Positions 1-64,000 of a DNA stretch of 64,000 nucleotides are shown one piece after another. The position numbers were made by a program, and so were the translations under genes. Source of the DNA: an uncultured Verrucomicrobiae bacterium (GTDB taxonomy: Bacteria > Verrucomicrobiota > Verrucomicrobiia > Palsa-1439); NCBI GenBank assembly GCA_963812605.1, contig CAWEWF010000014.1:704001-768000 (forward strand). Direction: 5' to 3'. Each line of letters opens with the position of its first letter. Position 1 is the first letter of the stretch. The notes under the pieces are model-generated. The model ran no database searches and was not told the DNA's origin. It was given only the letters and a program-made list of their open reading frames with translations.

Positions 1-742
<742 letters not shown>

Positions 743-747
743 CTTAT

Positions 748-820
748 TTGTCGCCCTGAGCGAAGCGAAGGGTCTGGCTCGCATTCGGGGAAGATTCTTC
801 GCTCCGCTCAGAATCACAGA
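748..820. repeat. Palindromic REP-like element
   Basis: Inverted arms CTGAGCGAAGCGAAG ... CTTCGCTCCGCTCAG; related half element GTCATTCCGAGCTTGTCGAGGAATCT near 62135. Confidence 0.6.
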
Positions 821-841
821 TAGGGCGTCCGCACGCCAAAG

Positions 842-920
842 TCAATGCTGCGTCGGTTCTTCGGTGAGCGTCTTCAGGAAGGCAACGAGGGCTTTCTTGT
901 CGTCAGCGCCCAGCGGCACA
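842..920 (-). pseudogene. Diverged copy of the 3' end of the di-heme enzyme gene
   Basis: Encodes VPLGADDKKALVAFLKTLTEEPTQH* versus VPLSLDDKKALVAFLKTLTDEPTQQ* at 2186-2265. Confidence 0.85.
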
Positions 921-1002
921 TCATCACAATCTCCGCCGGCATCGTACTGGCCTTGACGGCTTCCTCAATCAATTTCAATTGGTCAGGTCACATTTCGACA
1001 AC

Positions 1003-1317
1003 TCACAAAGTCAATTCGACGTGATCGCCGGGCTTCAACGATTGAATGGCCGTACAGATTTCCGCTATCTTCGCTCTTACCTTCGGCCAGCGATTGGTGG
1101 ACAGCACCAGAATTGCCAACCGCCTGCCGCTCAGATTCTGTTGATACTTCAGCCGTTGATCGGCGGTCAAGAAAACGTCGAACACACCTTCCGCACGCTG
1201 GAGCAATTCGCCGTTCGTCACACGTCCCCAACCCAGCTCCTGCGCGGTGGAAACTTCAAAGCCCTTTAGAAATCGGCGTAACGGCTGCGGCATGCATTCG
1301 TCGAAGAGGACTTTCAC
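1003..1317 (-). CDS. DUF5615/VapC45-like PIN toxin
   Basis: MKVLFDECMP...FDVFLTADQRL, overlaps upstream DUF433 gene. Confidence 0.8.
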   Translation of the reverse strand: MKVLFDECMPQPLRRFLKGFEVSTAQELGWGRVTNGELLQRAEGVFDVFLTADQRLKYQQNLSGRRLAILVLSTNRWPKVRAKIAEICTAIQSLKPGDHVELTL

Positions 1318-1526
1318 GCCTGAACCAGCAATTCACTCTTGCTGTGTTCCAGCACCGCGATCGCATCCTCGCGCCGCACCGTTGGAAAGCACTCCACAAA
1401 CTCATCGAGCGACATGTTATCTTCCAAATACTCAAACAGTGATTGCACCGGCACGCGCGTGCCGCGAAACACCGGCGCGCCGCTCATGATCTTCGTGTCA
1501 ATCTCAATTGGCAAATTCGCTTTCAC
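1314..1526 (-). CDS. DUF433 antitoxin
   Basis: IMSGAPVFRGTRVPVQSLFEYL...FPTVRREDA; GTG start at 1526. Confidence 0.85.
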   Translation of the reverse strand: MKANLPIEIDTKIMSGAPVFRGTRVPVQSLFEYLEDNMSLDEFVECFPTVRREDAIAVLEHSKSELLVQA

Positions 1527-2185
1527 GTCCGAAGGATAAACCGTTTGCCGCCAAAAGGCAACGCAAGATGAAACACCTGTCCCCGCCTCGCCACTGCGTC
1601 TTTGGGTGGGAATACGACCATCTTCGAAGGAGCCGATTCCCGCCTCATCCGCCAACTTTCCCGCCAGTGCGGCCAACATTGGCGCGAATCGCCGCCTCCG
1701 CCGGCGCCGTGGTCGCCTTGACGCCTTACTCGATCAACCGTCGTCCAAAATTCCTGCGGATTGCCGAGACACTACGCGGATGGCTTCTGGCTCTTGATTT
1801 TGTTCAGATTTTTCTCAAGTTCTCGCCAAAAGAGGTCGGATTGTATACTGCTCCCCTTGCGGGGCGCGCTTCAAACGGTGTCCGACATTGCGAAATTTCC
1901 ACGTTTCGACTTGGACAGGCTGAAGCTACGCGAATTGGTTTTAATTATTGGTCGTGATGCTAATGTTTCCTTTCACTGGCAGCGACGCTATGGTATCATG
2001 GCGCATCATGAGCAGCAAGGCGAAGAAAATGAAATCCGTTGCACGCAGCGCCGTCAAAGTTCATCGTGATCGTATGAAACCAATGGCCGATAGAGTGCGA
2101 GAAATGCGAAATCAAAGAGCCGTCGAACAAGTGATACGCAGTGAAGTGCGCTCATCTCTGCGCCACTAAAAATCAAATTAAGGCA

Positions 2186-3148
2186 CTACTGCTGCGTCGG
2201 CTCGTCGGTGAGCGTCTTGAGGAAGGCGACGAGGGCTTTTTTGTCGTCGAGACTGAGTGGGACCCCGCCGCCGGGATGTTTGGCGAGATTGGGATCGAGC
2301 GTTGCGCTGCGTTTCGTGCCGGTGCAGTAGTGCTCGATGACTTCTTCCAGGGTCTGGAAACGCCCGTCGTGCATGTACGGACCGGTCAGCGCAACGTTGC
2401 GGAGGGACGGAACCGCGAACTTTCCCTTGTCCAGCGGTTTTCCGGTCACCCGTTCACGACCCGTATCACTGGGATCGGCATCGAGGCCGTTGTTGGTGAA
2501 GCGGAAATCGGAGAAGAGCGGTCCGCCGTGACAATGAAAACAATCGGCTCCCGTCAGGCCGCGGCGCGGGTCGTATTCGGTCATGAACAGTTCGAAGCCG
2601 CGCTTCTCTTCCTCGCTGAGTTCGACCCTTCCCTTGAGCGCGTGATCGAATTTGGAGTTGGCCGACTCCGGCGTGAGGACGAATTGTTCTAGTGCACGCG
2701 CCACCCGATCCGCGCTGATCTCGCGGGAACCGAAGGCCTTCTCGAACTGTTCCGCGTAGCCCGGAGCGGCGGCGAGTTTACCCACCATCTTTTCTAGCGG
2801 CTCGTGCATCTCTTTTGTATCCTGAATCGGCATGAGTACCTGTTGACGTAGCGATGACGCGCGACCATCCCAGAAGAATTCCCGCTTCCACGCGAGGTTG
2901 AAGAGCGGCATGGCATTACGTGCGCCTTCCTGTTGGTCCGCGCCGATGCTGAAACGGCGCGGGCTATCGCTGAACGCCTGCGCCTCTTTGTGGCACGAGG
3001 CGCAAGAGAGCGTGTTGTCACGCGAGAGCAGTTTCTCATGGAAAAGTCGGCGTCCGAGAGAAACGCCCTCCTCGGTCAACGGATTATCGCGCGGCAATGA
3101 TGGAATCGGGAATCCTGCCCGGCACGCGGAAATGGTAAGGAGTAGCAT
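2186..3148 (-). CDS. Di-heme cytochrome c peroxidase/MauG/MbnH-family domain (likely C-terminal part of a fusion)
   Basis: CASCH and CFHCH heme motifs, FFWDGRA, PSLRNVALTGPYMHDGRF. Confidence 0.9.
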   Translation of the reverse strand: MLLLTISACRAGFPIPSLPRDNPLTEEGVSLGRRLFHEKLLSRDNTLSCASCHKEAQAFSDSPRRFSIGADQQEGARNAMPLFNLAWKREFFWDGRASSLRQQVLMPIQDTKEMHEPLEKMVGKLAAAPGYAEQFEKAFGSREISADRVARALEQFVLTPESANSKFDHALKGRVELSEEEKRGFELFMTEYDPRRGLTGADCFHCHGGPLFSDFRFTNNGLDADPSDTGRERVTGKPLDKGKFAVPSLRNVALTGPYMHDGRFQTLEEVIEHYCTGTKRSATLDPNLAKHPGGGVPLSLDDKKALVAFLKTLTDEPTQQ

Positions 3149-3972
3149 TGGTGGCGATCAGGGCCACGGGAGATGACGGAAATTGGCGCAGCATCCGACG
3201 AAGAAACCGCGCGAACGGAGAAGCTGCGCGCAATGTTGGCCCGGAAGGTCGCCGCGAGCGGATCGCCTTCGCGTGAGTGGGTAGCGGATGAGTCCGCTGC
3301 GAAATGAACCGACTGCAATAATCCATGCACGTCCAAGGCGATGTCGATATGGCGGTCTTGCTGCAGATCGAGAGGCGCGGCCAGACTGACTGGCGTTTGG
3401 TTCGGTGTTTTTGCCAGATGAAGCGAAAAGCCGGCATCTTTGTCGTAGTGGCCTTCCAGAGCGAAGAACACGTAGCCACCCTGCCAACTCCAGTGGAGGC
3501 TATTGACCAGTGGATTCAATGGATGATCCGCGGGCCATTGCGATGGGTCGCCATAATTTGTTTTTTCATTTAGCCCGACAGTGAACGTCACTTGCTGATA
3601 GGAATCTGGCGGCACGTTCTCCAAGCGGAAGCTCAATTTATTCTGCAGGGCATCGATGAACGCGAATTGCCCCGGCAGATCGATCCAACGCCCATCGCTC
3701 TGCTGCAGGCGAAAGCCTGAAAGCAGAAACGCCAATCGCGTCACCGTGACGGTCTGGCCGGAGTCAGTCGTCCACGACGGGTTGCCGCTAGGTTCGATGC
3801 GAATCTCGAGAGTCGCCGCGCACGCTTGGTGGGCCATCATCAAACAAACCGCCACAATCAATAGAACGGTTGTAGAGACGCTTCTGTGAAGCGCCGCCGT
3901 AATGCCACGCATCAACGGCCCGCGCTTCACAGAAGCGCGGCTACAACGGCTTGTTATATTTCGCGACTTCAC
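3076..3972 (-). CDS. MbnP-family putative copper-binding domain (likely N-terminal part of the fusion)
   Basis: Signal-like segment; HPLNP..LHWSWQGGYVFF WxW motif; GTG start overlaps the upstream stop. Confidence 0.75.
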   Translation of the reverse strand: MKSRNITSRCSRASVKRGPLMRGITAALHRSVSTTVLLIVAVCLMMAHQACAATLEIRIEPSGNPSWTTDSGQTVTVTRLAFLLSGFRLQQSDGRWIDLPGQFAFIDALQNKLSFRLENVPPDSYQQVTFTVGLNEKTNYGDPSQWPADHPLNPLVNSLHWSWQGGYVFFALEGHYDKDAGFSLHLAKTPNQTPVSLAAPLDLQQDRHIDIALDVHGLLQSVHFAADSSATHSREGDPLAATFRANIARSFSVRAVSSSDAAPISVISRGPDRHQCYSLPFPRAGQDSRFHHCRAIIR

Positions 3973-5414
3973 GGGTCAAATGACGCGATGGAGGACAAGT
4001 TCACCTTGTAGAAACGGCGGGTGTAGGTCTGGGCGGCACCGACTTCGGTATTCTGCGAAACGATACCGGTGGCGGTGACGGATGGACTCAGGGCGGCCCA
4101 ATTGACCATATCGGTCGAGGCGTCGACGATGTACGTGCCGCCTTGCACACTGCTCCAGGTGAGCGTTACGTCGCCACTGGCCGAAGTGCTGACGCCCGTG
4201 GCGATGAGCGCGGTGTTGGTACCGCCCGTGAAGTTCGTCGTGACCGACTCGGTGATAGTGCTGACCGTGCCGCCACTGACGACGCCGTAGAACTGGCGAC
4301 CGAGAAGATACGGGTAGGCGGGCGTGCCATCACTGTTGATTGTGACGAAGTAGGCGTAGGTCCCTGCCGGATAATCGGGGGTGACGCAGAAACGCCCGTT
4401 GTAGCGATCGAGGTCCCACTGCGCGCCGGCGGTGAGGTTGGTCGGCAGGTCGCCGAGATGATCGTTGTCCTCGGCATAGCGGCCCAGTGCAAACGAACCG
4501 GTCATATCGGCGGCCTTCGTTGTGCTCGGACCGTATTGCGACGACGTGAGGTTGGTGCGACCTTGGGCCAATTGCGCCCAGTAGGGCAACGTCGTGCGAC
4601 CGGTGACGTTAAGGTTCGAGGTCCCGTAGGATCCGTCGCGCTTGATATAACCGGAGATCAGGCGACGGACGCCGGAAGCGGCGTTGGTCGGGTCTGAATA
4701 ACCGTACGGACCGTAAACCGGATAGCCGTCGAAGGCCCACGCGAGAATCGGCGAATGCTGGAGGTTGTTGGTGTTCTCGCTGTAGGTAGTGGTGGCACCG
4801 TTGTAGGTCGCATTGTCGTTGAGTTGGTAGCGCAGCCCGATGGGGTTGATGTGCATGTGATACTGGCCGCTGCCTGGCTGATGCGCATTGGTAGGATCAA
4901 ATGTCGGAAGCTCGCCGAAATACGCGTCGCGTTCCCAAATGCCGGTGCCGATCATGCCCTGGACATCCATGCCGTTCGTATAGGCGTAGCCGTCGAGCAT
5001 ATTGAACATGGCGACCCCATTGACGTACATCCCCATCGCTCCGCCGGGGGTCTTGGTGAGCGTGCCGGTCGCAGGCGTCGGCACCCGCGGAAAACGCATC
5101 GTCACTTTTTGGTTGGTCGGCTTGTTCGGAAAGATCATGGTCTTGGCGGTGTTGAGATACCACGGGCCCATGATGTAACTGGCGAGACCGCTCGCGTACA
5201 CGTAGACGTAGCTCGCCGAATACATGATCGTTTGCACATCGGAATACACAGGCAACGTCTGCCCGGTCCAGGTGGTGACCGGGGTGGCGCCCGTGGTGCC
5301 ACGAATAATCGCATATTGCGCGGTGTTTGAGGTGGCCCATGACGTCAGTTGCGGGTCGGCAAATGCCGAAGCGCCCAATGTGAATGTGAGGAAAAGAGCC
5401 AGAAATGGTTTCAT
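3969..5414 (-). CDS. Secreted YHYH-domain protein
   Basis: Signal peptide; NAHQPGSGQYHMH, HSPILAWAFDGYPVYGPYG, LDRYNGRFCVTPDYP; C-terminal RRFYKV tail. Confidence 0.85.
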   Translation of the reverse strand: MKPFLALFLTFTLGASAFADPQLTSWATSNTAQYAIIRGTTGATPVTTWTGQTLPVYSDVQTIMYSASYVYVYASGLASYIMGPWYLNTAKTMIFPNKPTNQKVTMRFPRVPTPATGTLTKTPGGAMGMYVNGVAMFNMLDGYAYTNGMDVQGMIGTGIWERDAYFGELPTFDPTNAHQPGSGQYHMHINPIGLRYQLNDNATYNGATTTYSENTNNLQHSPILAWAFDGYPVYGPYGYSDPTNAASGVRRLISGYIKRDGSYGTSNLNVTGRTTLPYWAQLAQGRTNLTSSQYGPSTTKAADMTGSFALGRYAEDNDHLGDLPTNLTAGAQWDLDRYNGRFCVTPDYPAGTYAYFVTINSDGTPAYPYLLGRQFYGVVSGGTVSTITESVTTNFTGGTNTALIATGVSTSASGDVTLTWSSVQGGTYIVDASTDMVNWAALSPSVTATGIVSQNTEVGAAQTYTRRFYKVNLSSIASFDP

Positions 5415-5483
5415 GTTGATCCCCCTGATGTAAGTTTGGCAGGCGCGCACCCGATGAGAGTGCGCGCCTGCTTTATGGTTCGT

Positions 5484-6134
5484 TTAGTTGTTGTCGGACG
5501 GAGGCGGCGGACGTTGACCTCCCTGCTCATCACCGCCGCCCGGCGGGCCGTTCGGACGCGGCGGCAGGTATTCGTCCCGCGTCAACTTGCCGTCATGATT
5601 CTTGTCGAGCGTCAGCAACTCCGCCGGGGCGTTTGCGATCTCATTCGAATCGATTATGCCGTCGTGGTTGACGTCGAGCGCCTGGAGGAGGGGCAAGGGC
5701 GGCGGACGATGATGTCCTCCCTGCGGGCCACCACCGGGGCCTCCTTGCTGATTCCCCTGCTGATTGCCGCCCGGACCGTGCTGCTGGTTCCCCTGTGGGC
5801 CGCCTTGTGGCCCTCCCTGCTGGTCGCCTTGCGGGCCGTTTGGACGGGGCGGTCTGTACTCGTCCGGCGTCAGTTTGCCATCGTGGTTTTTGTCGAGCGT
5901 CAGCAACTCCGCCGAGGCATTTGCGATTTCATTGGAATCGATCACGCCATCGTGGTTGACGTCGAGCGCTTCCACGAGCGGAGAAGGCGGCGGACGATGA
6001 TGGTGATGCCCTCCTTGCTGTCCCTCTCCCCCACCGCCCTGTGGCGGCGGGCCGCCCTCGTCCTGCGCGAAGATCGTCGCCGCTCCCAAACCAACAACCG
6101 CTACTGTCATCCAAATAAGCCTTGGTACTTTCAT
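5484..6134 (-). CDS. Secreted EF-hand protein with duplicated module and Gly/Pro/Gln linkers
   Basis: Two copies of ALDVNHDGxIDSNEIANAxAELLTLDKNHDGKLTxDEY. Confidence 0.85.
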   Translation of the reverse strand: MKVPRLIWMTVAVVGLGAATIFAQDEGGPPPQGGGGEGQQGGHHHHRPPPSPLVEALDVNHDGVIDSNEIANASAELLTLDKNHDGKLTPDEYRPPRPNGPQGDQQGGPQGGPQGNQQHGPGGNQQGNQQGGPGGGPQGGHHRPPPLPLLQALDVNHDGIIDSNEIANAPAELLTLDKNHDGKLTRDEYLPPRPNGPPGGGDEQGGQRPPPPSDNN

Positions 6135-6262
6135 AACTTTGATTCCTTTCTGCCAGTAATAAACACGGCTATTGTTAAGACGGTGTGTGCGAAAACAGGG
6201 AAAATTGTTAAGGAAGCGTTAAAGTTGCGGCGCAATCAGCCTGCCTGCGGTATTCTGGCAAC

Positions 6263-6982
6263 GTGACGACCGAACGTTCCACGCGCGTGTTGATCATCGA
6301 CGACGACCGCAAACTCTGCGCGCTCATTCGCGAATATCTCGCGCCGCTCGGCTTCGAGGTGGCTGCCGCGCACACCGGTCCGGCCGGCGTCGAACAGGCG
6401 ACGACCGGCAACCACGACGTGGTCATTCTCGACGTGATGCTGCCCGGTCTCGACGGCTTCGAAGTATTGAAACGTATCCGCCAGAAATCACAGGTGCCGG
6501 TACTCATGCTCACAGCCCGTGGCGAGGAGACCGACCGAATCGTCGGCCTGGAAGTTGGCGCGGACGACTACCTGCCGAAGACGTTCTCGACCCGCGAACT
6601 TTTGGCGCGTCTGCGCGCCGTAATGCGTCGCGCCTCCCGTCCGACCCCGGCCACCGCCGATGCTCCGAGCGGCGAGATTGTTGTGGGCGACTTGCGGCTC
6701 AATTCCGACGCGCGCGTGGCTGCGCTCGGCGATAAACCCCTCGATTTGACGGCCATCGAATTCGACCTGCTGGAATGTCTGGCGCGGGCACGGGGGCGCG
6801 TGCGTTCGCGCGAGCAACTTATCGAATCCATCACCGAACGCAACTATAACGTCTATGACCGCTCGGTGGACGTGCACATCTGTTCGTTGCGGAAGAAGTT
6901 GGGGGACGAATCGGCCAGTCCGCGCTTCATCCGCACTGTGCGCGCGGTCGGTTATCTGTTCATCAACCCGGACAACCGATGA
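6263..6982 (+). CDS. OmpR/CpxR-family response regulator
   Basis: IIDDD, LDVMLP, GADDYLPK, winged helix DRSVDVHI..LRKKL. Confidence 0.93.
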   Translation: MTTERSTRVLIIDDDRKLCALIREYLAPLGFEVAAAHTGPAGVEQATTGNHDVVILDVMLPGLDGFEVLKRIRQKSQVPVLMLTARGEETDRIVGLEVGADDYLPKTFSTRELLARLRAVMRRASRPTPATADAPSGEIVVGDLRLNSDARVAALGDKPLDLTAIEFDLLECLARARGRVRSREQLIESITERNYNVYDRSVDVHICSLRKKLGDESASPRFIRTVRAVGYLFINPDNR

Positions 6983-8436
6983 GACTGCGCCTGCCGCTAC
7001 TTGCCCGCATCCTGTTGTGGTTCTTCCTGAACCTCGCGTTGCTGGCCGCCGGTTTTGTCCTGTTGGTGCGGTCGCAGTTCATCTTCGACAGTGATTTCCT
7101 GCTGACGGCGGGCGCTGCGGAGCGCTTGCAGATGATAAGCGATGAGATCGCGACCGAAATGTCAAACCGTCCACTGGAACAATGGAAAGACCTGCTGGAT
7201 CAGTATGACAACACTTACAAAGTCCGCTTTCATGTTTTTTCCGAGGAAGGCCGGCCATTGGCAGGTGGCGAACCGCAACGGTTGCCTCCCGAAGTCCACG
7301 ATCGTATCGGGCGGCGTCCGCCGCCGCCACGGCGTTCGCCATCCGAGAATGTGGGGCCATTAGAGAACCTGCCGCCGCAGGATTCGCCGCCAGAGCAACG
7401 TCCGCCTCCAACGGCGGGACGCAACCAGAATCCATTGCGCCGGCTCATTCGCGCGGGTAATCCCGCGCGTTATTGGGTCATTGTTCGCGCCTCGACCGGA
7501 GTGGTCGTCGTTGTCGAATCTGAGACATTGACCGGCGGCGGATTGTTTCTCGACCTGCGGCCGTGGCTGGTGGCGATTTTCGGCGCGGCGATTTTTTCGG
7601 CGCTGTTCTGGGTGCCGGTGGTTCGGGGAATCACCGGCTCCATCGCCCAAATGACGCAGGCCACCAAGCAGATTGCGGAAGGCCATTTCGAGGTGCGAGT
7701 GGAGGCGCATCGCGGCGACGAACTCGGCACCCTCAGCCAGTCCATTAACAGCATGGCGCAGCGGTTGGATGGTTTTGTCACGGGCCAGAAACGCTTTCTC
7801 GGCGACATTGCGCATGAACTTTGTTCGCCGCTGGCCCGATTGCGCGTCGCGCTCGGCATCCTGGAGGAACGCGTCAGCGGCCCGCAGCAGCCCGATGTTT
7901 CCCGCGCCGCCGAACAGGCCGATGAAATCGCCGCGCTCGTAAATGAACTGTTGTCGTTTTCCAAAGCCTCGCTCGGCGCGACGCACGCCAAACTTCAGCA
8001 GGTTTCCCTGCGGACACTGGCTGAGACGGCAATCCGTCACGAGTTCATTGACAGCACACCCATCGAGGTGAAGATCGCGCCCGACCTTCGCGTCGAGGTT
8101 GAACCGGAGTTGCTGACCCGCGCCCTGTCGAACCTGCTGCGGAATGCCATTCGCTATGCCGGTGATGCCGGGCCAATCACGATTACCGCCGAGCCGCGCG
8201 ACGGACAGGTTCTGTTGACGATCTCCGACTGTGGTCCCGGCATTCCCGAAGCGGAATTGCAGCGCATCTTCGATCCCTTCTACCGGCTTGACGCTTCGCG
8301 CGATCGGGAAACCGGCGGTGTCGGCTTGGGCCTGGCCATTGTGAAGACGTGCGTCGAGGCGTGTCAGGGAACGGTAGTTGCGGAGAATCGGGTGCCGAGT
8401 GGGTTGCAGGTGATGATTACATTACGAGCTGCGTAG
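6979..8436 (+). CDS. HAMP sensor histidine kinase (CpxA-like)
   Basis: Two TM segments, DIAHELCSPL, NLLRNAIRY, GGVGLGLAI. Confidence 0.93.
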   Translation: MRLRLPLLARILLWFFLNLALLAAGFVLLVRSQFIFDSDFLLTAGAAERLQMISDEIATEMSNRPLEQWKDLLDQYDNTYKVRFHVFSEEGRPLAGGEPQRLPPEVHDRIGRRPPPPRRSPSENVGPLENLPPQDSPPEQRPPPTAGRNQNPLRRLIRAGNPARYWVIVRASTGVVVVVESETLTGGGLFLDLRPWLVAIFGAAIFSALFWVPVVRGITGSIAQMTQATKQIAEGHFEVRVEAHRGDELGTLSQSINSMAQRLDGFVTGQKRFLGDIAHELCSPLARLRVALGILEERVSGPQQPDVSRAAEQADEIAALVNELLSFSKASLGATHAKLQQVSLRTLAETAIRHEFIDSTPIEVKIAPDLRVEVEPELLTRALSNLLRNAIRYAGDAGPITITAEPRDGQVLLTISDCGPGIPEAELQRIFDPFYRLDASRDRETGGVGLGLAIVKTCVEACQGTVVAENRVPSGLQVMITLRAA

Positions 8437-8482
8437 TTGCACGGAGCGCGCGGGCACTGCAATAATTGGGAGGGTCTTTGCA

Positions 8483-8857
8483 TTAATCTCGCTGCCACGA
8501 ATCACCGTTCGTACCGCTGGCTGTAAATGGAGGAGCTAAATGCCAAATCATGGCTGCCGTTCGATTCGAGATCGACACGAATCTAAGTTCCGAAAATTTG
8601 CTCAGATCGAGTTCATTAGTGACAACTGTCTTCGCAAAGGCGGCAAGTTCCTGAGCATCCTTTGGGGGCCTGTCTTTCTCCTCGCAGAACTTGAAAAACT
8701 GAACGGAAACGCTCGCAACCGGATCGAACTGAGCCTTAAGCTGTCCGCCAATGTCAGCGTCCCAATCAGCCGTGAACTTCTGCCAGCCCAACATGGCAAT
8801 GACACCAACGCTCACCCCTGCGGCAAAAATCAAAAAGCGTCGAAGCAGCTTTCTCAT
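8483..8857 (-). CDS. Hypothetical membrane-anchored protein
   Basis: 124-aa ORF with N-terminal hydrophobic segment. Confidence 0.55.
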   Translation of the reverse strand: MRKLLRRFLIFAAGVSVGVIAMLGWQKFTADWDADIGGQLKAQFDPVASVSVQFFKFCEEKDRPPKDAQELAAFAKTVVTNELDLSKFSELRFVSISNRTAAMIWHLAPPFTASGTNGDSWQRD

Positions 8858-9081
8858 TCTCCACGCCTAACATGGATTAGACGTCCTAATGGCGTAAAAA
8901 AGACGCCGCGTTGGCGTCTATTTCTATTCCCATTTCCATTTGGAGTCTGCATTTCGTACCAACTCCGTCCGCAGCAAGCACGTTAGCCAAGCCGTCTAAT
9001 GCCAGCAAGCCCAAACTCCCAGATCGCGAATGCCTACGCCTACTGACTCCGCAGGCTAAAGGCTGCGGCTACGGGTTTTGA

Positions 9082-10104
9082 TTACAGGTTCTCACTGGCT
9101 CCCGGTGGGATCCACAAGAATGAGCCGTGCTTTTGGAAGTGTACGATCTGCTGGACGGTCTGTTCGGCTTTGCGGTTGACCGCTTCGGAGGTGTTGAAGG
9201 CGTTGTGGGGGGTGAGGATCACGTTCGGGCGGGCGGCCAGCGGGAAAACAGCTTCGTTTTCTTTCGCTGTTGGTAGGGCGCGCTCGCCGAGCGCGCCGTT
9301 TGTTGACCCTACGGACGGCGGGCTGGGCCAGCCCGCCCTACCGGAGCGTAGCGCGACGGCCAGGGCACTTTCGTTTTCATAGACATCCAGCGCCAAGCCG
9401 CCCAGATGTCCTTCGTCCAATAATCGCAGCAAATCGTTCGTGGGGGATAGCTCGCCGCGGGCGATGTTGATGAAAATGACACCGCGCTTGGCGCGCTGGA
9501 GCGTTTCGTAGCGGAAGTAGCCTGTGTTCGCATCGGTCAGATTCATCGCACAGACAATGATGTCGGCCCATACCAGCCCTTCATCGATAGGTATATATGA
9601 TACGGAAGCGTGTCGCTGAACCAGATCGACGCCTTTCGCTTCCATGCCCAGCGCTTGCGCGATCTTTACGATTTCCGCGCCGATGCTGCCAACACCGACG
9701 ACCAGTAAGCGTTTCCCGGCGCATTCCTGTCCCGTGAGACCGTCGCGCTGAAACTTCGGGAATTGCGCGATTTGCGCCGGGAGTTTTCGTAGCAACGCCA
9801 GCACCAGCAGCAGCGCCTGCTCCGCCACGGCGCGGCTGCAATAATGCGGCAGGTAGCCGCAGGGTATTTTCTGTCCGACGAGATGGTCGTAGCCTGTCGT
9901 GCGTGATATGATGCCGCTCACCTTCCCCACCCACGCCGCGGGAATGACGGATTGCGTCCGAATGCTGATGAGCGGCGCGGGTGGTTCACGGTCGCCGGTT
10001 TCCTGGATGGTCTTCCCCGTGAAGCCTGCCTGCACCGCTGCCGGCAAGTAACGGCGCAGCGCGGCAATCTCTTCCTCAAACGCTTCGTAGAAATAGACGT
10101 CCAT
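9082..10104 (-). CDS. D-isomer-specific 2-hydroxyacid dehydrogenase with in-frame palindrome insertion
   Basis: VVGVGSIG, FINIARG, LALDVYENE, ILTPHNAF. Confidence 0.9.
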   Translation of the reverse strand: MDVYFYEAFEEEIAALRRYLPAAVQAGFTGKTIQETGDREPPAPLISIRTQSVIPAAWVGKVSGIISRTTGYDHLVGQKIPCGYLPHYCSRAVAEQALLLVLALLRKLPAQIAQFPKFQRDGLTGQECAGKRLLVVGVGSIGAEIVKIAQALGMEAKGVDLVQRHASVSYIPIDEGLVWADIIVCAMNLTDANTGYFRYETLQRAKRGVIFINIARGELSPTNDLLRLLDEGHLGGLALDVYENESALAVALRSGRAGWPSPPSVGSTNGALGERALPTAKENEAVFPLAARPNVILTPHNAFNTSEAVNRKAEQTVQQIVHFQKHGSFLWIPPGASENL

Positions 10105-10140
10105 TTATTTGCGTGAAGACTGTAACAAAAGCGTGGCGGG

Positions 10141-10169
10141 TTGACAGCATTTCAAGCGGCTTGTACTAT
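10141..10169 (+). promoter_or_regulatory. Sigma70-type promoter of tRNA-Val
   Basis: TTGACA-N17-TACTAT, 16 nt upstream of the tRNA. Confidence 0.8.
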
Positions 10170-10184
10170 CGGAGCGGTGGCGAG

Positions 10185-10261
10185 GGACGATTAGCTCAGT
10201 TGGCTAGAGCGCTTCCTTGACATGGAAGAGGTCACAGGTTCAAGTCCTGTATCGTCCACCA
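10185..10261 (+). tRNA. tRNA-Val(GAC), canonical
   Basis: GGACGAT/ATCGTCC stem, CTTCC-TTGACAT-GGAAG, GGTTCAAGTCC, CCA. Confidence 0.97.
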
Positions 10262-10384
10262 TCCTTCGCTCGAAGCGCAGCGAAGACGAAGGGTGCGCGC
10301 CGTAGCCCGTCGTTTGGCGAAGGTGGGCTTTCCGAGCAAAGATTTTTTGTGCGCTTCGAGCTAAGGCTGGCACGCCAACATTTT

Positions 10385-10490
10385 ATGTATCATGCATACA
10401 TTCTCCGCAGCATTTCCAACTCGACCCGGTACTACGTTGGTTTCACCGAAAACATGAAGCAACGTCTCCCTGACCATAACGCGGGACAGC
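10385..10490 (+). pseudogene. Truncated GIY-YIG nuclease
   Basis: MYHAYILRS...YYVGFTENMKQRLPDHNAG, then similarity ends at a REP-like sequence. Confidence 0.7.
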
Positions 10491-10611
10491 CTTTGCCTGT
10501 CAGAATGCATCGACACAGGCAGGGACGCCTGTGCCACCAAATTTTATGAGACTACTTGTAGACATTGCGTTGCTCTGGCATAATTGGCGAGAACACTTAA
10601 AGGAGAACACA

Positions 10612-11106
10612 ATGGCACTGAAAGTTGGCGACAAGGCACCGGATTTTGAATTGACCACGAAAGCGGCGGAGGGTCCGAAGAAGATCAAGCTCAGCAGCAA
10701 CCAGGGCAAGAAGAACACGGTGCTGCTGTTTTTCCCGATGGCTTTTACCGGCGGTTGCACGAAAGAGATGTGCGAGGTGAGCATGGGGTTGAACGCCTAC
10801 ACCAGCCTAAATGCCGACGTCCTCGGGATCAGCGGCGACAATCCGTTCGCGCAAGCCGCGTGGGCGGAGAAAGAAAAGATCACCGTCGCGTTGCTGGCCG
10901 ACTACGAACACAAGGTCGCCCAGGCGTATGGCATCGCCTATGACAGTTTTTTGCCGCAGAAGAACCTCGGCATGGGCGGCGTCCCCAAGCGATCGGCCTT
11001 CGTCATCGACAAACAAGGGGTCGTGCGTTACGCGGAAAGTAACGATGATCCGGGCGTAATGCCGAATTTCGAGGCGATCAAGTCGAGCCTGGCGCAGTTG
11101 AAGTAG
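10612..11106 (+). CDS. Peroxiredoxin (AhpC/TSA family)
   Basis: LKVGDKAPDF, FFPMAFTGGCTKEMC; AAGGAG RBS. Confidence 0.92.
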   Translation: MALKVGDKAPDFELTTKAAEGPKKIKLSSNQGKKNTVLLFFPMAFTGGCTKEMCEVSMGLNAYTSLNADVLGISGDNPFAQAAWAEKEKITVALLADYEHKVAQAYGIAYDSFLPQKNLGMGGVPKRSAFVIDKQGVVRYAESNDDPGVMPNFEAIKSSLAQLK

Positions 11107-11183
11107 CAAGGTCCGCTGGGTCCGCGCAGTTTTATCGCCCTGGCCTGACACGTCAGGGCGATTTTTTACCAGTCGCCGGCGCT

Positions 11184-11702
11184 TCAATGGCCCTGGGCGC
11201 GATCGGGTTCGAGCACGCGGGAATTCACGGTCGCTACAATCCGTTTGCAGGCCTGGCCCAGATCTTCTCCTGCGGTGATTTCCAGCCAATGTCCGCGAAG
11301 GAAGATGTATCCCTTGCCGAACGCGGCAGCGTGTTCCGCGGTGGCCTCGTCGGCGCGTTGAGAAACGAAGGCGCTCATGCGTTCGGTGTCGAAACATTGT
11401 CCGATCAATACCGAAAAGGCAACGCCGGCGGAATCCTTCGTGTGGATTCCCGAAGTCGTGCCCACAGGCGCGGCAAAAACGTCCAGACGATACGCGGGCT
11501 CCTCATCCGTGAGCATCACGTGTGGTAGCGATTGAAGGGCGTCGGTCAACTGCCTGACGATGTTGCTTTTGAGCGAGGCCTCCGCAGTGACCGTCAATTT
11601 GATGCGTATGGCAGACGCTGTTCCTTCACTCTGAGCAGGAACTTGTACTTCGAGGGACAGCAAACCCGCCAGCACAACCATAAACGCAACGAAACGCTTC
11701 AT
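11184..11702 (-). CDS. Hypothetical secreted protein
   Basis: MKRFVAFMVVLAG signal peptide, AGGAG RBS. Confidence 0.65.
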   Translation of the reverse strand: MKRFVAFMVVLAGLLSLEVQVPAQSEGTASAIRIKLTVTAEASLKSNIVRQLTDALQSLPHVMLTDEEPAYRLDVFAAPVGTTSGIHTKDSAGVAFSVLIGQCFDTERMSAFVSQRADEATAEHAAAFGKGYIFLRGHWLEITAGEDLGQACKRIVATVNSRVLEPDRAQGH

Positions 11703-12060
11703 GGAATCTCCTTCTGCAGCCGATATTCGACGATCGCCAACGGGTTCGCAGCCTATCGTGTTCGGACAGGACTGACAAGCTGGCAACTCAGGACGGCACG
11801 TGCAACCCATGGGGCACCGTTGGCAAAAGCAGAGTTTTTTGGCTATCGGACGAGGATTTGGGACCTTTCTCTCTGTATCTTCCTCAATACCAACTACCTT
11901 GTAAGCCAATAAAAATAAGGCCTGTGAGGTACACCAGCCCTTGAATTACCTCTTTCCCTGTGCTACATATCAGGGCTCACACGTTCCCCGCTTTCATGGG
12001 GATGGGGAATGCGAGGAGTGACGTATTAGGGTTACGTAATTAGGGAAAACAGGGAGAAGT

Positions 12061-12867
12061 ATGGGTATTCAAAAAGTTGTACGGGGTGGGGTATTTCGTG
12101 TTTTTGCCGCAGCGCTCTTTTTGCCGGTAGCGGCTCTTGCCGACACCATCAGCGGAACTGCCGGGGCCGCCTTTCAGAACTGGACAGCCGCCGATCTCAA
12201 TCAAAACGGCAAGCCGTATTGGGACAACACGTCCCTCGACGGAAACGATATGAACGTCGGCTACTTCCTGACCGACGCGCCAACGGCCCCGCTCGCGGGC
12301 GCGCCTGGTGCGCTGCCGTTTTGGGGCAAGTCTTTCAATCCGGTCACCGACAAGGGCGGCACTCCAGATCTGAACTTCTTCTTCCAAAAGAACTCGTCTT
12401 TTAGCATCGCCAGCTTGCAGTTGGAAGTGGCCGCGAACTCGAACATCAACGAATTCGGCTGGTATGATATCACGGCCCCGTCGGTGCTACATACGATCTT
12501 CACCGGCCCCGACGCGGCGCCCACGACCAATTCGTTCACACCCAGCGCCGAATATGGCTTCTGGTTGAAGAGCGCTGACGGCACCTACTATACGCAGTCG
12601 TCGCTGAATCCCAGCGGCGATACGAGTCATCAACACTTCGCGGTCTTCGAGCAATCCTCGACAAACGGAGCCCAGATCTATTGGCTGGGGATTGAAGACT
12701 TCAACCTGTCCGAATTCCATGGCGCCGAAGGCGGCGTAGGCGACTACAATGACATGCTCGTCCGCATCTCTGCCGCGCAGGTCCTGACTGTGCCCGAGCC
12801 GTCAACTGTGGCGTTCGTGCTGAGCGGCGCCTTGCTCATGGTTTGCAGGCAGAAACGCCGCCGGTAG
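12061..12867 (+). CDS. PEP-CTERM surface protein (DUF4114-like C-terminus)
   Basis: Signal peptide; GIEDF...DYNDMLVRI; VPEPST-TM-RQKRRR. Confidence 0.9.
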   Translation: MGIQKVVRGGVFRVFAAALFLPVAALADTISGTAGAAFQNWTAADLNQNGKPYWDNTSLDGNDMNVGYFLTDAPTAPLAGAPGALPFWGKSFNPVTDKGGTPDLNFFFQKNSSFSIASLQLEVAANSNINEFGWYDITAPSVLHTIFTGPDAAPTTNSFTPSAEYGFWLKSADGTYYTQSSLNPSGDTSHQHFAVFEQSSTNGAQIYWLGIEDFNLSEFHGAEGGVGDYNDMLVRISAAQVLTVPEPSTVAFVLSGALLMVCRQKRRR

Positions 12868-12908
12868 TTCCGTTCAATTAATCGAGCTTGCCGACAGCCA
12901 ACCCAGGG

Positions 12909-12935
12909 AGCCCCGACCTAAAAAGTCGGGGCTTT
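12909..12935. terminator. Hairpin between convergent genes
   Basis: AGCCCCGAC-CTAAAAA-GTCGGGGCT-TT. Confidence 0.6.
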
Positions 12936-12969
12936 CCGTTTCAGCCTTTGGAACGGGCTGCCGCGACAA

Positions 12970-13740
12970 CTACTTCCCGGCGGCACGCTTTCGATTCGGC
13001 TTGGCGGGGGTTTTCACGGGCTGATGCGGGATTGACAGGGCGTCGACTCCGGAGGCGCGGTAGCGCAGCCAATGAATGGCAAAGCGCGCCAGCTCTTCGC
13101 TCGTTCTCAGGTTCAGCTTCTCCTTGATGTGTTCCCGATGCGACGCGACGGTTTTGGTGCTGAGGTGCAGCCGGCGGGCGATTTCCTGGGTGGCGTAGCC
13201 GTCGCCAATCAACTGGAAAATCTCCAGCTCGCGGTTGCTCAGCCGCTGGGCAAGCGAAGTAATCTTGTCCTGGGACACATTGCCCCCGAGGCGGTTGACA
13301 ATCACATTCGTGACCTTCCCGCTCAAATAAACCTGACCGCGCAGCACCTGGCGGATCGCCTGCAGCAGCACGTCCGTTTCCTCCTGTTTCATTACATAGC
13401 CCTTGGCGCCAGCGTGCAGGCTGCGTTCGGCATAGAGGGTCTCGTCGTGCATGGACAACACGATGGTTGGCAACTGCGGATGGCGCAGCTTGATGTCCTT
13501 GATCAGCTCGATGCCGCTGCCTTCGCCCAGGGCGAGGTCCACCACGGCAATGTGGGGCCGCAACTTCTCAATCGCTGCCAAGGCGGCATTAGCATCCCGT
13601 GCCTGGCCGCAGACCTCCAGATCCGGTTCTCCATTGATGCGCTGCGCCAACCCCTCGCAAACCAGCGGGTGATCATCCACCAACAGAACTCGCTGCCGGA
13701 TGCCGGCGGTTTCTGGCTGCTTGGTCTGGGCGGCTTTCAT
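12970..13740 (-). CDS. NarL/LuxR-family response regulator
   Basis: VLLVDDHPLV, VLSMHDE, LSNRELEIFQLIG...HLSTKTV. Confidence 0.93.
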   Translation of the reverse strand: MKAAQTKQPETAGIRQRVLLVDDHPLVCEGLAQRINGEPDLEVCGQARDANAALAAIEKLRPHIAVVDLALGEGSGIELIKDIKLRHPQLPTIVLSMHDETLYAERSLHAGAKGYVMKQEETDVLLQAIRQVLRGQVYLSGKVTNVIVNRLGGNVSQDKITSLAQRLSNRELEIFQLIGDGYATQEIARRLHLSTKTVASHREHIKEKLNLRTSEELARFAIHWLRYRASGVDALSIPHQPVKTPAKPNRKRAAGK

Positions 13741-15437
13741 TTTGATTTTCGGGCGTGGCCCGGCAAGATGCAACTGATAATCGTTCCGCCGCCGCGGCAA
13801 GACGCGATCTGGAGCTTGGCGCCGATCGCGCGCGCGCGGCAATTCATGTTCTCGAAACCCATTCCCCGGCCCTCCGCCGAATCCCCGGACAACCCGCGGC
13901 CGTTATCGACAATGCTCAACACGGTCCCTCCCCGCCGACGGTGAAGCGAGACGCAGATTTCCGTGGCCTTTCCGTGAATGATGCCATTGTGGATCGCCTC
14001 CTGCGTGATGCGGTAAAGATGAACGGCCACGCCGTGGTCGCGGATGTGGACCCGGTGATTGGATTCAAATCGGCAGGAAATCGAGAACATCGTCCCGATG
14101 GAGGACGCCAACTCATCCAGGGCCGCCACCAGACCCATGGTTCCCAGGTTCACGGGATTAAGCCCGCGGGCGATCTGGCGTGCCTGGCTGGCGGTCGCCC
14201 GGGACAGCGCGGCGATTCGCCCTGCCACGCCCGCTTCGGAGGGGGATTGGGCCGCGAGTTGCCTTTGCAGATTACTGGCGATGTAAGCAATGCCGGCCAA
14301 TTGTTGGCACAAGCCATCATGCAAATCGCGCCCGATGCGCTGTTGTTCGCGTTCGCTGATTTCCAACAATTGCCCCTCGGCGCGGCGCCGCCCCATCACC
14401 TGACCAATTTGGCTGCAGATATCCTTGAGCAGTTGCAGCAAATGTTTGTCGGGAGGCAAGACGCGGCGGCTGAAAACCGTGATGACTCCCAGCACTTCCT
14501 GGTTCAGCCGGATCGGAAAGGCAAAGACCGTCCGCAGTCCATACTTGTCAGCGGCCCGCGTTCGTTGCGGCGCCGGCTGCTGGGAAACGTCCTCAATCCA
14601 GAGCGGCTGGTTGCGCGCCCAAACGGAGCCGGGGATTCCTTCGCCGCGCGCAAAGCCCAGATCCTTCGTGGCGCGCTCCACGCGGGGCAGCCGCTGCGAG
14701 GCGGGATGCCAGGTTTGGGCGCAGCGCAAGACATTTGCTGCCGGATCCACCCTCCAAAGCTCGCCCCAGTCGCAACCCAGGTTCTCACAAATGGCCCGAA
14801 AAATTTTCGGGCCGGCCTCGGACAAAGTATAGGATTCGGCGAGCGCATCCGTGGTGGCCTGTTGCGCGCGCAACCGCTGCTGGGCGCGCCGCATCTCGGT
14901 GACATCCTGGGCCAACAATAGAACGATCCGCCTTCCTCGCAAGGGGATCAGAGCCGCGTCGATTTCGACGTTGATAAAGCCGCCATCCTTACGGCGATGG
15001 CGAAACACGTTGTCGTGCCCGTTGTTGGCAACACCGCGCGGCGAAGATAATCCCTGGCAGTACTTCCTGAAGCCCGCCAGAGATTCCGGTGCGCTCAGGT
15101 CCGTCACTTTCATTTGGTGGAACTCGGACCGCGAATACTTGTAGCGGCGGATGGTTGCCTCATTCACCGCCAGGATGCGCAGGGTCCGGGCATCGCAGAC
15201 AAAGCGCGGTTGTGGCAGCTTCACAAACAGGAGCCGATGCAGTTCCTCCGCTTCCGACAAAGTTTGGAGCGCCTCTTGCGTCCGGGTCAGGGCTTCCGCA
15301 ACCCACTCGAATCCCTGCTTTTCATCCAAACGCTCGACACGTCCCCGATTACGGCCAAAAGGAAGGAGAGACGGAAGCTTTGTTTTCAAAGCCAACGCCG
15401 ACCGCTTCGTATCTACTCGCATCGAGGCGCCCGCCAT
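13737..15437 (-). CDS. Cytoplasmic PAS-GAF histidine kinase (HisKA_3 type)
   Basis: EQQRIGRDLHDGLCQQL, LYRITQEAIHN, DNGRG; no TM segment. Confidence 0.9.
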   Translation of the reverse strand: MAGASMRVDTKRSALALKTKLPSLLPFGRNRGRVERLDEKQGFEWVAEALTRTQEALQTLSEAEELHRLLFVKLPQPRFVCDARTLRILAVNEATIRRYKYSRSEFHQMKVTDLSAPESLAGFRKYCQGLSSPRGVANNGHDNVFRHRRKDGGFINVEIDAALIPLRGRRIVLLLAQDVTEMRRAQQRLRAQQATTDALAESYTLSEAGPKIFRAICENLGCDWGELWRVDPAANVLRCAQTWHPASQRLPRVERATKDLGFARGEGIPGSVWARNQPLWIEDVSQQPAPQRTRAADKYGLRTVFAFPIRLNQEVLGVITVFSRRVLPPDKHLLQLLKDICSQIGQVMGRRRAEGQLLEISEREQQRIGRDLHDGLCQQLAGIAYIASNLQRQLAAQSPSEAGVAGRIAALSRATASQARQIARGLNPVNLGTMGLVAALDELASSIGTMFSISCRFESNHRVHIRDHGVAVHLYRITQEAIHNGIIHGKATEICVSLHRRRGGTVLSIVDNGRGLSGDSAEGRGMGFENMNCRARAIGAKLQIASCRGGGTIISCILPGHARKSK

Positions 15438-15609
15438 CCCTTTTCTCCAAGTACGCCATTAGATTAACCGAGGCTGGGCAGATTGCAAGTCTAATGCGGC
15501 GCCGCTACGACCCTGTATGCCAGTAGTTTGCGGCGTTACGGGGGTGAAAAGAATTTGAGAGCGAAGAGGGGTTTCCCCAGCGGCGGAAAGCACAGCAGCC
15601 GCCGGCGCC

Positions 15610-16011
15610 CTATCGCCTGGGCTTGGAGTGATGATTATCGTCCGGAGAGGATCCCTGCAGATCGCGCAAGGAGACGATTCCCACGAGATGTTTCCGCCGA
15701 TTCAATACGGGCAATCGGCGGAGTTGCCACCGCTGCATCAGATCAGCGGCTTCATTGACATTTTGGCCTTCGCGGCCGCAAATGGCCGGGAACATCATCA
15801 CTTCGCGCACCTGGCTGGTCCGCGGGTCGCAACCCTGGGCCGTCGCCCGCACCGTCAAGTCCCGCGCGGTCAACAGCCCCACGATTTTTCGTCCCTCGCA
15901 AACCGGCAGCATACTGACATTGTAAACACTCATCTTGCGCGCGGCTTCCTGCAACAGCGTATCCGGGGCAACCACCGCGACGCTTCTTTTCATGACGTTT
16001 TTGAGCTGCAT
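15610..16011 (-). CDS. CBS-domain protein
   Basis: LPVCEG.KIVGLLTARDL, LRRLPVLN...LVGIVSLRDL. Confidence 0.88.
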   Translation of the reverse strand: MQLKNVMKRSVAVVAPDTLLQEAARKMSVYNVSMLPVCEGRKIVGLLTARDLTVRATAQGCDPRTSQVREVMMFPAICGREGQNVNEAADLMQRWQLRRLPVLNRRKHLVGIVSLRDLQGSSPDDNHHSKPRR

Positions 16012-16368
16012 GGCGCTGGTCAGTCGGCTCCGTGAGGAAGAGGACGCAAGGCGCGAGCACGATGATCGCTGGCGATGCGAACAACAACGCGGTCTATATT
16101 GCCACCTGTCATCTTTATCCTACTTGGCGTGCGGCTACTTTACCCGGCTGTTCGGGTTGGCACAATAGAACCCGGACTGTTTTATGGTTCGGAGGATATC
16201 CCATCCCCCCTCAGCCGATCTCCCATGGGAAAACCGTCTTCGCACCGATTGTGGAGACGCGCTCCTTGGCGTAGAAAGAGGAGCGTAAGAACAATCATGA
16301 ACCCAGAGCTACAACGAACCGAAAACCAGAAGGCCGATGAAGGATTGACCGGCCTGGTTGGAAGATTT

Positions 16369-16718
16369 TCAGATGTGGCCGAAACCGGGGCATCAGCGGC
16401 GTTAGTATCGGATCCTCCCCGTGCAATAAACTCGCTTCGTGTTTTGTCGCTTCTCCAAGTGCAAGACACCCTCACCACATTGCACAAACTCGCACCGAGC
16501 TACCGCCAGCTGATGCCCCTCCGGCCCTTTGTTTTTGTTCATGAAGATGAAATTTCGTCAGATGTGGCCGAAACCGGGGCATCAGCGGCGTTAGTATCGG
16601 ATCCTCCCCGTGCAATAAACTCGCTTCGTGTTTTGTCGCTTCTCCAAGTGCAGGACACCCTCACCACATTGCACAAACTCGCACCGAGCTACCGCCAGCT
16701 GATGCCCCTCCGGCCCTT
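16369..16718. repeat. Two 161-bp direct repeats (16369-16529, 16558-16718), each a long imperfect hairpin; candidate ncRNA
   Basis: Copies differ at one position; termini GGGGCATCAGC/GCTGATGCCCC, inner GTGCAAT/ATTGCAC. Confidence 0.85.
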
Positions 16719-16895
16719 ATGGAATTGAGATCGATGAAACCTTTTCAACAATTCTCGAATGATTCAGCCAAGGTCGGGCAGATTTTGTTTTGGCTGTTCC
16801 CTTACGAGCAGAGCACATTTAATCCCCGCCGGACGCGGACAGATCGTGGCACACGCGGCGCCGCTGACGTTCGCGCATCCCAGGGGGCGCGTTCA

Positions 16896-17305
16896 AGAAG
16901 CATTTCGAGTCGTCAATCTGCAAGCTGAAGCCGGCACCAGGGAGTCAGGGGATCGGCCGGTGGAAGCTGAAGGAACACAGGTTGGGGCTGCCACTAGGGA
17001 AAAAGGGAGTGGCGGCTGCAGCCGAAGAAAGAAGTCGGCAGGCGGAAGCTGGCGGCAGGGAAACAAGGGATCTGCCAGCGGGAGCCGATGGAACGTAGGC
17101 CAAGGCGGCCACCAGGGAAAAAGGGAGTGGCCGCTACGGTCGAAAAAGAAGTCAGTCAAGTCGTCCGGCGAAAGCTGGCGCCAGGGATCGGCGCCGGCTG
17201 AAGCCGAAAAAACTCGGTGGAAACTGCCACTAGGGAAAAAGGGAGTGGCAGTTTCGGCCGACAAAAAGGAAGCCTGTCGAGTCGTCCATCGGCAGGCGGA
17301 GCCTG
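16896..17305 (+). ncRNA. Candidate CsrB/RsmZ-like sRNA: hairpins with AGGGA loops
   Basis: At least six stem-loops, e.g. GCTGCCACT-AGGGAAAAAGGG-AGTGGCGGC. Confidence 0.5.
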
Positions 17306-17365
17306 AAGTAACAACGGCTGGACAGATGTCGATTACGTTACAACTGGCATTAAGGGCAATAGGGA

Positions 17366-18298
17366 ATGAAAACAGTTGTGCGGGGCCTCGTCGCCCTGTT
17401 GGTTTTATTTGTTGTCGGTAACGTCGCTCATGGCCTCACCTTCACCGCTACGGGTCAGGGCGACAATACCAATAAGATATTGAGCGCGTCGGTCACGTTT
17501 GCCGTCTCCGACCTGAAGCTCGTTATCACGCTCGCGAATACCGCCACCTTCGACCCGGATGATAGCGCTGACATCCTCACGGGCGTTTTTTTCACGCTGG
17601 TTGGAGACCCGCTGCTCACCCGGACATCGGCGCTGCTCGGTTCCGATACGGCGATCGAAGCCCGTTCGGGAGTGAGCGGTCCCGGTATGAATGTTGGCGG
17701 CCAGTGGGCCTATCGCAATGACTTGACCGACCTGACCAATGAACCGAACGAAGGCCTCGCCATCGCGGGCCTGAAAAACTTTAGCAAGAAACCGTATCGC
17801 TTCTCCGGCCGAAAGCTGGCCTCCCCCAGCGGTGTGCAATACGGGGTCACGACGGACTTCGATAACCTGGGCAACGATAAGGCCAGCCTCAAGCACCAAC
17901 AGCTCATTGAGAACACCGTCGTCTTTACGATGGGCGGACTACCCACGAACTTTACATTCGCGGACATCTCCAACGTCAGTTTCCAGTATGGCACGGGCCC
18001 CTCAGCCGCGGACCTCGCCGGTACGGTCAGCGGTAGTGGCGTCCCCGTGATTCCGGAGCCAAACACCATCGCGCTGGTGGCGGCGGGTTTGCTCGGGGGC
18101 GTTCATCTCAGGGCGGCGACCAAGGGTCGTCGCCCACGTTCGCGCATGCCCCGGGGCGCGCCAAACCAGCCACACTGGCGTCCGGCGGCGCAACCAAGCG
18201 CAAGAGGTTCACCCGGGGAACAATCTTTTGGATGGTCCATCGGTCAACAGAATGTAAAGGAGAATTCGCTTTCATGCGAAAAGGTCGATTCGGCATGA
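17366..18298 (+). CDS. PEP-CTERM surface protein; true end probably near 18130
   Basis: Signal peptide; ADILTGVFF; NVSFQYGT; IPEPNTIALVAAGLLG, then an atypical tail suggesting a frameshift. Confidence 0.8.
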   Translation: MKTVVRGLVALLVLFVVGNVAHGLTFTATGQGDNTNKILSASVTFAVSDLKLVITLANTATFDPDDSADILTGVFFTLVGDPLLTRTSALLGSDTAIEARSGVSGPGMNVGGQWAYRNDLTDLTNEPNEGLAIAGLKNFSKKPYRFSGRKLASPSGVQYGVTTDFDNLGNDKASLKHQQLIENTVVFTMGGLPTNFTFADISNVSFQYGTGPSAADLAGTVSGSGVPVIPEPNTIALVAAGLLGGVHLRAATKGRRPRSRMPRGAPNQPHWRPAAQPSARGSPGEQSFGWSIGQQNVKENSLSCEKVDSA

Positions 18299-18404
18299 GA
18301 CGCCAGCGCACGAAGCATCGGCATTAGGATCGCAGCAACATGACAGAGAGGAAGATGGCGGATACAGGGACGCGCGCCATGAGGTTAACAAATGGGGACG
18401 GGTT

Positions 18405-19202
18405 ATGGGTATTAAACGGGTCATATGGGGAAGCGCCCTTGCCGTATCGCTCATTGTGCCGGTAGCAGCTTTTGCGGATACAATCAGCGGAACGGCCGGT
18501 GCCGGGTTTCAGAGTTGGACAGCCGCCAATCTCAATGAAAACGGCAAGCCGTATTGGGACAATCCGTCCCTCGACGGCAGCAATATGAATGTTGGGTTTT
18601 TTCTGACCGATGCGCCCACGGCCCCGCTGCCGGGCGCGCCTGGTGCGCTGCCGTTTTGGGGCAATACTTTCAGTTCGGGCGCCGACAGCGGCGGGACGCC
18701 AGATCTGAATTTTACTTTTCAAACGAACTCGGCCTTCGATGTCGCCAGCATGATCCTGGAAGTTGCCGCCAACTCCAATATCAACGAGTTCGGCTGGTAT
18801 AACATCACGGATCCGTCGGCGCTGCATCCGATCTTCGCCGGCGCCGACTCGCCGCCCGCTACTGACACGTTCGCACCGAACGGCCAGTATGGTTTCTACT
18901 TGAAAGGCAGCAACGGCACCTTCTACACGCAGTCCTCGCTGAACCCCGCCGGCGACACCTCGCACCAGCACTTCACCGTTTTCGAGCAATCCCCGACAAA
19001 GGGAGCCGAAGTTTATTGGCTGGGGATCGAAGACCTCACGGTGCACGATCAATTTGGCGGGGAAGGTGGCGCGGGTGACTACAATGACATGCTGGTCAAG
19101 ATATCGGGCGAGGCTGCGCCGGCTGTGCCGGAGCCCTCGACCGTGATGCTGGTGCTGAGCGGCGCCTTGCTCATGCTCTGCTCGCAGAAACGCCGCCGAT
19201 AG
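18405..19202 (+). CDS. PEP-CTERM surface protein, paralog of 12061-12867
   Basis: Collinear similarity ([29 protein letters not shown]); VPEPST. Confidence 0.9.
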
Positions 19203-19329
19203 ACCCGCTTTCATTCGACCTCACGCCGCTGACATCTCTGGTGACGAAAGCCCCGAACAGCGAACTCGGAGCTTTTTGTCTCCTCCAGCGGCTTGCCTAA
19301 GCGGGAACGGGCCGTATAATGCAGTGGCG

Positions 19330-22210
<2,881 letters not shown>

Positions 22211-22599
22211 AAGCCCTACTAAACAAATCGATTAATTGACCGTTCTCGTTGTGCCATTCTCCCGGTTAGCATGATGCATATGTTACATATGCATCCAGCG
22301 AAATCGCCTTCCGTATACTCTCCCAGCGATAGCCCAGGACAAAGCGTGGTCGCTCACGCCATAATAGATGTCACTGACATCTATTATGGAGTTGACCACA
22401 CTGGTGGCCGCAATCACAAACAAATAACGGTCGATTCGGAATGTTCAGCGGCGAGTCGGCGCATTACCCTGCCTAGCAGAGTGGACTCGGAAATTGAAAA
22501 CCAGAATGAAGAGTTGCTTTAGAGGGTCTGATGATGAGATTTGACTTTTTTCCGACCATGAGCAAGAGGCAATCAAAGGGCACGGCGAAGGAATGTGCT

Positions 22600-23226
22600 T
22601 CAGTATTGAGGATTTTTGCCGCTCGAGATCAACCACCAGTCGACAAGCCTGACTTTAGGATTCATACCACGCTCGCCCAATTTAGCATAGGCGGCGTTTA
22701 AGAAACGCCACGCGAACCTATGGTAATTTTCGTCTACATTTGGCGGAACCTGGGGCCCCCTCTGCTTGGGGAAAAATGTGAGGGCCTTTACGACTCGTGA
22801 GTCGTACAGCGGCACAATCTCATTGTGAAAATGCATATACTTTGAACAGAATGACGTGGCCTTCTTCTTGCCGCTGAGTTGTGGAGCGGTCAGTTTCACA
22901 AACCTCCCGTGAGCGGCAACGATTCGTTGCAGTTTTTCGCATGTCAGAGGTTCATCTATATCCACAATACTATTGAGTATCATGTCTATGTGAGTGTGTT
23001 GTAGACGCAAGAACTCTGCGAAGTTTTGAAGGCGCTGAGCGCCCTCGCCACCAGCTACAAGAGCCCGCGCGAGCTGCGCAGTGTATGTTCCATTGATAAT
23101 CCAGACTTTAGCAGTTACGACACCTAGATTCTCATGTGCGGGATGGCTTCGGCAGAGACAGCGAATGGTATCGTATGCTATTTGCCAACGAATATTATAG
23201 TCGCGGCACGCTTCGGCGTATGTCAT
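22600..23226 (-). CDS. Hypothetical protein with helix-hairpin-helix-like motif
   Basis: 208-aa ORF, AT-richer than flanks; TSFCSKYMHFH..VPLYDSRV. Confidence 0.65.
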   Translation of the reverse strand: MTYAEACRDYNIRWQIAYDTIRCLCRSHPAHENLGVVTAKVWIINGTYTAQLARALVAGGEGAQRLQNFAEFLRLQHTHIDMILNSIVDIDEPLTCEKLQRIVAAHGRFVKLTAPQLSGKKKATSFCSKYMHFHNEIVPLYDSRVVKALTFFPKQRGPQVPPNVDENYHRFAWRFLNAAYAKLGERGMNPKVRLVDWWLISSGKNPQY

Positions 23227-23235
23227 TGGAGTCTA

Positions 23236-23811
23236 CTACTCCGTTTTCGGCAGGTATGAAATATACCCGGCTGCCAATGTGATGCTGTAAAACTCGCCTT
23301 GTTTGAAGTTGAATCCCAATACAAGTTCGTCGTACTTGTAAAATACTGCGTGGTCTTCGATCTCATCTATGTCGATATCTTTTCGTGCGTAGGGTTCGCC
23401 TTGAATCTTCACAATCTGCCTCAGAGAGACTCCCGCCCTAATGCCGGTGTCCGTTGAGGCGTTAGCTGGCTTGAATATTCCGTGGTACGTCAAGTAGAAG
23501 GTGAAGCATTTAATTTTGCCGTCTGGGTCAACGATAACCTCTAAGCCGTCTGTCGTGTAATCCAGCACAGTGCAATTAGCAAGATAACCACCGGTTCCTA
23601 TGTTGGATCGTTCTTCTGGCGGCCCAAACTGCCTCTCAAAGTCAGAACCTTTCATGCCGAGCGTATAGAGCTTATCCCCCTCCTTGAAACCGAGTTGCCC
23701 GTGCGTGACCACAACAAGGGCCGGTGCTCCCTGAGCGCAGGCCACAAATAACGACCCAGGATATTCAATCAAGAAGCAGATCGTGAATAAGCTGAGTATT
23801 ATCTTTCTCAT
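23236..23811 (-). CDS. Hypothetical secreted protein
   Basis: MRKIILSLF signal-like start; abuts the next gene. Confidence 0.6.
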   Translation of the reverse strand: MRKIILSLFTICFLIEYPGSLFVACAQGAPALVVVTHGQLGFKEGDKLYTLGMKGSDFERQFGPPEERSNIGTGGYLANCTVLDYTTDGLEVIVDPDGKIKCFTFYLTYHGIFKPANASTDTGIRAGVSLRQIVKIQGEPYARKDIDIDEIEDHAVFYKYDELVLGFNFKQGEFYSITLAAGYISYLPKTE

Positions 23812-24086
23812 CAGCCGACATTTCCCATGTGACCTATGCCTCGCACCCATTGGAGGTCATTCAGTCTCGTTAATCAACATCGTATCATCCCTGCAAGTGC
23901 CTTCAAGCCTTTCCTGCCACTCCAAGACCGGATTCCTGACTCCGGGGAAGATGGTTTCTGCCGTCGATGCCGTTCAGCAGGAGAAAGAGGTCAGGTTTCA
24001 TCGTCAGACAATTCGTCTGACTCGGCAGGGGGACTGCTCGCGCTCGCCTAGGCGCGGCATCAGCACCACCCGCCCTCTGTCCGCAT

Positions 24087-24299
24087 CTACGCCACGCTGG
24101 CGCGGGCATCGCGGCAGGCATCCTTCATGGACACCAAGGCGCCGGTGGTTACCCGGTCCAGCGATTTGCCGCTTTGCAGGTTGCGTTGGGCCAGTTTCTC
24201 GATCTCGAGGATGTGATCGATGAGGAAGCCGCCGCCGGTGGTCGTGAAACGGAAACCTGTTTCGGTTGCTACTGCAGTGGCGTTGGATTCTTGGGTCAT
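24087..24299 (-). CDS. Small hypothetical protein
   Basis: AAGGA RBS before MTQESNAT. Confidence 0.5.
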   Translation of the reverse strand: MTQESNATAVATETGFRFTTTGGGFLIDHILEIEKLAQRNLQSGKSLDRVTTGALVSMKDACRDARASVA

Positions 24300-24327
24300 T
24301 CGGTTCCTTTCGATCAAACGGTAAATG

Positions 24328-24711
24328 TTAGCGTTTGCCCGCCTGGTCAACCACGACGCGACGCTCGGTGGTTTCATCCACCATCCGCATGATGTCACCC
24401 CACTGCCCCGGCGATGGCACGGATGCCGCCGTGTAACCATTGAAGGCATCGAGCAGGTTGTGGACGGCGTTCAACATCAAACCGGTATTCGTGATCTGCA
24501 TGGAGGACGCGTCCTCGCCGTCGCGCCTGACTTCGCATAACGGCCAGTCACACGTTTTAACCATGTTCTTGATGACGGTCAGGACCTCGCTCCACTCGCT
24601 CTTGGAGGGCGTGTGCCACGATTGGAATGCCTCGCAATCCAATAATCCACAGGCGAGGGCATACTTCTCGTTGAGGAACTGATTAAATTCCACTCCGCCG
24701 ATCTGGCTCAT
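24328..24711 (-). CDS. Hypothetical protein
   Basis: AAGGAG RBS, ~127-aa ORF. Confidence 0.55.
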   Translation of the reverse strand: MSQIGGVEFNQFLNEKYALACGLLDCEAFQSWHTPSKSEWSEVLTVIKNMVKTCDWPLCEVRRDGEDASSMQITNTGLMLNAVHNLLDAFNGYTAASVPSPGQWGDIMRMVDETTERRVVVDQAGKR

Positions 24712-25558
24712 CGTCACAAAAATCTCCTTTGGCAGCGATATTTGTTGTAGCGCCGTGCTGCCTGCTGCGCCGCGACAATTCAGGATCTGGCCGGAGAGAA
24801 GCAGTTCGCTGAGGCCAACTGAAGCTTACACTGGATTGGGGAATAACCTAATTGTTTCGCGAGAAATCGCTACTGCTCGTCCGGTGCCAGCAGCCGCGAT
24901 TGGGGACTGCGGTCAGCGCCCGCGGCTACAGCGGCACGGCGGGAGGCGAAACCGCGAGGCCATCGCCATGCTATCGTTTTTCGATATTGACTTGTGGGGA
25001 TGTTGTTGTACGATTCGATCATGCACAGGAAGCAGACTTGGCCTACGGCGACCGTGAGCGGTCGTTGCTCTGAAGTACTGTCCCGTAGAACATCCAAGGG
25101 GCAGACCCCCTATATGCTTTCTGCGAAACGAACCCACCGTTTTTGGATGACATTTTTTGTGGAACATTCTTTGTATGTGAGAGTTGCGTTGGAAATGCTT
25201 GAAGAACTTCGGTGGGTTCGTTTTGGAAAACGAACCCACTTTTGGGGGGGTAAAACGGGAGATCGAAGGCGTTTTTAACCCGGTTTGGAGGGTTTTGGGG
25301 TGAAAGATCGACCATTGGTGAAGCGAATGCGCTCAAACGGCGGCAAGCGGGCCGCTTGCCCTACAAGGGAGACCTTGCGGTCTTACGAAGTGAGCGGTCG
25401 GGAGACCCGCGCACAACGGAGGCAGAATAAACGGGCGGGACGCCCGTTCCACTACGGAGAGGCACAACGAGTCGGCAACAGTTATTAGGACGGTTCCCTA
25501 TCAAGGGGATACCGTTGAACGCTTGACTCTCTGGCTGGTGGCGATATAGTGAAGTTGG

Positions 25559-25582
25559 AATCGGACAAAAATTGTCGCATTT
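25559..25582. promoter_or_regulatory. Possible Rrf2/SufR-type operator upstream of suf
   Basis: GACAA-AAA-TTGTC dyad about 45 nt before sufC. Confidence 0.4.
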
Positions 25583-25619
25583 GAAATGTGGGGTCCGATG
25601 GCATCGAGGAAGACAGACC

Positions 25620-26390
25620 ATGGCTGATACGTTTGAAATTCAAGACTTACACGTCAACATCGAGGAGAAGGAGATTCTCAAGGGTGTGGATCTCGTGGTT
25701 CGCAAGGGCGAAGTGCATGCGTTGATGGGGCCGAACGGCTCGGGCAAGAGCACGCTGGCCAACGCGATCCTGGGCCATCCGAAGTACACGGTGACCAGTG
25801 GCAAGATCCTGATGAAGGGCGAGAACATCCTGGAGATGGAAACCGACGAACGCGCCCGCAAGGGCCTGTTCCTCGCCTTCCAGTACCCGTGCGAGGTGCC
25901 GGGCGTCCGCCAGTCCAATTTCCTGCGCCTGGCTTGCAGCGCGCGCGCGGGCCGCGACCTGGATGTCATGGATTTCTACAAGAAGCTCGAAGACAAGATG
26001 AAGGTGCTCGACATCGATGAGAAGTTCCTGAAGCGCTACCTCAACGAGGGGTTCTCGGGCGGCGAGAAGAAGCGTAACGAGATTTTGCAGATGATGATGC
26101 TCGAACCCGAGTTCGCCGTCATGGACGAGACGGATTCGGGCCTGGACATCGACGCGCTGAAAGTTGTGTCGCGCGGCGTGAATGAGTTGCGCGGCCCGAA
26201 CCTCGGCATCCTGATCATCACCCATTACGAGCGGATCCTGCGCTACATCAATCCCGATTTCGTGCACATCCTGGTCGACGGCAAGATCGTGAAGTCGGGC
26301 GGTCCCGATCTCGCCGCGCACCTCGAAGAGCACGGCTACGATTGGATCATCAAGGACGCGGAGACCGCCGCCGCGCCGGTGAAAGGTTAA
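25620..26390 (+). CDS. sufC: Fe-S assembly ATPase SufC
   Basis: MGPNGSGKSTL, NEGFSGGEKKRNEI, DETDSGLDIDAL. Confidence 0.97.
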   Translation: MADTFEIQDLHVNIEEKEILKGVDLVVRKGEVHALMGPNGSGKSTLANAILGHPKYTVTSGKILMKGENILEMETDERARKGLFLAFQYPCEVPGVRQSNFLRLACSARAGRDLDVMDFYKKLEDKMKVLDIDEKFLKRYLNEGFSGGEKKRNEILQMMMLEPEFAVMDETDSGLDIDALKVVSRGVNELRGPNLGILIITHYERILRYINPDFVHILVDGKIVKSGGPDLAAHLEEHGYDWIIKDAETAAAPVKG

Positions 26391-26394
26391 GACG

Positions 26395-27801
26395 ATGAGC
26401 ACTTCTACCGAACAAGTTTTGCCGGGAGCCTACAAGGAAGGTTTCCACGACGAGAACATCAAGGCCCTGCACAAGGTCCCGAAGGGCCCGACGCATGAAG
26501 TCATCGATTACATGTGCGACACGAAGGGCGAACCGGACTGGATGCGCCAGTTCCGCCATCGCAGCCTTGATTTGTTCTTTAAAGCGACCATCCCGGAGTG
26601 GATGCCCGGCTTGCGCGACATCGACTACGACGCGATCACCTATTACGCCAGCCCGATCGAGAAATCGGCGCGGCGCTGGGAGGATGTGCCGGAGGAAATT
26701 CGCCGCACGTACGACAAGCTGGGCATTGCCAAGGAAGAGCAGAAGCTTCTCGGCGGTCTCGGCGCGCAGATCGACAGCGAGATGGCGTATCACAACATCC
26801 AGGAGACGCTTTCCAAGCGGGGCGTGGTCTTCCTGAGTTGCGACGACGGCATGAAGGAGTATCCCGAGATTTTCAAGGAGCACTTCGCGAAATCGATCCC
26901 GCCCGAGGACAACAAGTTTGCGGCGCTCAACTCGGCGTTCTGGAGTGGCGGCTCGTTTGTGTACGTTCCCAAGGGCGTGAAGTGCGACGTCCCGTTGTCC
27001 GTGTACTTCCGCATCAACGCCGAGCAGTTCGGGCAATTCGAGCGCACGCTGATCATCTGCGAGGACGACAGCTTCTGCCATTATGTGGAAGGCTGCAGTG
27101 CGCCGGTGTACACGACCAATTCGTTGCACTCCGCGGTGGTCGAGATTTTCGTCAAGGACCGCGCGCGGTGCCGTTACACGACGATCCAGAACTGGTCGAC
27201 GGATGTTTACAACCTCGTGACCAAGCGCGCGTTTCTCTACAAGAAGGCCGTGATGGAATGGGTGGACGGCAATCTCGGCTCGAAGCGCACCGTGAAATAC
27301 CCGTCGTGCTACATGGTCGGCGAAGGCGCGCACGGCGAAATTCTGAGCCTCGCCAGTTCCGACAAGGGAATGTGGCAGGATGCGGGCGCGAAGCTGGTCT
27401 TTTTTGCGCCGAACTGCACGGGTCGCATCAACTCGAAATCGATCAGCGGCCACGGCGGGCGCGCCTCGTACCGCGGTTTGGTACAGGTCAACGAAGCGGC
27501 CAAGAACTGCCGGGTGCAGGTCAATTGCGACGCGCTGATTCTCGACGAGATCAGCCGTTCCGATACGTATCCCGTGATGGAAATCGACGGCGACCTCGCG
27601 ACGATCGAGCACGAGGCAAGCGTTTCCAATGTTTCCGAGGAACAGCTCTTTTACCTGCAGAGCCGCGGCATCAAGAAAGAGGACGCGGTCGCGATGATCG
27701 TCAACGGATTCATTGAGCCGATCGTCAAGGAGTTGCCGATGGAATTCGCCGTCGAGATCAACCGGCTCATCAACTTGCAGATGGAAGGTTCCGTCGGGTA
27801 A
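26395..27801 (+). CDS. sufB: Fe-S assembly protein SufB
   Basis: GQFERTLII, YVEGCSAP, SLHSAVVE, C-terminal MEGSVG. Confidence 0.97.
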   Translation: MSTSTEQVLPGAYKEGFHDENIKALHKVPKGPTHEVIDYMCDTKGEPDWMRQFRHRSLDLFFKATIPEWMPGLRDIDYDAITYYASPIEKSARRWEDVPEEIRRTYDKLGIAKEEQKLLGGLGAQIDSEMAYHNIQETLSKRGVVFLSCDDGMKEYPEIFKEHFAKSIPPEDNKFAALNSAFWSGGSFVYVPKGVKCDVPLSVYFRINAEQFGQFERTLIICEDDSFCHYVEGCSAPVYTTNSLHSAVVEIFVKDRARCRYTTIQNWSTDVYNLVTKRAFLYKKAVMEWVDGNLGSKRTVKYPSCYMVGEGAHGEILSLASSDKGMWQDAGAKLVFFAPNCTGRINSKSISGHGGRASYRGLVQVNEAAKNCRVQVNCDALILDEISRSDTYPVMEIDGDLATIEHEASVSNVSEEQLFYLQSRGIKKEDAVAMIVNGFIEPIVKELPMEFAVEINRLINLQMEGSVG

Positions 27802-27845
27802 CACTGAATCGGTCCTCGGCGCTCATAGAGCGCCGCTACAGCGCC

Positions 27846-29084
27846 ATGACAACCGGATTCTCTCAGCAGACCCTCGAAGCCGTCGCCTCGGGCGAGCCCG
27901 GCTGGCTCACGTCCCAGCGGCGGACCGCGTGGCAGACATTTGAAAAGCTCCCGCTGCCGACCCGGCGGGACTTACAGTGGCAGCGCTTCGATATTCGCGG
28001 CCTCAAACTCGATAAAGTATCTCTGTCGCTCGAAAAGCCGGCCATCGTCGAACGGCTCACTCCCCTGCCCGCCGAATTGAGCAAGCAGGGTGTTATTTTT
28101 TGCGACATGGCCACCGCGCTCGCCAAACACGGCGACGTGCTGAAGGATTACCTCGGCAAGAGCATCGCACCTGACGAGCCGTCAAAATTCCAGGCCCTGC
28201 ACGCGGCGCTTTGGAAAAGTGGCGCGTTTCTTTATGTACCGCGCAACATTCGCTGCGAGCTACCGTTGGAAGTCGTGTACGAAATGGTCGGCCAGAACAC
28301 GGCGGGTTTCCCGCACACGCTGGTCGTTGTCGAACCCGGCGCGGAGGCCACGCTCGTGCAGAAGTTCATCGGCGGCCCAGCGGTGGGCACCAATGGCGCG
28401 CCCAGTATTCATGCAAGCGGCACGGAAGTCTTCGTGAAAGAAGGCGGTCATCTGCACTACATCAGCGAGCAGAATTTCTCGCCGAATGTTTACGATTTCA
28501 CGGCAAAGCGCGCGCATGTCGCCCGCGACGCGGAGATTGACTGGGTGCTCGGCATGTTCGGCGCGTCGTTCCAGCGTTACGATGTCGAATGCATCATGGA
28601 AGGCGAAGGCGGCATGAGTTTCATGTATGCCGTGGGCGTGCTCGACCAGCACCAGCAGTTCGGGCAATTCACGAAGCAGCATCACCGGACGGGCAATACG
28701 ACCAGCGACCTGATGTTCAAGAACGTGCTGCGTGATTCCGCTGTCAGCAATTACACGGGCGTGATCAAGGTGGAGAAGAACGCCAATGGCACCAACGCTT
28801 ACCAAGCCAATCGCAACCTGGTGCTCAGCAAGGAAGTTCGCTGCGACACGCGCCCGATTCTTGAGATTGAATCGAACCAGTTGCGTTGCACGCATGGGGC
28901 AACGGTCGGCCAATTGGAAGAGGACCAGCTTTTTTACCTGCGCAGTCGCGGGCTGACGCCGGAACTGGCGCGCGATGTTTTGATCGAGGCGTTTCTCGAT
29001 CCGGTGTTGGCGCGTATCCAGGTGGAAGCAGTGCAAAAGGAATTTGCCAAACTGGTGCACGACAAGGTGGTACGCAAACAATGA
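27846..29084 (+). CDS. sufD: Fe-S assembly protein SufD
   Basis: PILEIE...CTHGATVGQL..QLFYLRSRG. Confidence 0.95.
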   Translation: MTTGFSQQTLEAVASGEPGWLTSQRRTAWQTFEKLPLPTRRDLQWQRFDIRGLKLDKVSLSLEKPAIVERLTPLPAELSKQGVIFCDMATALAKHGDVLKDYLGKSIAPDEPSKFQALHAALWKSGAFLYVPRNIRCELPLEVVYEMVGQNTAGFPHTLVVVEPGAEATLVQKFIGGPAVGTNGAPSIHASGTEVFVKEGGHLHYISEQNFSPNVYDFTAKRAHVARDAEIDWVLGMFGASFQRYDVECIMEGEGGMSFMYAVGVLDQHQQFGQFTKQHHRTGNTTSDLMFKNVLRDSAVSNYTGVIKVEKNANGTNAYQANRNLVLSKEVRCDTRPILEIESNQLRCTHGATVGQLEEDQLFYLRSRGLTPELARDVLIEAFLDPVLARIQVEAVQKEFAKLVHDKVVRKQ

Positions 29085-30352
29085 TTGAAGTCCTCGATGA
29101 GGTGGAGTTGGAGGAGATCCGCGACGACTTTCCGGTGTTGCAGCAGAAAGTCCACGGCAAACCGCTGGTTTATTTCGACAATGCCGCCACTTCGCAGAAG
29201 CCGCGCGTCGTCATCGAGGCGCTGAACGACTACTACGAGCGTTACAACGCGAATGTCCATCGCGGCATCCACGCGCTGGCGGAGCGGGCCACCCGGGAAT
29301 ACGAGCGCGCCCGCGAGAAGATCACCAAATTTATCAACGCGCCCTCGCCGGAGTCCGTAATTTTCACGCGCGGCACGACCGAGGCGATCAACCTCGTCGC
29401 CTATTCCTGGGCGCAGGCCAATCTCAAGAAGGGCGACGAAATCCTGCTGACATTTATGGAGCACCACAGCAACACGGTGCCATGGTACCAGGTGTGCGAG
29501 CGCACCGGCGCGGTGATCAAGCGCATTGAGTTGAATCCCGACGGCACGCTGCGATTGGACGATCTTGACCAACTTATCACCGAGCGCACGAAACTTGTCG
29601 CCGTCACGCAACAATCCAATGTTCTCGGCACGATCAACCCGGTCCGCCTGATAGCGGATGCGGCGCACAAGAAAGGCGCGGTGATTCTCGTCGATGGCGC
29701 GCAGAGCGTGCCGCACATGCCGGTGGATGTGCAGGCGCTTGACTGCGATTTCTTTGTGTTCAGCGGCCACAAGATGTGCGGTCCAACGGCCAGCGGCGTC
29801 CTATATGGCCGGCGGGCGATTCTCGAAGCCATGCCGCCGTTCATGGGCGGCGGCGAGATGATCAAGGAAGTGTGGTTCGACCACGTGAAGTACAACGACC
29901 TGCCTTATAAATTTGAGGCGGGCACGCCGAACATCGCCGAGTCCATCGGCCTCGGGGTCGCTGTGGATTATCTCACGCGCATCGGCATGGAAAAAATTCG
30001 GCAACATGAAAAGGAAATCACGCAGTACGGTCTCGATTGCCTGAAGGACTTTCCCGAGATTACCGTCTATGGCCCTGAGGACGTCGAGAAGCGCGGCGGC
30101 CTGGTTACTTTTACGTTGGGCGATGTGCATCCGCACGACATTGCCACCTTTGCCGACCAGGACGGCATAGCGATCCGCGCGGGTCATCATTGCGCCATGC
30201 CGTTGCACAAGAAGCTGGGCCTTGCCGCGACGGCGCGCGCCAGTTTTTATCTTTATAATACCCGCGACGAAGTGGATGTGTTTATTGCCATGCTCCACAA
30301 GGCCAAGAAGTTTTTTGGCGCCTGCCCCACTGGTCGCGCGATGGGCTACTAG
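29081..30352 (+). CDS. sufS: Cysteine desulfurase SufS
   Basis: YFDNAATSQKP, FSGHKM, IRAGHHCAMP. Confidence 0.96.
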   Translation: MIEVLDEVELEEIRDDFPVLQQKVHGKPLVYFDNAATSQKPRVVIEALNDYYERYNANVHRGIHALAERATREYERAREKITKFINAPSPESVIFTRGTTEAINLVAYSWAQANLKKGDEILLTFMEHHSNTVPWYQVCERTGAVIKRIELNPDGTLRLDDLDQLITERTKLVAVTQQSNVLGTINPVRLIADAAHKKGAVILVDGAQSVPHMPVDVQALDCDFFVFSGHKMCGPTASGVLYGRRAILEAMPPFMGGGEMIKEVWFDHVKYNDLPYKFEAGTPNIAESIGLGVAVDYLTRIGMEKIRQHEKEITQYGLDCLKDFPEITVYGPEDVEKRGGLVTFTLGDVHPHDIATFADQDGIAIRAGHHCAMPLHKKLGLAATARASFYLYNTRDEVDVFIAMLHKAKKFFGACPTGRAMGY

Positions 30353-30437
30353 CTCCGCACGGCGTCTGGTGTGACCAGTTTGGCGGTTTCAAATTGACCC
30401 ACTGCCGTGCCCGCACTAGTCTGACTTCGGAGGCACT

Positions 30438-30896
30438 ATGCAGGCATTATCGGTTGCGCAACTCATTCCGGTTCTTCAAACCGCCATTGGTCCCACGATT
30501 TTGATTTCGGGCGTGGGGTTGCTCCTGCTGACCATGACCAATCGGCTGGCGCGGACCATTGACCGCGCGAGAATCGTTGCCCGCGACCTTCCGGATGCGA
30601 ACGCGGCGGATCACACGAAGCATGCCGCGCAGCTTCGGGTTCTCTGGAAGCGCGCGCGCCTGATCCGTCTGTCCATTGCGCTGGCTTCCCTGAGCGCGCT
30701 TTTCGCCGCGATCCTGATCATCGTGCTGTTTGTGACAGCCTTGTTACGGATTGAGAACGTTTGGCTGATCTGCTCGCTGTTCATCATCTGCCTGGTTTGC
30801 CTGATTGGATCGCTCATGGTGTTCATCCACGACATCAATCAGGCCCTGGCGGCGTTGAAACTTGAGCTTGCGGGGAAGGACTTCGGTGGCGCCTGA
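30438..30896 (+). CDS. DUF2721-family membrane protein
   Basis: AIGPTILISGVGLLLLTMTNRLARTIDRAR; GGAGG RBS. Confidence 0.8.
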   Translation: MQALSVAQLIPVLQTAIGPTILISGVGLLLLTMTNRLARTIDRARIVARDLPDANAADHTKHAAQLRVLWKRARLIRLSIALASLSALFAAILIIVLFVTALLRIENVWLICSLFIICLVCLIGSLMVFIHDINQALAALKLELAGKDFGGA

Positions 30897-30959
30897 AAAG
30901 AAAGTAAAATAAATTGAAACGAAAACAGGCTTCGCGCGTCTAAATTTACAGGAGGTCAT

Positions 30960-31130
30960 ATGAAAAACAGTGCCAAGAAGCACATTATGACATTGCAGGA
31001 CGTAATCGGCATCGTGTCGCGGTTTGCTCGCAACGACCATGAGACGAGCGCCGTTGTCGCCGATCTAATCAACCGCGGGTTGGTTCGCGTTCGGACCCGT
31101 GGTTATCCCCGCTGCATAGTCGTGCGGTAA
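30960..31130 (+). CDS. 56-aa small protein not in the ORF track
   Basis: GGAGG RBS; MKNSAKKHIMTLQDVIGIVSRFARNDHETSAVVADLINRGLVRVR... Confidence 0.6.
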   Translation: MKNSAKKHIMTLQDVIGIVSRFARNDHETSAVVADLINRGLVRVRTRGYPRCIVVR

Positions 31131-31466
31131 TCAACGCTGTGTCGCATCAAGACGTGCGCGCAAGTTCGCGAGGAAAGCCTCGCGATCTTGGGGCGCGATT
31201 GTGAAGTTCCGTACGAAACCGCTCTTGCGGGGTATGGTTACGCGCCGGCACACAAACTTCCCCAAAGTATTGGTCCAGTGCTCGTTCCAGAACCGGAATT
31301 CGATATGAACGTCCTCTATGTCTTTGAGGGCCATTTTCCGCAAGGTGAATCCAAACCAAGTCACACGGATGTAGCAGTCATCGATCTCATATTGCATCTG
31401 GTGGATGCCATATAAGATCGTCGACATCAGAAACAGATCCAACACGACAATGCCCACAATCATCAT
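31131..31466 (-). CDS. Hypothetical membrane-associated protein
   Basis: Hydrophobic N-terminus, C-terminal IAPQDREAFL reminiscent of bacterial PH-like domains; start uncertain. Confidence 0.5.
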   Translation of the reverse strand: MMIVGIVVLDLFLMSTILYGIHQMQYEIDDCYIRVTWFGFTLRKMALKDIEDVHIEFRFWNEHWTNTLGKFVCRRVTIPRKSGFVRNFTIAPQDREAFLANLRARLDATQR

Positions 31467-31526
31467 TCGATACCAGCAGGCGTTTTTTCTTCTCGCAATC
31501 GCATCTTGTGGTAGCTTGGTGGCGTC

Positions 31527-31961
31527 ATGATGGAAGAGCTTTACCAGGAAATCATCCTTGATCACTATCGCCGTCCGCGCAACAAAGGCAAGGCGGAGCC
31601 TGCCGACATTTCAGCGCACGACTCCAACCCGCTGTGCGGCGACGAGATCGACGTGACGGCGAAACTGGTAAACGACAGGATTACTGAACTGAAGTTCGAT
31701 GGCAAAGGTTGTGCAATTTGCACGGCTTCCGCGTCGATCATGACCCAGAAGCTTGTCGGGAAAACCCTGGCGGAAGCCAGGCAGTTAATCGAAAGTTTCT
31801 TGAACATGATGCGCGGCGAGACGCCTTTTGGCGGCAAGGACATGGGGGACTTGAAAGCGCTGGAAGGTGTCCTGAAGTTTCCCGTGCGCGTCAAATGCGC
31901 CACGCTGGCATGGAATACCGCCCAGCAGGGTATCCAGGAACGTGCGACGAAAAAGCCCTGA
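31527..31961 (+). CDS. sufU: SufU/IscU scaffold or sulfur-transfer protein
   Basis: LYQEIILDHY, NPLCGD, GCAICTASAS, RVKCATLAW. Confidence 0.95.
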   Translation: MMEELYQEIILDHYRRPRNKGKAEPADISAHDSNPLCGDEIDVTAKLVNDRITELKFDGKGCAICTASASIMTQKLVGKTLAEARQLIESFLNMMRGETPFGGKDMGDLKALEGVLKFPVRVKCATLAWNTAQQGIQERATKKP

Positions 31962-31998
31962 GGCGAGCGGCGGCTCCAGCTCCCACAGCGATACGCTC

Positions 31999-32385
31999 AT
32001 GCCCTATCAATTCGAAAAACACTTCACGCTCGAAGAAGCACGGGCCCTGCTGCCTGAACTCCGCGCCATTTTCCGGGATGCGCACCGTCGCCGCGATGTC
32101 GTACAAACGACGGACAAGGAACTCGGTCGAGACTTGAAGCAATCGGGCGCCGAAGTCGGTGGTGAAAAGGTTTCGGGCCTCCTGATGGACATGCTGCAGC
32201 TCAACCTGCAGTTGCGTCGCATCCAGGAGCTGGGTGTGCAGATCAAGGATTTCGACCGCGGACTCGTTGATTTTCCCCACATCCGCGACGGTCGCGAGGT
32301 GCACCTTTGTTGGGAACTCGAGGAAGACGACATTGAGTTCTGGCACGACATCGATACAGGCTACGCCGCGCGGGAACGACTGTAG
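31999..32385 (+). CDS. DUF2203-family protein
   Basis: FTLEEARALLP, IKDFDRGLVDFP, LCW, WH..GYAARE. Confidence 0.85.
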   Translation: MPYQFEKHFTLEEARALLPELRAIFRDAHRRRDVVQTTDKELGRDLKQSGAEVGGEKVSGLLMDMLQLNLQLRRIQELGVQIKDFDRGLVDFPHIRDGREVHLCWELEEDDIEFWHDIDTGYAARERL

Positions 32386-32415
32386 CCGTCCATCAACTCC
32401 GTCCTTCACGGACCG

Positions 32416-33426
32416 CTAGATCCTGCCTTTGTCAGCTTCCTTCGTCGAAAAGGATTCCGGTTTCCAGTCGCCATTCACGTCACGATGAAAAACATCGCGC
32501 TGCAGAACCTTGGTGCCATCAGGTTGTCGGACTTCGTGTTCGACGACCTTGCGCTGCGGAACGAGAGGCTCCTGAAGCGCGTTCCCGGTTTTCTCCGAAT
32601 AGATCGAACGACCGCTTTCAATCGTTTCCCGGGTCAGGGAACCATTGGGGCCAGTTGTTTCCGTGGTGGTCGTGCGACCGCTCAACTCCCAGCCGGTTCG
32701 ACCGGGAGTGAGTGTGGTACTTTCAATCTGTTTGGTCCCACCCTGCGTAGTAATAGAAGTGGTCTCTTGTGCGGTGACCGCGAGCTTCCCGGTAAGATGA
32801 TCCGTCTCCACGGTTTTAGAAGTGATGATCTTGTCATTCGGCCCGTGGTCGACGGCCACCTCTTCTTTCTGCGTCTTGAGCACCAGGTTGCCGTTGATAT
32901 CCGGAACTCTCTCCTGGCTTGTCGTGGTGGCCGTGCCATTCGCGCCCTTCACCGTGTTCGCGTCCACGACCCGATCCAGGACAAGCTGCCCGCTACTGTT
33001 GCGGGTATACATTTTGGTTTGATCAATGTCCCCCGAGGGTGACTTGGTAACCGTCTCGTCCGTGTGCCGGGAAACGCGATCCTGTCCCTGCCGGTCTTTT
33101 TCGACGACATCGGTAGAACTGACCGACACGTCGGGCGAGAGATCTTTCTTGGTGGCCGTGCTCCGTTGCCACTCAAAGTAACTGCCGTCGTTGAGGCGGG
33201 CCCGCGTGACCGATTCCGTGCGTTGGGTCGTGGGGTCAACTTTCGTTTCCTTGCTCTCTTTGATGAGCGGAACAATATTCCGATCGCCGGTATTGATAGT
33301 GACCTCGGAATGCGTGGCGGAGTTGTCCGCCGATTCGGTGCCGCGGACGATCACCTGCGCGGAAGTCGTGCTGGTGGCCGCGAAAGCAGCTAAACCAAAG
33401 GCTAGAACAATGGTGCGTAGCTTCAT
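32416..33426 (-). CDS. Hypothetical secreted Thr-rich beta-repeat protein
   Basis: Signal peptide; recurring turn motifs (NDG, DRQG, NSSG, DING, DVNG). Confidence 0.7.
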   Translation of the reverse strand: MKLRTIVLAFGLAAFAATSTTSAQVIVRGTESADNSATHSEVTINTGDRNIVPLIKESKETKVDPTTQRTESVTRARLNDGSYFEWQRSTATKKDLSPDVSVSSTDVVEKDRQGQDRVSRHTDETVTKSPSGDIDQTKMYTRNSSGQLVLDRVVDANTVKGANGTATTTSQERVPDINGNLVLKTQKEEVAVDHGPNDKIITSKTVETDHLTGKLAVTAQETTSITTQGGTKQIESTTLTPGRTGWELSGRTTTTETTGPNGSLTRETIESGRSIYSEKTGNALQEPLVPQRKVVEHEVRQPDGTKVLQRDVFHRDVNGDWKPESFSTKEADKGRI

Positions 33427-33602
33427 AATGGTTTCCTATCTAAAGGCAAACTACCTACATTTCCGGGCATTTCGCAAGTGCCAAAGCTAAATGAATCTAC
33501 CGACAAGCCAAGGCTTTTAATGATGAACTGGAGGTCGTGAGTCGCATAGGGCCGATACCCGATAAGATTATACATGCCCGGACTCCCGGCCTCAACATAA
33601 CG

Positions 33603-34334
33603 TCACCGCTGGCACTGTGGGCAGAAATACGTGCTACGCTGCGCCTGTATCATTCGGCGGATCGCTTTCCCACAACGACGACACGGCTTTCCCGCCCGCT
33701 CGTACGCGGCAAATTGTTGCACCTCGAAAATGCGCGGGCCATACTTGATCGCCTTCCGCAACGATGTCACAATGGCCCGTTCCAGCGCACGCACTTCCCT
33801 CGGGCGCAGCCGATCGGCGCGGCGTCCTGGATGGACCCGTGCCCGCCAGAGCGACTCGCTTGCGTAAATATTACCGACACCCGCCACCATCCGTTGATCG
33901 AGCAGGGCGACTTTGACCGGACGGGAGGTCTGGCGCAATCGCGAAAGATCGCAGCCGTCCGCAATCGGATCAGGTCCCAGCGCGGCCAAAGCTTGTTGAA
34001 GTTTCGTAGATGTCATCACTTGCATCACCCCGAATCGTCGACCATCCTCAAAATACGCCGTCCCCTTCCCCGTTCGAATCGCCACGCGGTACCGCTTCGG
34101 TTCTGTGAACTCGAACCAACCCGTCATGCGCAGGTGCACGAGCAAATGCAGCCCGCCCGACAGGTCGAAGATAATGTTCTTGCCGCGGCGCCAGACACGC
34201 AAAATCCTCCGACCGACAACATCCTGCCGCAGCTTGATCTTGGGATCGCGAACGTCAACCGTCTGTATCCGCGCCCCCTCCAGACGCGGCCGCAGTTGAT
34301 TCACCAGGATTTGCACTTCAGGAAGTTCCGGCAT
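33603..34334 (-). CDS. mutM: Fpg/MutM DNA glycosylase
   Basis: MPELPEV, HLRMTG, AGVGNIYASESL, C-terminal CRRC...CPQCQ zinc finger. Confidence 0.93.
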   Translation of the reverse strand: MPELPEVQILVNQLRPRLEGARIQTVDVRDPKIKLRQDVVGRRILRVWRRGKNIIFDLSGGLHLLVHLRMTGWFEFTEPKRYRVAIRTGKGTAYFEDGRRFGVMQVMTSTKLQQALAALGPDPIADGCDLSRLRQTSRPVKVALLDQRMVAGVGNIYASESLWRARVHPGRRADRLRPREVRALERAIVTSLRKAIKYGPRIFEVQQFAAYERAGKPCRRCGKAIRRMIQAQRSTYFCPQCQR

Positions 34335-34403
34335 TGTCGGTTCGCTGTCTTCCACTTCATCACTGTGGCAAGCCTGCCCGCCGTAGCTGCGAGTGAAGGC
34401 GGG

Positions 34404-34490
34404 TGCCCGGGGAGGGATTCGAACCCACACGGTGATGTAACTCACCTTCGGATTTTAAGTCCGATGCGTCTGCCGTTCCGCCACCCGGGC
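34404..34490 (-). tRNA. tRNA-Leu(TAA), canonical long variable arm
   Basis: GCCCGGG acceptor, TCGGA-CTTAAAA-TCCGA, GGTTCGAATCC. Confidence 0.95.
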
Positions 34491-34726
34491 ATTTAGCTCG
34501 TGCTGATTTTGCGCCCTGCCAATTCTTGCACAGTGCGCACTTCCATGCCAGTCATAATCAGGCGCAAGAGCGGGGTTGGCATGGTACTGCACGACGTTCG
34601 GCTTCGGCAGCGGTGTTTCTGCAACCTGGGCGCAATGAGTCAAAAGGTCTTCCTTCGGCTATGCATTCTTGATAGATTGTTGTCTCGAAATCACTTTCAC
34701 CGTCAGAGCCAAAGGGCCGGTACCCA

Positions 34727-37700
34727 ATGCTTGAATGGTTAAAAGCACAGTTCGGCGGGCACGATTTTCAGAACCGGGCCGGCCTCACTTCGCCGCATCT
34801 CAATCTGCTGGTCGATGACCTCCGGCAACTGGACACCGTACGCGCCGGGTTATCAGGCCGGGCAACCCGATATGTCCTGGATCATGAAGGGGCGGAGGTG
34901 TTGCTGGAATTGGGAGGGCTTAAGGGCTGCGGTACGGCGCTGGATCTCTCCTGCTGCGCCCGTTTCGGTCTTTCAAAGAACAAGAACCAAAGTCGGCAAC
35001 AACTCCTGGGAACCACCGAGTATTCCGACGCGCACTTCTATCTCCGCCTCGCCAAGGTCTATGAAGCCGCTGCTCGCCGCGAACAAAACCATTTCCTGTT
35101 CCCAACGCTGTCTGGTGGCGCCGAGTGGATGGAGATTCTGCTGCGCGAAGCGACGATGCCCAAACCCAACACGTGGCCCCGAAAACATTTGCCACCGGCC
35201 CTTCCAATCGATGTCTTCGAAGCCATGTTGGTGGCCGACGACCGGCCGGCAGATTTGCTCATGCGGGCCGCGTTTTTGCCTGACTTGAAGCATAATTACT
35301 CACTGCATCTGTCAGGTTTGTTCACCTGCCTTAAGGGTTTCGCGGAGAATGTACTGAAACACCCGCAAGTGGTCATCGAGACGATGAACCAAAAGGATTT
35401 CAATCTTCGTGTTCATGCTCTGCACCTGCTCAGCAAGTACCAGGTCCCGTCAGAAATCTTTGCCGGACAAATCGTGGAACTGGCGGTCAGTCAATCCAAG
35501 CAGGTCCGTGAAGCCGCGGAAGTGGTCTTGAACCGGATACCGGAAACTGCGGTGCCGTTGATTGAAAAAATGACCATTGAAGGGACCAACGAACAGCGCG
35601 CTTTGGCCGTGCGTCGGCTGTGGGCGACGCAGGGTGAAACCTGCCGGAGCTTTCTCGAATCGAGAATAGAGCGGGACTCGTCGAAAAAGGTCGCTCAGAT
35701 AATTCGAGATCTGCTGACTGTGCCAGCAACAACGGCCGTCACGGCACAAGAGCCTGCCATTGAACTACCACCGCTGCCACCGGTAAAGGTCCGCGCGCCG
35801 CTTGGGGACGAGGCGCGCGCCGTGTTAATCAACTGCTACGAAGAGGCAAATCACGAAGCGAAACAAGCCCACGCGCGACACGTGGCTACCAGCAAAGGAC
35901 AACATAAGGCCGCTCCGCCCTGGCTGGTGACCCGGTCCAATCTCGATCAGGGATTCGAACTGCTGGAGTGCATGACTTGTTCCAAAATCCAGATTCAGCC
36001 GATTCTCCGACTGCCTGCGTGGTCCTCGGGGTTGAAAGGGATCAAGACCTTCCTGGCCCGGCCCGAGGTCGAGTTGATTCATTGCACGCGGTTGTTGATT
36101 CTGATGGGGATCATTCATCCTTGGGATGAGAATCAGCGGCGCATACTAAGTTGGAATTACGATCAACTACTGAACCATTACCGGCGCCATCATCGACCGC
36201 CGTTTGGCATGCGTGAGTTGGCAGCTGTATTCAAGGCGATCGGCTTAGACGACACGGTGATTGGCTGGGCGAAAGTGGATGCGTCTTACCGGCCCGTAAT
36301 GCAGTGGGAAACCGATGCGATCTGGCCGTACTTCGCCGAACGGGTGAACCTTCTTCAGGAGGCGTTCCAAAATGTGTCCACAGGCGAGCGGTTCGAAGAT
36401 TACCTGCGCCGTGACCGGCGAATCAACGCGTTCGAGATTCTTGCCATGTTTCCCCAACTGCCACCGGTATTCCTGCCCATGCTCTGGGAGGTGGCGCTCG
36501 GTTCGTCAAAGACAGAGCGTCCGCTTGCCCAGCAATGTCTCGACAAGCTGCCGGGCAAGGAAGAGAAGATCGTCAACGCGCTCGCCAGCGGCCAGCAGGA
36601 GACGCGCGCCGTTGCCGCCGAATGGCTGGGCCGACTGAAGACACCAGAGGCGATTCCCCATCTACAAGCGGCCTTGAAGAAGGAGAAAAGTGAAGTTGCC
36701 AAGGGCGCGATGATGGGCGCCCTGGAGGCCATGGGCGTTCCCATTGAACAGTTTCTTGACCGCGCGAGCCTCGTGAAAGAAGCCCAAAAGGGCCTGGCGA
36801 AAGGTGTGCCGCCAGGATTGAGCTGGGTTCCATTTCAACTTCTGCCGGCGGCCCATTGGGAGGACACAGGCGCACCCGTGCCAGCCGAGGTACTTACGTG
36901 GTTCATTGTGCAGGGCTACAAACTCAAAAGCGCCGAACCAAATCCGTTGCTGCGCCGGTATTGTTCGTACTTTCGAAAGCATGAACGCGAGGCGCTGGGA
37001 CAATTCATTCTTCAAAGTTGGATCGCGCAGGACACGTTACCCGCCCACACTCACGAAGAAGCCGCGCAACTGGCCGAACAACAGGCAAACCGATCCCTCT
37101 CGTTCTGGACGCAATACGCCCAGCGGCACGCGAAATTGAATCCCACCCAACCAGTCGCGCAGGCACCGACCAAGGATGATCTGTACCGTCAGTTTCTCAA
37201 CGGATTGTTGTCCAAATGCAAAGCTTCGGCGATTGACCAAAAGGGCGTTTTGGCGCTGGCCGGCGCGTGCTGCGGCGCGCCCGCTGTCCCCGTCGTCAAA
37301 CGGTACCTAAAGGAGTGGTATGGTATCCGCGGCGCGCAATGCAAGGCGTTGATCCAAATGCTCGCGTGGGTCGAGCATCCTGCTGCGATTCAACTGCTGC
37401 TATCGGTGGGAAACCGGTTCCGAACGAAGGGGATTCGGGAAGAGGCTGAAAAGTATGTCCAGTTATTGGCTGAGCGCAAGGGCTGGACGCGCGATGAACT
37501 GGCCGACCGCACTATCCCGACCGCCGGATTCGACGAGGAAGGAAAACTCGAAATCGACTATGGCGCCCGGAAATTCTTCGCGACACTCGGACCTGAGTTC
37601 GAGTTGGTCCTCACCAACGAGGAGGGCAAGGCCATTACTTCCCTGCCGGAACCGCGCCAGGACGAGGACGTAGCGAAAGTCAAGGAGGCCAAACAGAAAC

Positions 37701-38479
37701 TGTCGGCCGCCAGGAAGGAATTAAAGTCCGTACTCCAGTTGCAAAAGGAGCGCTTGTACGAAGCCATGTGCACGCAACGGAGTTGGCCGTTCCACGAGTG
37801 GGAGACCTATCTCAACCGCCATTCCATTGCCGGCCGGTATTGCCAGGGTCTCGTGTGGACCGCGTTCCGTAATGACCAGGCGGCATCGACATTTCGGCCG
37901 CTGGCCGACGGCAGCCTGACCGATTGCGAGGATAATGCGGTCAGCGTCGAGCCAAATGCGGTCATCCGGTTGGCGCATGACTGCAATACAACGGAAGCCT
38001 TGCGACGCGGTTGGCGGCAGCATTTCTCCGACTACAATGTTGCCCCACTTTTCGAACAGTTTGACAAGCAGGGTTACACGCTATCGGAGGAAAACAAGGG
38101 GGAAACAACCATCACCGGCTTCGAGGGCCATCTTGTGGAGGCTTTCAAACTCCGCGGTCGCGCTACCAAACTCGGTTACACGCGCGGTCAAGCCCAGGAT
38201 GGCGGGTGGTTTTTCGAGTACAAAAAGAACTTTCCCAGCCTTGGCTTGGAAGCGATCGTTGAATTCACCGGTAACGGCCTGCCCGAGGAGAACCGTACCG
38301 TGGCACTGCGCAACCTGCGATTTGAGCGGCGCGCCACCGGTGAGTCCACCGAATCCGAAGGTGTTCCGCTAGGTGAGATTCCGCCGGTATTGCTGAGCGA
38401 ATGTTGGAACGATCTGCGCCTGGCTGCCGCTGAAGGGACTGGATTCGACCCCGATTGGGAAAAGAAAACCGCTTACTGA
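34727..38479 (+). CDS. DUF4132 / HEAT-repeat protein (YehI/MolR-like)
   Basis: 1250 aa; ELADRTIPTAGFD, LQKERLYEAMC, LVW, FRPLADG, GTGFDPDWEKK. Confidence 0.85.
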   Translation: MLEWLKAQFGGHDFQNRAGLTSPHLNLLVDDLRQLDTVRAGLSGRATRYVLDHEGAEVLLELGGLKGCGTALDLSCCARFGLSKNKNQSRQQLLGTTEYSDAHFYLRLAKVYEAAARREQNHFLFPTLSGGAEWMEILLREATMPKPNTWPRKHLPPALPIDVFEAMLVADDRPADLLMRAAFLPDLKHNYSLHLSGLFTCLKGFAENVLKHPQVVIETMNQKDFNLRVHALHLLSKYQVPSEIFAGQIVELAVSQSKQVREAAEVVLNRIPETAVPLIEKMTIEGTNEQRALAVRRLWATQGETCRSFLESRIERDSSKKVAQIIRDLLTVPATTAVTAQEPAIELPPLPPVKVRAPLGDEARAVLINCYEEANHEAKQAHARHVATSKGQHKAAPPWLVTRSNLDQGFELLECMTCSKIQIQPILRLPAWSSGLKGIKTFLARPEVELIHCTRLLILMGIIHPWDENQRRILSWNYDQLLNHYRRHHRPPFGMRELAAVFKAIGLDDTVIGWAKVDASYRPVMQWETDAIWPYFAERVNLLQEAFQNVSTGERFEDYLRRDRRINAFEILAMFPQLPPVFLPMLWEVALGSSKTERPLAQQCLDKLPGKEEKIVNALASGQQETRAVAAEWLGRLKTPEAIPHLQAALKKEKSEVAKGAMMGALEAMGVPIEQFLDRASLVKEAQKGLAKGVPPGLSWVPFQLLPAAHWEDTGAPVPAEVLTWFIVQGYKLKSAEPNPLLRRYCSYFRKHEREALGQFILQSWIAQDTLPAHTHEEAAQLAEQQANRSLSFWTQYAQRHAKLNPTQPVAQAPTKDDLYRQFLNGLLSKCKASAIDQKGVLALAGACCGAPAVPVVKRYLKEWYGIRGAQCKALIQMLAWVEHPAAIQLLLSVGNRFRTKGIREEAEKYVQLLAERKGWTRDELADRTIPTAGFDEEGKLEIDYGARKFFATLGPEFELVLTNEEGKAITSLPEPRQDEDVAKVKEAKQKLSAARKELKSVLQLQKERLYEAMCTQRSWPFHEWETYLNRHSIAGRYCQGLVWTAFRNDQAASTFRPLADGSLTDCEDNAVSVEPNAVIRLAHDCNTTEALRRGWRQHFSDYNVAPLFEQFDKQGYTLSEENKGETTITGFEGHLVEAFKLRGRATKLGYTRGQAQDGGWFFEYKKNFPSLGLEAIVEFTGNGLPEENRTVALRNLRFERRATGESTESEGVPLGEIPPVLLSECWNDLRLAAAEGTGFDPDWEKKTAY

Positions 38480-38487
38480 CTCGATCT

Positions 38488-39588
38488 ATGACATCCGCTA
38501 CCACGCCAAACATCGTACGCCAACCAGCCGAAGTTCAATTCGCTGCGGAACTTGCGGCGCTGGCCACGCAAGATGCCGGGCCGAAACCGCCGGGTTGGAA
38601 GCTGTCGCCGCAATCGGTGCGCAAGTTTATTCTCGGTTCCGGCACGGACATCCGAAGAAAATTCTACGGCGATGACGCGTTGATCGATCGCTGCATCGTC
38701 ACGCTGATCGGCAATCGCGGTCTCATGCTGGTCGGCGAACCCGGAACGGCCAAGTCGATGCTCTCCGAATTGCTTGCGGCTGCCATATCGGGCGACTCCA
38801 CCAACACGATTCAGGGTACGGCTGGTACGACGGAGGACCAGATCAAGTATTCGTGGAACTATGCCCTGCTGCTCGCGGAAGGCCCCAGCGAGCGCGCCCT
38901 GGTGCCGTCGCCACTTTACATCGGCATGAAACAGGGCGCTGTAGTGCGGTTTGAGGAGATTACCCGGTGCCAGCCGGAGATTCAGGATTCGATGGTTAGC
39001 ATCCTGTCGGACAAAATCATGCACATCGCGGAGCTTGGCAATGACCATTCGGTGATGTTCGCCGCGAAAGGCTTCAACGTCCTTGCCACCGCCAACATTC
39101 GTGACCGCGGCGTGCACGAGATGTCCAGCGCTCTGAAACGGCGTTTTAACTTCGAGACCGTCAACCCGATTGCGGACAAGTCGCTGGAATTGCAGTTGGT
39201 GAAGGAACAAGCCGAGATGTTGCTGACAGAAGCCCAGGTCAGCGTCGAATGCTCGCTCGACGTGATTGATCTGTTGGTGACGACGTTCCACGATCTTCGC
39301 CAGGGACAAACGGAGGAAGGCACGGTTGTGGACCGTCCTTCCACTGTCATGTCCACGGCGGAAGCCGTCGCCGTGGGTTTTTCCGCGGGCCTGGACGCGT
39401 ACTATTTTGGTAACGGCAAGCTCCAGAGCGAACACATTGCTCGTCAACTCGTCGGGACGGTTCTCAAGGACAACCCCGAGGACGCCAAGAAGTTGAAGCA
39501 CTACTTCGACGTGGTGGTCAAGGCGCGCTCGAAAAAGAACAAGGCCTGGAGCGCGTACTTCGAGGCTCGCAAGTGGTTGACCGGCTGA
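38488..39588 (+). CDS. yehL: MoxR-type AAA+ ATPase (YehL-like)
   Basis: GEPGTAKSMLSE, YSWNYALL, FEEITRC, EMSSALKRRFNFE. Confidence 0.9.
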   Translation: MTSATTPNIVRQPAEVQFAAELAALATQDAGPKPPGWKLSPQSVRKFILGSGTDIRRKFYGDDALIDRCIVTLIGNRGLMLVGEPGTAKSMLSELLAAAISGDSTNTIQGTAGTTEDQIKYSWNYALLLAEGPSERALVPSPLYIGMKQGAVVRFEEITRCQPEIQDSMVSILSDKIMHIAELGNDHSVMFAAKGFNVLATANIRDRGVHEMSSALKRRFNFETVNPIADKSLELQLVKEQAEMLLTEAQVSVECSLDVIDLLVTTFHDLRQGQTEEGTVVDRPSTVMSTAEAVAVGFSAGLDAYYFGNGKLQSEHIARQLVGTVLKDNPEDAKKLKHYFDVVVKARSKKNKAWSAYFEARKWLTG

Positions 39589-39593
39589 ACCGC

Positions 39594-42051
39594 ATGTCCT
39601 ACGCACCGGAACTCGAACGCCTCCTTGGTCAGCTCATTAGCGGCGATATCCTGTTCTTTCCGATCCGGCACCATAGTCCGGCCTGTGCCTGGCATCTGCA
39701 GCGGCTAATCGAGCAGTACCGGCGAACGTCGATCCTGGTGGAAGGCCCGGCCAACTTTACTCCGCTTATCCCGTTGATCTTACATCCGCGTACCCGCACT
39801 CCGTTTGCGGTCTACACTACTTACGTGGACACAACCCGTCGCGTCAACAAAAGCCTGGCTAAGGAGCGTGGTGATTTCGGTCCGGCGCGCTTTGCGGCCT
39901 ACTACCCCTTCTGTAACTATTCGCCGGAGTTGGTCGCCTTGCGCTCGGGAATAGCGGCGGGCGCGCGTCTGCAGTTCATCGATCTGGATTATCCTCGCCA
40001 GGTTCTCTCCGAGAAGCCAGCGGATGACCTTCCCGCAGCGCCCCGGGTCGATTCGTTGCTGGAGGAGCGCCATCTCAAACGCAGCGCGTATTTGAAACAA
40101 TTGGCCAAGCGGACCGGCTGTCGGGACCAGGACGAGTTGTGGGACCACTTGTTCGAGGTGAACTATGCCGAGGTTTCGACCGAGACTTTTGTAAAGAACG
40201 TCGCCGCCTACTGCTACATGGCGCGCCACGACTACCTGCCGGACGAACTGGCTGCCGATGGAACACGGGCGCGCGAACAATCAATGGCCAAAGCCATCCG
40301 GGAGGAACGGGCGGCGGGCCGCAGCGGAAACATCCTCGTTGTGACCGGTGGGTTTCACACCGTGGTGCTGCCTGATATGCTTCACAGTGAAACTGACGAG
40401 CAGAAGTTGCCGATACCCGACGGCGAGAGCATTTCGCCGGTACTGATCCGCTACAGCTTTGACCAACTCGATTCGCTGAACGGTTACGCCGCCGGCATGC
40501 CATCCCCGCACTATTACGATCAGTTCTGGGATCGGGCGATCGAAGGCCAGCCGCGCCCGTTCCTGGAAACCGCCGCGAACCTGCTTGTCGAGATCGGCCG
40601 GCTGACACGGGAGAAGTCATTGCCGAACGCGCTGTCCACCGCTGATGAAATCGCAGCCCTGGAGCAGGCGCGGCGCCTGGCGCTCTTGCGCGGTCACGTG
40701 GGCCCGACCCGCGAAGATCTGTTGGATGGCGTGCGCAGTTGTTTCGTCAAGGGTTCGATGGATGCCGAAGGCGCGGTCTTGATGGGGATCGCGCGGCACG
40801 TTCTCTCCGGCACGGCCATCGGCGATATTCCTCCCGAAGCCGGTGCGCCACCGTTGGTGGAGAACTTCCGCGCGGTGGCCATCGAACTGCGTCTCAACAT
40901 TACCGAGTCCGTGCGCCGCAAGCTCTCGCTGGACATCTACCGGAGCGTCGCACACCGGACAATCAGCCGCTTCTTCCATAGTTTGAGTTTTCTTCAAGCG
41001 CCCTTTGCGGCCCTGGTCGCCGGGCCGAACTTCGTGCAGGGCACGGGACTGCAGCGCCTCCAGGAACACTGGGATTACTTCTGGAGTCCACGCACGGAGA
41101 GTGCCCTGGTCGAAGCCTCGGTGTATGGTTCGACGGTTGAAGAGGCTGCCGCCAACCGACTGCGACAGGACGTCATCAATTTGGAGCAACAGGGCCGCGG
41201 CCGTAGCGCCCTGGAAGCGGTCAGGATGCTGGTCATGGCGTGCCGGATGGGGCTGCATCGGCATACGAAGCAGTTGCTCGATCTCATCGCCGGCAATGTC
41301 GTGGAGGATTCCTCTTTCGTGTCCGTCGTGCAGGCAATGAACCAGCTTTTGTTGCTGTGGCAGTCGCGCGAGCCGTTGGAAGCGCATCATCTGCCGGAGA
41401 TTCCATCCCTGTTGCGCATCGCCTACGAACGCGCGTGTTATCTCGTGCGCGGCCTTGCCAGTTCTCCGCAGGAAGAAATCTACAGCGTCCTCCAAGCCTT
41501 CAACACCATTCGCGAAGCGCTGGCCGCCGTGAAAGACGATCTTCTGGACGCGGACCTCTTCTGGCAGGAAGTGGCCGCGCTGCCCGCTATCCGCCCGGCC
41601 AATTCGGCGGTAGTGGGTGGCGCCGCCGGGCTCGTTATACGGCGACAACCGCCTTAGCGAGAAGATGTTGCTCGAAATGATGCTCGGTCATTTGGATGCA
41701 GCAACCTCCGACAACCGATCAAAGGTCGGATTCGTCATCGGGCTGCTGCGAACGTGCCGGGAGGTGGCCTGGCAACAACACGCGTTGCTCGAAGCCATCG
41801 ACCAACTTCTTGCCTCGTGGGACGAGCACGAGTTCATTCGTCTTTTGCCGGAGCTGCGGATTGCGTTCGCCGGCCTCACACCGCGTGAGACCGACCGCGT
41901 GGCCGGTGCCGTTGCCGGGCTACACGGGCAAAAGGATCTCGGTGAGTTGATTCATTACGACATCAACCAGGCCGCTTTGTCCTTTCATCTGAACGTCACG
42001 CAGGAAGTGCTGCGCAGTCTGGAGCACGATCAATTGGCTGACTGGGCATGA
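39594..42051 (+). CDS. yehM: DUF5682 protein (YehM-like), frameshift near 41640
   Basis: PIRHHSPACA, YSPELVAL, VVTGGFH, GYAAGMPSP; second frame LLPELRIAFAGLTPRET. Confidence 0.82.
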
Positions 42052-43178
42052 GTGTGATCTCCTCCAATCCGTTGAGCCGGTGGCGGCTGGTGCTGGGCAA
42101 GTATGCCGCCGATCGCCTGCCGTCCGGGCTCTCGGAGACGGAACAACGCATCGAGACCGCTCTCGATTATCTGTACTCACGCGAGTATCGGGGCCGCGGG
42201 ATGCGCGAAAAGGAAAAGGAGCCGGGCTCACTGGATGCCTCCCAGTTGAATATCCCCGCCTGGCTCGCCGAAGTACGGGAACTTTTTCCGAAAGAGACCG
42301 TGGAAGTCATCGAGAAACACGCGCTCGACCGTTATGGCATGACGGAATTGGTCACCGACCGGGAGGTCCTGAAAAAGCTCCAGCCAAATCTCGATTTACT
42401 CAAGGCCATCCTCACGTTCCGCGGGCATATGAAAGAAGACGTACTCGCCGAAGCGCGGCGGCTGGTGCGGCACGTTGTCGAGGAGATCAAACTGAAAATG
42501 GAACCGGAAGTTCGACGGGCTTTGGCCGGCAAGCTCAATCGATTTCGGCATTCCAATCTCAAGGTTGCGCAGAATTTCGACTGGCGCGGCTCGCTGCGAA
42601 AGAACCTCAAGAATTATGACCCGATCCGGCAGAAGATCATAGTGCAGGACGTGCAATTCTTCTCGCGCAACGAACGCCGGCTGCCCTGGCACATTATCCT
42701 GTGCATCGATCAGAGCGGCAGCATGGCCAGTTCGGTCATCCACAGCGCCGTGATGGCGGGTATTCTGACGAGTCTGCCCATGCTACGGGTGAAACTGGTC
42801 GTGTTCGACACTTCGATCGTCGATCTCAGCGAGCATGTGGACGATTCGGTGGAAGTTCTGATGAACGTACAACTCGGTGGCGGCACGGACATCGGGCAGG
42901 CGCTGACCTATTGCGAAGGTTTGGTCGAGAACCCCAAACGCACGGTCGTGGTGTTGGTCAGCGACTTCGCCGAAGGCGCATCGCCGGCGCGGCTGCTGGA
43001 TACATGCCGACGCTTGCGCGAGGCCGGCGTCATCCTGTTGGGACTGGCTGCGCTCGACGAACAAGCCAACGCGTCCTACGACGTGAAGATGGCCGAACGG
43101 CTGGCTGAAATCGGCATGGAAATCGCCGCACTGACCCCGAAACGATTGGCCCAATGGCTGGCGAAAGTCATATCCTAG
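42048..43178 (+). CDS. yehP: vWA (CoxE-like) protein (YehP-like)
   Basis: RWRLVLG, MIDAS DQSGSM, QLGGGTDI, SDF.EG. Confidence 0.9.
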   Translation: MSVISSNPLSRWRLVLGKYAADRLPSGLSETEQRIETALDYLYSREYRGRGMREKEKEPGSLDASQLNIPAWLAEVRELFPKETVEVIEKHALDRYGMTELVTDREVLKKLQPNLDLLKAILTFRGHMKEDVLAEARRLVRHVVEEIKLKMEPEVRRALAGKLNRFRHSNLKVAQNFDWRGSLRKNLKNYDPIRQKIIVQDVQFFSRNERRLPWHIILCIDQSGSMASSVIHSAVMAGILTSLPMLRVKLVVFDTSIVDLSEHVDDSVEVLMNVQLGGGTDIGQALTYCEGLVENPKRTVVVLVSDFAEGASPARLLDTCRRLREAGVILLGLAALDEQANASYDVKMAERLAEIGMEIAALTPKRLAQWLAKVIS

Positions 43179-45257
43179 GCAAACTGCAAACGCTGCTGGT
43201 GTCGTTCGATGACAGAGCGTTTGAAGCGTTGGCGAGCCGTGGGCTGTTGCGACGCGCGCAGAAGGATTTGGAGGGCGGCGTTCCTGTCGAGATTACCGGC
43301 GATGTGCCCGCTGGTCTTGCGGTCAAGGTTGCCAATTTCACTGTTACACTTCCCGAAGCTGGTCCCGCGAAAGCCAAATGCACGTGTCGTTCCCCGGGCA
43401 TCTGTCAGCATATTCTGATGGCCTGCCTGTTTCTCCAACGCACCGCTGCACTCCCCAAGCAAGCTGACCTCCTGACAGTGGAAGCGACTACTACCGGACG
43501 CGGGCGCGATGAACTGTTGGCATTCACCGCCGAGCAACTCGGGCAATGGGCTAGCAAGCCGGCATTGCGGGCGGCGTTCGCATTGCTCGCGGCGCAACCA
43601 CCAATCCAGATGGAAACCAAAGGCGCGATCATTGTCCGTTTCCCTGATCACGGTGCGGAGTGCCGCTATGTTGCCGGTGGCGGATTGGATGGAATGGTTG
43701 TGACCGCACCGCAGGGTGCTTCCATGAAGTTTGCCGTGGCAGCGGTGTTGGCGTTTCAGCAGTCCCAGGGCCTCAAGCTACCCGAAGCCGCAACGGCGGC
43801 ACCTGCCCTGGCGGAAACCCGGGGCGCACCACGCACGCGAGATGAAGTCCTCGGTACCAGCCGTCAACTCCTTGAAGAGTCTGTGTGCGTCGGTCTTTCC
43901 CACCTCTCGATCTCATTTGAGCAGCGGTTTGCCACGCTGGCGGTTTCCGCGTTGGGAGTCAATCTTCCTCGATTGTCACTGGCGCTGCGCGGAATTGGCG
44001 ACGAGATTTCGCTGATCGTCAAGCGCGACGCGCAGGCTGATGAAGCGCGCCTGCTGCAATCAGTGTCACGCGCCCACGCACTTTGTCATGCTTTGCGTAC
44101 AACCATTCCCCCGCCACGAGCCGACTTGATCGGGTGGCATCGCACCCAATATGAGGAGGTCGGCCATTTGGAACTACACGGTGTCGCCGCCTACCCGTGG
44201 CGGACAAGTTCTGGTTACGAAGGATTAACGGTTCTATTTTGGGAGAACACAGCCTGCCCGGTGGTACTCGTGGTCGGAAGCCCGACCACGCCACCAAGCC
44301 GGCAGTTTCAATCCCCGCGACCGCTACAAACAAGAAAGTCCATGGCAGGGCGCGACCAGTCCTGACCAGCTTTCGCGCTCGAGCTTCAAGCTCATGCATG
44401 CGCGACGGAATCCCCTGGGCCGATTGTCTGCTTCTGCGAAGAGCCGAGCGTTGATCGTTGGCCCGACATCGCCCGTGACGCTCAACTTTGGCAATAAAAT
44501 CTTCTCGCACTGGAGTTCTCTCCAGCAGTACGCGTGCGAACTCTCGCCTATCGGTCTCGGGGAGTTCAATCCACTCGAGGAGATTGTGGTCTTGCAACCG
44601 GCAAACTGGGGCCGGCGACATTTCGATCAGGTTTCACAGACTTTCACCTGGGCCATCCTCGACGAAGACGGTGACGCGCTGACCCTGGAAGTGCGGTTTA
44701 ACGACCTGAACGACATCACCATCAAGTTTCTTGAGAATCTCAATCCCCGCACTCCGCGCGTGAGCGCGTTAATCGCCAAAATCTCGCGTACCGGCCTGAC
44801 AATCGCTGCGCAACCGATTTCGTTGGTCATGCCGGATGCGACGGGCACGGCGATTCTGAATCTTGGATTCGATGCCGCGCCCCGCCAGACGGTCCTGGCA
44901 AAGATAAAAGACCTGGTAAACACCATGGCTGACGAAGAGCCTCTGCTGGCTGATGAAGAGGGCGAGGCAGAGGAGTTCGTTCTTCTGGGTTCCAGCTTCG
45001 ATCAGCTCGTCACCAATCTGGAATCATTGCTTCAGAAGATCGCGGAACGCGGCTGCCGAACTCTTACTACGGTAGCCAGCCATGAACTGAGCGCGACCGC
45101 CGCAAACATGGAAGCCGCAGGGTTCAACATTCTTTCAAAAGCCATCCATCACTTGATCGGCAACACAAAGTGGCCAGCGCCGGATCTGCTCCAACTTCGC
45201 TACCTCTGCCTCGTTCATCGTCAGGCCGGTCAGCGAGTTGCTGCGCGCAGGACATGA
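43154..45257 (+). CDS. SWIM zinc-finger protein (YehQ-like), frameshifts near 44250-44390
   Basis: CTCRSPGICQH motif, LASRGLLRRAQK, W.T.SGY.G; continues in ORF 44394-45257. Confidence 0.78.
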
Positions 45258-45373
45258 TTTGTCCATCGCATCTGACTGACAAACCAGATGCGGGTACAAG
45301 AAAAAAACTTTCTTGAATGTGTTGAGAAGGTAGAGGTTACACCGGTCTTTTCAATGTCGTGAACAAAAAGTTG

Positions 45374-45402
45374 TTGACGAATGACCCTTGGGAAGTTAGC
45401 TT
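45374..45402 (+). promoter_or_regulatory. Sigma70-type promoter of the leader/tRNA array
   Basis: TTGACG-N17-TAGCTT with an A-rich tract upstream. Confidence 0.65.
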
Positions 45403-45424
45403 ACGCAAGTTTTTGAGGACAGAC

Positions 45425-45568
45425 ATGCGAACGCTAAGACCACAACGTAAATGCGCGACAGCGAGGATGCTTATATCCTCGTTGACCCGTAGTGGTCTGT
45501 TCCCGTCCTTTGTGTCATTAGGCCATTACGTCGCCAAAGATAACACGGGAGGGCCGGGAAGCAGGTAG
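45425..45568 (+). CDS. Putative attenuator leader peptide (47 aa)
   Basis: GAGGA RBS; MRTLRPQRKCATARMLISSLTRSGLFPSFVSLGHYVAKDNTGGPGSR*; last codons complementary to the terminator 5' arm. Confidence 0.65.
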   Translation: MRTLRPQRKCATARMLISSLTRSGLFPSFVSLGHYVAKDNTGGPGSR

Positions 45569-45591
45569 TTGTCACGTCCAGATGTTCCGTG

Positions 45592-45624
45592 AACCCTGCT
45601 TCCGAAAGGAACGCAGGGTTTTTT
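45592..45624 (+). terminator. Intrinsic terminator (attenuator)
   Basis: AACCCTGCTTCC-GAAA-GGAAcGCAGGGTT then T tract; competitor GGAAGCAGG at 45557-45565. Confidence 0.85.
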
Positions 45625-45688
45625 ATTGTCGCTATGCCGAAAAACGAAAGGAATCACAGTTAAAATGAAGATTTAAGGTGAAAAGAAT

Positions 45689-46047
45689 GCCGCGCCACCA
45701 GCGTCAACTGGCAGCGCGGCGGGATCGGTCACTACAACAGGACTCTTGTGAGGGCCACTGAGGAGCAACCTTGTACAAGGTTAGCCTCCTTGGTGCGAAG
45801 GTGTCAAGGGCTCGCCCTTTGCCCGCCGAACTGTCCTGCCGGAGTTGAACGTTTCCCACACCAATCAATAACAACGCCAAGGGCTTCATGGGAGGTGTGC
45901 CCGAAACACCAAAACGTTCCACCGAGAAATCCCGTGGCCACGCCAGCGTCAGGCTGGTGTGAAGGTGTTCGTTCTTTGTTGTGATCAGGGCAGGAACACA
46001 GGGCAACCAATCGAGTGCCGCATGAGGCGGCATTGTGTTCCTGCCCC
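45689..46047 (+). ncRNA. Unidentified structured RNA ahead of the tRNA array
   Basis: Nested stems CACTGAGGAG/CTCCTTGGTG, AACCTTGT/ACAAGGTT, GGGCAGGAACACA/TGTGTTCCTGCCC. Confidence 0.55.
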
Positions 46048-46057
46048 CATTTTCCGG

Positions 46058-46131
46058 GCGCTTGTGGTTTAGCAGCAGAACACCGCGTTGCCAACGCGGA
46101 GGTGCGGGTGCGACTCCCGCCGAGCGCTCCA
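46058..46131 (+). tRNA. tRNA-Gly(GCC)
   Basis: CCGCG-TTGCCAA-CGCGG; CCA; T-loop TGCGACT. Confidence 0.88.
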
Positions 46132-46142
46132 ATTCCAGTGCT

Positions 46143-46216
46143 ACGGCGTGCGCCAGTTCGCGCAGTTGAGTCTCCAAAACTCGGCGTGGTTGGGGCGGCA
46201 CCAACACGCCGTGCCA
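46143..46216 (+). tRNA. tRNA-Trp(CCA), degenerate D arm
   Basis: TGAGT-CTCCAAA-ACTCG; ACGGCGT/ACGCCGT; GCCA. Confidence 0.75.
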
Positions 46217-46220
46217 GTTT

Positions 46221-46296
46221 GGGGACACATGTGCCGTAGCGGCGAGACTGCCTTGCAAGCAGTTTGTGGTGGGTGCAACTCCCACTGTCTCCACCA
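46221..46296 (+). tRNA. tRNA-Ala(TGC)
   Basis: ACTGC-CTTGCAA-GCAGT; G3:U70; ACCA. Confidence 0.85.
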
Positions 46297-46308
46297 GTTC
46301 GGACCCGC

Positions 46309-46399
46309 GGGTGATGTTCCGGTCAACGGTCTGTAGAACCGTGGTCGCTAAAACAAGGTCGGAAGACGACGAGTGGAGCGTTACCACCATCACCCACCA
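46309..46399 (+). tRNA. tRNA-Tyr(GTA), reduced D arm, long variable arm
   Basis: ACGGT-CTGTAGA-ACCGT; GGGTGAT/ATCACCC; ACCA. Confidence 0.72.
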
Positions 46400-46406
46400 G
46401 TTTCAC

Positions 46407-46482
46407 GACTCGGAAGAGGAACAGCAGACTCGCCTGCCTGTCTAGCGGGAGATAACGGGGGCAGCACCCGTCCGGATCGCCA
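46407..46482 (+). tRNA. tRNA-Asp(GTC)
   Basis: CCTGC-CTGTCTA-GCGGG; GCCA. Confidence 0.78.
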
Positions 46483-46487
46483 TTTCG

Positions 46488-46562
46488 CGGGCACGAGGAA
46501 GATAGCAATCCGCCCGGTTTGGAACCGGGAGACACTCGGGGCAGAACCGAGGTGCCCGACCA
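46488..46562 (+). tRNA. tRNA-Pro(TGG)
   Basis: CCCGG-TTTGGAA-CCGGG; CGGGCAC/GTGCCCG; ACCA. Confidence 0.85.
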
Positions 46563-46569
46563 ATTTCCA

Positions 46570-46645
46570 CTCCCCGTAGTTCAGATTATAGAATGCCGAG
46601 CTTCTAACTCGGAGGTCGCAGGTGCGAGTCCTGCCGGGGAGACCA
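46570..46645 (+). tRNA. tRNA-Arg(TCT)
   Basis: CCGAG-CTTCTAA-CTCGG; ACCA. Confidence 0.9.
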
Positions 46646-46653
46646 GTTTTGAT

Positions 46654-46728
46654 TCCATCGTGGGATAACAGTAGTCCACCGTCCTGTTAAGGCGAGAGGT
46701 CGTGGTGCGAATCCACGCGATGGAGCCA
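46654..46728 (+). tRNA. tRNA-Asn(GTT)
   Basis: CGTC-CTGTTAA-GGCG; TCCATCG/CGATGGA; GCCA. Confidence 0.88.
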
Positions 46729-46729
46729 G

Positions 46730-46821
46730 GGAGTCCAGGCCGATACAAGCTGGCGGCACTCGTCTTGAAAACGAGATCTGGCGCAAGCCAGAGGCGGGAG
46801 CATTACCTGCGGACTCCGCCA
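46730..46821 (+). tRNA. tRNA-Ser(TGA)
   Basis: CTCGT-CTTGAAA-ACGAG; long variable arm; GCCA. Confidence 0.87.
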
Positions 46822-46853
46822 ATTCAGAAACAACAACCGAAGGAGATAAGGCC

Positions 46854-47033
46854 ATGTACACCACCAAGACAGAAACGGTCGCTCGGATCCCCATCCAACG
46901 CTGGCGAAATACGCGCTTTGTCGTACCGGTGCGGGAAACGCGACGCCATCGGTCGCTGGCAATACCGGATCCGCCACACCGGAAGAGGACGCGTCGCGGA
47001 TCATTCACCGAAACTGACGCGCGCGCCCCATAA
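46854..47033 (+). CDS. 59-aa Arg-rich small protein inside the tRNA array
   Basis: AAGGAG RBS; MYTTKTETVARIPIQRWRNTRFVVPVRETRRHRSLAIPDPPHRKRTRRGSFTETDARAP*. Confidence 0.5.
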   Translation: MYTTKTETVARIPIQRWRNTRFVVPVRETRRHRSLAIPDPPHRKRTRRGSFTETDARAP

Positions 47034-47075
47034 CGCGCATTGTTTACCATGCCTGTCGCAAACGATGCGCCCTTC

Positions 47076-47149
47076 CCTTCCGTAGCTCAAGAGCAGAGCG
47101 GTCGGCTGATAACCGACAGATCACGGAGCGTTACCGTGCGGAAGGACCA
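47076..47149 (+). tRNA. tRNA-Ile(GAT)
   Basis: GTCGG-CTGATAA-CCGAC; ACCA. Confidence 0.88.
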
Positions 47150-47151
47150 AC

Positions 47152-47226
47152 GGCTCGGAAGCTCTCGGAGGAGAGCGTCCCGCTGAAAACGGGAAAGGGG
47201 CGGTGCAACTCCGTCGCGAGCCACCA
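47152..47226 (+). tRNA. tRNA-Phe(GAA)
   Basis: TCCCG-CTGAAAA-CGGGA; ACCA. Confidence 0.85.
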
Positions 47227-47235
47227 CTTTGTTTT

Positions 47236-47309
47236 GTTCTCGAAGTGTAAGAGATCTGCACGTCCCGTTGCGAACGGGAAGGTTCGGGGTGCGAATCCCT
47301 GCGAGAACA
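47236..47309 (+). tRNA. tRNA-Arg(GCG)
   Basis: TCCCG-TTGCGAA-CGGGA; GTTCTCG/CGAGAAC; no encoded CCA. Confidence 0.82.
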
Positions 47310-47338
47310 CTTTACCCCGAATTCTTTCGGGCCAGTTT

Positions 47339-47415
47339 GCCTCTGTGGCCGAGACTGTCCAGGCACGGCTTTCGTAAAGCCGACCACATCGGTGCAATTC
47401 CGATCGGAGGCCCCA
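47339..47415 (+). tRNA. tRNA-Thr(CGT)
   Basis: CGGCT-TTCGTAA-AGCCG; CCA. Confidence 0.85.
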
Positions 47416-47422
47416 GTTTGCT

Positions 47423-47497
47423 GGTGACCGTGGTGTAAGAGCAGCACCGCAGACCGTGAATCTGCAGGAGCGGGTGTAAGTCCCGTCGGTCGCCCCA
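47423..47497 (+). tRNA. tRNA-His(GTG)
   Basis: GCAGA-CCGTGAA-TCTGC; G-1:C73; CCA. Confidence 0.87.
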
Positions 47498-47505
47498 ATT
47501 CGTTC

Positions 47506-47578
47506 GTCCCGCGAGGGAGCCAGTGAACCCGCCTGTCTGCAAAACAAGCACTGTGCGGTGCGACACCGCAGCGGGACT
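47506..47578 (+). tRNA. tRNA-Cys(GCA)
   Basis: TGT-CTGCAAA-ACA; GTCCCGC/GCGGGAC; U73. Confidence 0.78.
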
Positions 47579-47588
47579 TCAATTTCAT

Positions 47589-47663
47589 GCCTCCAAAGAA
47601 TAGACAGCGATTCGCGTCATCGGTAATGACGACAGCACAGTGCGATTCTGTGTGGAGGCTCCA
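47589..47663 (+). tRNA. tRNA-Thr(GGT)
   Basis: CGTCA-TCGGTAA-TGACG; GCCTCCA/TGGAGGC; CCA. Confidence 0.83.
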
Positions 47664-47670
47664 ATTCGAT

Positions 47671-47749
47671 GCGGCAGTGATGTTGAACAGAATGAGCATG
47701 GCTGCCTTCCAAGCAGCTCGTGTGGGTGCGACTCCCATCTGCCGCACCA
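47671..47749 (+). tRNA. tRNA-Gly(TCC)
   Basis: GCTGC-CTTCCAA-GCAGC; ACCA. Confidence 0.87.
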
Positions 47750-47755
47750 CTTCGA

Positions 47756-47829
47756 CGCGGGTGAGTAGCGTGGCACTACAGGAGGCTCATACCCTCCAGA
47801 CGCCGGTTCAATTCCGGCACCCGCTACCA
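47756..47829 (+). tRNA. tRNA-Met(CAT), initiator-like
   Basis: GGAGG-CTCATAC-CCTCC; unpaired C1/U72; only array member with a TTC T-loop. Confidence 0.82.
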
Positions 47830-47836
47830 ATTTTCT

Positions 47837-47911
47837 CGCTCCGTAGCACAAACGCAGTGCGCCGGTTTCATACGCCGGAGATTGCCAGTGCGAACCTGGC
47901 CGGAGCGACCA
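47837..47911 (+). tRNA. tRNA-Met(CAT), elongator (or Ile2)
   Basis: CCGGT-TTCATAC-GCCGG; ACCA. Confidence 0.83.
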
Positions 47912-47915
47912 GTTC

Positions 47916-47990
47916 GGGTCGCAAGCATTGCAAGCGATGCAGCGGATTCTTACTCCGCAGAACACGGGGCGGTACCGTGGCGGCCCACCA
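47916..47990 (+). tRNA. tRNA-Lys(CTT)
   Basis: GCGGA-TTCTTAC-TCCGC; ACCA. Confidence 0.83.
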
Positions 47991-47998
47991 ATCCATTC

Positions 47999-48073
47999 GC
48001 CTGCGTGGCCGAAAAGTCAGGCACCGGTTTTGTAAACCGACCCATGCAGGTGCGACTCCTGCCGCAGGCTCCA
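47999..48073 (+). tRNA. tRNA-Thr(TGT)
   Basis: CGGT-TTTGTAA-ACCG; GCCTGCG/CGCAGGC; CCA. Confidence 0.87.
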
Positions 48074-48079
48074 ATTGAT

Positions 48080-48154
48080 TGCCTCGTGGTGTAACCAGCG
48101 GCACATCCGTCTCTGAAACGGAAAGTCCGGGTGCAATTCCAGGCGAGGCAGCCA
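48080..48154 (+). tRNA. tRNA-Gln(CTG)
   Basis: TCCGT-CTCTGAA-ACGGA; U1:A72; GCCA. Confidence 0.87.
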
Positions 48155-48161
48155 TCGTCAC

Positions 48162-48236
48162 GCCGCACTAGCCCAATGCAGAGGCACCAGTCTTAGAAAC
48201 TGGACAGTCCTGGTGCAAATCCAGGGTGCGGTACCA
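48162..48236 (+). tRNA. tRNA-Leu(TAG), short variable loop
   Basis: CCAGT-CTTAGAA-ACTGG; ACCA. Confidence 0.85.
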
Positions 48237-48240
48237 ATTC

Positions 48241-48316
48241 GCTCCCGTAGCTCAAAGTATAGAGCGCCCGGCTTCGAACCGGGAGGTTGCAGGTGAGATT
48301 CCTCCCGGGAGCACCA
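48241..48316 (+). tRNA. tRNA-Arg(TCG)
   Basis: CCCGG-CTTCGAA-CCGGG; ACCA. Confidence 0.87.
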
Positions 48317-48325
48317 ACGTCCGAA

Positions 48326-48397
48326 GCTCGTGTAGCCCAACGCAGAGGCAGTCGGCTTAAACCCGATCCAGTGCCGGTGCAATCCCGGCCACGAGCA
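48326..48397 (+). tRNA. tRNA-Leu(TAA), short variable loop
   Basis: GTCGG-CTTAAAC-CCGAT; GCTCGTG/CACGAGC. Confidence 0.83.
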
Positions 48398-48402
48398 CCG
48401 AT

Positions 48403-48478
48403 ACCGACGTAGCCCAACAGCAGAGGCACCAAGCTCAAACCTTGGCCAGTGTGGGTGCGACTCCCTCCGTCGGTACCA
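48403..48478 (+). tRNA. tRNA-Leu(CAA), short variable loop
   Basis: CCAAG-CTCAAAC-CTTGG; ACCA. Confidence 0.84.
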
Positions 48479-48484
48479 ATTCAC

Positions 48485-48577
48485 GGAGCATGAACCGGGC
48501 AAGCGAACCGGGACTGTTTGCTAAACAGATCGACCCGCATCCAGCGGATTGAGGCGCAAGCCCTCCGTGCTCCGCCA
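48485..48577 (+). tRNA. tRNA-Ser(GCT)
   Basis: CTGT-TTGCTAA-ACAG; long variable arm; GCCA. Confidence 0.82.
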
Positions 48578-48587
48578 GTTCCTTCTC

Positions 48588-48676
48588 CCGCCCGTAGTTC
48601 AAAGAGAACCGTCCGCCTTATAAGCGGAATCGCACTGGATGAGTGCCAGGCCTCGGAGCGTTACCGAGCGGGCGGA
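48588..48676 (+). tRNA. tRNA-Ile(TAT) with long variable arm
   Basis: TCCGC-CTTATAA-GCGGA; variable stem GCACT/AGTGC; CCGCCCG/CGGGCGG. Confidence 0.75.
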
Positions 48677-48677
48677 T

Positions 48678-48755
48678 GGCCGTGATCGCGAAGCAGCTCC
48701 AGCGACCTGTCTTTCAAGCAGGATCCAGCGGGTGCGAGACCCGCCACGGCTGCCA
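48678..48755 (+). tRNA. tRNA-Glu(TTC)
   Basis: CCTGT-CTTTCAA-GCAGG; GCCA. Confidence 0.82.
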
Positions 48756-48757
48756 AC

Positions 48758-48834
48758 GGACTCGAAGCCACAGCAGACCGGCACCGGACTTTTAATCCGG
48801 CAGGGTGAGGTTGCAACTACCTCCGGGTCCACCA
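48758..48834 (+). tRNA. tRNA-Lys(TTT)
   Basis: CCGGA-CTTTTAA-TCCGG; ACCA. Confidence 0.84.
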
Positions 48835-48860
48835 ATTTCGCTCGTATTGCCCAATGCGTT

Positions 48861-48934
48861 TGCCGAGTCGTCCAATAGTAGGACATCTCGCTTTGAACGA
48901 GAAGATCGTGGTGCGAATCCACGCTCGGCAGCCA
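48861..48934 (+). tRNA. tRNA-Gln(TTG)
   Basis: TCTCG-CTTTGAA-CGAGA; U1:A72; GCCA. Confidence 0.9.
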
Positions 48935-48939
48935 ATTCC

Positions 48940-49013
48940 CGCCCGATGGTGAAATAGGATCACGCCTGGCTTACATCCAGGAATCCGGGGAGCATAACCT
49001 CGTCGGGCGACCA
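48940..49013 (+). tRNA. tRNA-Val(TAC)
   Basis: CCTGG-CTTACAT-CCAGG; ACCA. Confidence 0.85.
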
Positions 49014-49023
49014 GTTTGATGAT

Positions 49024-49109
49024 TTGCGGAAGTGAGACGGGAGTTCCTTCGGAGCTCAATCACCGAGCACTGGCCTGTTAAGCCAGCCTCCCGGCAGGAT
49101 ACTCCGCAA
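49024..49109 (+). ncRNA. Y-RNA-like unit 1
   Basis: TTGCGGA/TCCGCAA terminal stem; AGTGAGACGGGAGTTCCTTC matches the shared motif. Confidence 0.6.
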
Positions 49110-49123
49110 TGCTCTTTCGGCGA

Positions 49124-49255
49124 TTTGAGGTAGTGAGATCGGAGTTACTTCGCATGACAAGCGAGAGGTTGCCGGTTCGATTCCGGTCGCGGCCAGCAAT
49201 GGCTGCGTAGCTCAATGGTAGAGCGCTTACGTCTCTGATCGATTTTCTCCTCAAA
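49124..49255 (+). ncRNA. YrlA-type Y RNA with permuted tRNA-like domain
   Basis: Terminal stem encloses T arm GCCGGTTCGATTCCGGT, a loop-closed acceptor-like stem, then D arm TAGCTCAATGGTAGAGC; upstream of Ro60. Confidence 0.8.
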
Positions 49256-49260
49256 ACTTT

Positions 49261-49356
49261 TTGGGGTAGTGAGATTCGGGTTACTTCATGGTCCTGTTGG
49301 TTCGAATCCAACCTTCAGCCTTCCGGCTGATGTTCCCGGGTCGGTTTACTCCTCAA
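49261..49356 (+). ncRNA. Y-RNA-like unit 3 (T arm retained)
   Basis: GGGGTAGTGAGATTCGGGTTACTTC...GTTGGTTCGAATCCAAC...GGTCGGTTTACTCCTCAA. Confidence 0.7.
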
Positions 49357-49380
49357 AACAATCCAAACACAACCAAATCC

Positions 49381-49477
49381 GTGAGGCAGTGAGGTCAGGG
49401 CTACTTCGAAACTGGGATGGGTGAAAACCCCACCAGTCTGGCCGCAAGGCCGTTTCCCCGGCCGGTTTACTCCTCAC
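49381..49477 (+). ncRNA. Y-RNA-like unit 4
   Basis: GTGAGGCAGTGAGGTCAGGGCTACTTC...GGCCGGTTTACTCCTCAC. Confidence 0.68.
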
Positions 49478-49498
49478 ACAACCTGAAAGGAGCACGCA

Positions 49499-50931
49499 AT
49501 GAGATTCAACCTGCTCAAGAGACGCCGCACGGGCGCCGATACCGTCAACTTCGCTGGAGGCGAGGCGTTCACGGAATCCCCAAAGCTGGAACTGGCGGCG
49601 CTAATGTTGACCGCGACACTGCAGAACGACTTTTATCGTTCCGCCAACGCCACTGCTACGCGCTTGAAGGAACTCATCGGCAAGATCGACGACAAGAAGT
49701 TTGTCGCCAAGACTGCGCTCTACGCCCGCAACAAGGCGGGGATGCGTTCGGTTTCACATCTGACTGCCGGTGAGTTGGCCCGCACCGTGAAGGGGCAGCC
49801 GTGGACTGCGAAGTTCTACGAACAAGTGGTCCGCCGCCCGGATGACGCGTTGGAAATCCTCGCGTACTACCTGGCGATGCACGGTCGGCCCATCCCAAAC
49901 GCGTTGAAGAAGGGCCTGGGCGCTGCCTTGGCGCGTTTCGACGAGTACCAGTTGGCCAAGTATCGCAAGAGCGCTGCGGAAATCTCGCTCGTGGACGCGG
50001 TAAACCTCGTTCACCCGAGACACACCGAGGCATTGAAGAAGCTGGTCAACGGCACTCTCGCGCCGGCAGAAACCTGGGAAACCAGACTGACGGAGGCGGG
50101 TGCGGCGGCGGAGTCGGAAGACGAACTCGCCGAGTTGAAGAAGGACGTGTGGACGAAGCTGATCGAGAGTCGCAAGCTCGGTTACTTCGCGCTGTTGCGC
50201 AACCTGCGCAACATTCTCCAAGCCGCGCCTGAGTCAATGGATGCGGCCATCACAATGTTGACGGATGAGAGGCTCATCCGGCGCTCGTTGGTGCTGCCAT
50301 TCCGTTATCCTCACGGCGCTCGAAGCAATGCAGGCGACTAAGCCTGCCGAATGTCAGCAAGGTACTCGTTGCTCTCAGCGAGGCGGTGGACAAGTCTCTT
50401 GTTAACGTGCCGCAGTTCGATGGCAAGACGCTGGTTGCGCTGGATGGCTCTGGTTCGATGCAGGGGCGTCCCCTGAAGATCGGCTCGCTGTTTGCCGCAA
50501 CGCTGGCGAAGGCCAACGATGCGGACGTAATGCTGTTCAGTAACGACGCGAAGTATGTCTCCCTGAACCACCGTGACAGCACGTTGACGCTGGCGCAGTG
50601 GCTGGAGAGCCAGGCCCAGTCGGCGGGAACCGACTTCCATTGCATCTTCCAGACGGCGAAGCGCGGTTATGATCGCGTGATCATCCTGTCGGATATGCAG
50701 GGTTGGATCGGTCACTACGCTCCGACCAAGACCTATGAGGCGTACAGGAGACAGTTCGGGGTTGACCCGAAGGTTTTCTCGTTCGATCTCAAGGGTTACG
50801 GCACGTTGATGTTCCCCGAACGCAGCATCTATTGTTTGGCCGGCTTCTCCGACAAGACAATGGACATGCTGAAGTTCCTCGACTCGGATAAGTCCGCATT
50901 GCTTCGAGAAATCGAGGCCGTCGAGTTGTAA
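49499..50931 (+). CDS. rsr: Ro60/Rsr TROVE-vWA RNA-binding protein, apparent frameshifts near 50310-50340
   Basis: NFAGGEAF, FDEYQLAKY, LGYFALLRNLRNI, LPFRY; C-terminal vWA DGSGSM, GTDF, ILSDMQ. Confidence 0.88.
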
Positions 50932-50935
50932 CCTC

Positions 50936-50975
50936 GGGAGCTTCCTGACCACGGTTGGGAAGCTCCCTTCTCTTT
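50936..50975 (+). terminator. Hairpin after Ro60 gene
   Basis: GGGAGCTTCC...GGAAGCTCCC followed by TTCTCTTT. Confidence 0.5.
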
Positions 50976-51063
50976 CCAGTAATTTGAAGCATCCGGCAAC
51001 GACAACCGAGCTGCGTCGTCTGTCATTACACAAATCAACCCGCTCGGAGAAAGGAGCCACATC

Positions 51064-51307
51064 GTGAGATTCAACATCCTGAAGAGACGCAGCACGAACG
51101 CCGATTCCGTCAACTTTGCCGGCGGGGAGGCATTTACCGAGTCGCCAAAGGTGGAACTGGCGGCGCTGATGTTGGGCGCAGGCAACCAGCTTGGTCTTGG
51201 GCAACCACCATTGACATTGGTTGCGTTTTCACTAATCCGCAATCGCGAAGTTCCTCGACTCGGACAAGACGGCGCTGCTGCGAGAAATCGAAGCGGTGGA
51301 GTTGTAA
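51064..51307 (+). pseudogene. Internally deleted second Ro60 copy
   Basis: Start MRFNILKRR..NFAGGEAFTESPKVELAALML and end KFLDSDKTALLREIEAVEL* match the termini of 49499-50931. Confidence 0.85.
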
Positions 51308-51380
51308 ACAAACCCGGTGGAGGAGTAGCTTGAAGGCGTGCTCCTCCATCCCATTGAATGATAGGAAAGGAAACACCAAC

Positions 51381-61670: not shown

Positions 61671-62072
61671 TTAACCCCGGTAGCTCGCGGAGGAAGTGGG
61701 CGTCTCCCACAGTTGCACTTCGACAACCGGCAGCCCCTCCGCACGGGCGTGATTGAAAATGAGCTTCGCGATATTCTCGGCGGTGGGATTCTCGTCCATC
61801 ACAAAAAACAACTCGCCACGCTGTTTCAGCAGCGGTAGGAGTGGATCATCCTTGTGCAGCAACATCCGATGGTCCAGCGTCTCATCGACCCAATTCTTGA
61901 CGGCTTCCTTGATATCGGAAAAATCCTGCACCATCCCCCGCGCATCCAGCTTGTCCGCCTCGATGTGCACTTCCACCCGTCCGTTATGCCCATGCAAATG
62001 CCGACACTTCCCCGCGTAATTGAGCAGCCGATGCCCATAACAAAAATCAATATGCTTCGTCACCCGGAACAT
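61671..62072 (-). CDS. queD: 6-carboxytetrahydropterin synthase
   Basis: FCYGHRL...KCRHLHGHN, LDH, NPTAENIA, WETPTS. Confidence 0.92.
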   Translation of the reverse strand: MFRVTKHIDFCYGHRLLNYAGKCRHLHGHNGRVEVHIEADKLDARGMVQDFSDIKEAVKNWVDETLDHRMLLHKDDPLLPLLKQRGELFFVMDENPTAENIAKLIFNHARAEGLPVVEVQLWETPTSSASYRG

Positions 62073-62799
62073 GCCCGCAATGATGCCGCACTTCACTTCG
62101 GAAGGCAATCCTGGAGGGCTGCGTTCCCCGGCGCGTCATTCCGAGCTTGTCGAGGAATCTCTTGCCGTCCCCAATGCAAGGCAGGATCACAGTCTTCTCG
62201 AATTGAACGTCTTGAGCGGCATCGTTAATAATCCCGTTGATCCGATTGTTGCTATCGAAGAACCTTACCCATACCTTCGTGCCCGGAGGGATCTCCGGTA
62301 ACGTGAACGACACGTTGGTTTTGATCGGTTCGTATTCCTTAAAGACTTTCGGCACTAAGTATTCGTCCCTGCCTTCCACTTGTATGACGCAATAGAGGTT
62401 CGGATCGGACCACCAAGCAGAAGCATGACAATCAAATTCGATCGAATAAACCGCGTCGCCAGGGTCACCATATTTCTGTCCTTGAGCTAGAAATAACTCG
62501 AATGCATCTGCCTTCTCAACAGGGCCTGGGGTATCCGCGGCCGTTGGCCAGTAAATGCCATACGTGTAGATCCGGACAACTTTCTGCGCAATGTTCACAG
62601 AAGGCCGTGGATCGTCAGCGCGGATTTGATCTCCGTCGCACCACAATCGAGGTCCAAGCGTGTAGCTCTCCTGCGTGGGCCAGTCTCCAGCCGTTGCGGT
62701 GAACAACCACATACTCCAAAACAAACTGGCACAGACCCAGCCGCGGCGGTTGGGAACAAGCGCTGTTCGCCGGGAGAAACTTGGCGCAGATCTTGTCAT
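62047..62799 (-). CDS. Hypothetical protein
   Basis: ~250-aa ORF; its C-terminus reads through a REP-like element. Confidence 0.5.
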   Translation of the reverse strand: MTRSAPSFSRRTALVPNRRGWVCASLFWSMWLFTATAGDWPTQESYTLGPRLWCDGDQIRADDPRPSVNIAQKVVRIYTYGIYWPTAADTPGPVEKADAFELFLAQGQKYGDPGDAVYSIEFDCHASAWWSDPNLYCVIQVEGRDEYLVPKVFKEYEPIKTNVSFTLPEIPPGTKVWVRFFDSNNRINGIINDAAQDVQFEKTVILPCIGDGKRFLDKLGMTRRGTQPSRIAFRSEVRHHCGHVPGDEAY

Positions 62800-62859
62800 A
62801 AATGCGATTACGCCCCAATAGACCGTACACGTCAAACTAATCCCGCGCCCTAATGGGGC

Positions 62860-63090
62860 GTGCCATTAACGAAACAAGCAGCGGCAGAGTTGAGCCAATT
62901 TGGAGCGAATGTTCGCCGCGAACGAGTGCTTCGCGGTGTAACACAAGAGCGCCTTGCAGAACTCGCTGACTTGAATCTTCGGACCATACAGAAGATTGAG
63001 GCAGGAAAGATCAACATTCTCGTTACAACCGTAATCAGAATTCAACGGGCTTTGACTTGTTCCTGGACTAAGCTGTTGAAAGAGAAGTAG
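62860..63090 (+). CDS. XRE/Cro-C1 HTH protein
   Basis: FGANVRRER...TQERLAELADL..RTIQKIEAG. Confidence 0.87.
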   Translation: MPLTKQAAAELSQFGANVRRERVLRGVTQERLAELADLNLRTIQKIEAGKINILVTTVIRIQRALTCSWTKLLKEK

Positions 63091-63194
63091 TCCCCGCTGT
63101 TGTTGGTCTCGGGTGAAATTGCCTCAAGATTTCCGTGTCTTAGAGCTCGAACATGAGTTGATTTCACGTTCAAAAACTGGCATCTTGCCAGTGC

Positions 63195-63476
63195 ATGAAA
63201 GTCGCCACTCTCAAGGAAGCCAAATCACGTTTGGATGAGCTCGTCGTTCGCGCCGAGCAGGGCGAGACTATCATCATCAAGCGTAACGGCAAAGCTGCCG
63301 TGCGCCTGACGATCCTGGTAGAACCGGAGTTGGAACTCAGTCCTGAGGAAGCGCGGAAGCTCAATGCTTGGGCTAATGGAGAGCGCGCCGCCGGTCGCAC
63401 GCGTGTTTCGGAATCACCGACGGCGTACACCGCCCGTGTTCGCGCGAAGAGCGTACGCAAGGGCAAGTCTCGGTGA
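63195..63476 (+). CDS. Phd/YefM-family antitoxin
   Basis: EAKSRLDELVVRAEQGETIIIKRNGKAAVRL. Confidence 0.85.
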   Translation: MKVATLKEAKSRLDELVVRAEQGETIIIKRNGKAAVRLTILVEPELELSPEEARKLNAWANGERAAGRTRVSESPTAYTARVRAKSVRKGKSR

Positions 63477-63742
63477 GAATCGAGACCACGCGGCACTACG
63501 ACCGGAAATTCGAATCATTCCCGCAGTCAGTTCAAGACCAGGTTCTCAAGGCCATCCCGTCTTTGGTTGAATCGTTTGGAAAGCCCCACGCACATTTGGG
63601 ATTGCGAAAGCTGGCTGGCCGACTGTACGAGTTCCGTGTCGGACTTCACCTGCGGATCGTCTTCCGCCATGACCGCGACACGCTCTATCTCTTGCTCATT
63701 GGCACACACGATGAAGTGAAACGCTTCATCCGGTCGCTATAG
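63473..63742 (+). CDS. RelE/ParE-like toxin
   Basis: GLRKLAGRLYEFRVG..LRIVF..IGTHDEV; overlaps the antitoxin stop. Confidence 0.78.
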   Translation: MRIETTRHYDRKFESFPQSVQDQVLKAIPSLVESFGKPHAHLGLRKLAGRLYEFRVGLHLRIVFRHDRDTLYLLLIGTHDEVKRFIRSL

Positions 63743-63758
63743 CAAACGGTTAATCACT

Positions 63759-64000
63759 TCACGCTCCCGCAATCAAGCGGCCACCGTCGACAACCAGCGT
63801 GTGGCCGGTGATGAAGTCGCTGCCTTCGATCAGGAACAGCACGGAGTTCACAATATCTTTCGGCGACCCGAGCCGCTTGACCACCGTCGCGTCGATGACC
63901 GCCTGCGTCTCCTCTTCCGTGAAATCCGGCGGCAGCAAGATGGGTCCCGGCGCGATGGCGTTGACCTGGACCCGGGGGCCGAGCGCTTTCGCCAGCGATT
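63759..64000 (-). CDS. SDR oxidoreductase (pteridine-reductase-like), C-terminal part
   Basis: LAKALGPRVQVNAIAPGPIL...FITGHTLVVDGGRL. Confidence 0.85.
   Translation of the reverse strand, partial: SLAKALGPRVQVNAIAPGPILLPPDFTEEETQAVIDATVVKRLGSPKDIVNSVLFLIEGSDFITGHTLVVDGGRLIAGA

What the first reader, a model, noticed from the sequence alone, without database searches (positions are those of the whole stretch)
45425..45624. Codon-sampling leader peptide attenuator that could sense loss of almost any tRNA
Seen: the 47-codon leader uses 38 distinct codons (hand count) and 18 amino acids. These include 5 of 6 Leu, 5 of 6 Ser, all 4 Gly and 4 Arg codons, plus A-ending or AGR codons that are scarce in the GC-rich genes here (CGA, CTA, AGA, AGG, ATA, TTA, TCA). 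Its last codons GGA AGC AGG (45557-45565) are exactly complementary to the terminator 5' arm CCTGCTTCC (45595-45603). Established: classical attenuators (trpL, hisL) use runs of one amino acid. Inference: a ribosome reaching the TAG stop masks the antiterminator and keeps the array off. A stall at earlier codons frees it and gives read-through, making this a general sensor of decoding capacity.
Basis: partly seen in the sequence, partly recalled or inferred. Interest (0 to 1): 0.92.

Follow-up and report, generated by a model that had tools for sequence, protein, structure and literature searches.

The report
Leader-peptide attenuator gating a tRNA array
A short translated reading frame followed by a transcription stop signal sits in front of a spare set of about 20-27 tRNA genes in a soil bacterium, and probably lets transcription run into those genes only when ribosomes are slow.

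Summary
In detail: ATG 45425 to TAG 45568 is 47 codons, 38 distinct, 18 amino acids. GGAAGCAGG (45557-45565) is the exact complement of the terminator's 5' arm (45595-45603).

It is a conserved module: promoter, Shine-Dalgarno, 44-48-codon ORF, stop, 21-26 nt, terminator. I aligned 31 distinct copies from Verrucomicrobiae genomes and soil or peat metagenomes.
- Frame 0 is open in 30 of 31; frames +1 and +2 are open in 1 and 2 of 31.
- ATG-to-stop length is a multiple of 3 in 29 of 31.
- The peptide evolves almost neutrally (pN/pS 0.87, no third-position excess), so the act of translation is what looks selected.

The same leader precedes two cargos: accessory tRNA arrays, as here, or an MsbA-like ABC exporter. 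An array-only query found homologous arrays in 4 of 40 relatives, and all 4 carry the leader.

Best reading: a ribosome-dependent transcription attenuator that senses general translation capacity. Its closest known relative is BmrB-bmrCD, but here it gates tRNA genes.

The codon-sampling idea is only partly supported. Array-linked leaders exceed composition-matched shuffles in codon diversity (mean z +1.9, 15 of 15 positive) and hold 5-9 rare codons. ABC-linked leaders do not (z -0.1; 0-6 rare codons). That is a single phylogenetic contrast. Nothing was tested experimentally.

The parts
45374..45402 (+). Putative promoter: -35 TTGACG (45374-45379), 17-nt spacer, -10 TAGCTT (45397-45402)
   Evidence: TTGACG is present in 11 of 11 BLAST-found copies, followed 17 nt later by a TAnnnn hexamer. 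Homology to the other loci begins just upstream of it. The consensus scan did not call it, because the -10 is weak. The transcription start site was not mapped.
45415..45419 (+). Shine-Dalgarno-like GAGGA, 5 nt before the ATG
   Evidence: A GGA, GAG or AGG purine motif lies within 16 nt upstream of the conserved ATG in all 31 distinct copies.
45425..45568 (+). Leader ORF: 47 codons plus TAG (MRTLRPQRKCATARMLISSLTRSGLFPSFVSLGHYVAKDNTGGPGSR)
   Evidence: Codon counts are. Frame 0 is open in 30 of 31 copies against 1 and 2 of 31 for the other frames. Lengths are 135-147 nt and a multiple of 3 in 29 of 31. pN/pS is 0.87 and variability by codon position is 0.21, 0.23, 0.21. There is no Pfam match.
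45439..45496 (+). Conserved 5' stem-loop inside the ORF: ACCAC (45439-45443) pairs with GTGGT (45492-45496), enclosing hairpin CGAGGA (45462-45467) / TCCTCG (45476-45481)
   Evidence: The helices are 96% and 95% paired over the 31 copies, with several pair types. They also appear in the MFE fold of the window sequence. Their role is unknown.
45557..45565 (+). Antiterminator 5' strand GGAAGCAGG, which is the last three sense codons GGA AGC AGG
   Evidence: It is the exact complement of 45595-45603. 277 of 279 cells are paired in alignment A1, with no covariation. It forms in the MFE of the nascent RNA ending at 45607.
45592..45624 (+). Intrinsic terminator: stem 45592-45603 / 45608-45620 (C45612 bulged), loop GAAA, T run 45619-45624
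   Evidence: Folds at -19.9 kcal/mol. The stem columns are 99% paired in 31 copies. The spacing from the stop codon to the stem is 21-26 nt in 31 of 31 copies.
45626..46057 (+). Structured spacer between terminator and first tRNA. It holds a mini-ORF ATGAAGATTTAA (45665-45676), a hairpin at 45689-45720, an AGGACT motif that matches the ABC gene's ribosome-binding site, and a long hairpin at about 45975-46043
   Evidence: The fold z-score is -3.5. There is no Rfam family. The first ~110 nt are shared with the 5' UTR of the ABC-exporter versions, up to the ABC start codon.
46058..49010 (+). Accessory tRNA array, the cargo
   Evidence: 17 tRNAs are called by ARAGORN in the array stretch 46058-48934, the array-plus-distal region holds 18 with Arg-cct at 52618, and Rfam in this span. 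With relaxed ARAGORN settings 26 fall in the array stretch, one of them on the opposite strand. 15 of 18 tRNA genes in the array region have an anticodon also encoded elsewhere in the genome.

Best explanation
The element is a self-contained regulatory module. It has its own promoter, a translated 47-codon leader ORF and an intrinsic terminator. The terminator's 5' arm can pair instead with the last nine sense bases of the ORF.

It most likely acts as a ribosome-dependent transcription attenuator that reports general translation capacity.
- Translation keeps pace: the lead ribosome reaches UAG and covers 45557-45565. Its footprint ends about 13 nt past the stop, short of the terminator stem, which starts 26 nt after the first base of the stop. 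The terminator forms and transcription ends at about 45624.
- The ribosome is late, stalled or absent: causes could be translation inhibitors, scarce charged tRNA or damaged tRNA. GGAAGCAGG then pairs with CCUGCUUCC as soon as the latter is made. The terminator cannot fold, and RNA polymerase runs through the structured spacer into the array of supernumerary tRNA genes.

There is no run of one codon, so the sensor is generic and not specific to one amino acid.

Shown: the anatomy, its conservation, ORF maintenance without peptide selection, and modular use with two cargos.

Inferred: that it is translated, the direction of the switch, and that the array has no promoter of its own.
For: 1. Conservation.
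- The leader plus terminator was found in 10 of 40 related genomes by BLAST.
- It was found in 10 of 13 genome-contig hits and 28 of 31 metagenome hits.
- These give 31 distinct sequences.

2. A translation signature.
- SD plus ATG is kept in 31 of 31 copies.
- Frame 0 is stop-free in 30 of 31 copies. Frames +1 and +2 are stop-free in 1 and 2 of 31, with about 2 stops each.
- ATG-to-stop length is a multiple of 3 in 29 of 31, with five different lengths.
- The stop codon sits 21-26 nt before the terminator stem in 31 of 31.

3. The peptide is not the selected object.
- pN/pS is 0.87 over 406 pairs, with no period-3 pattern.

4. The switch.
- A 9-bp complement has a chance probability of 0.0027.
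- 277 of 279 cells are paired. At the three positions my search pattern left free, 91 of 93 cells pair, five of them through A-to-G changes that keep a G-U pair.
- Nascent RNA folded up to 45607 adopts the antiterminator. The full RNA adopts the terminator.

5. Modularity.
- The same leader sits 47-133 nt upstream of an MsbA-like ABC exporter in 6 genomes (G001, G004, G006, G012, G014, G016).
- It sits about 390-450 nt upstream of tRNA arrays in 5 genomes (G000, G003, G010, G015, G025).
- Upstream flanks differ from just before the -35.

6. Array-first ascertainment.
- A query without any leader sequence found homologous arrays in 4 of 40 relatives. All 4 have the leader.

7. The cargo fits the proposed signal.
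- The array is supernumerary: 15 of 18 array tRNA genes have an anticodon also encoded elsewhere.
- In Anabaena a long tRNA array is induced by translational stress (passages of PMC8421152; abstract of PMC10272220).
- ABC exporters under ribosome-mediated attenuation are known (abstract and section 16 of PMC4191407).
Against: - There is no experimental evidence of translation, termination or read-through.
- No covariation supports the antiterminator. Both strands are nearly invariant.
- For the 41 pattern-derived loci my search pattern fixed 6 of 9 bases on one strand and all 9 on the other, so their conservation is partly by construction. Only the 11 BLAST-derived copies are free of this bias.
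- At equilibrium the terminator (-19.9 kcal/mol) wins in every ribosome-masking fold I tried. The switch must therefore be kinetic.
- 2 of 31 copies have a shifted frame: L045 by +1 and L010 (same sequence as L026) by -1.
- Many conserved codons are invariant at synonymous sites (CGA, CCA, CAA, TCC TCG, GGT AGT GGT CTG). The RNA therefore has other, unexplained constraints.
- About 430 nt of conserved structured RNA lies between the terminator and the first tRNA. It could hold a second promoter or a second control point. I saw no conserved promoter there but could not exclude one.
- The one RNA-library contig that covers the leader runs straight across the terminator, from 45512 to 45789. It comes from a relative, at depth 2.5, and DNA carry-over is not excluded.
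Confidence: 0.7

Rival explanations
1. Codon-sampling, or tRNA-supply feedback. In the array-linked leaders, codon choice itself is selected. The ORF uses as many different codons as possible, including the host's rarest. A shortage of nearly any tRNA then delays the ribosome and switches the array on. The array's own tRNAs, which read AGA, AGG, ATA, CTA and TTA, then speed up the leader and switch it off again.
For: - Array-linked leaders: 33-39 distinct codons in 44-47. Their z-scores against shuffles of their own bases run from +0.73 to +2.93, mean +1.91, positive in 15 of 15.
- ABC-linked leaders: 28-35 distinct codons, mean z -0.11, positive in 7 of 13.
- Amino-acid diversity follows the same trend, with mean z +0.95 against +0.02.
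- Codons used at under 5 per 1000 in the host: 5-9 per array-linked leader (mean 7.6) against 0-6 (mean 2.5) per ABC-linked leader.
- The array encodes tRNAs with anticodons tct, cct, tat, tag and taa.
- In BmrB, recoding five rare codons lowered basal read-through about six-fold (section 16 of PMC4191407).
Against: - The cargo label changes only once on the leader tree, and the ABC clade has 100/100 support. The contrast is one evolutionary event, not 28 independent samples.
- The rare-codon count of array-linked leaders (7.6) equals the uniform expectation (7.7). It may only mean absence of codon adaptation.
- The excess over random is about 5 codons.
- Several rare codons lie in helices (AGG and ATA in the 45462-45481 hairpin), so RNA structure may fix them.
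- Host codon usage was measured in G000 only.
Confidence: 0.25
2. A drug-specific arrest peptide, of the Erm, Cat or TnaC type. The nascent peptide, with conserved MRxLxPQ and GGPGSR ends, stalls the ribosome only when a particular antibiotic or small molecule is bound.
For: - Partial peptide conservation: M-R/Q-x-x-R/K-P-Q, SS, GSGL and GGPGSR.
- One cargo is an ABC exporter.
- At one Gly position (column 46) there are four synonymous codons and only one amino acid.
Against: - pN/pS is 0.87 and there is no period-3 pattern.
- The conserved residues coincide with blocks that are invariant at synonymous positions too, as expected for RNA-level constraint.
- Stalling at the very C-terminal GGPGSR would mask the antiterminator, not free it.
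Confidence: 0.08
3. An independent small gene or small RNA. The promoter-to-terminator unit, about 215 nt, is a stand-alone small RNA or small-protein gene. The array or ABC gene downstream is transcribed from its own promoter.
For: - The unit has its own promoter and a strong terminator.
- The RNA is more structured than its shuffles (z -3.45).
- Attenuator RNAs can act in trans (rnTrpL; abstract listing of PMC6614838).
Against: - The unit is always directly upstream of, and co-oriented with, one of two cargos. In L055 the downstream content is different and unidentified.
- In ABC versions only 47-133 nt separate the terminator from the start codon.
- The ORF is maintained yet the peptide is not selected.
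- The antiterminator complement would have no role.
Confidence: 0.1
4. A protein- or ligand-binding leader RNA, riboswitch-like, in which the ORF is incidental.
For: - Conserved nucleotide blocks and helices exist that the attenuator model does not explain.
Against: - There is no Rfam match even at E <= 10.
- Open-frame retention is 30 of 31 against 1-2 of 31 in the other frames.
- ATG-to-stop lengths of 135, 138, 141, 144 and 147 nt in 29 of 31 copies imply in-frame indels only.
- SD and ATG are conserved.
Confidence: 0.05

Closest known systems
BmrB leader of the bmrBCD operon, Bacillus subtilis (ribosome-mediated transcriptional attenuation of a multidrug ABC exporter; PMC4191407, abstract and section 16 read)
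   Same: A short translated ORF with alternative stem-loops and an intrinsic terminator gates a downstream ABC exporter. It responds to impaired protein synthesis in general, not to one amino acid. Rare codons in the leader tune basal read-through. The sister copies of the present leader also gate an ABC exporter.
   Different: There is no sequence relationship, and the phylum differs (Verrucomicrobiota). Per that paper's section heading, the BmrB terminator lies within the bmrB coding region. Here the stop codon lies 21-26 nt before the terminator stem. Here the cargo in five genomes is a tRNA array, not a protein gene. Nothing here has been tested at the bench.
Classical amino-acid operon attenuators (trpL, hisL, pheL; from general knowledge, plus abstract listings)
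   Same: Promoter-proximal leader ORF. A terminator whose 5' arm can pair with an upstream strand. The ribosome's position decides which hairpin forms.
   Different: There is no run of codons for one amino acid. The cargo is not a biosynthetic operon. The antiterminator strand is the very end of the ORF. A trp-like 1:2 anti-antiterminator helix is not clearly conserved.
toiL uORF of topAI-yjhQ, Escherichia coli (PMC12121999, abstract read)
   Same: A multipurpose uORF in which stalls at different positions, from different translation stresses, relieve repression of the downstream genes.
   Different: toiL acts by opening a ribosome-binding site and so preventing Rho-dependent termination. The present element has an intrinsic terminator and, in this window, a non-coding cargo that has no ribosome-binding site to open.
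[quoted passage not shown]
   Same: An accessory array of about 20 or more tightly packed, mostly supernumerary tRNA genes, with a patchy distribution. In Anabaena the array is silent normally and induced by translational stress, which is the signal the present leader would sense.
   Different: In Anabaena, control is by the repressor TrcR acting on direct repeats over the -10 and transcription start. The words 'leader', 'attenuat' and 'terminator' do not occur in PMC8421152, and that repeat motif is not in this window. Here control would be by a leader-peptide attenuator.

Membership tests
Ribosome-dependent (leader-peptide) transcription attenuators | Short ORF with a ribosome-binding site and start codon near the transcript's 5' end, maintained in evolution | tested here: met
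   SD plus ATG is kept in 31 of 31 copies. Frame 0 is open in 30 of 31, against 1 and 2 of 31 for the other frames. Length is a multiple of 3 in 29 of 31.
Ribosome-dependent (leader-peptide) transcription attenuators | Intrinsic terminator between the leader ORF and the regulated genes | tested here: met
   A 12-bp G+C-rich stem plus a T run, folding at -19.9 kcal/mol. It is present in all 31 copies, although 20 of those came from a pattern that required its 5' arm.
Ribosome-dependent (leader-peptide) transcription attenuators | A mutually exclusive antiterminator that a ribosome on the ORF can mask or free | tested here: inconclusive
   A 9-bp complement ends at the stop codon, with a chance probability of 0.0027. 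277 of 279 cells are paired, but there are no compensatory changes. It forms in the nascent-RNA fold only.
Ribosome-dependent (leader-peptide) transcription attenuators | Read-through depends on translation of the leader | not testable with these tools
   This needs reporter, Term-seq or Ribo-seq data. The only RNA-library contig is uninformative.
Amino-acid-specific attenuators (trpL/hisL type) | A run or cluster of codons for the regulating amino acid | tested here: not met
   No codon occurs more than twice, and 18 amino acids are used.
[quoted passage not shown] | Many (about 20 or more) closely spaced tRNA genes that add supernumerary copies to a complete housekeeping set | tested here: met
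   17 tRNAs by ARAGORN in 46058-48934 and 18 Rfam matches in 46058-49010. With relaxed settings 26 fall in the array stretch. 15 of 18 tRNA genes in the array region have an anticodon that is also encoded elsewhere in G000.
[quoted passage not shown] | TrcR-type direct repeats over the -10 and transcription start (the Anabaena mode of control) | tested here: not met
   The published motif has 0 matches in the window with up to 1 mismatch.
Known RNA families (T-box, riboswitches, Y RNA, ribosomal-protein leaders) | A match to a curated covariance model | tested here: not met
   Rfam at gathering thresholds finds only tRNAs. At E <= 10 over 45200-46100 there is nothing relevant.

The most novel reading that the evidence does not exclude
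The array-linked leader is a tRNA-supply attenuator. Its ORF has been selected to sample an unusually broad set of codons, including the host's rarest. Loss or damage of almost any tRNA species then delays the ribosome and switches on a near-complete backup tRNA set. Possible causes are starvation, anticodon nucleases or phage attack. The array's own products then decode the leader faster and close a negative feedback loop. This would be the first attenuator whose signal and whose cargo are both tRNAs.
Probability: 0.25. Interest if true: 0.9.

Novelty: new variant of a known kind. Interest (0 to 1): 0.72.

Why it matters
Accessory tRNA arrays are widespread in bacteria, plasmids and phages. 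How they are switched on is known in essentially one case, the Anabaena TrcR repressor.

A leader-peptide attenuator in front of such an array would tie tRNA supply directly to ribosome speed, with no protein regulator. That gives a simple, testable mechanism for inducing an array under translational stress.

The same leader is plugged into an ABC exporter in sister genomes. This shows a portable translation-stress sensor cassette in Verrucomicrobiota, a phylum in which I know of no described attenuator (recalled, not searched).

If the codon-diversity signal holds up, it would be a new design principle for attenuators: breadth of codons instead of runs of one.

Tried and rejected
- **Rfam.** Gathering thresholds over the window and over four array loci, and E <= 10 over 45200-46100, found no family other than tRNA.
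- **Pfam on the leader peptide.** No match.
- **Consensus promoter and terminator scan.** It missed both the leader's promoter and its bulged terminator, so it was of no use here.
- **Covariation for the antiterminator and the RNAalifold consensus.** The strands are too invariant. Only 5 of 33 predicted pairs show any double change. An all-against-all helix scan added only ACCAC/GTGGT and the CGAGGA/TCCTCG hairpin. A trp-like 1:2 helix and an SD-sequestering helix were considered but not supported.
- **Ribosome-masked equilibrium folds.** The terminator forms whatever is masked, so equilibrium thermodynamics cannot model the switch.
- **More distant homologues.**
  - The ABC exporter's membrane domain was found in 5 of 301 genomes of the class, all in the same genus.
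  - Array DNA was searched in 401 genomes of the phylum. Only the own genome and one 63-nt tRNA match turned up.
  - Phage and plasmid collections gave no match.
- **Ro60/TROVE-like ORF after the array.** I asked whether it is a conserved partner. It was not found with this query in 5 genomes, 4 of which carry arrays.
- **Enrichment of leader codons for those read by array tRNAs.** Rejected by a hand count: about 24 of 61 codons are decodable by the strictly called array tRNAs, and about half of the leader's codons.
- **Expression.** No run held half of the sampled words. One metatranscriptome run held 5%, and its contigs from a relative cover 45512-45789 and three other pieces. That shows neither a 3' end nor transcription for certain.
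- **Direction of the cargo swap.** Whether the array or the ABC gene came first is unresolved. The shared post-terminator UTR and the midpoint-rooted tree point in opposite directions.
- **L055.** It carries a third, unidentified downstream content with no Pfam match.
Full report
**What is there.**
- The window is contig C14, 704001-768000, of a 4.17-Mb, 90%-complete genome. Its closest public relatives are Verrucomicrobiae MAGs from bog, palsa, peat and soil (record titles).
- The finding lies between a MoxR/VWA/DUF4132/DUF5682/SWIM gene cluster that ends at 44365, plus an unannotated 287-aa ORF that ends at 45257, and a plus-strand tRNA array that starts at 46058.
- The ORF is exactly as described: ATG 45425 to TAG 45568, 47 codons, 38 distinct, 18 amino acids.
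- GGAAGCAGG (45557-45565) is the reverse complement of CCTGCTTCC (45595-45603). That stretch is the core of the 5' arm of a strong bulged terminator hairpin (45592-45620, -19.9 kcal/mol) followed by six T.
- A perfect 9-nt complement to that arm anywhere in the upstream 182 nt occurs in 0.27% of shuffles.

**It is a conserved module.**
- BLAST of 45260-46140 against 40 related genomes matched 10 of them: 9 of 17 in the same genus and 1 in another family of the order.
- Homology starts just upstream of an invariant TTGACG. A TAnnnn hexamer follows 17 nt later, then a GGAG-type motif, an ATG, an open frame, a conserved stop and the terminator.
- A pattern built from the stop-proximal and terminator motifs then found more copies:
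  - 13 loci in the species-representative genomes, 10 real and 3 false;
  - 31 metagenome loci, 28 real (2 of them cut by a contig end) and 3 false.
- After removing duplicates, 31 distinct sequences were aligned (A1).
- Caveat: the pattern fixed GGAAGC, TAR and ACCCTGC(N)TTCCGA. Invariance of those bases in the pattern-derived loci is therefore by construction. The 11 BLAST-derived copies show the same invariance without that bias.

**The frame is kept but the peptide is not.**
- From the conserved ATG to the conserved stop, frame 0 has no stop in 30 of 31 sequences. Frames +1 and +2 average 2.1 and 1.9 stops and are open in 1 and 2 of 31.
- The ATG-to-stop length takes five values (135, 138, 141, 144, 147 nt) and is a multiple of three in 29 of 31. 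The exceptions are L045 (+1) and L010 (-1, identical to L026).
- In contrast, non-majority frequencies at codon positions 1, 2 and 3 are 0.21, 0.23 and 0.21, and mean pN/pS over 406 pairs is 0.87.
- Conserved codons are conserved at all three positions: CGA, AGA/AAA, CCA, CAA, TCC TCG, GGT AGT GGT CTG, GGA GGN CCN GGA AGC AGG.
- So selection acts on the existence, length and end-point of the ORF and on RNA-level blocks, not on a protein. That is the signature expected of a regulatory leader ORF.
- It argues against a stand-alone small protein and against an incidental ORF in a riboswitch-like RNA. Rfam has no match.

**Geometry of the switch.**
- The stop codon is 21-26 nt upstream of the terminator stem in all 31 sequences.
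- A terminating ribosome would cover the antiterminator strand but not the terminator.
- The 9-bp pairing is kept in 277 of 279 cells. At the three positions the pattern left free it is kept in 91 of 93, five times through an A-to-G change that keeps a G-U pair. There is no compensatory double change.
- Folding the nascent RNA up to 45607 gives the antiterminator. Folding the full RNA gives the terminator, whatever 30-nt ribosome footprint is masked. Any switch is therefore kinetic, as in classical attenuators.
- Two more helices inside the ORF are conserved: ACCAC/GTGGT, enclosing CGAGGA/TCCTCG. Their role is unknown. A trp-like 1:2 helix is not clearly conserved.

**One leader, two cargos.**
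- In G003, G010, G015, G025 and the window's genome, the leader is followed after about 390-450 nt by a tRNA array that starts with tRNA-Gly(GCC).
- In G001, G004, G006, G012, G014 and G016 it is followed after 47-133 nt by a 634-680-aa MsbA-like ABC half-transporter. That protein matches Pfam ABC_tran. NCBIfam hits fall below every family cut-off.
- The metagenome loci split the same way. One, L055, has a third, unidentified downstream content.
- The window's genome has no close homologue of that exporter; the best match is 26% identity.
- The first ~110 nt after the terminator are shared by both versions, up to the ABC start codon. They hold a mini-ORF, a hairpin with compensatory changes, and the AGGAC ribosome-binding motif. 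One cargo therefore replaced the other at that point.
- On a maximum-likelihood tree of the 31 leaders, the ABC-linked ones form one clade (100/100) and the cargo label needs a single change. The direction of the swap is unresolved.
- A query made of array DNA only (46560-47600) found homologous arrays in 4 of 40 relatives. These are exactly the four that carry the leader.
- No further array was found in a 400-genome sample of the phylum, nor in the phage or plasmid collections.

**The cargo.**
- ARAGORN tRNAs in the array stretch 46058-48934, and tRNA-Arg(cct) lies apart at 52618. Rfam in 46058-49010. With relaxed ARAGORN settings 26 fall in the array stretch, one of them on the opposite strand.
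- Several have unusual T-loops, and the three whose flanks I printed have an encoded CCA.
- Of the 18 tRNA genes called in the array region (45000-53000), 15 have an anticodon that is also encoded elsewhere in the genome. The array is therefore supernumerary.
- In Anabaena a comparable long array is silent and is induced by translational stress. There the control is the repressor TrcR acting on promoter repeats (passages of PMC8421152; abstract of PMC10272220). That repeat motif is not in this window.
- Three full-text searches found no paper that links a tRNA array to a leader peptide or an attenuator. This is negative evidence from the held library only.

**Codon sampling.**
- Against real genes the leader is extreme: 38 distinct codons against 28.0 +/- 2.8. 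Against shuffles of its own bases it is marginal: 33.3 +/- 2.25, P = 0.028.
- Across the family the signal is more interesting:
  - All 15 array-linked leaders lie above their own shuffle mean (z +0.73 to +2.93, mean +1.91). The 13 ABC-linked leaders do not (mean -0.11).
  - Amino-acid diversity shows the same trend, mean z +0.95 against +0.02.
  - Array-linked leaders carry 5-9 of the host's ten rarest codons and ABC-linked ones 0-6 (means 7.6 and 2.5). The uniform expectation is 7.7 and the CDS expectation about 1.5.
- The array itself encodes tRNAs for AGA, AGG, ATA, CTA and TTA. A feedback loop is therefore conceivable.
- In BmrB, recoding five rare codons lowered basal read-through about six-fold without abolishing induction (section 16 of PMC4191407).
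- The cautions are serious:
  - The two cargo classes are separated by one branch.
  - The rare-codon content equals what no selection at all would give.
  - Some of these codons sit in conserved helices.
  - Codon usage was measured in one genome.
  - The ORF was flagged because of this property.
- I put this refinement at about 0.25.

**Expression.**
- One soil metatranscriptome run held 5% of the sampled words.
- Its assembled contigs, from a relative (20 differences in 283 nt), cover 45512-45789 across the terminator, plus three other pieces of the spacer and array.
- Contigs cannot show 3' ends and DNA carry-over is possible. This shows at most that RNA reading through the terminator may exist.

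**Verdict.**
- The anatomy and its conservation make a ribosome-dependent transcription attenuator the best explanation (0.7).
- It works like BmrB-bmrCD and, in its breadth of signal, like toiL (abstract of PMC12121999). It shares no sequence with them, lies in another phylum, and here gates tRNA genes.
- It is a new variant of a known kind.

Noticed in passing
L006 and L029 (G025) and L042, arrays downstream of the leader; also L047: The two distinct array loci that encode a tRNA with anticodon CUA (an amber-suppressor type, labelled 'Pyl' by ARAGORN) have TAA as the leader stop codon. 28 of the 31 distinct leaders end in TAG and 3 in TAA. L047 also has TAA, with no CUA tRNA in the 3.3 kb held. 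The pattern fits a leader stop codon that ribosomes really read. However, L006 and L042 are one clade, so this is a single event.
   Followed up: partly
window 49499-50341 (+): A 280-aa ORF with a partial TROVE (Ro60-like) domain lies about 500 nt after the array (profile positions 35-172 of 442 matched). It was not found with this query in four other array-bearing genomes. No Y-RNA family was detected.
   Followed up: partly
window 45689-45720: A conserved hairpin lies between the terminator and the cargo, in both array and ABC versions. It shows compensatory changes (GCCGCG...CGCGGC against GCCCCG...CGGGGC). It pairs better on the minus strand (14 pairs including G-U), where the scan called it terminator-like. 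A three-codon mini-ORF ATGAAGATTTAA (45665-45676) with its own GGA motif precedes it.
   Followed up: partly
window 45886-46057: A second conserved spacer module is present even in L047, which lacks the first module. It ends in a long hairpin (about 45975-46043) followed by CCATTTTCC, directly before tRNA-Gly. The whole spacer folds with z -3.5. It could be a processing site or a second weak terminator.
   Followed up: no
window 34727-44365 (+): A gene cluster: DUF4132 plus HEAT (1250 aa), MoxR-type AAA, DUF5682, VWA (CoxE-like) and a SWIM zinc-finger protein. DUF5682 appears split into two overlapping ORFs (39573-41657 and 41617-42051), which may be a frameshift or an assembly error.
   Followed up: no
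window 52447-53334 (+) and 52618-52692: An HNH-endonuclease ORF as listed overlaps a lone tRNA-Arg(CCT) gene 3.6 kb past the array. The real start of the HNH gene is probably downstream of the tRNA.
   Followed up: no
L055 (metagenome contig), downstream of the leader: The leader copy is followed by neither a tRNA nor the ABC gene within the roughly 1 kb held. Instead there is a 59-aa ORF and then a 123-aa ORF, neither with a Pfam match. This may be a third cargo.
   Followed up: partly
window 47152-47223, 47424-47494, 48940-49010: Array members missed by default ARAGORN but found by Rfam fold as cloverleaves with unusual T-loops and an encoded CCA. Their anticodon loops read GAA, GUG and UAC.
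   Followed up: partly
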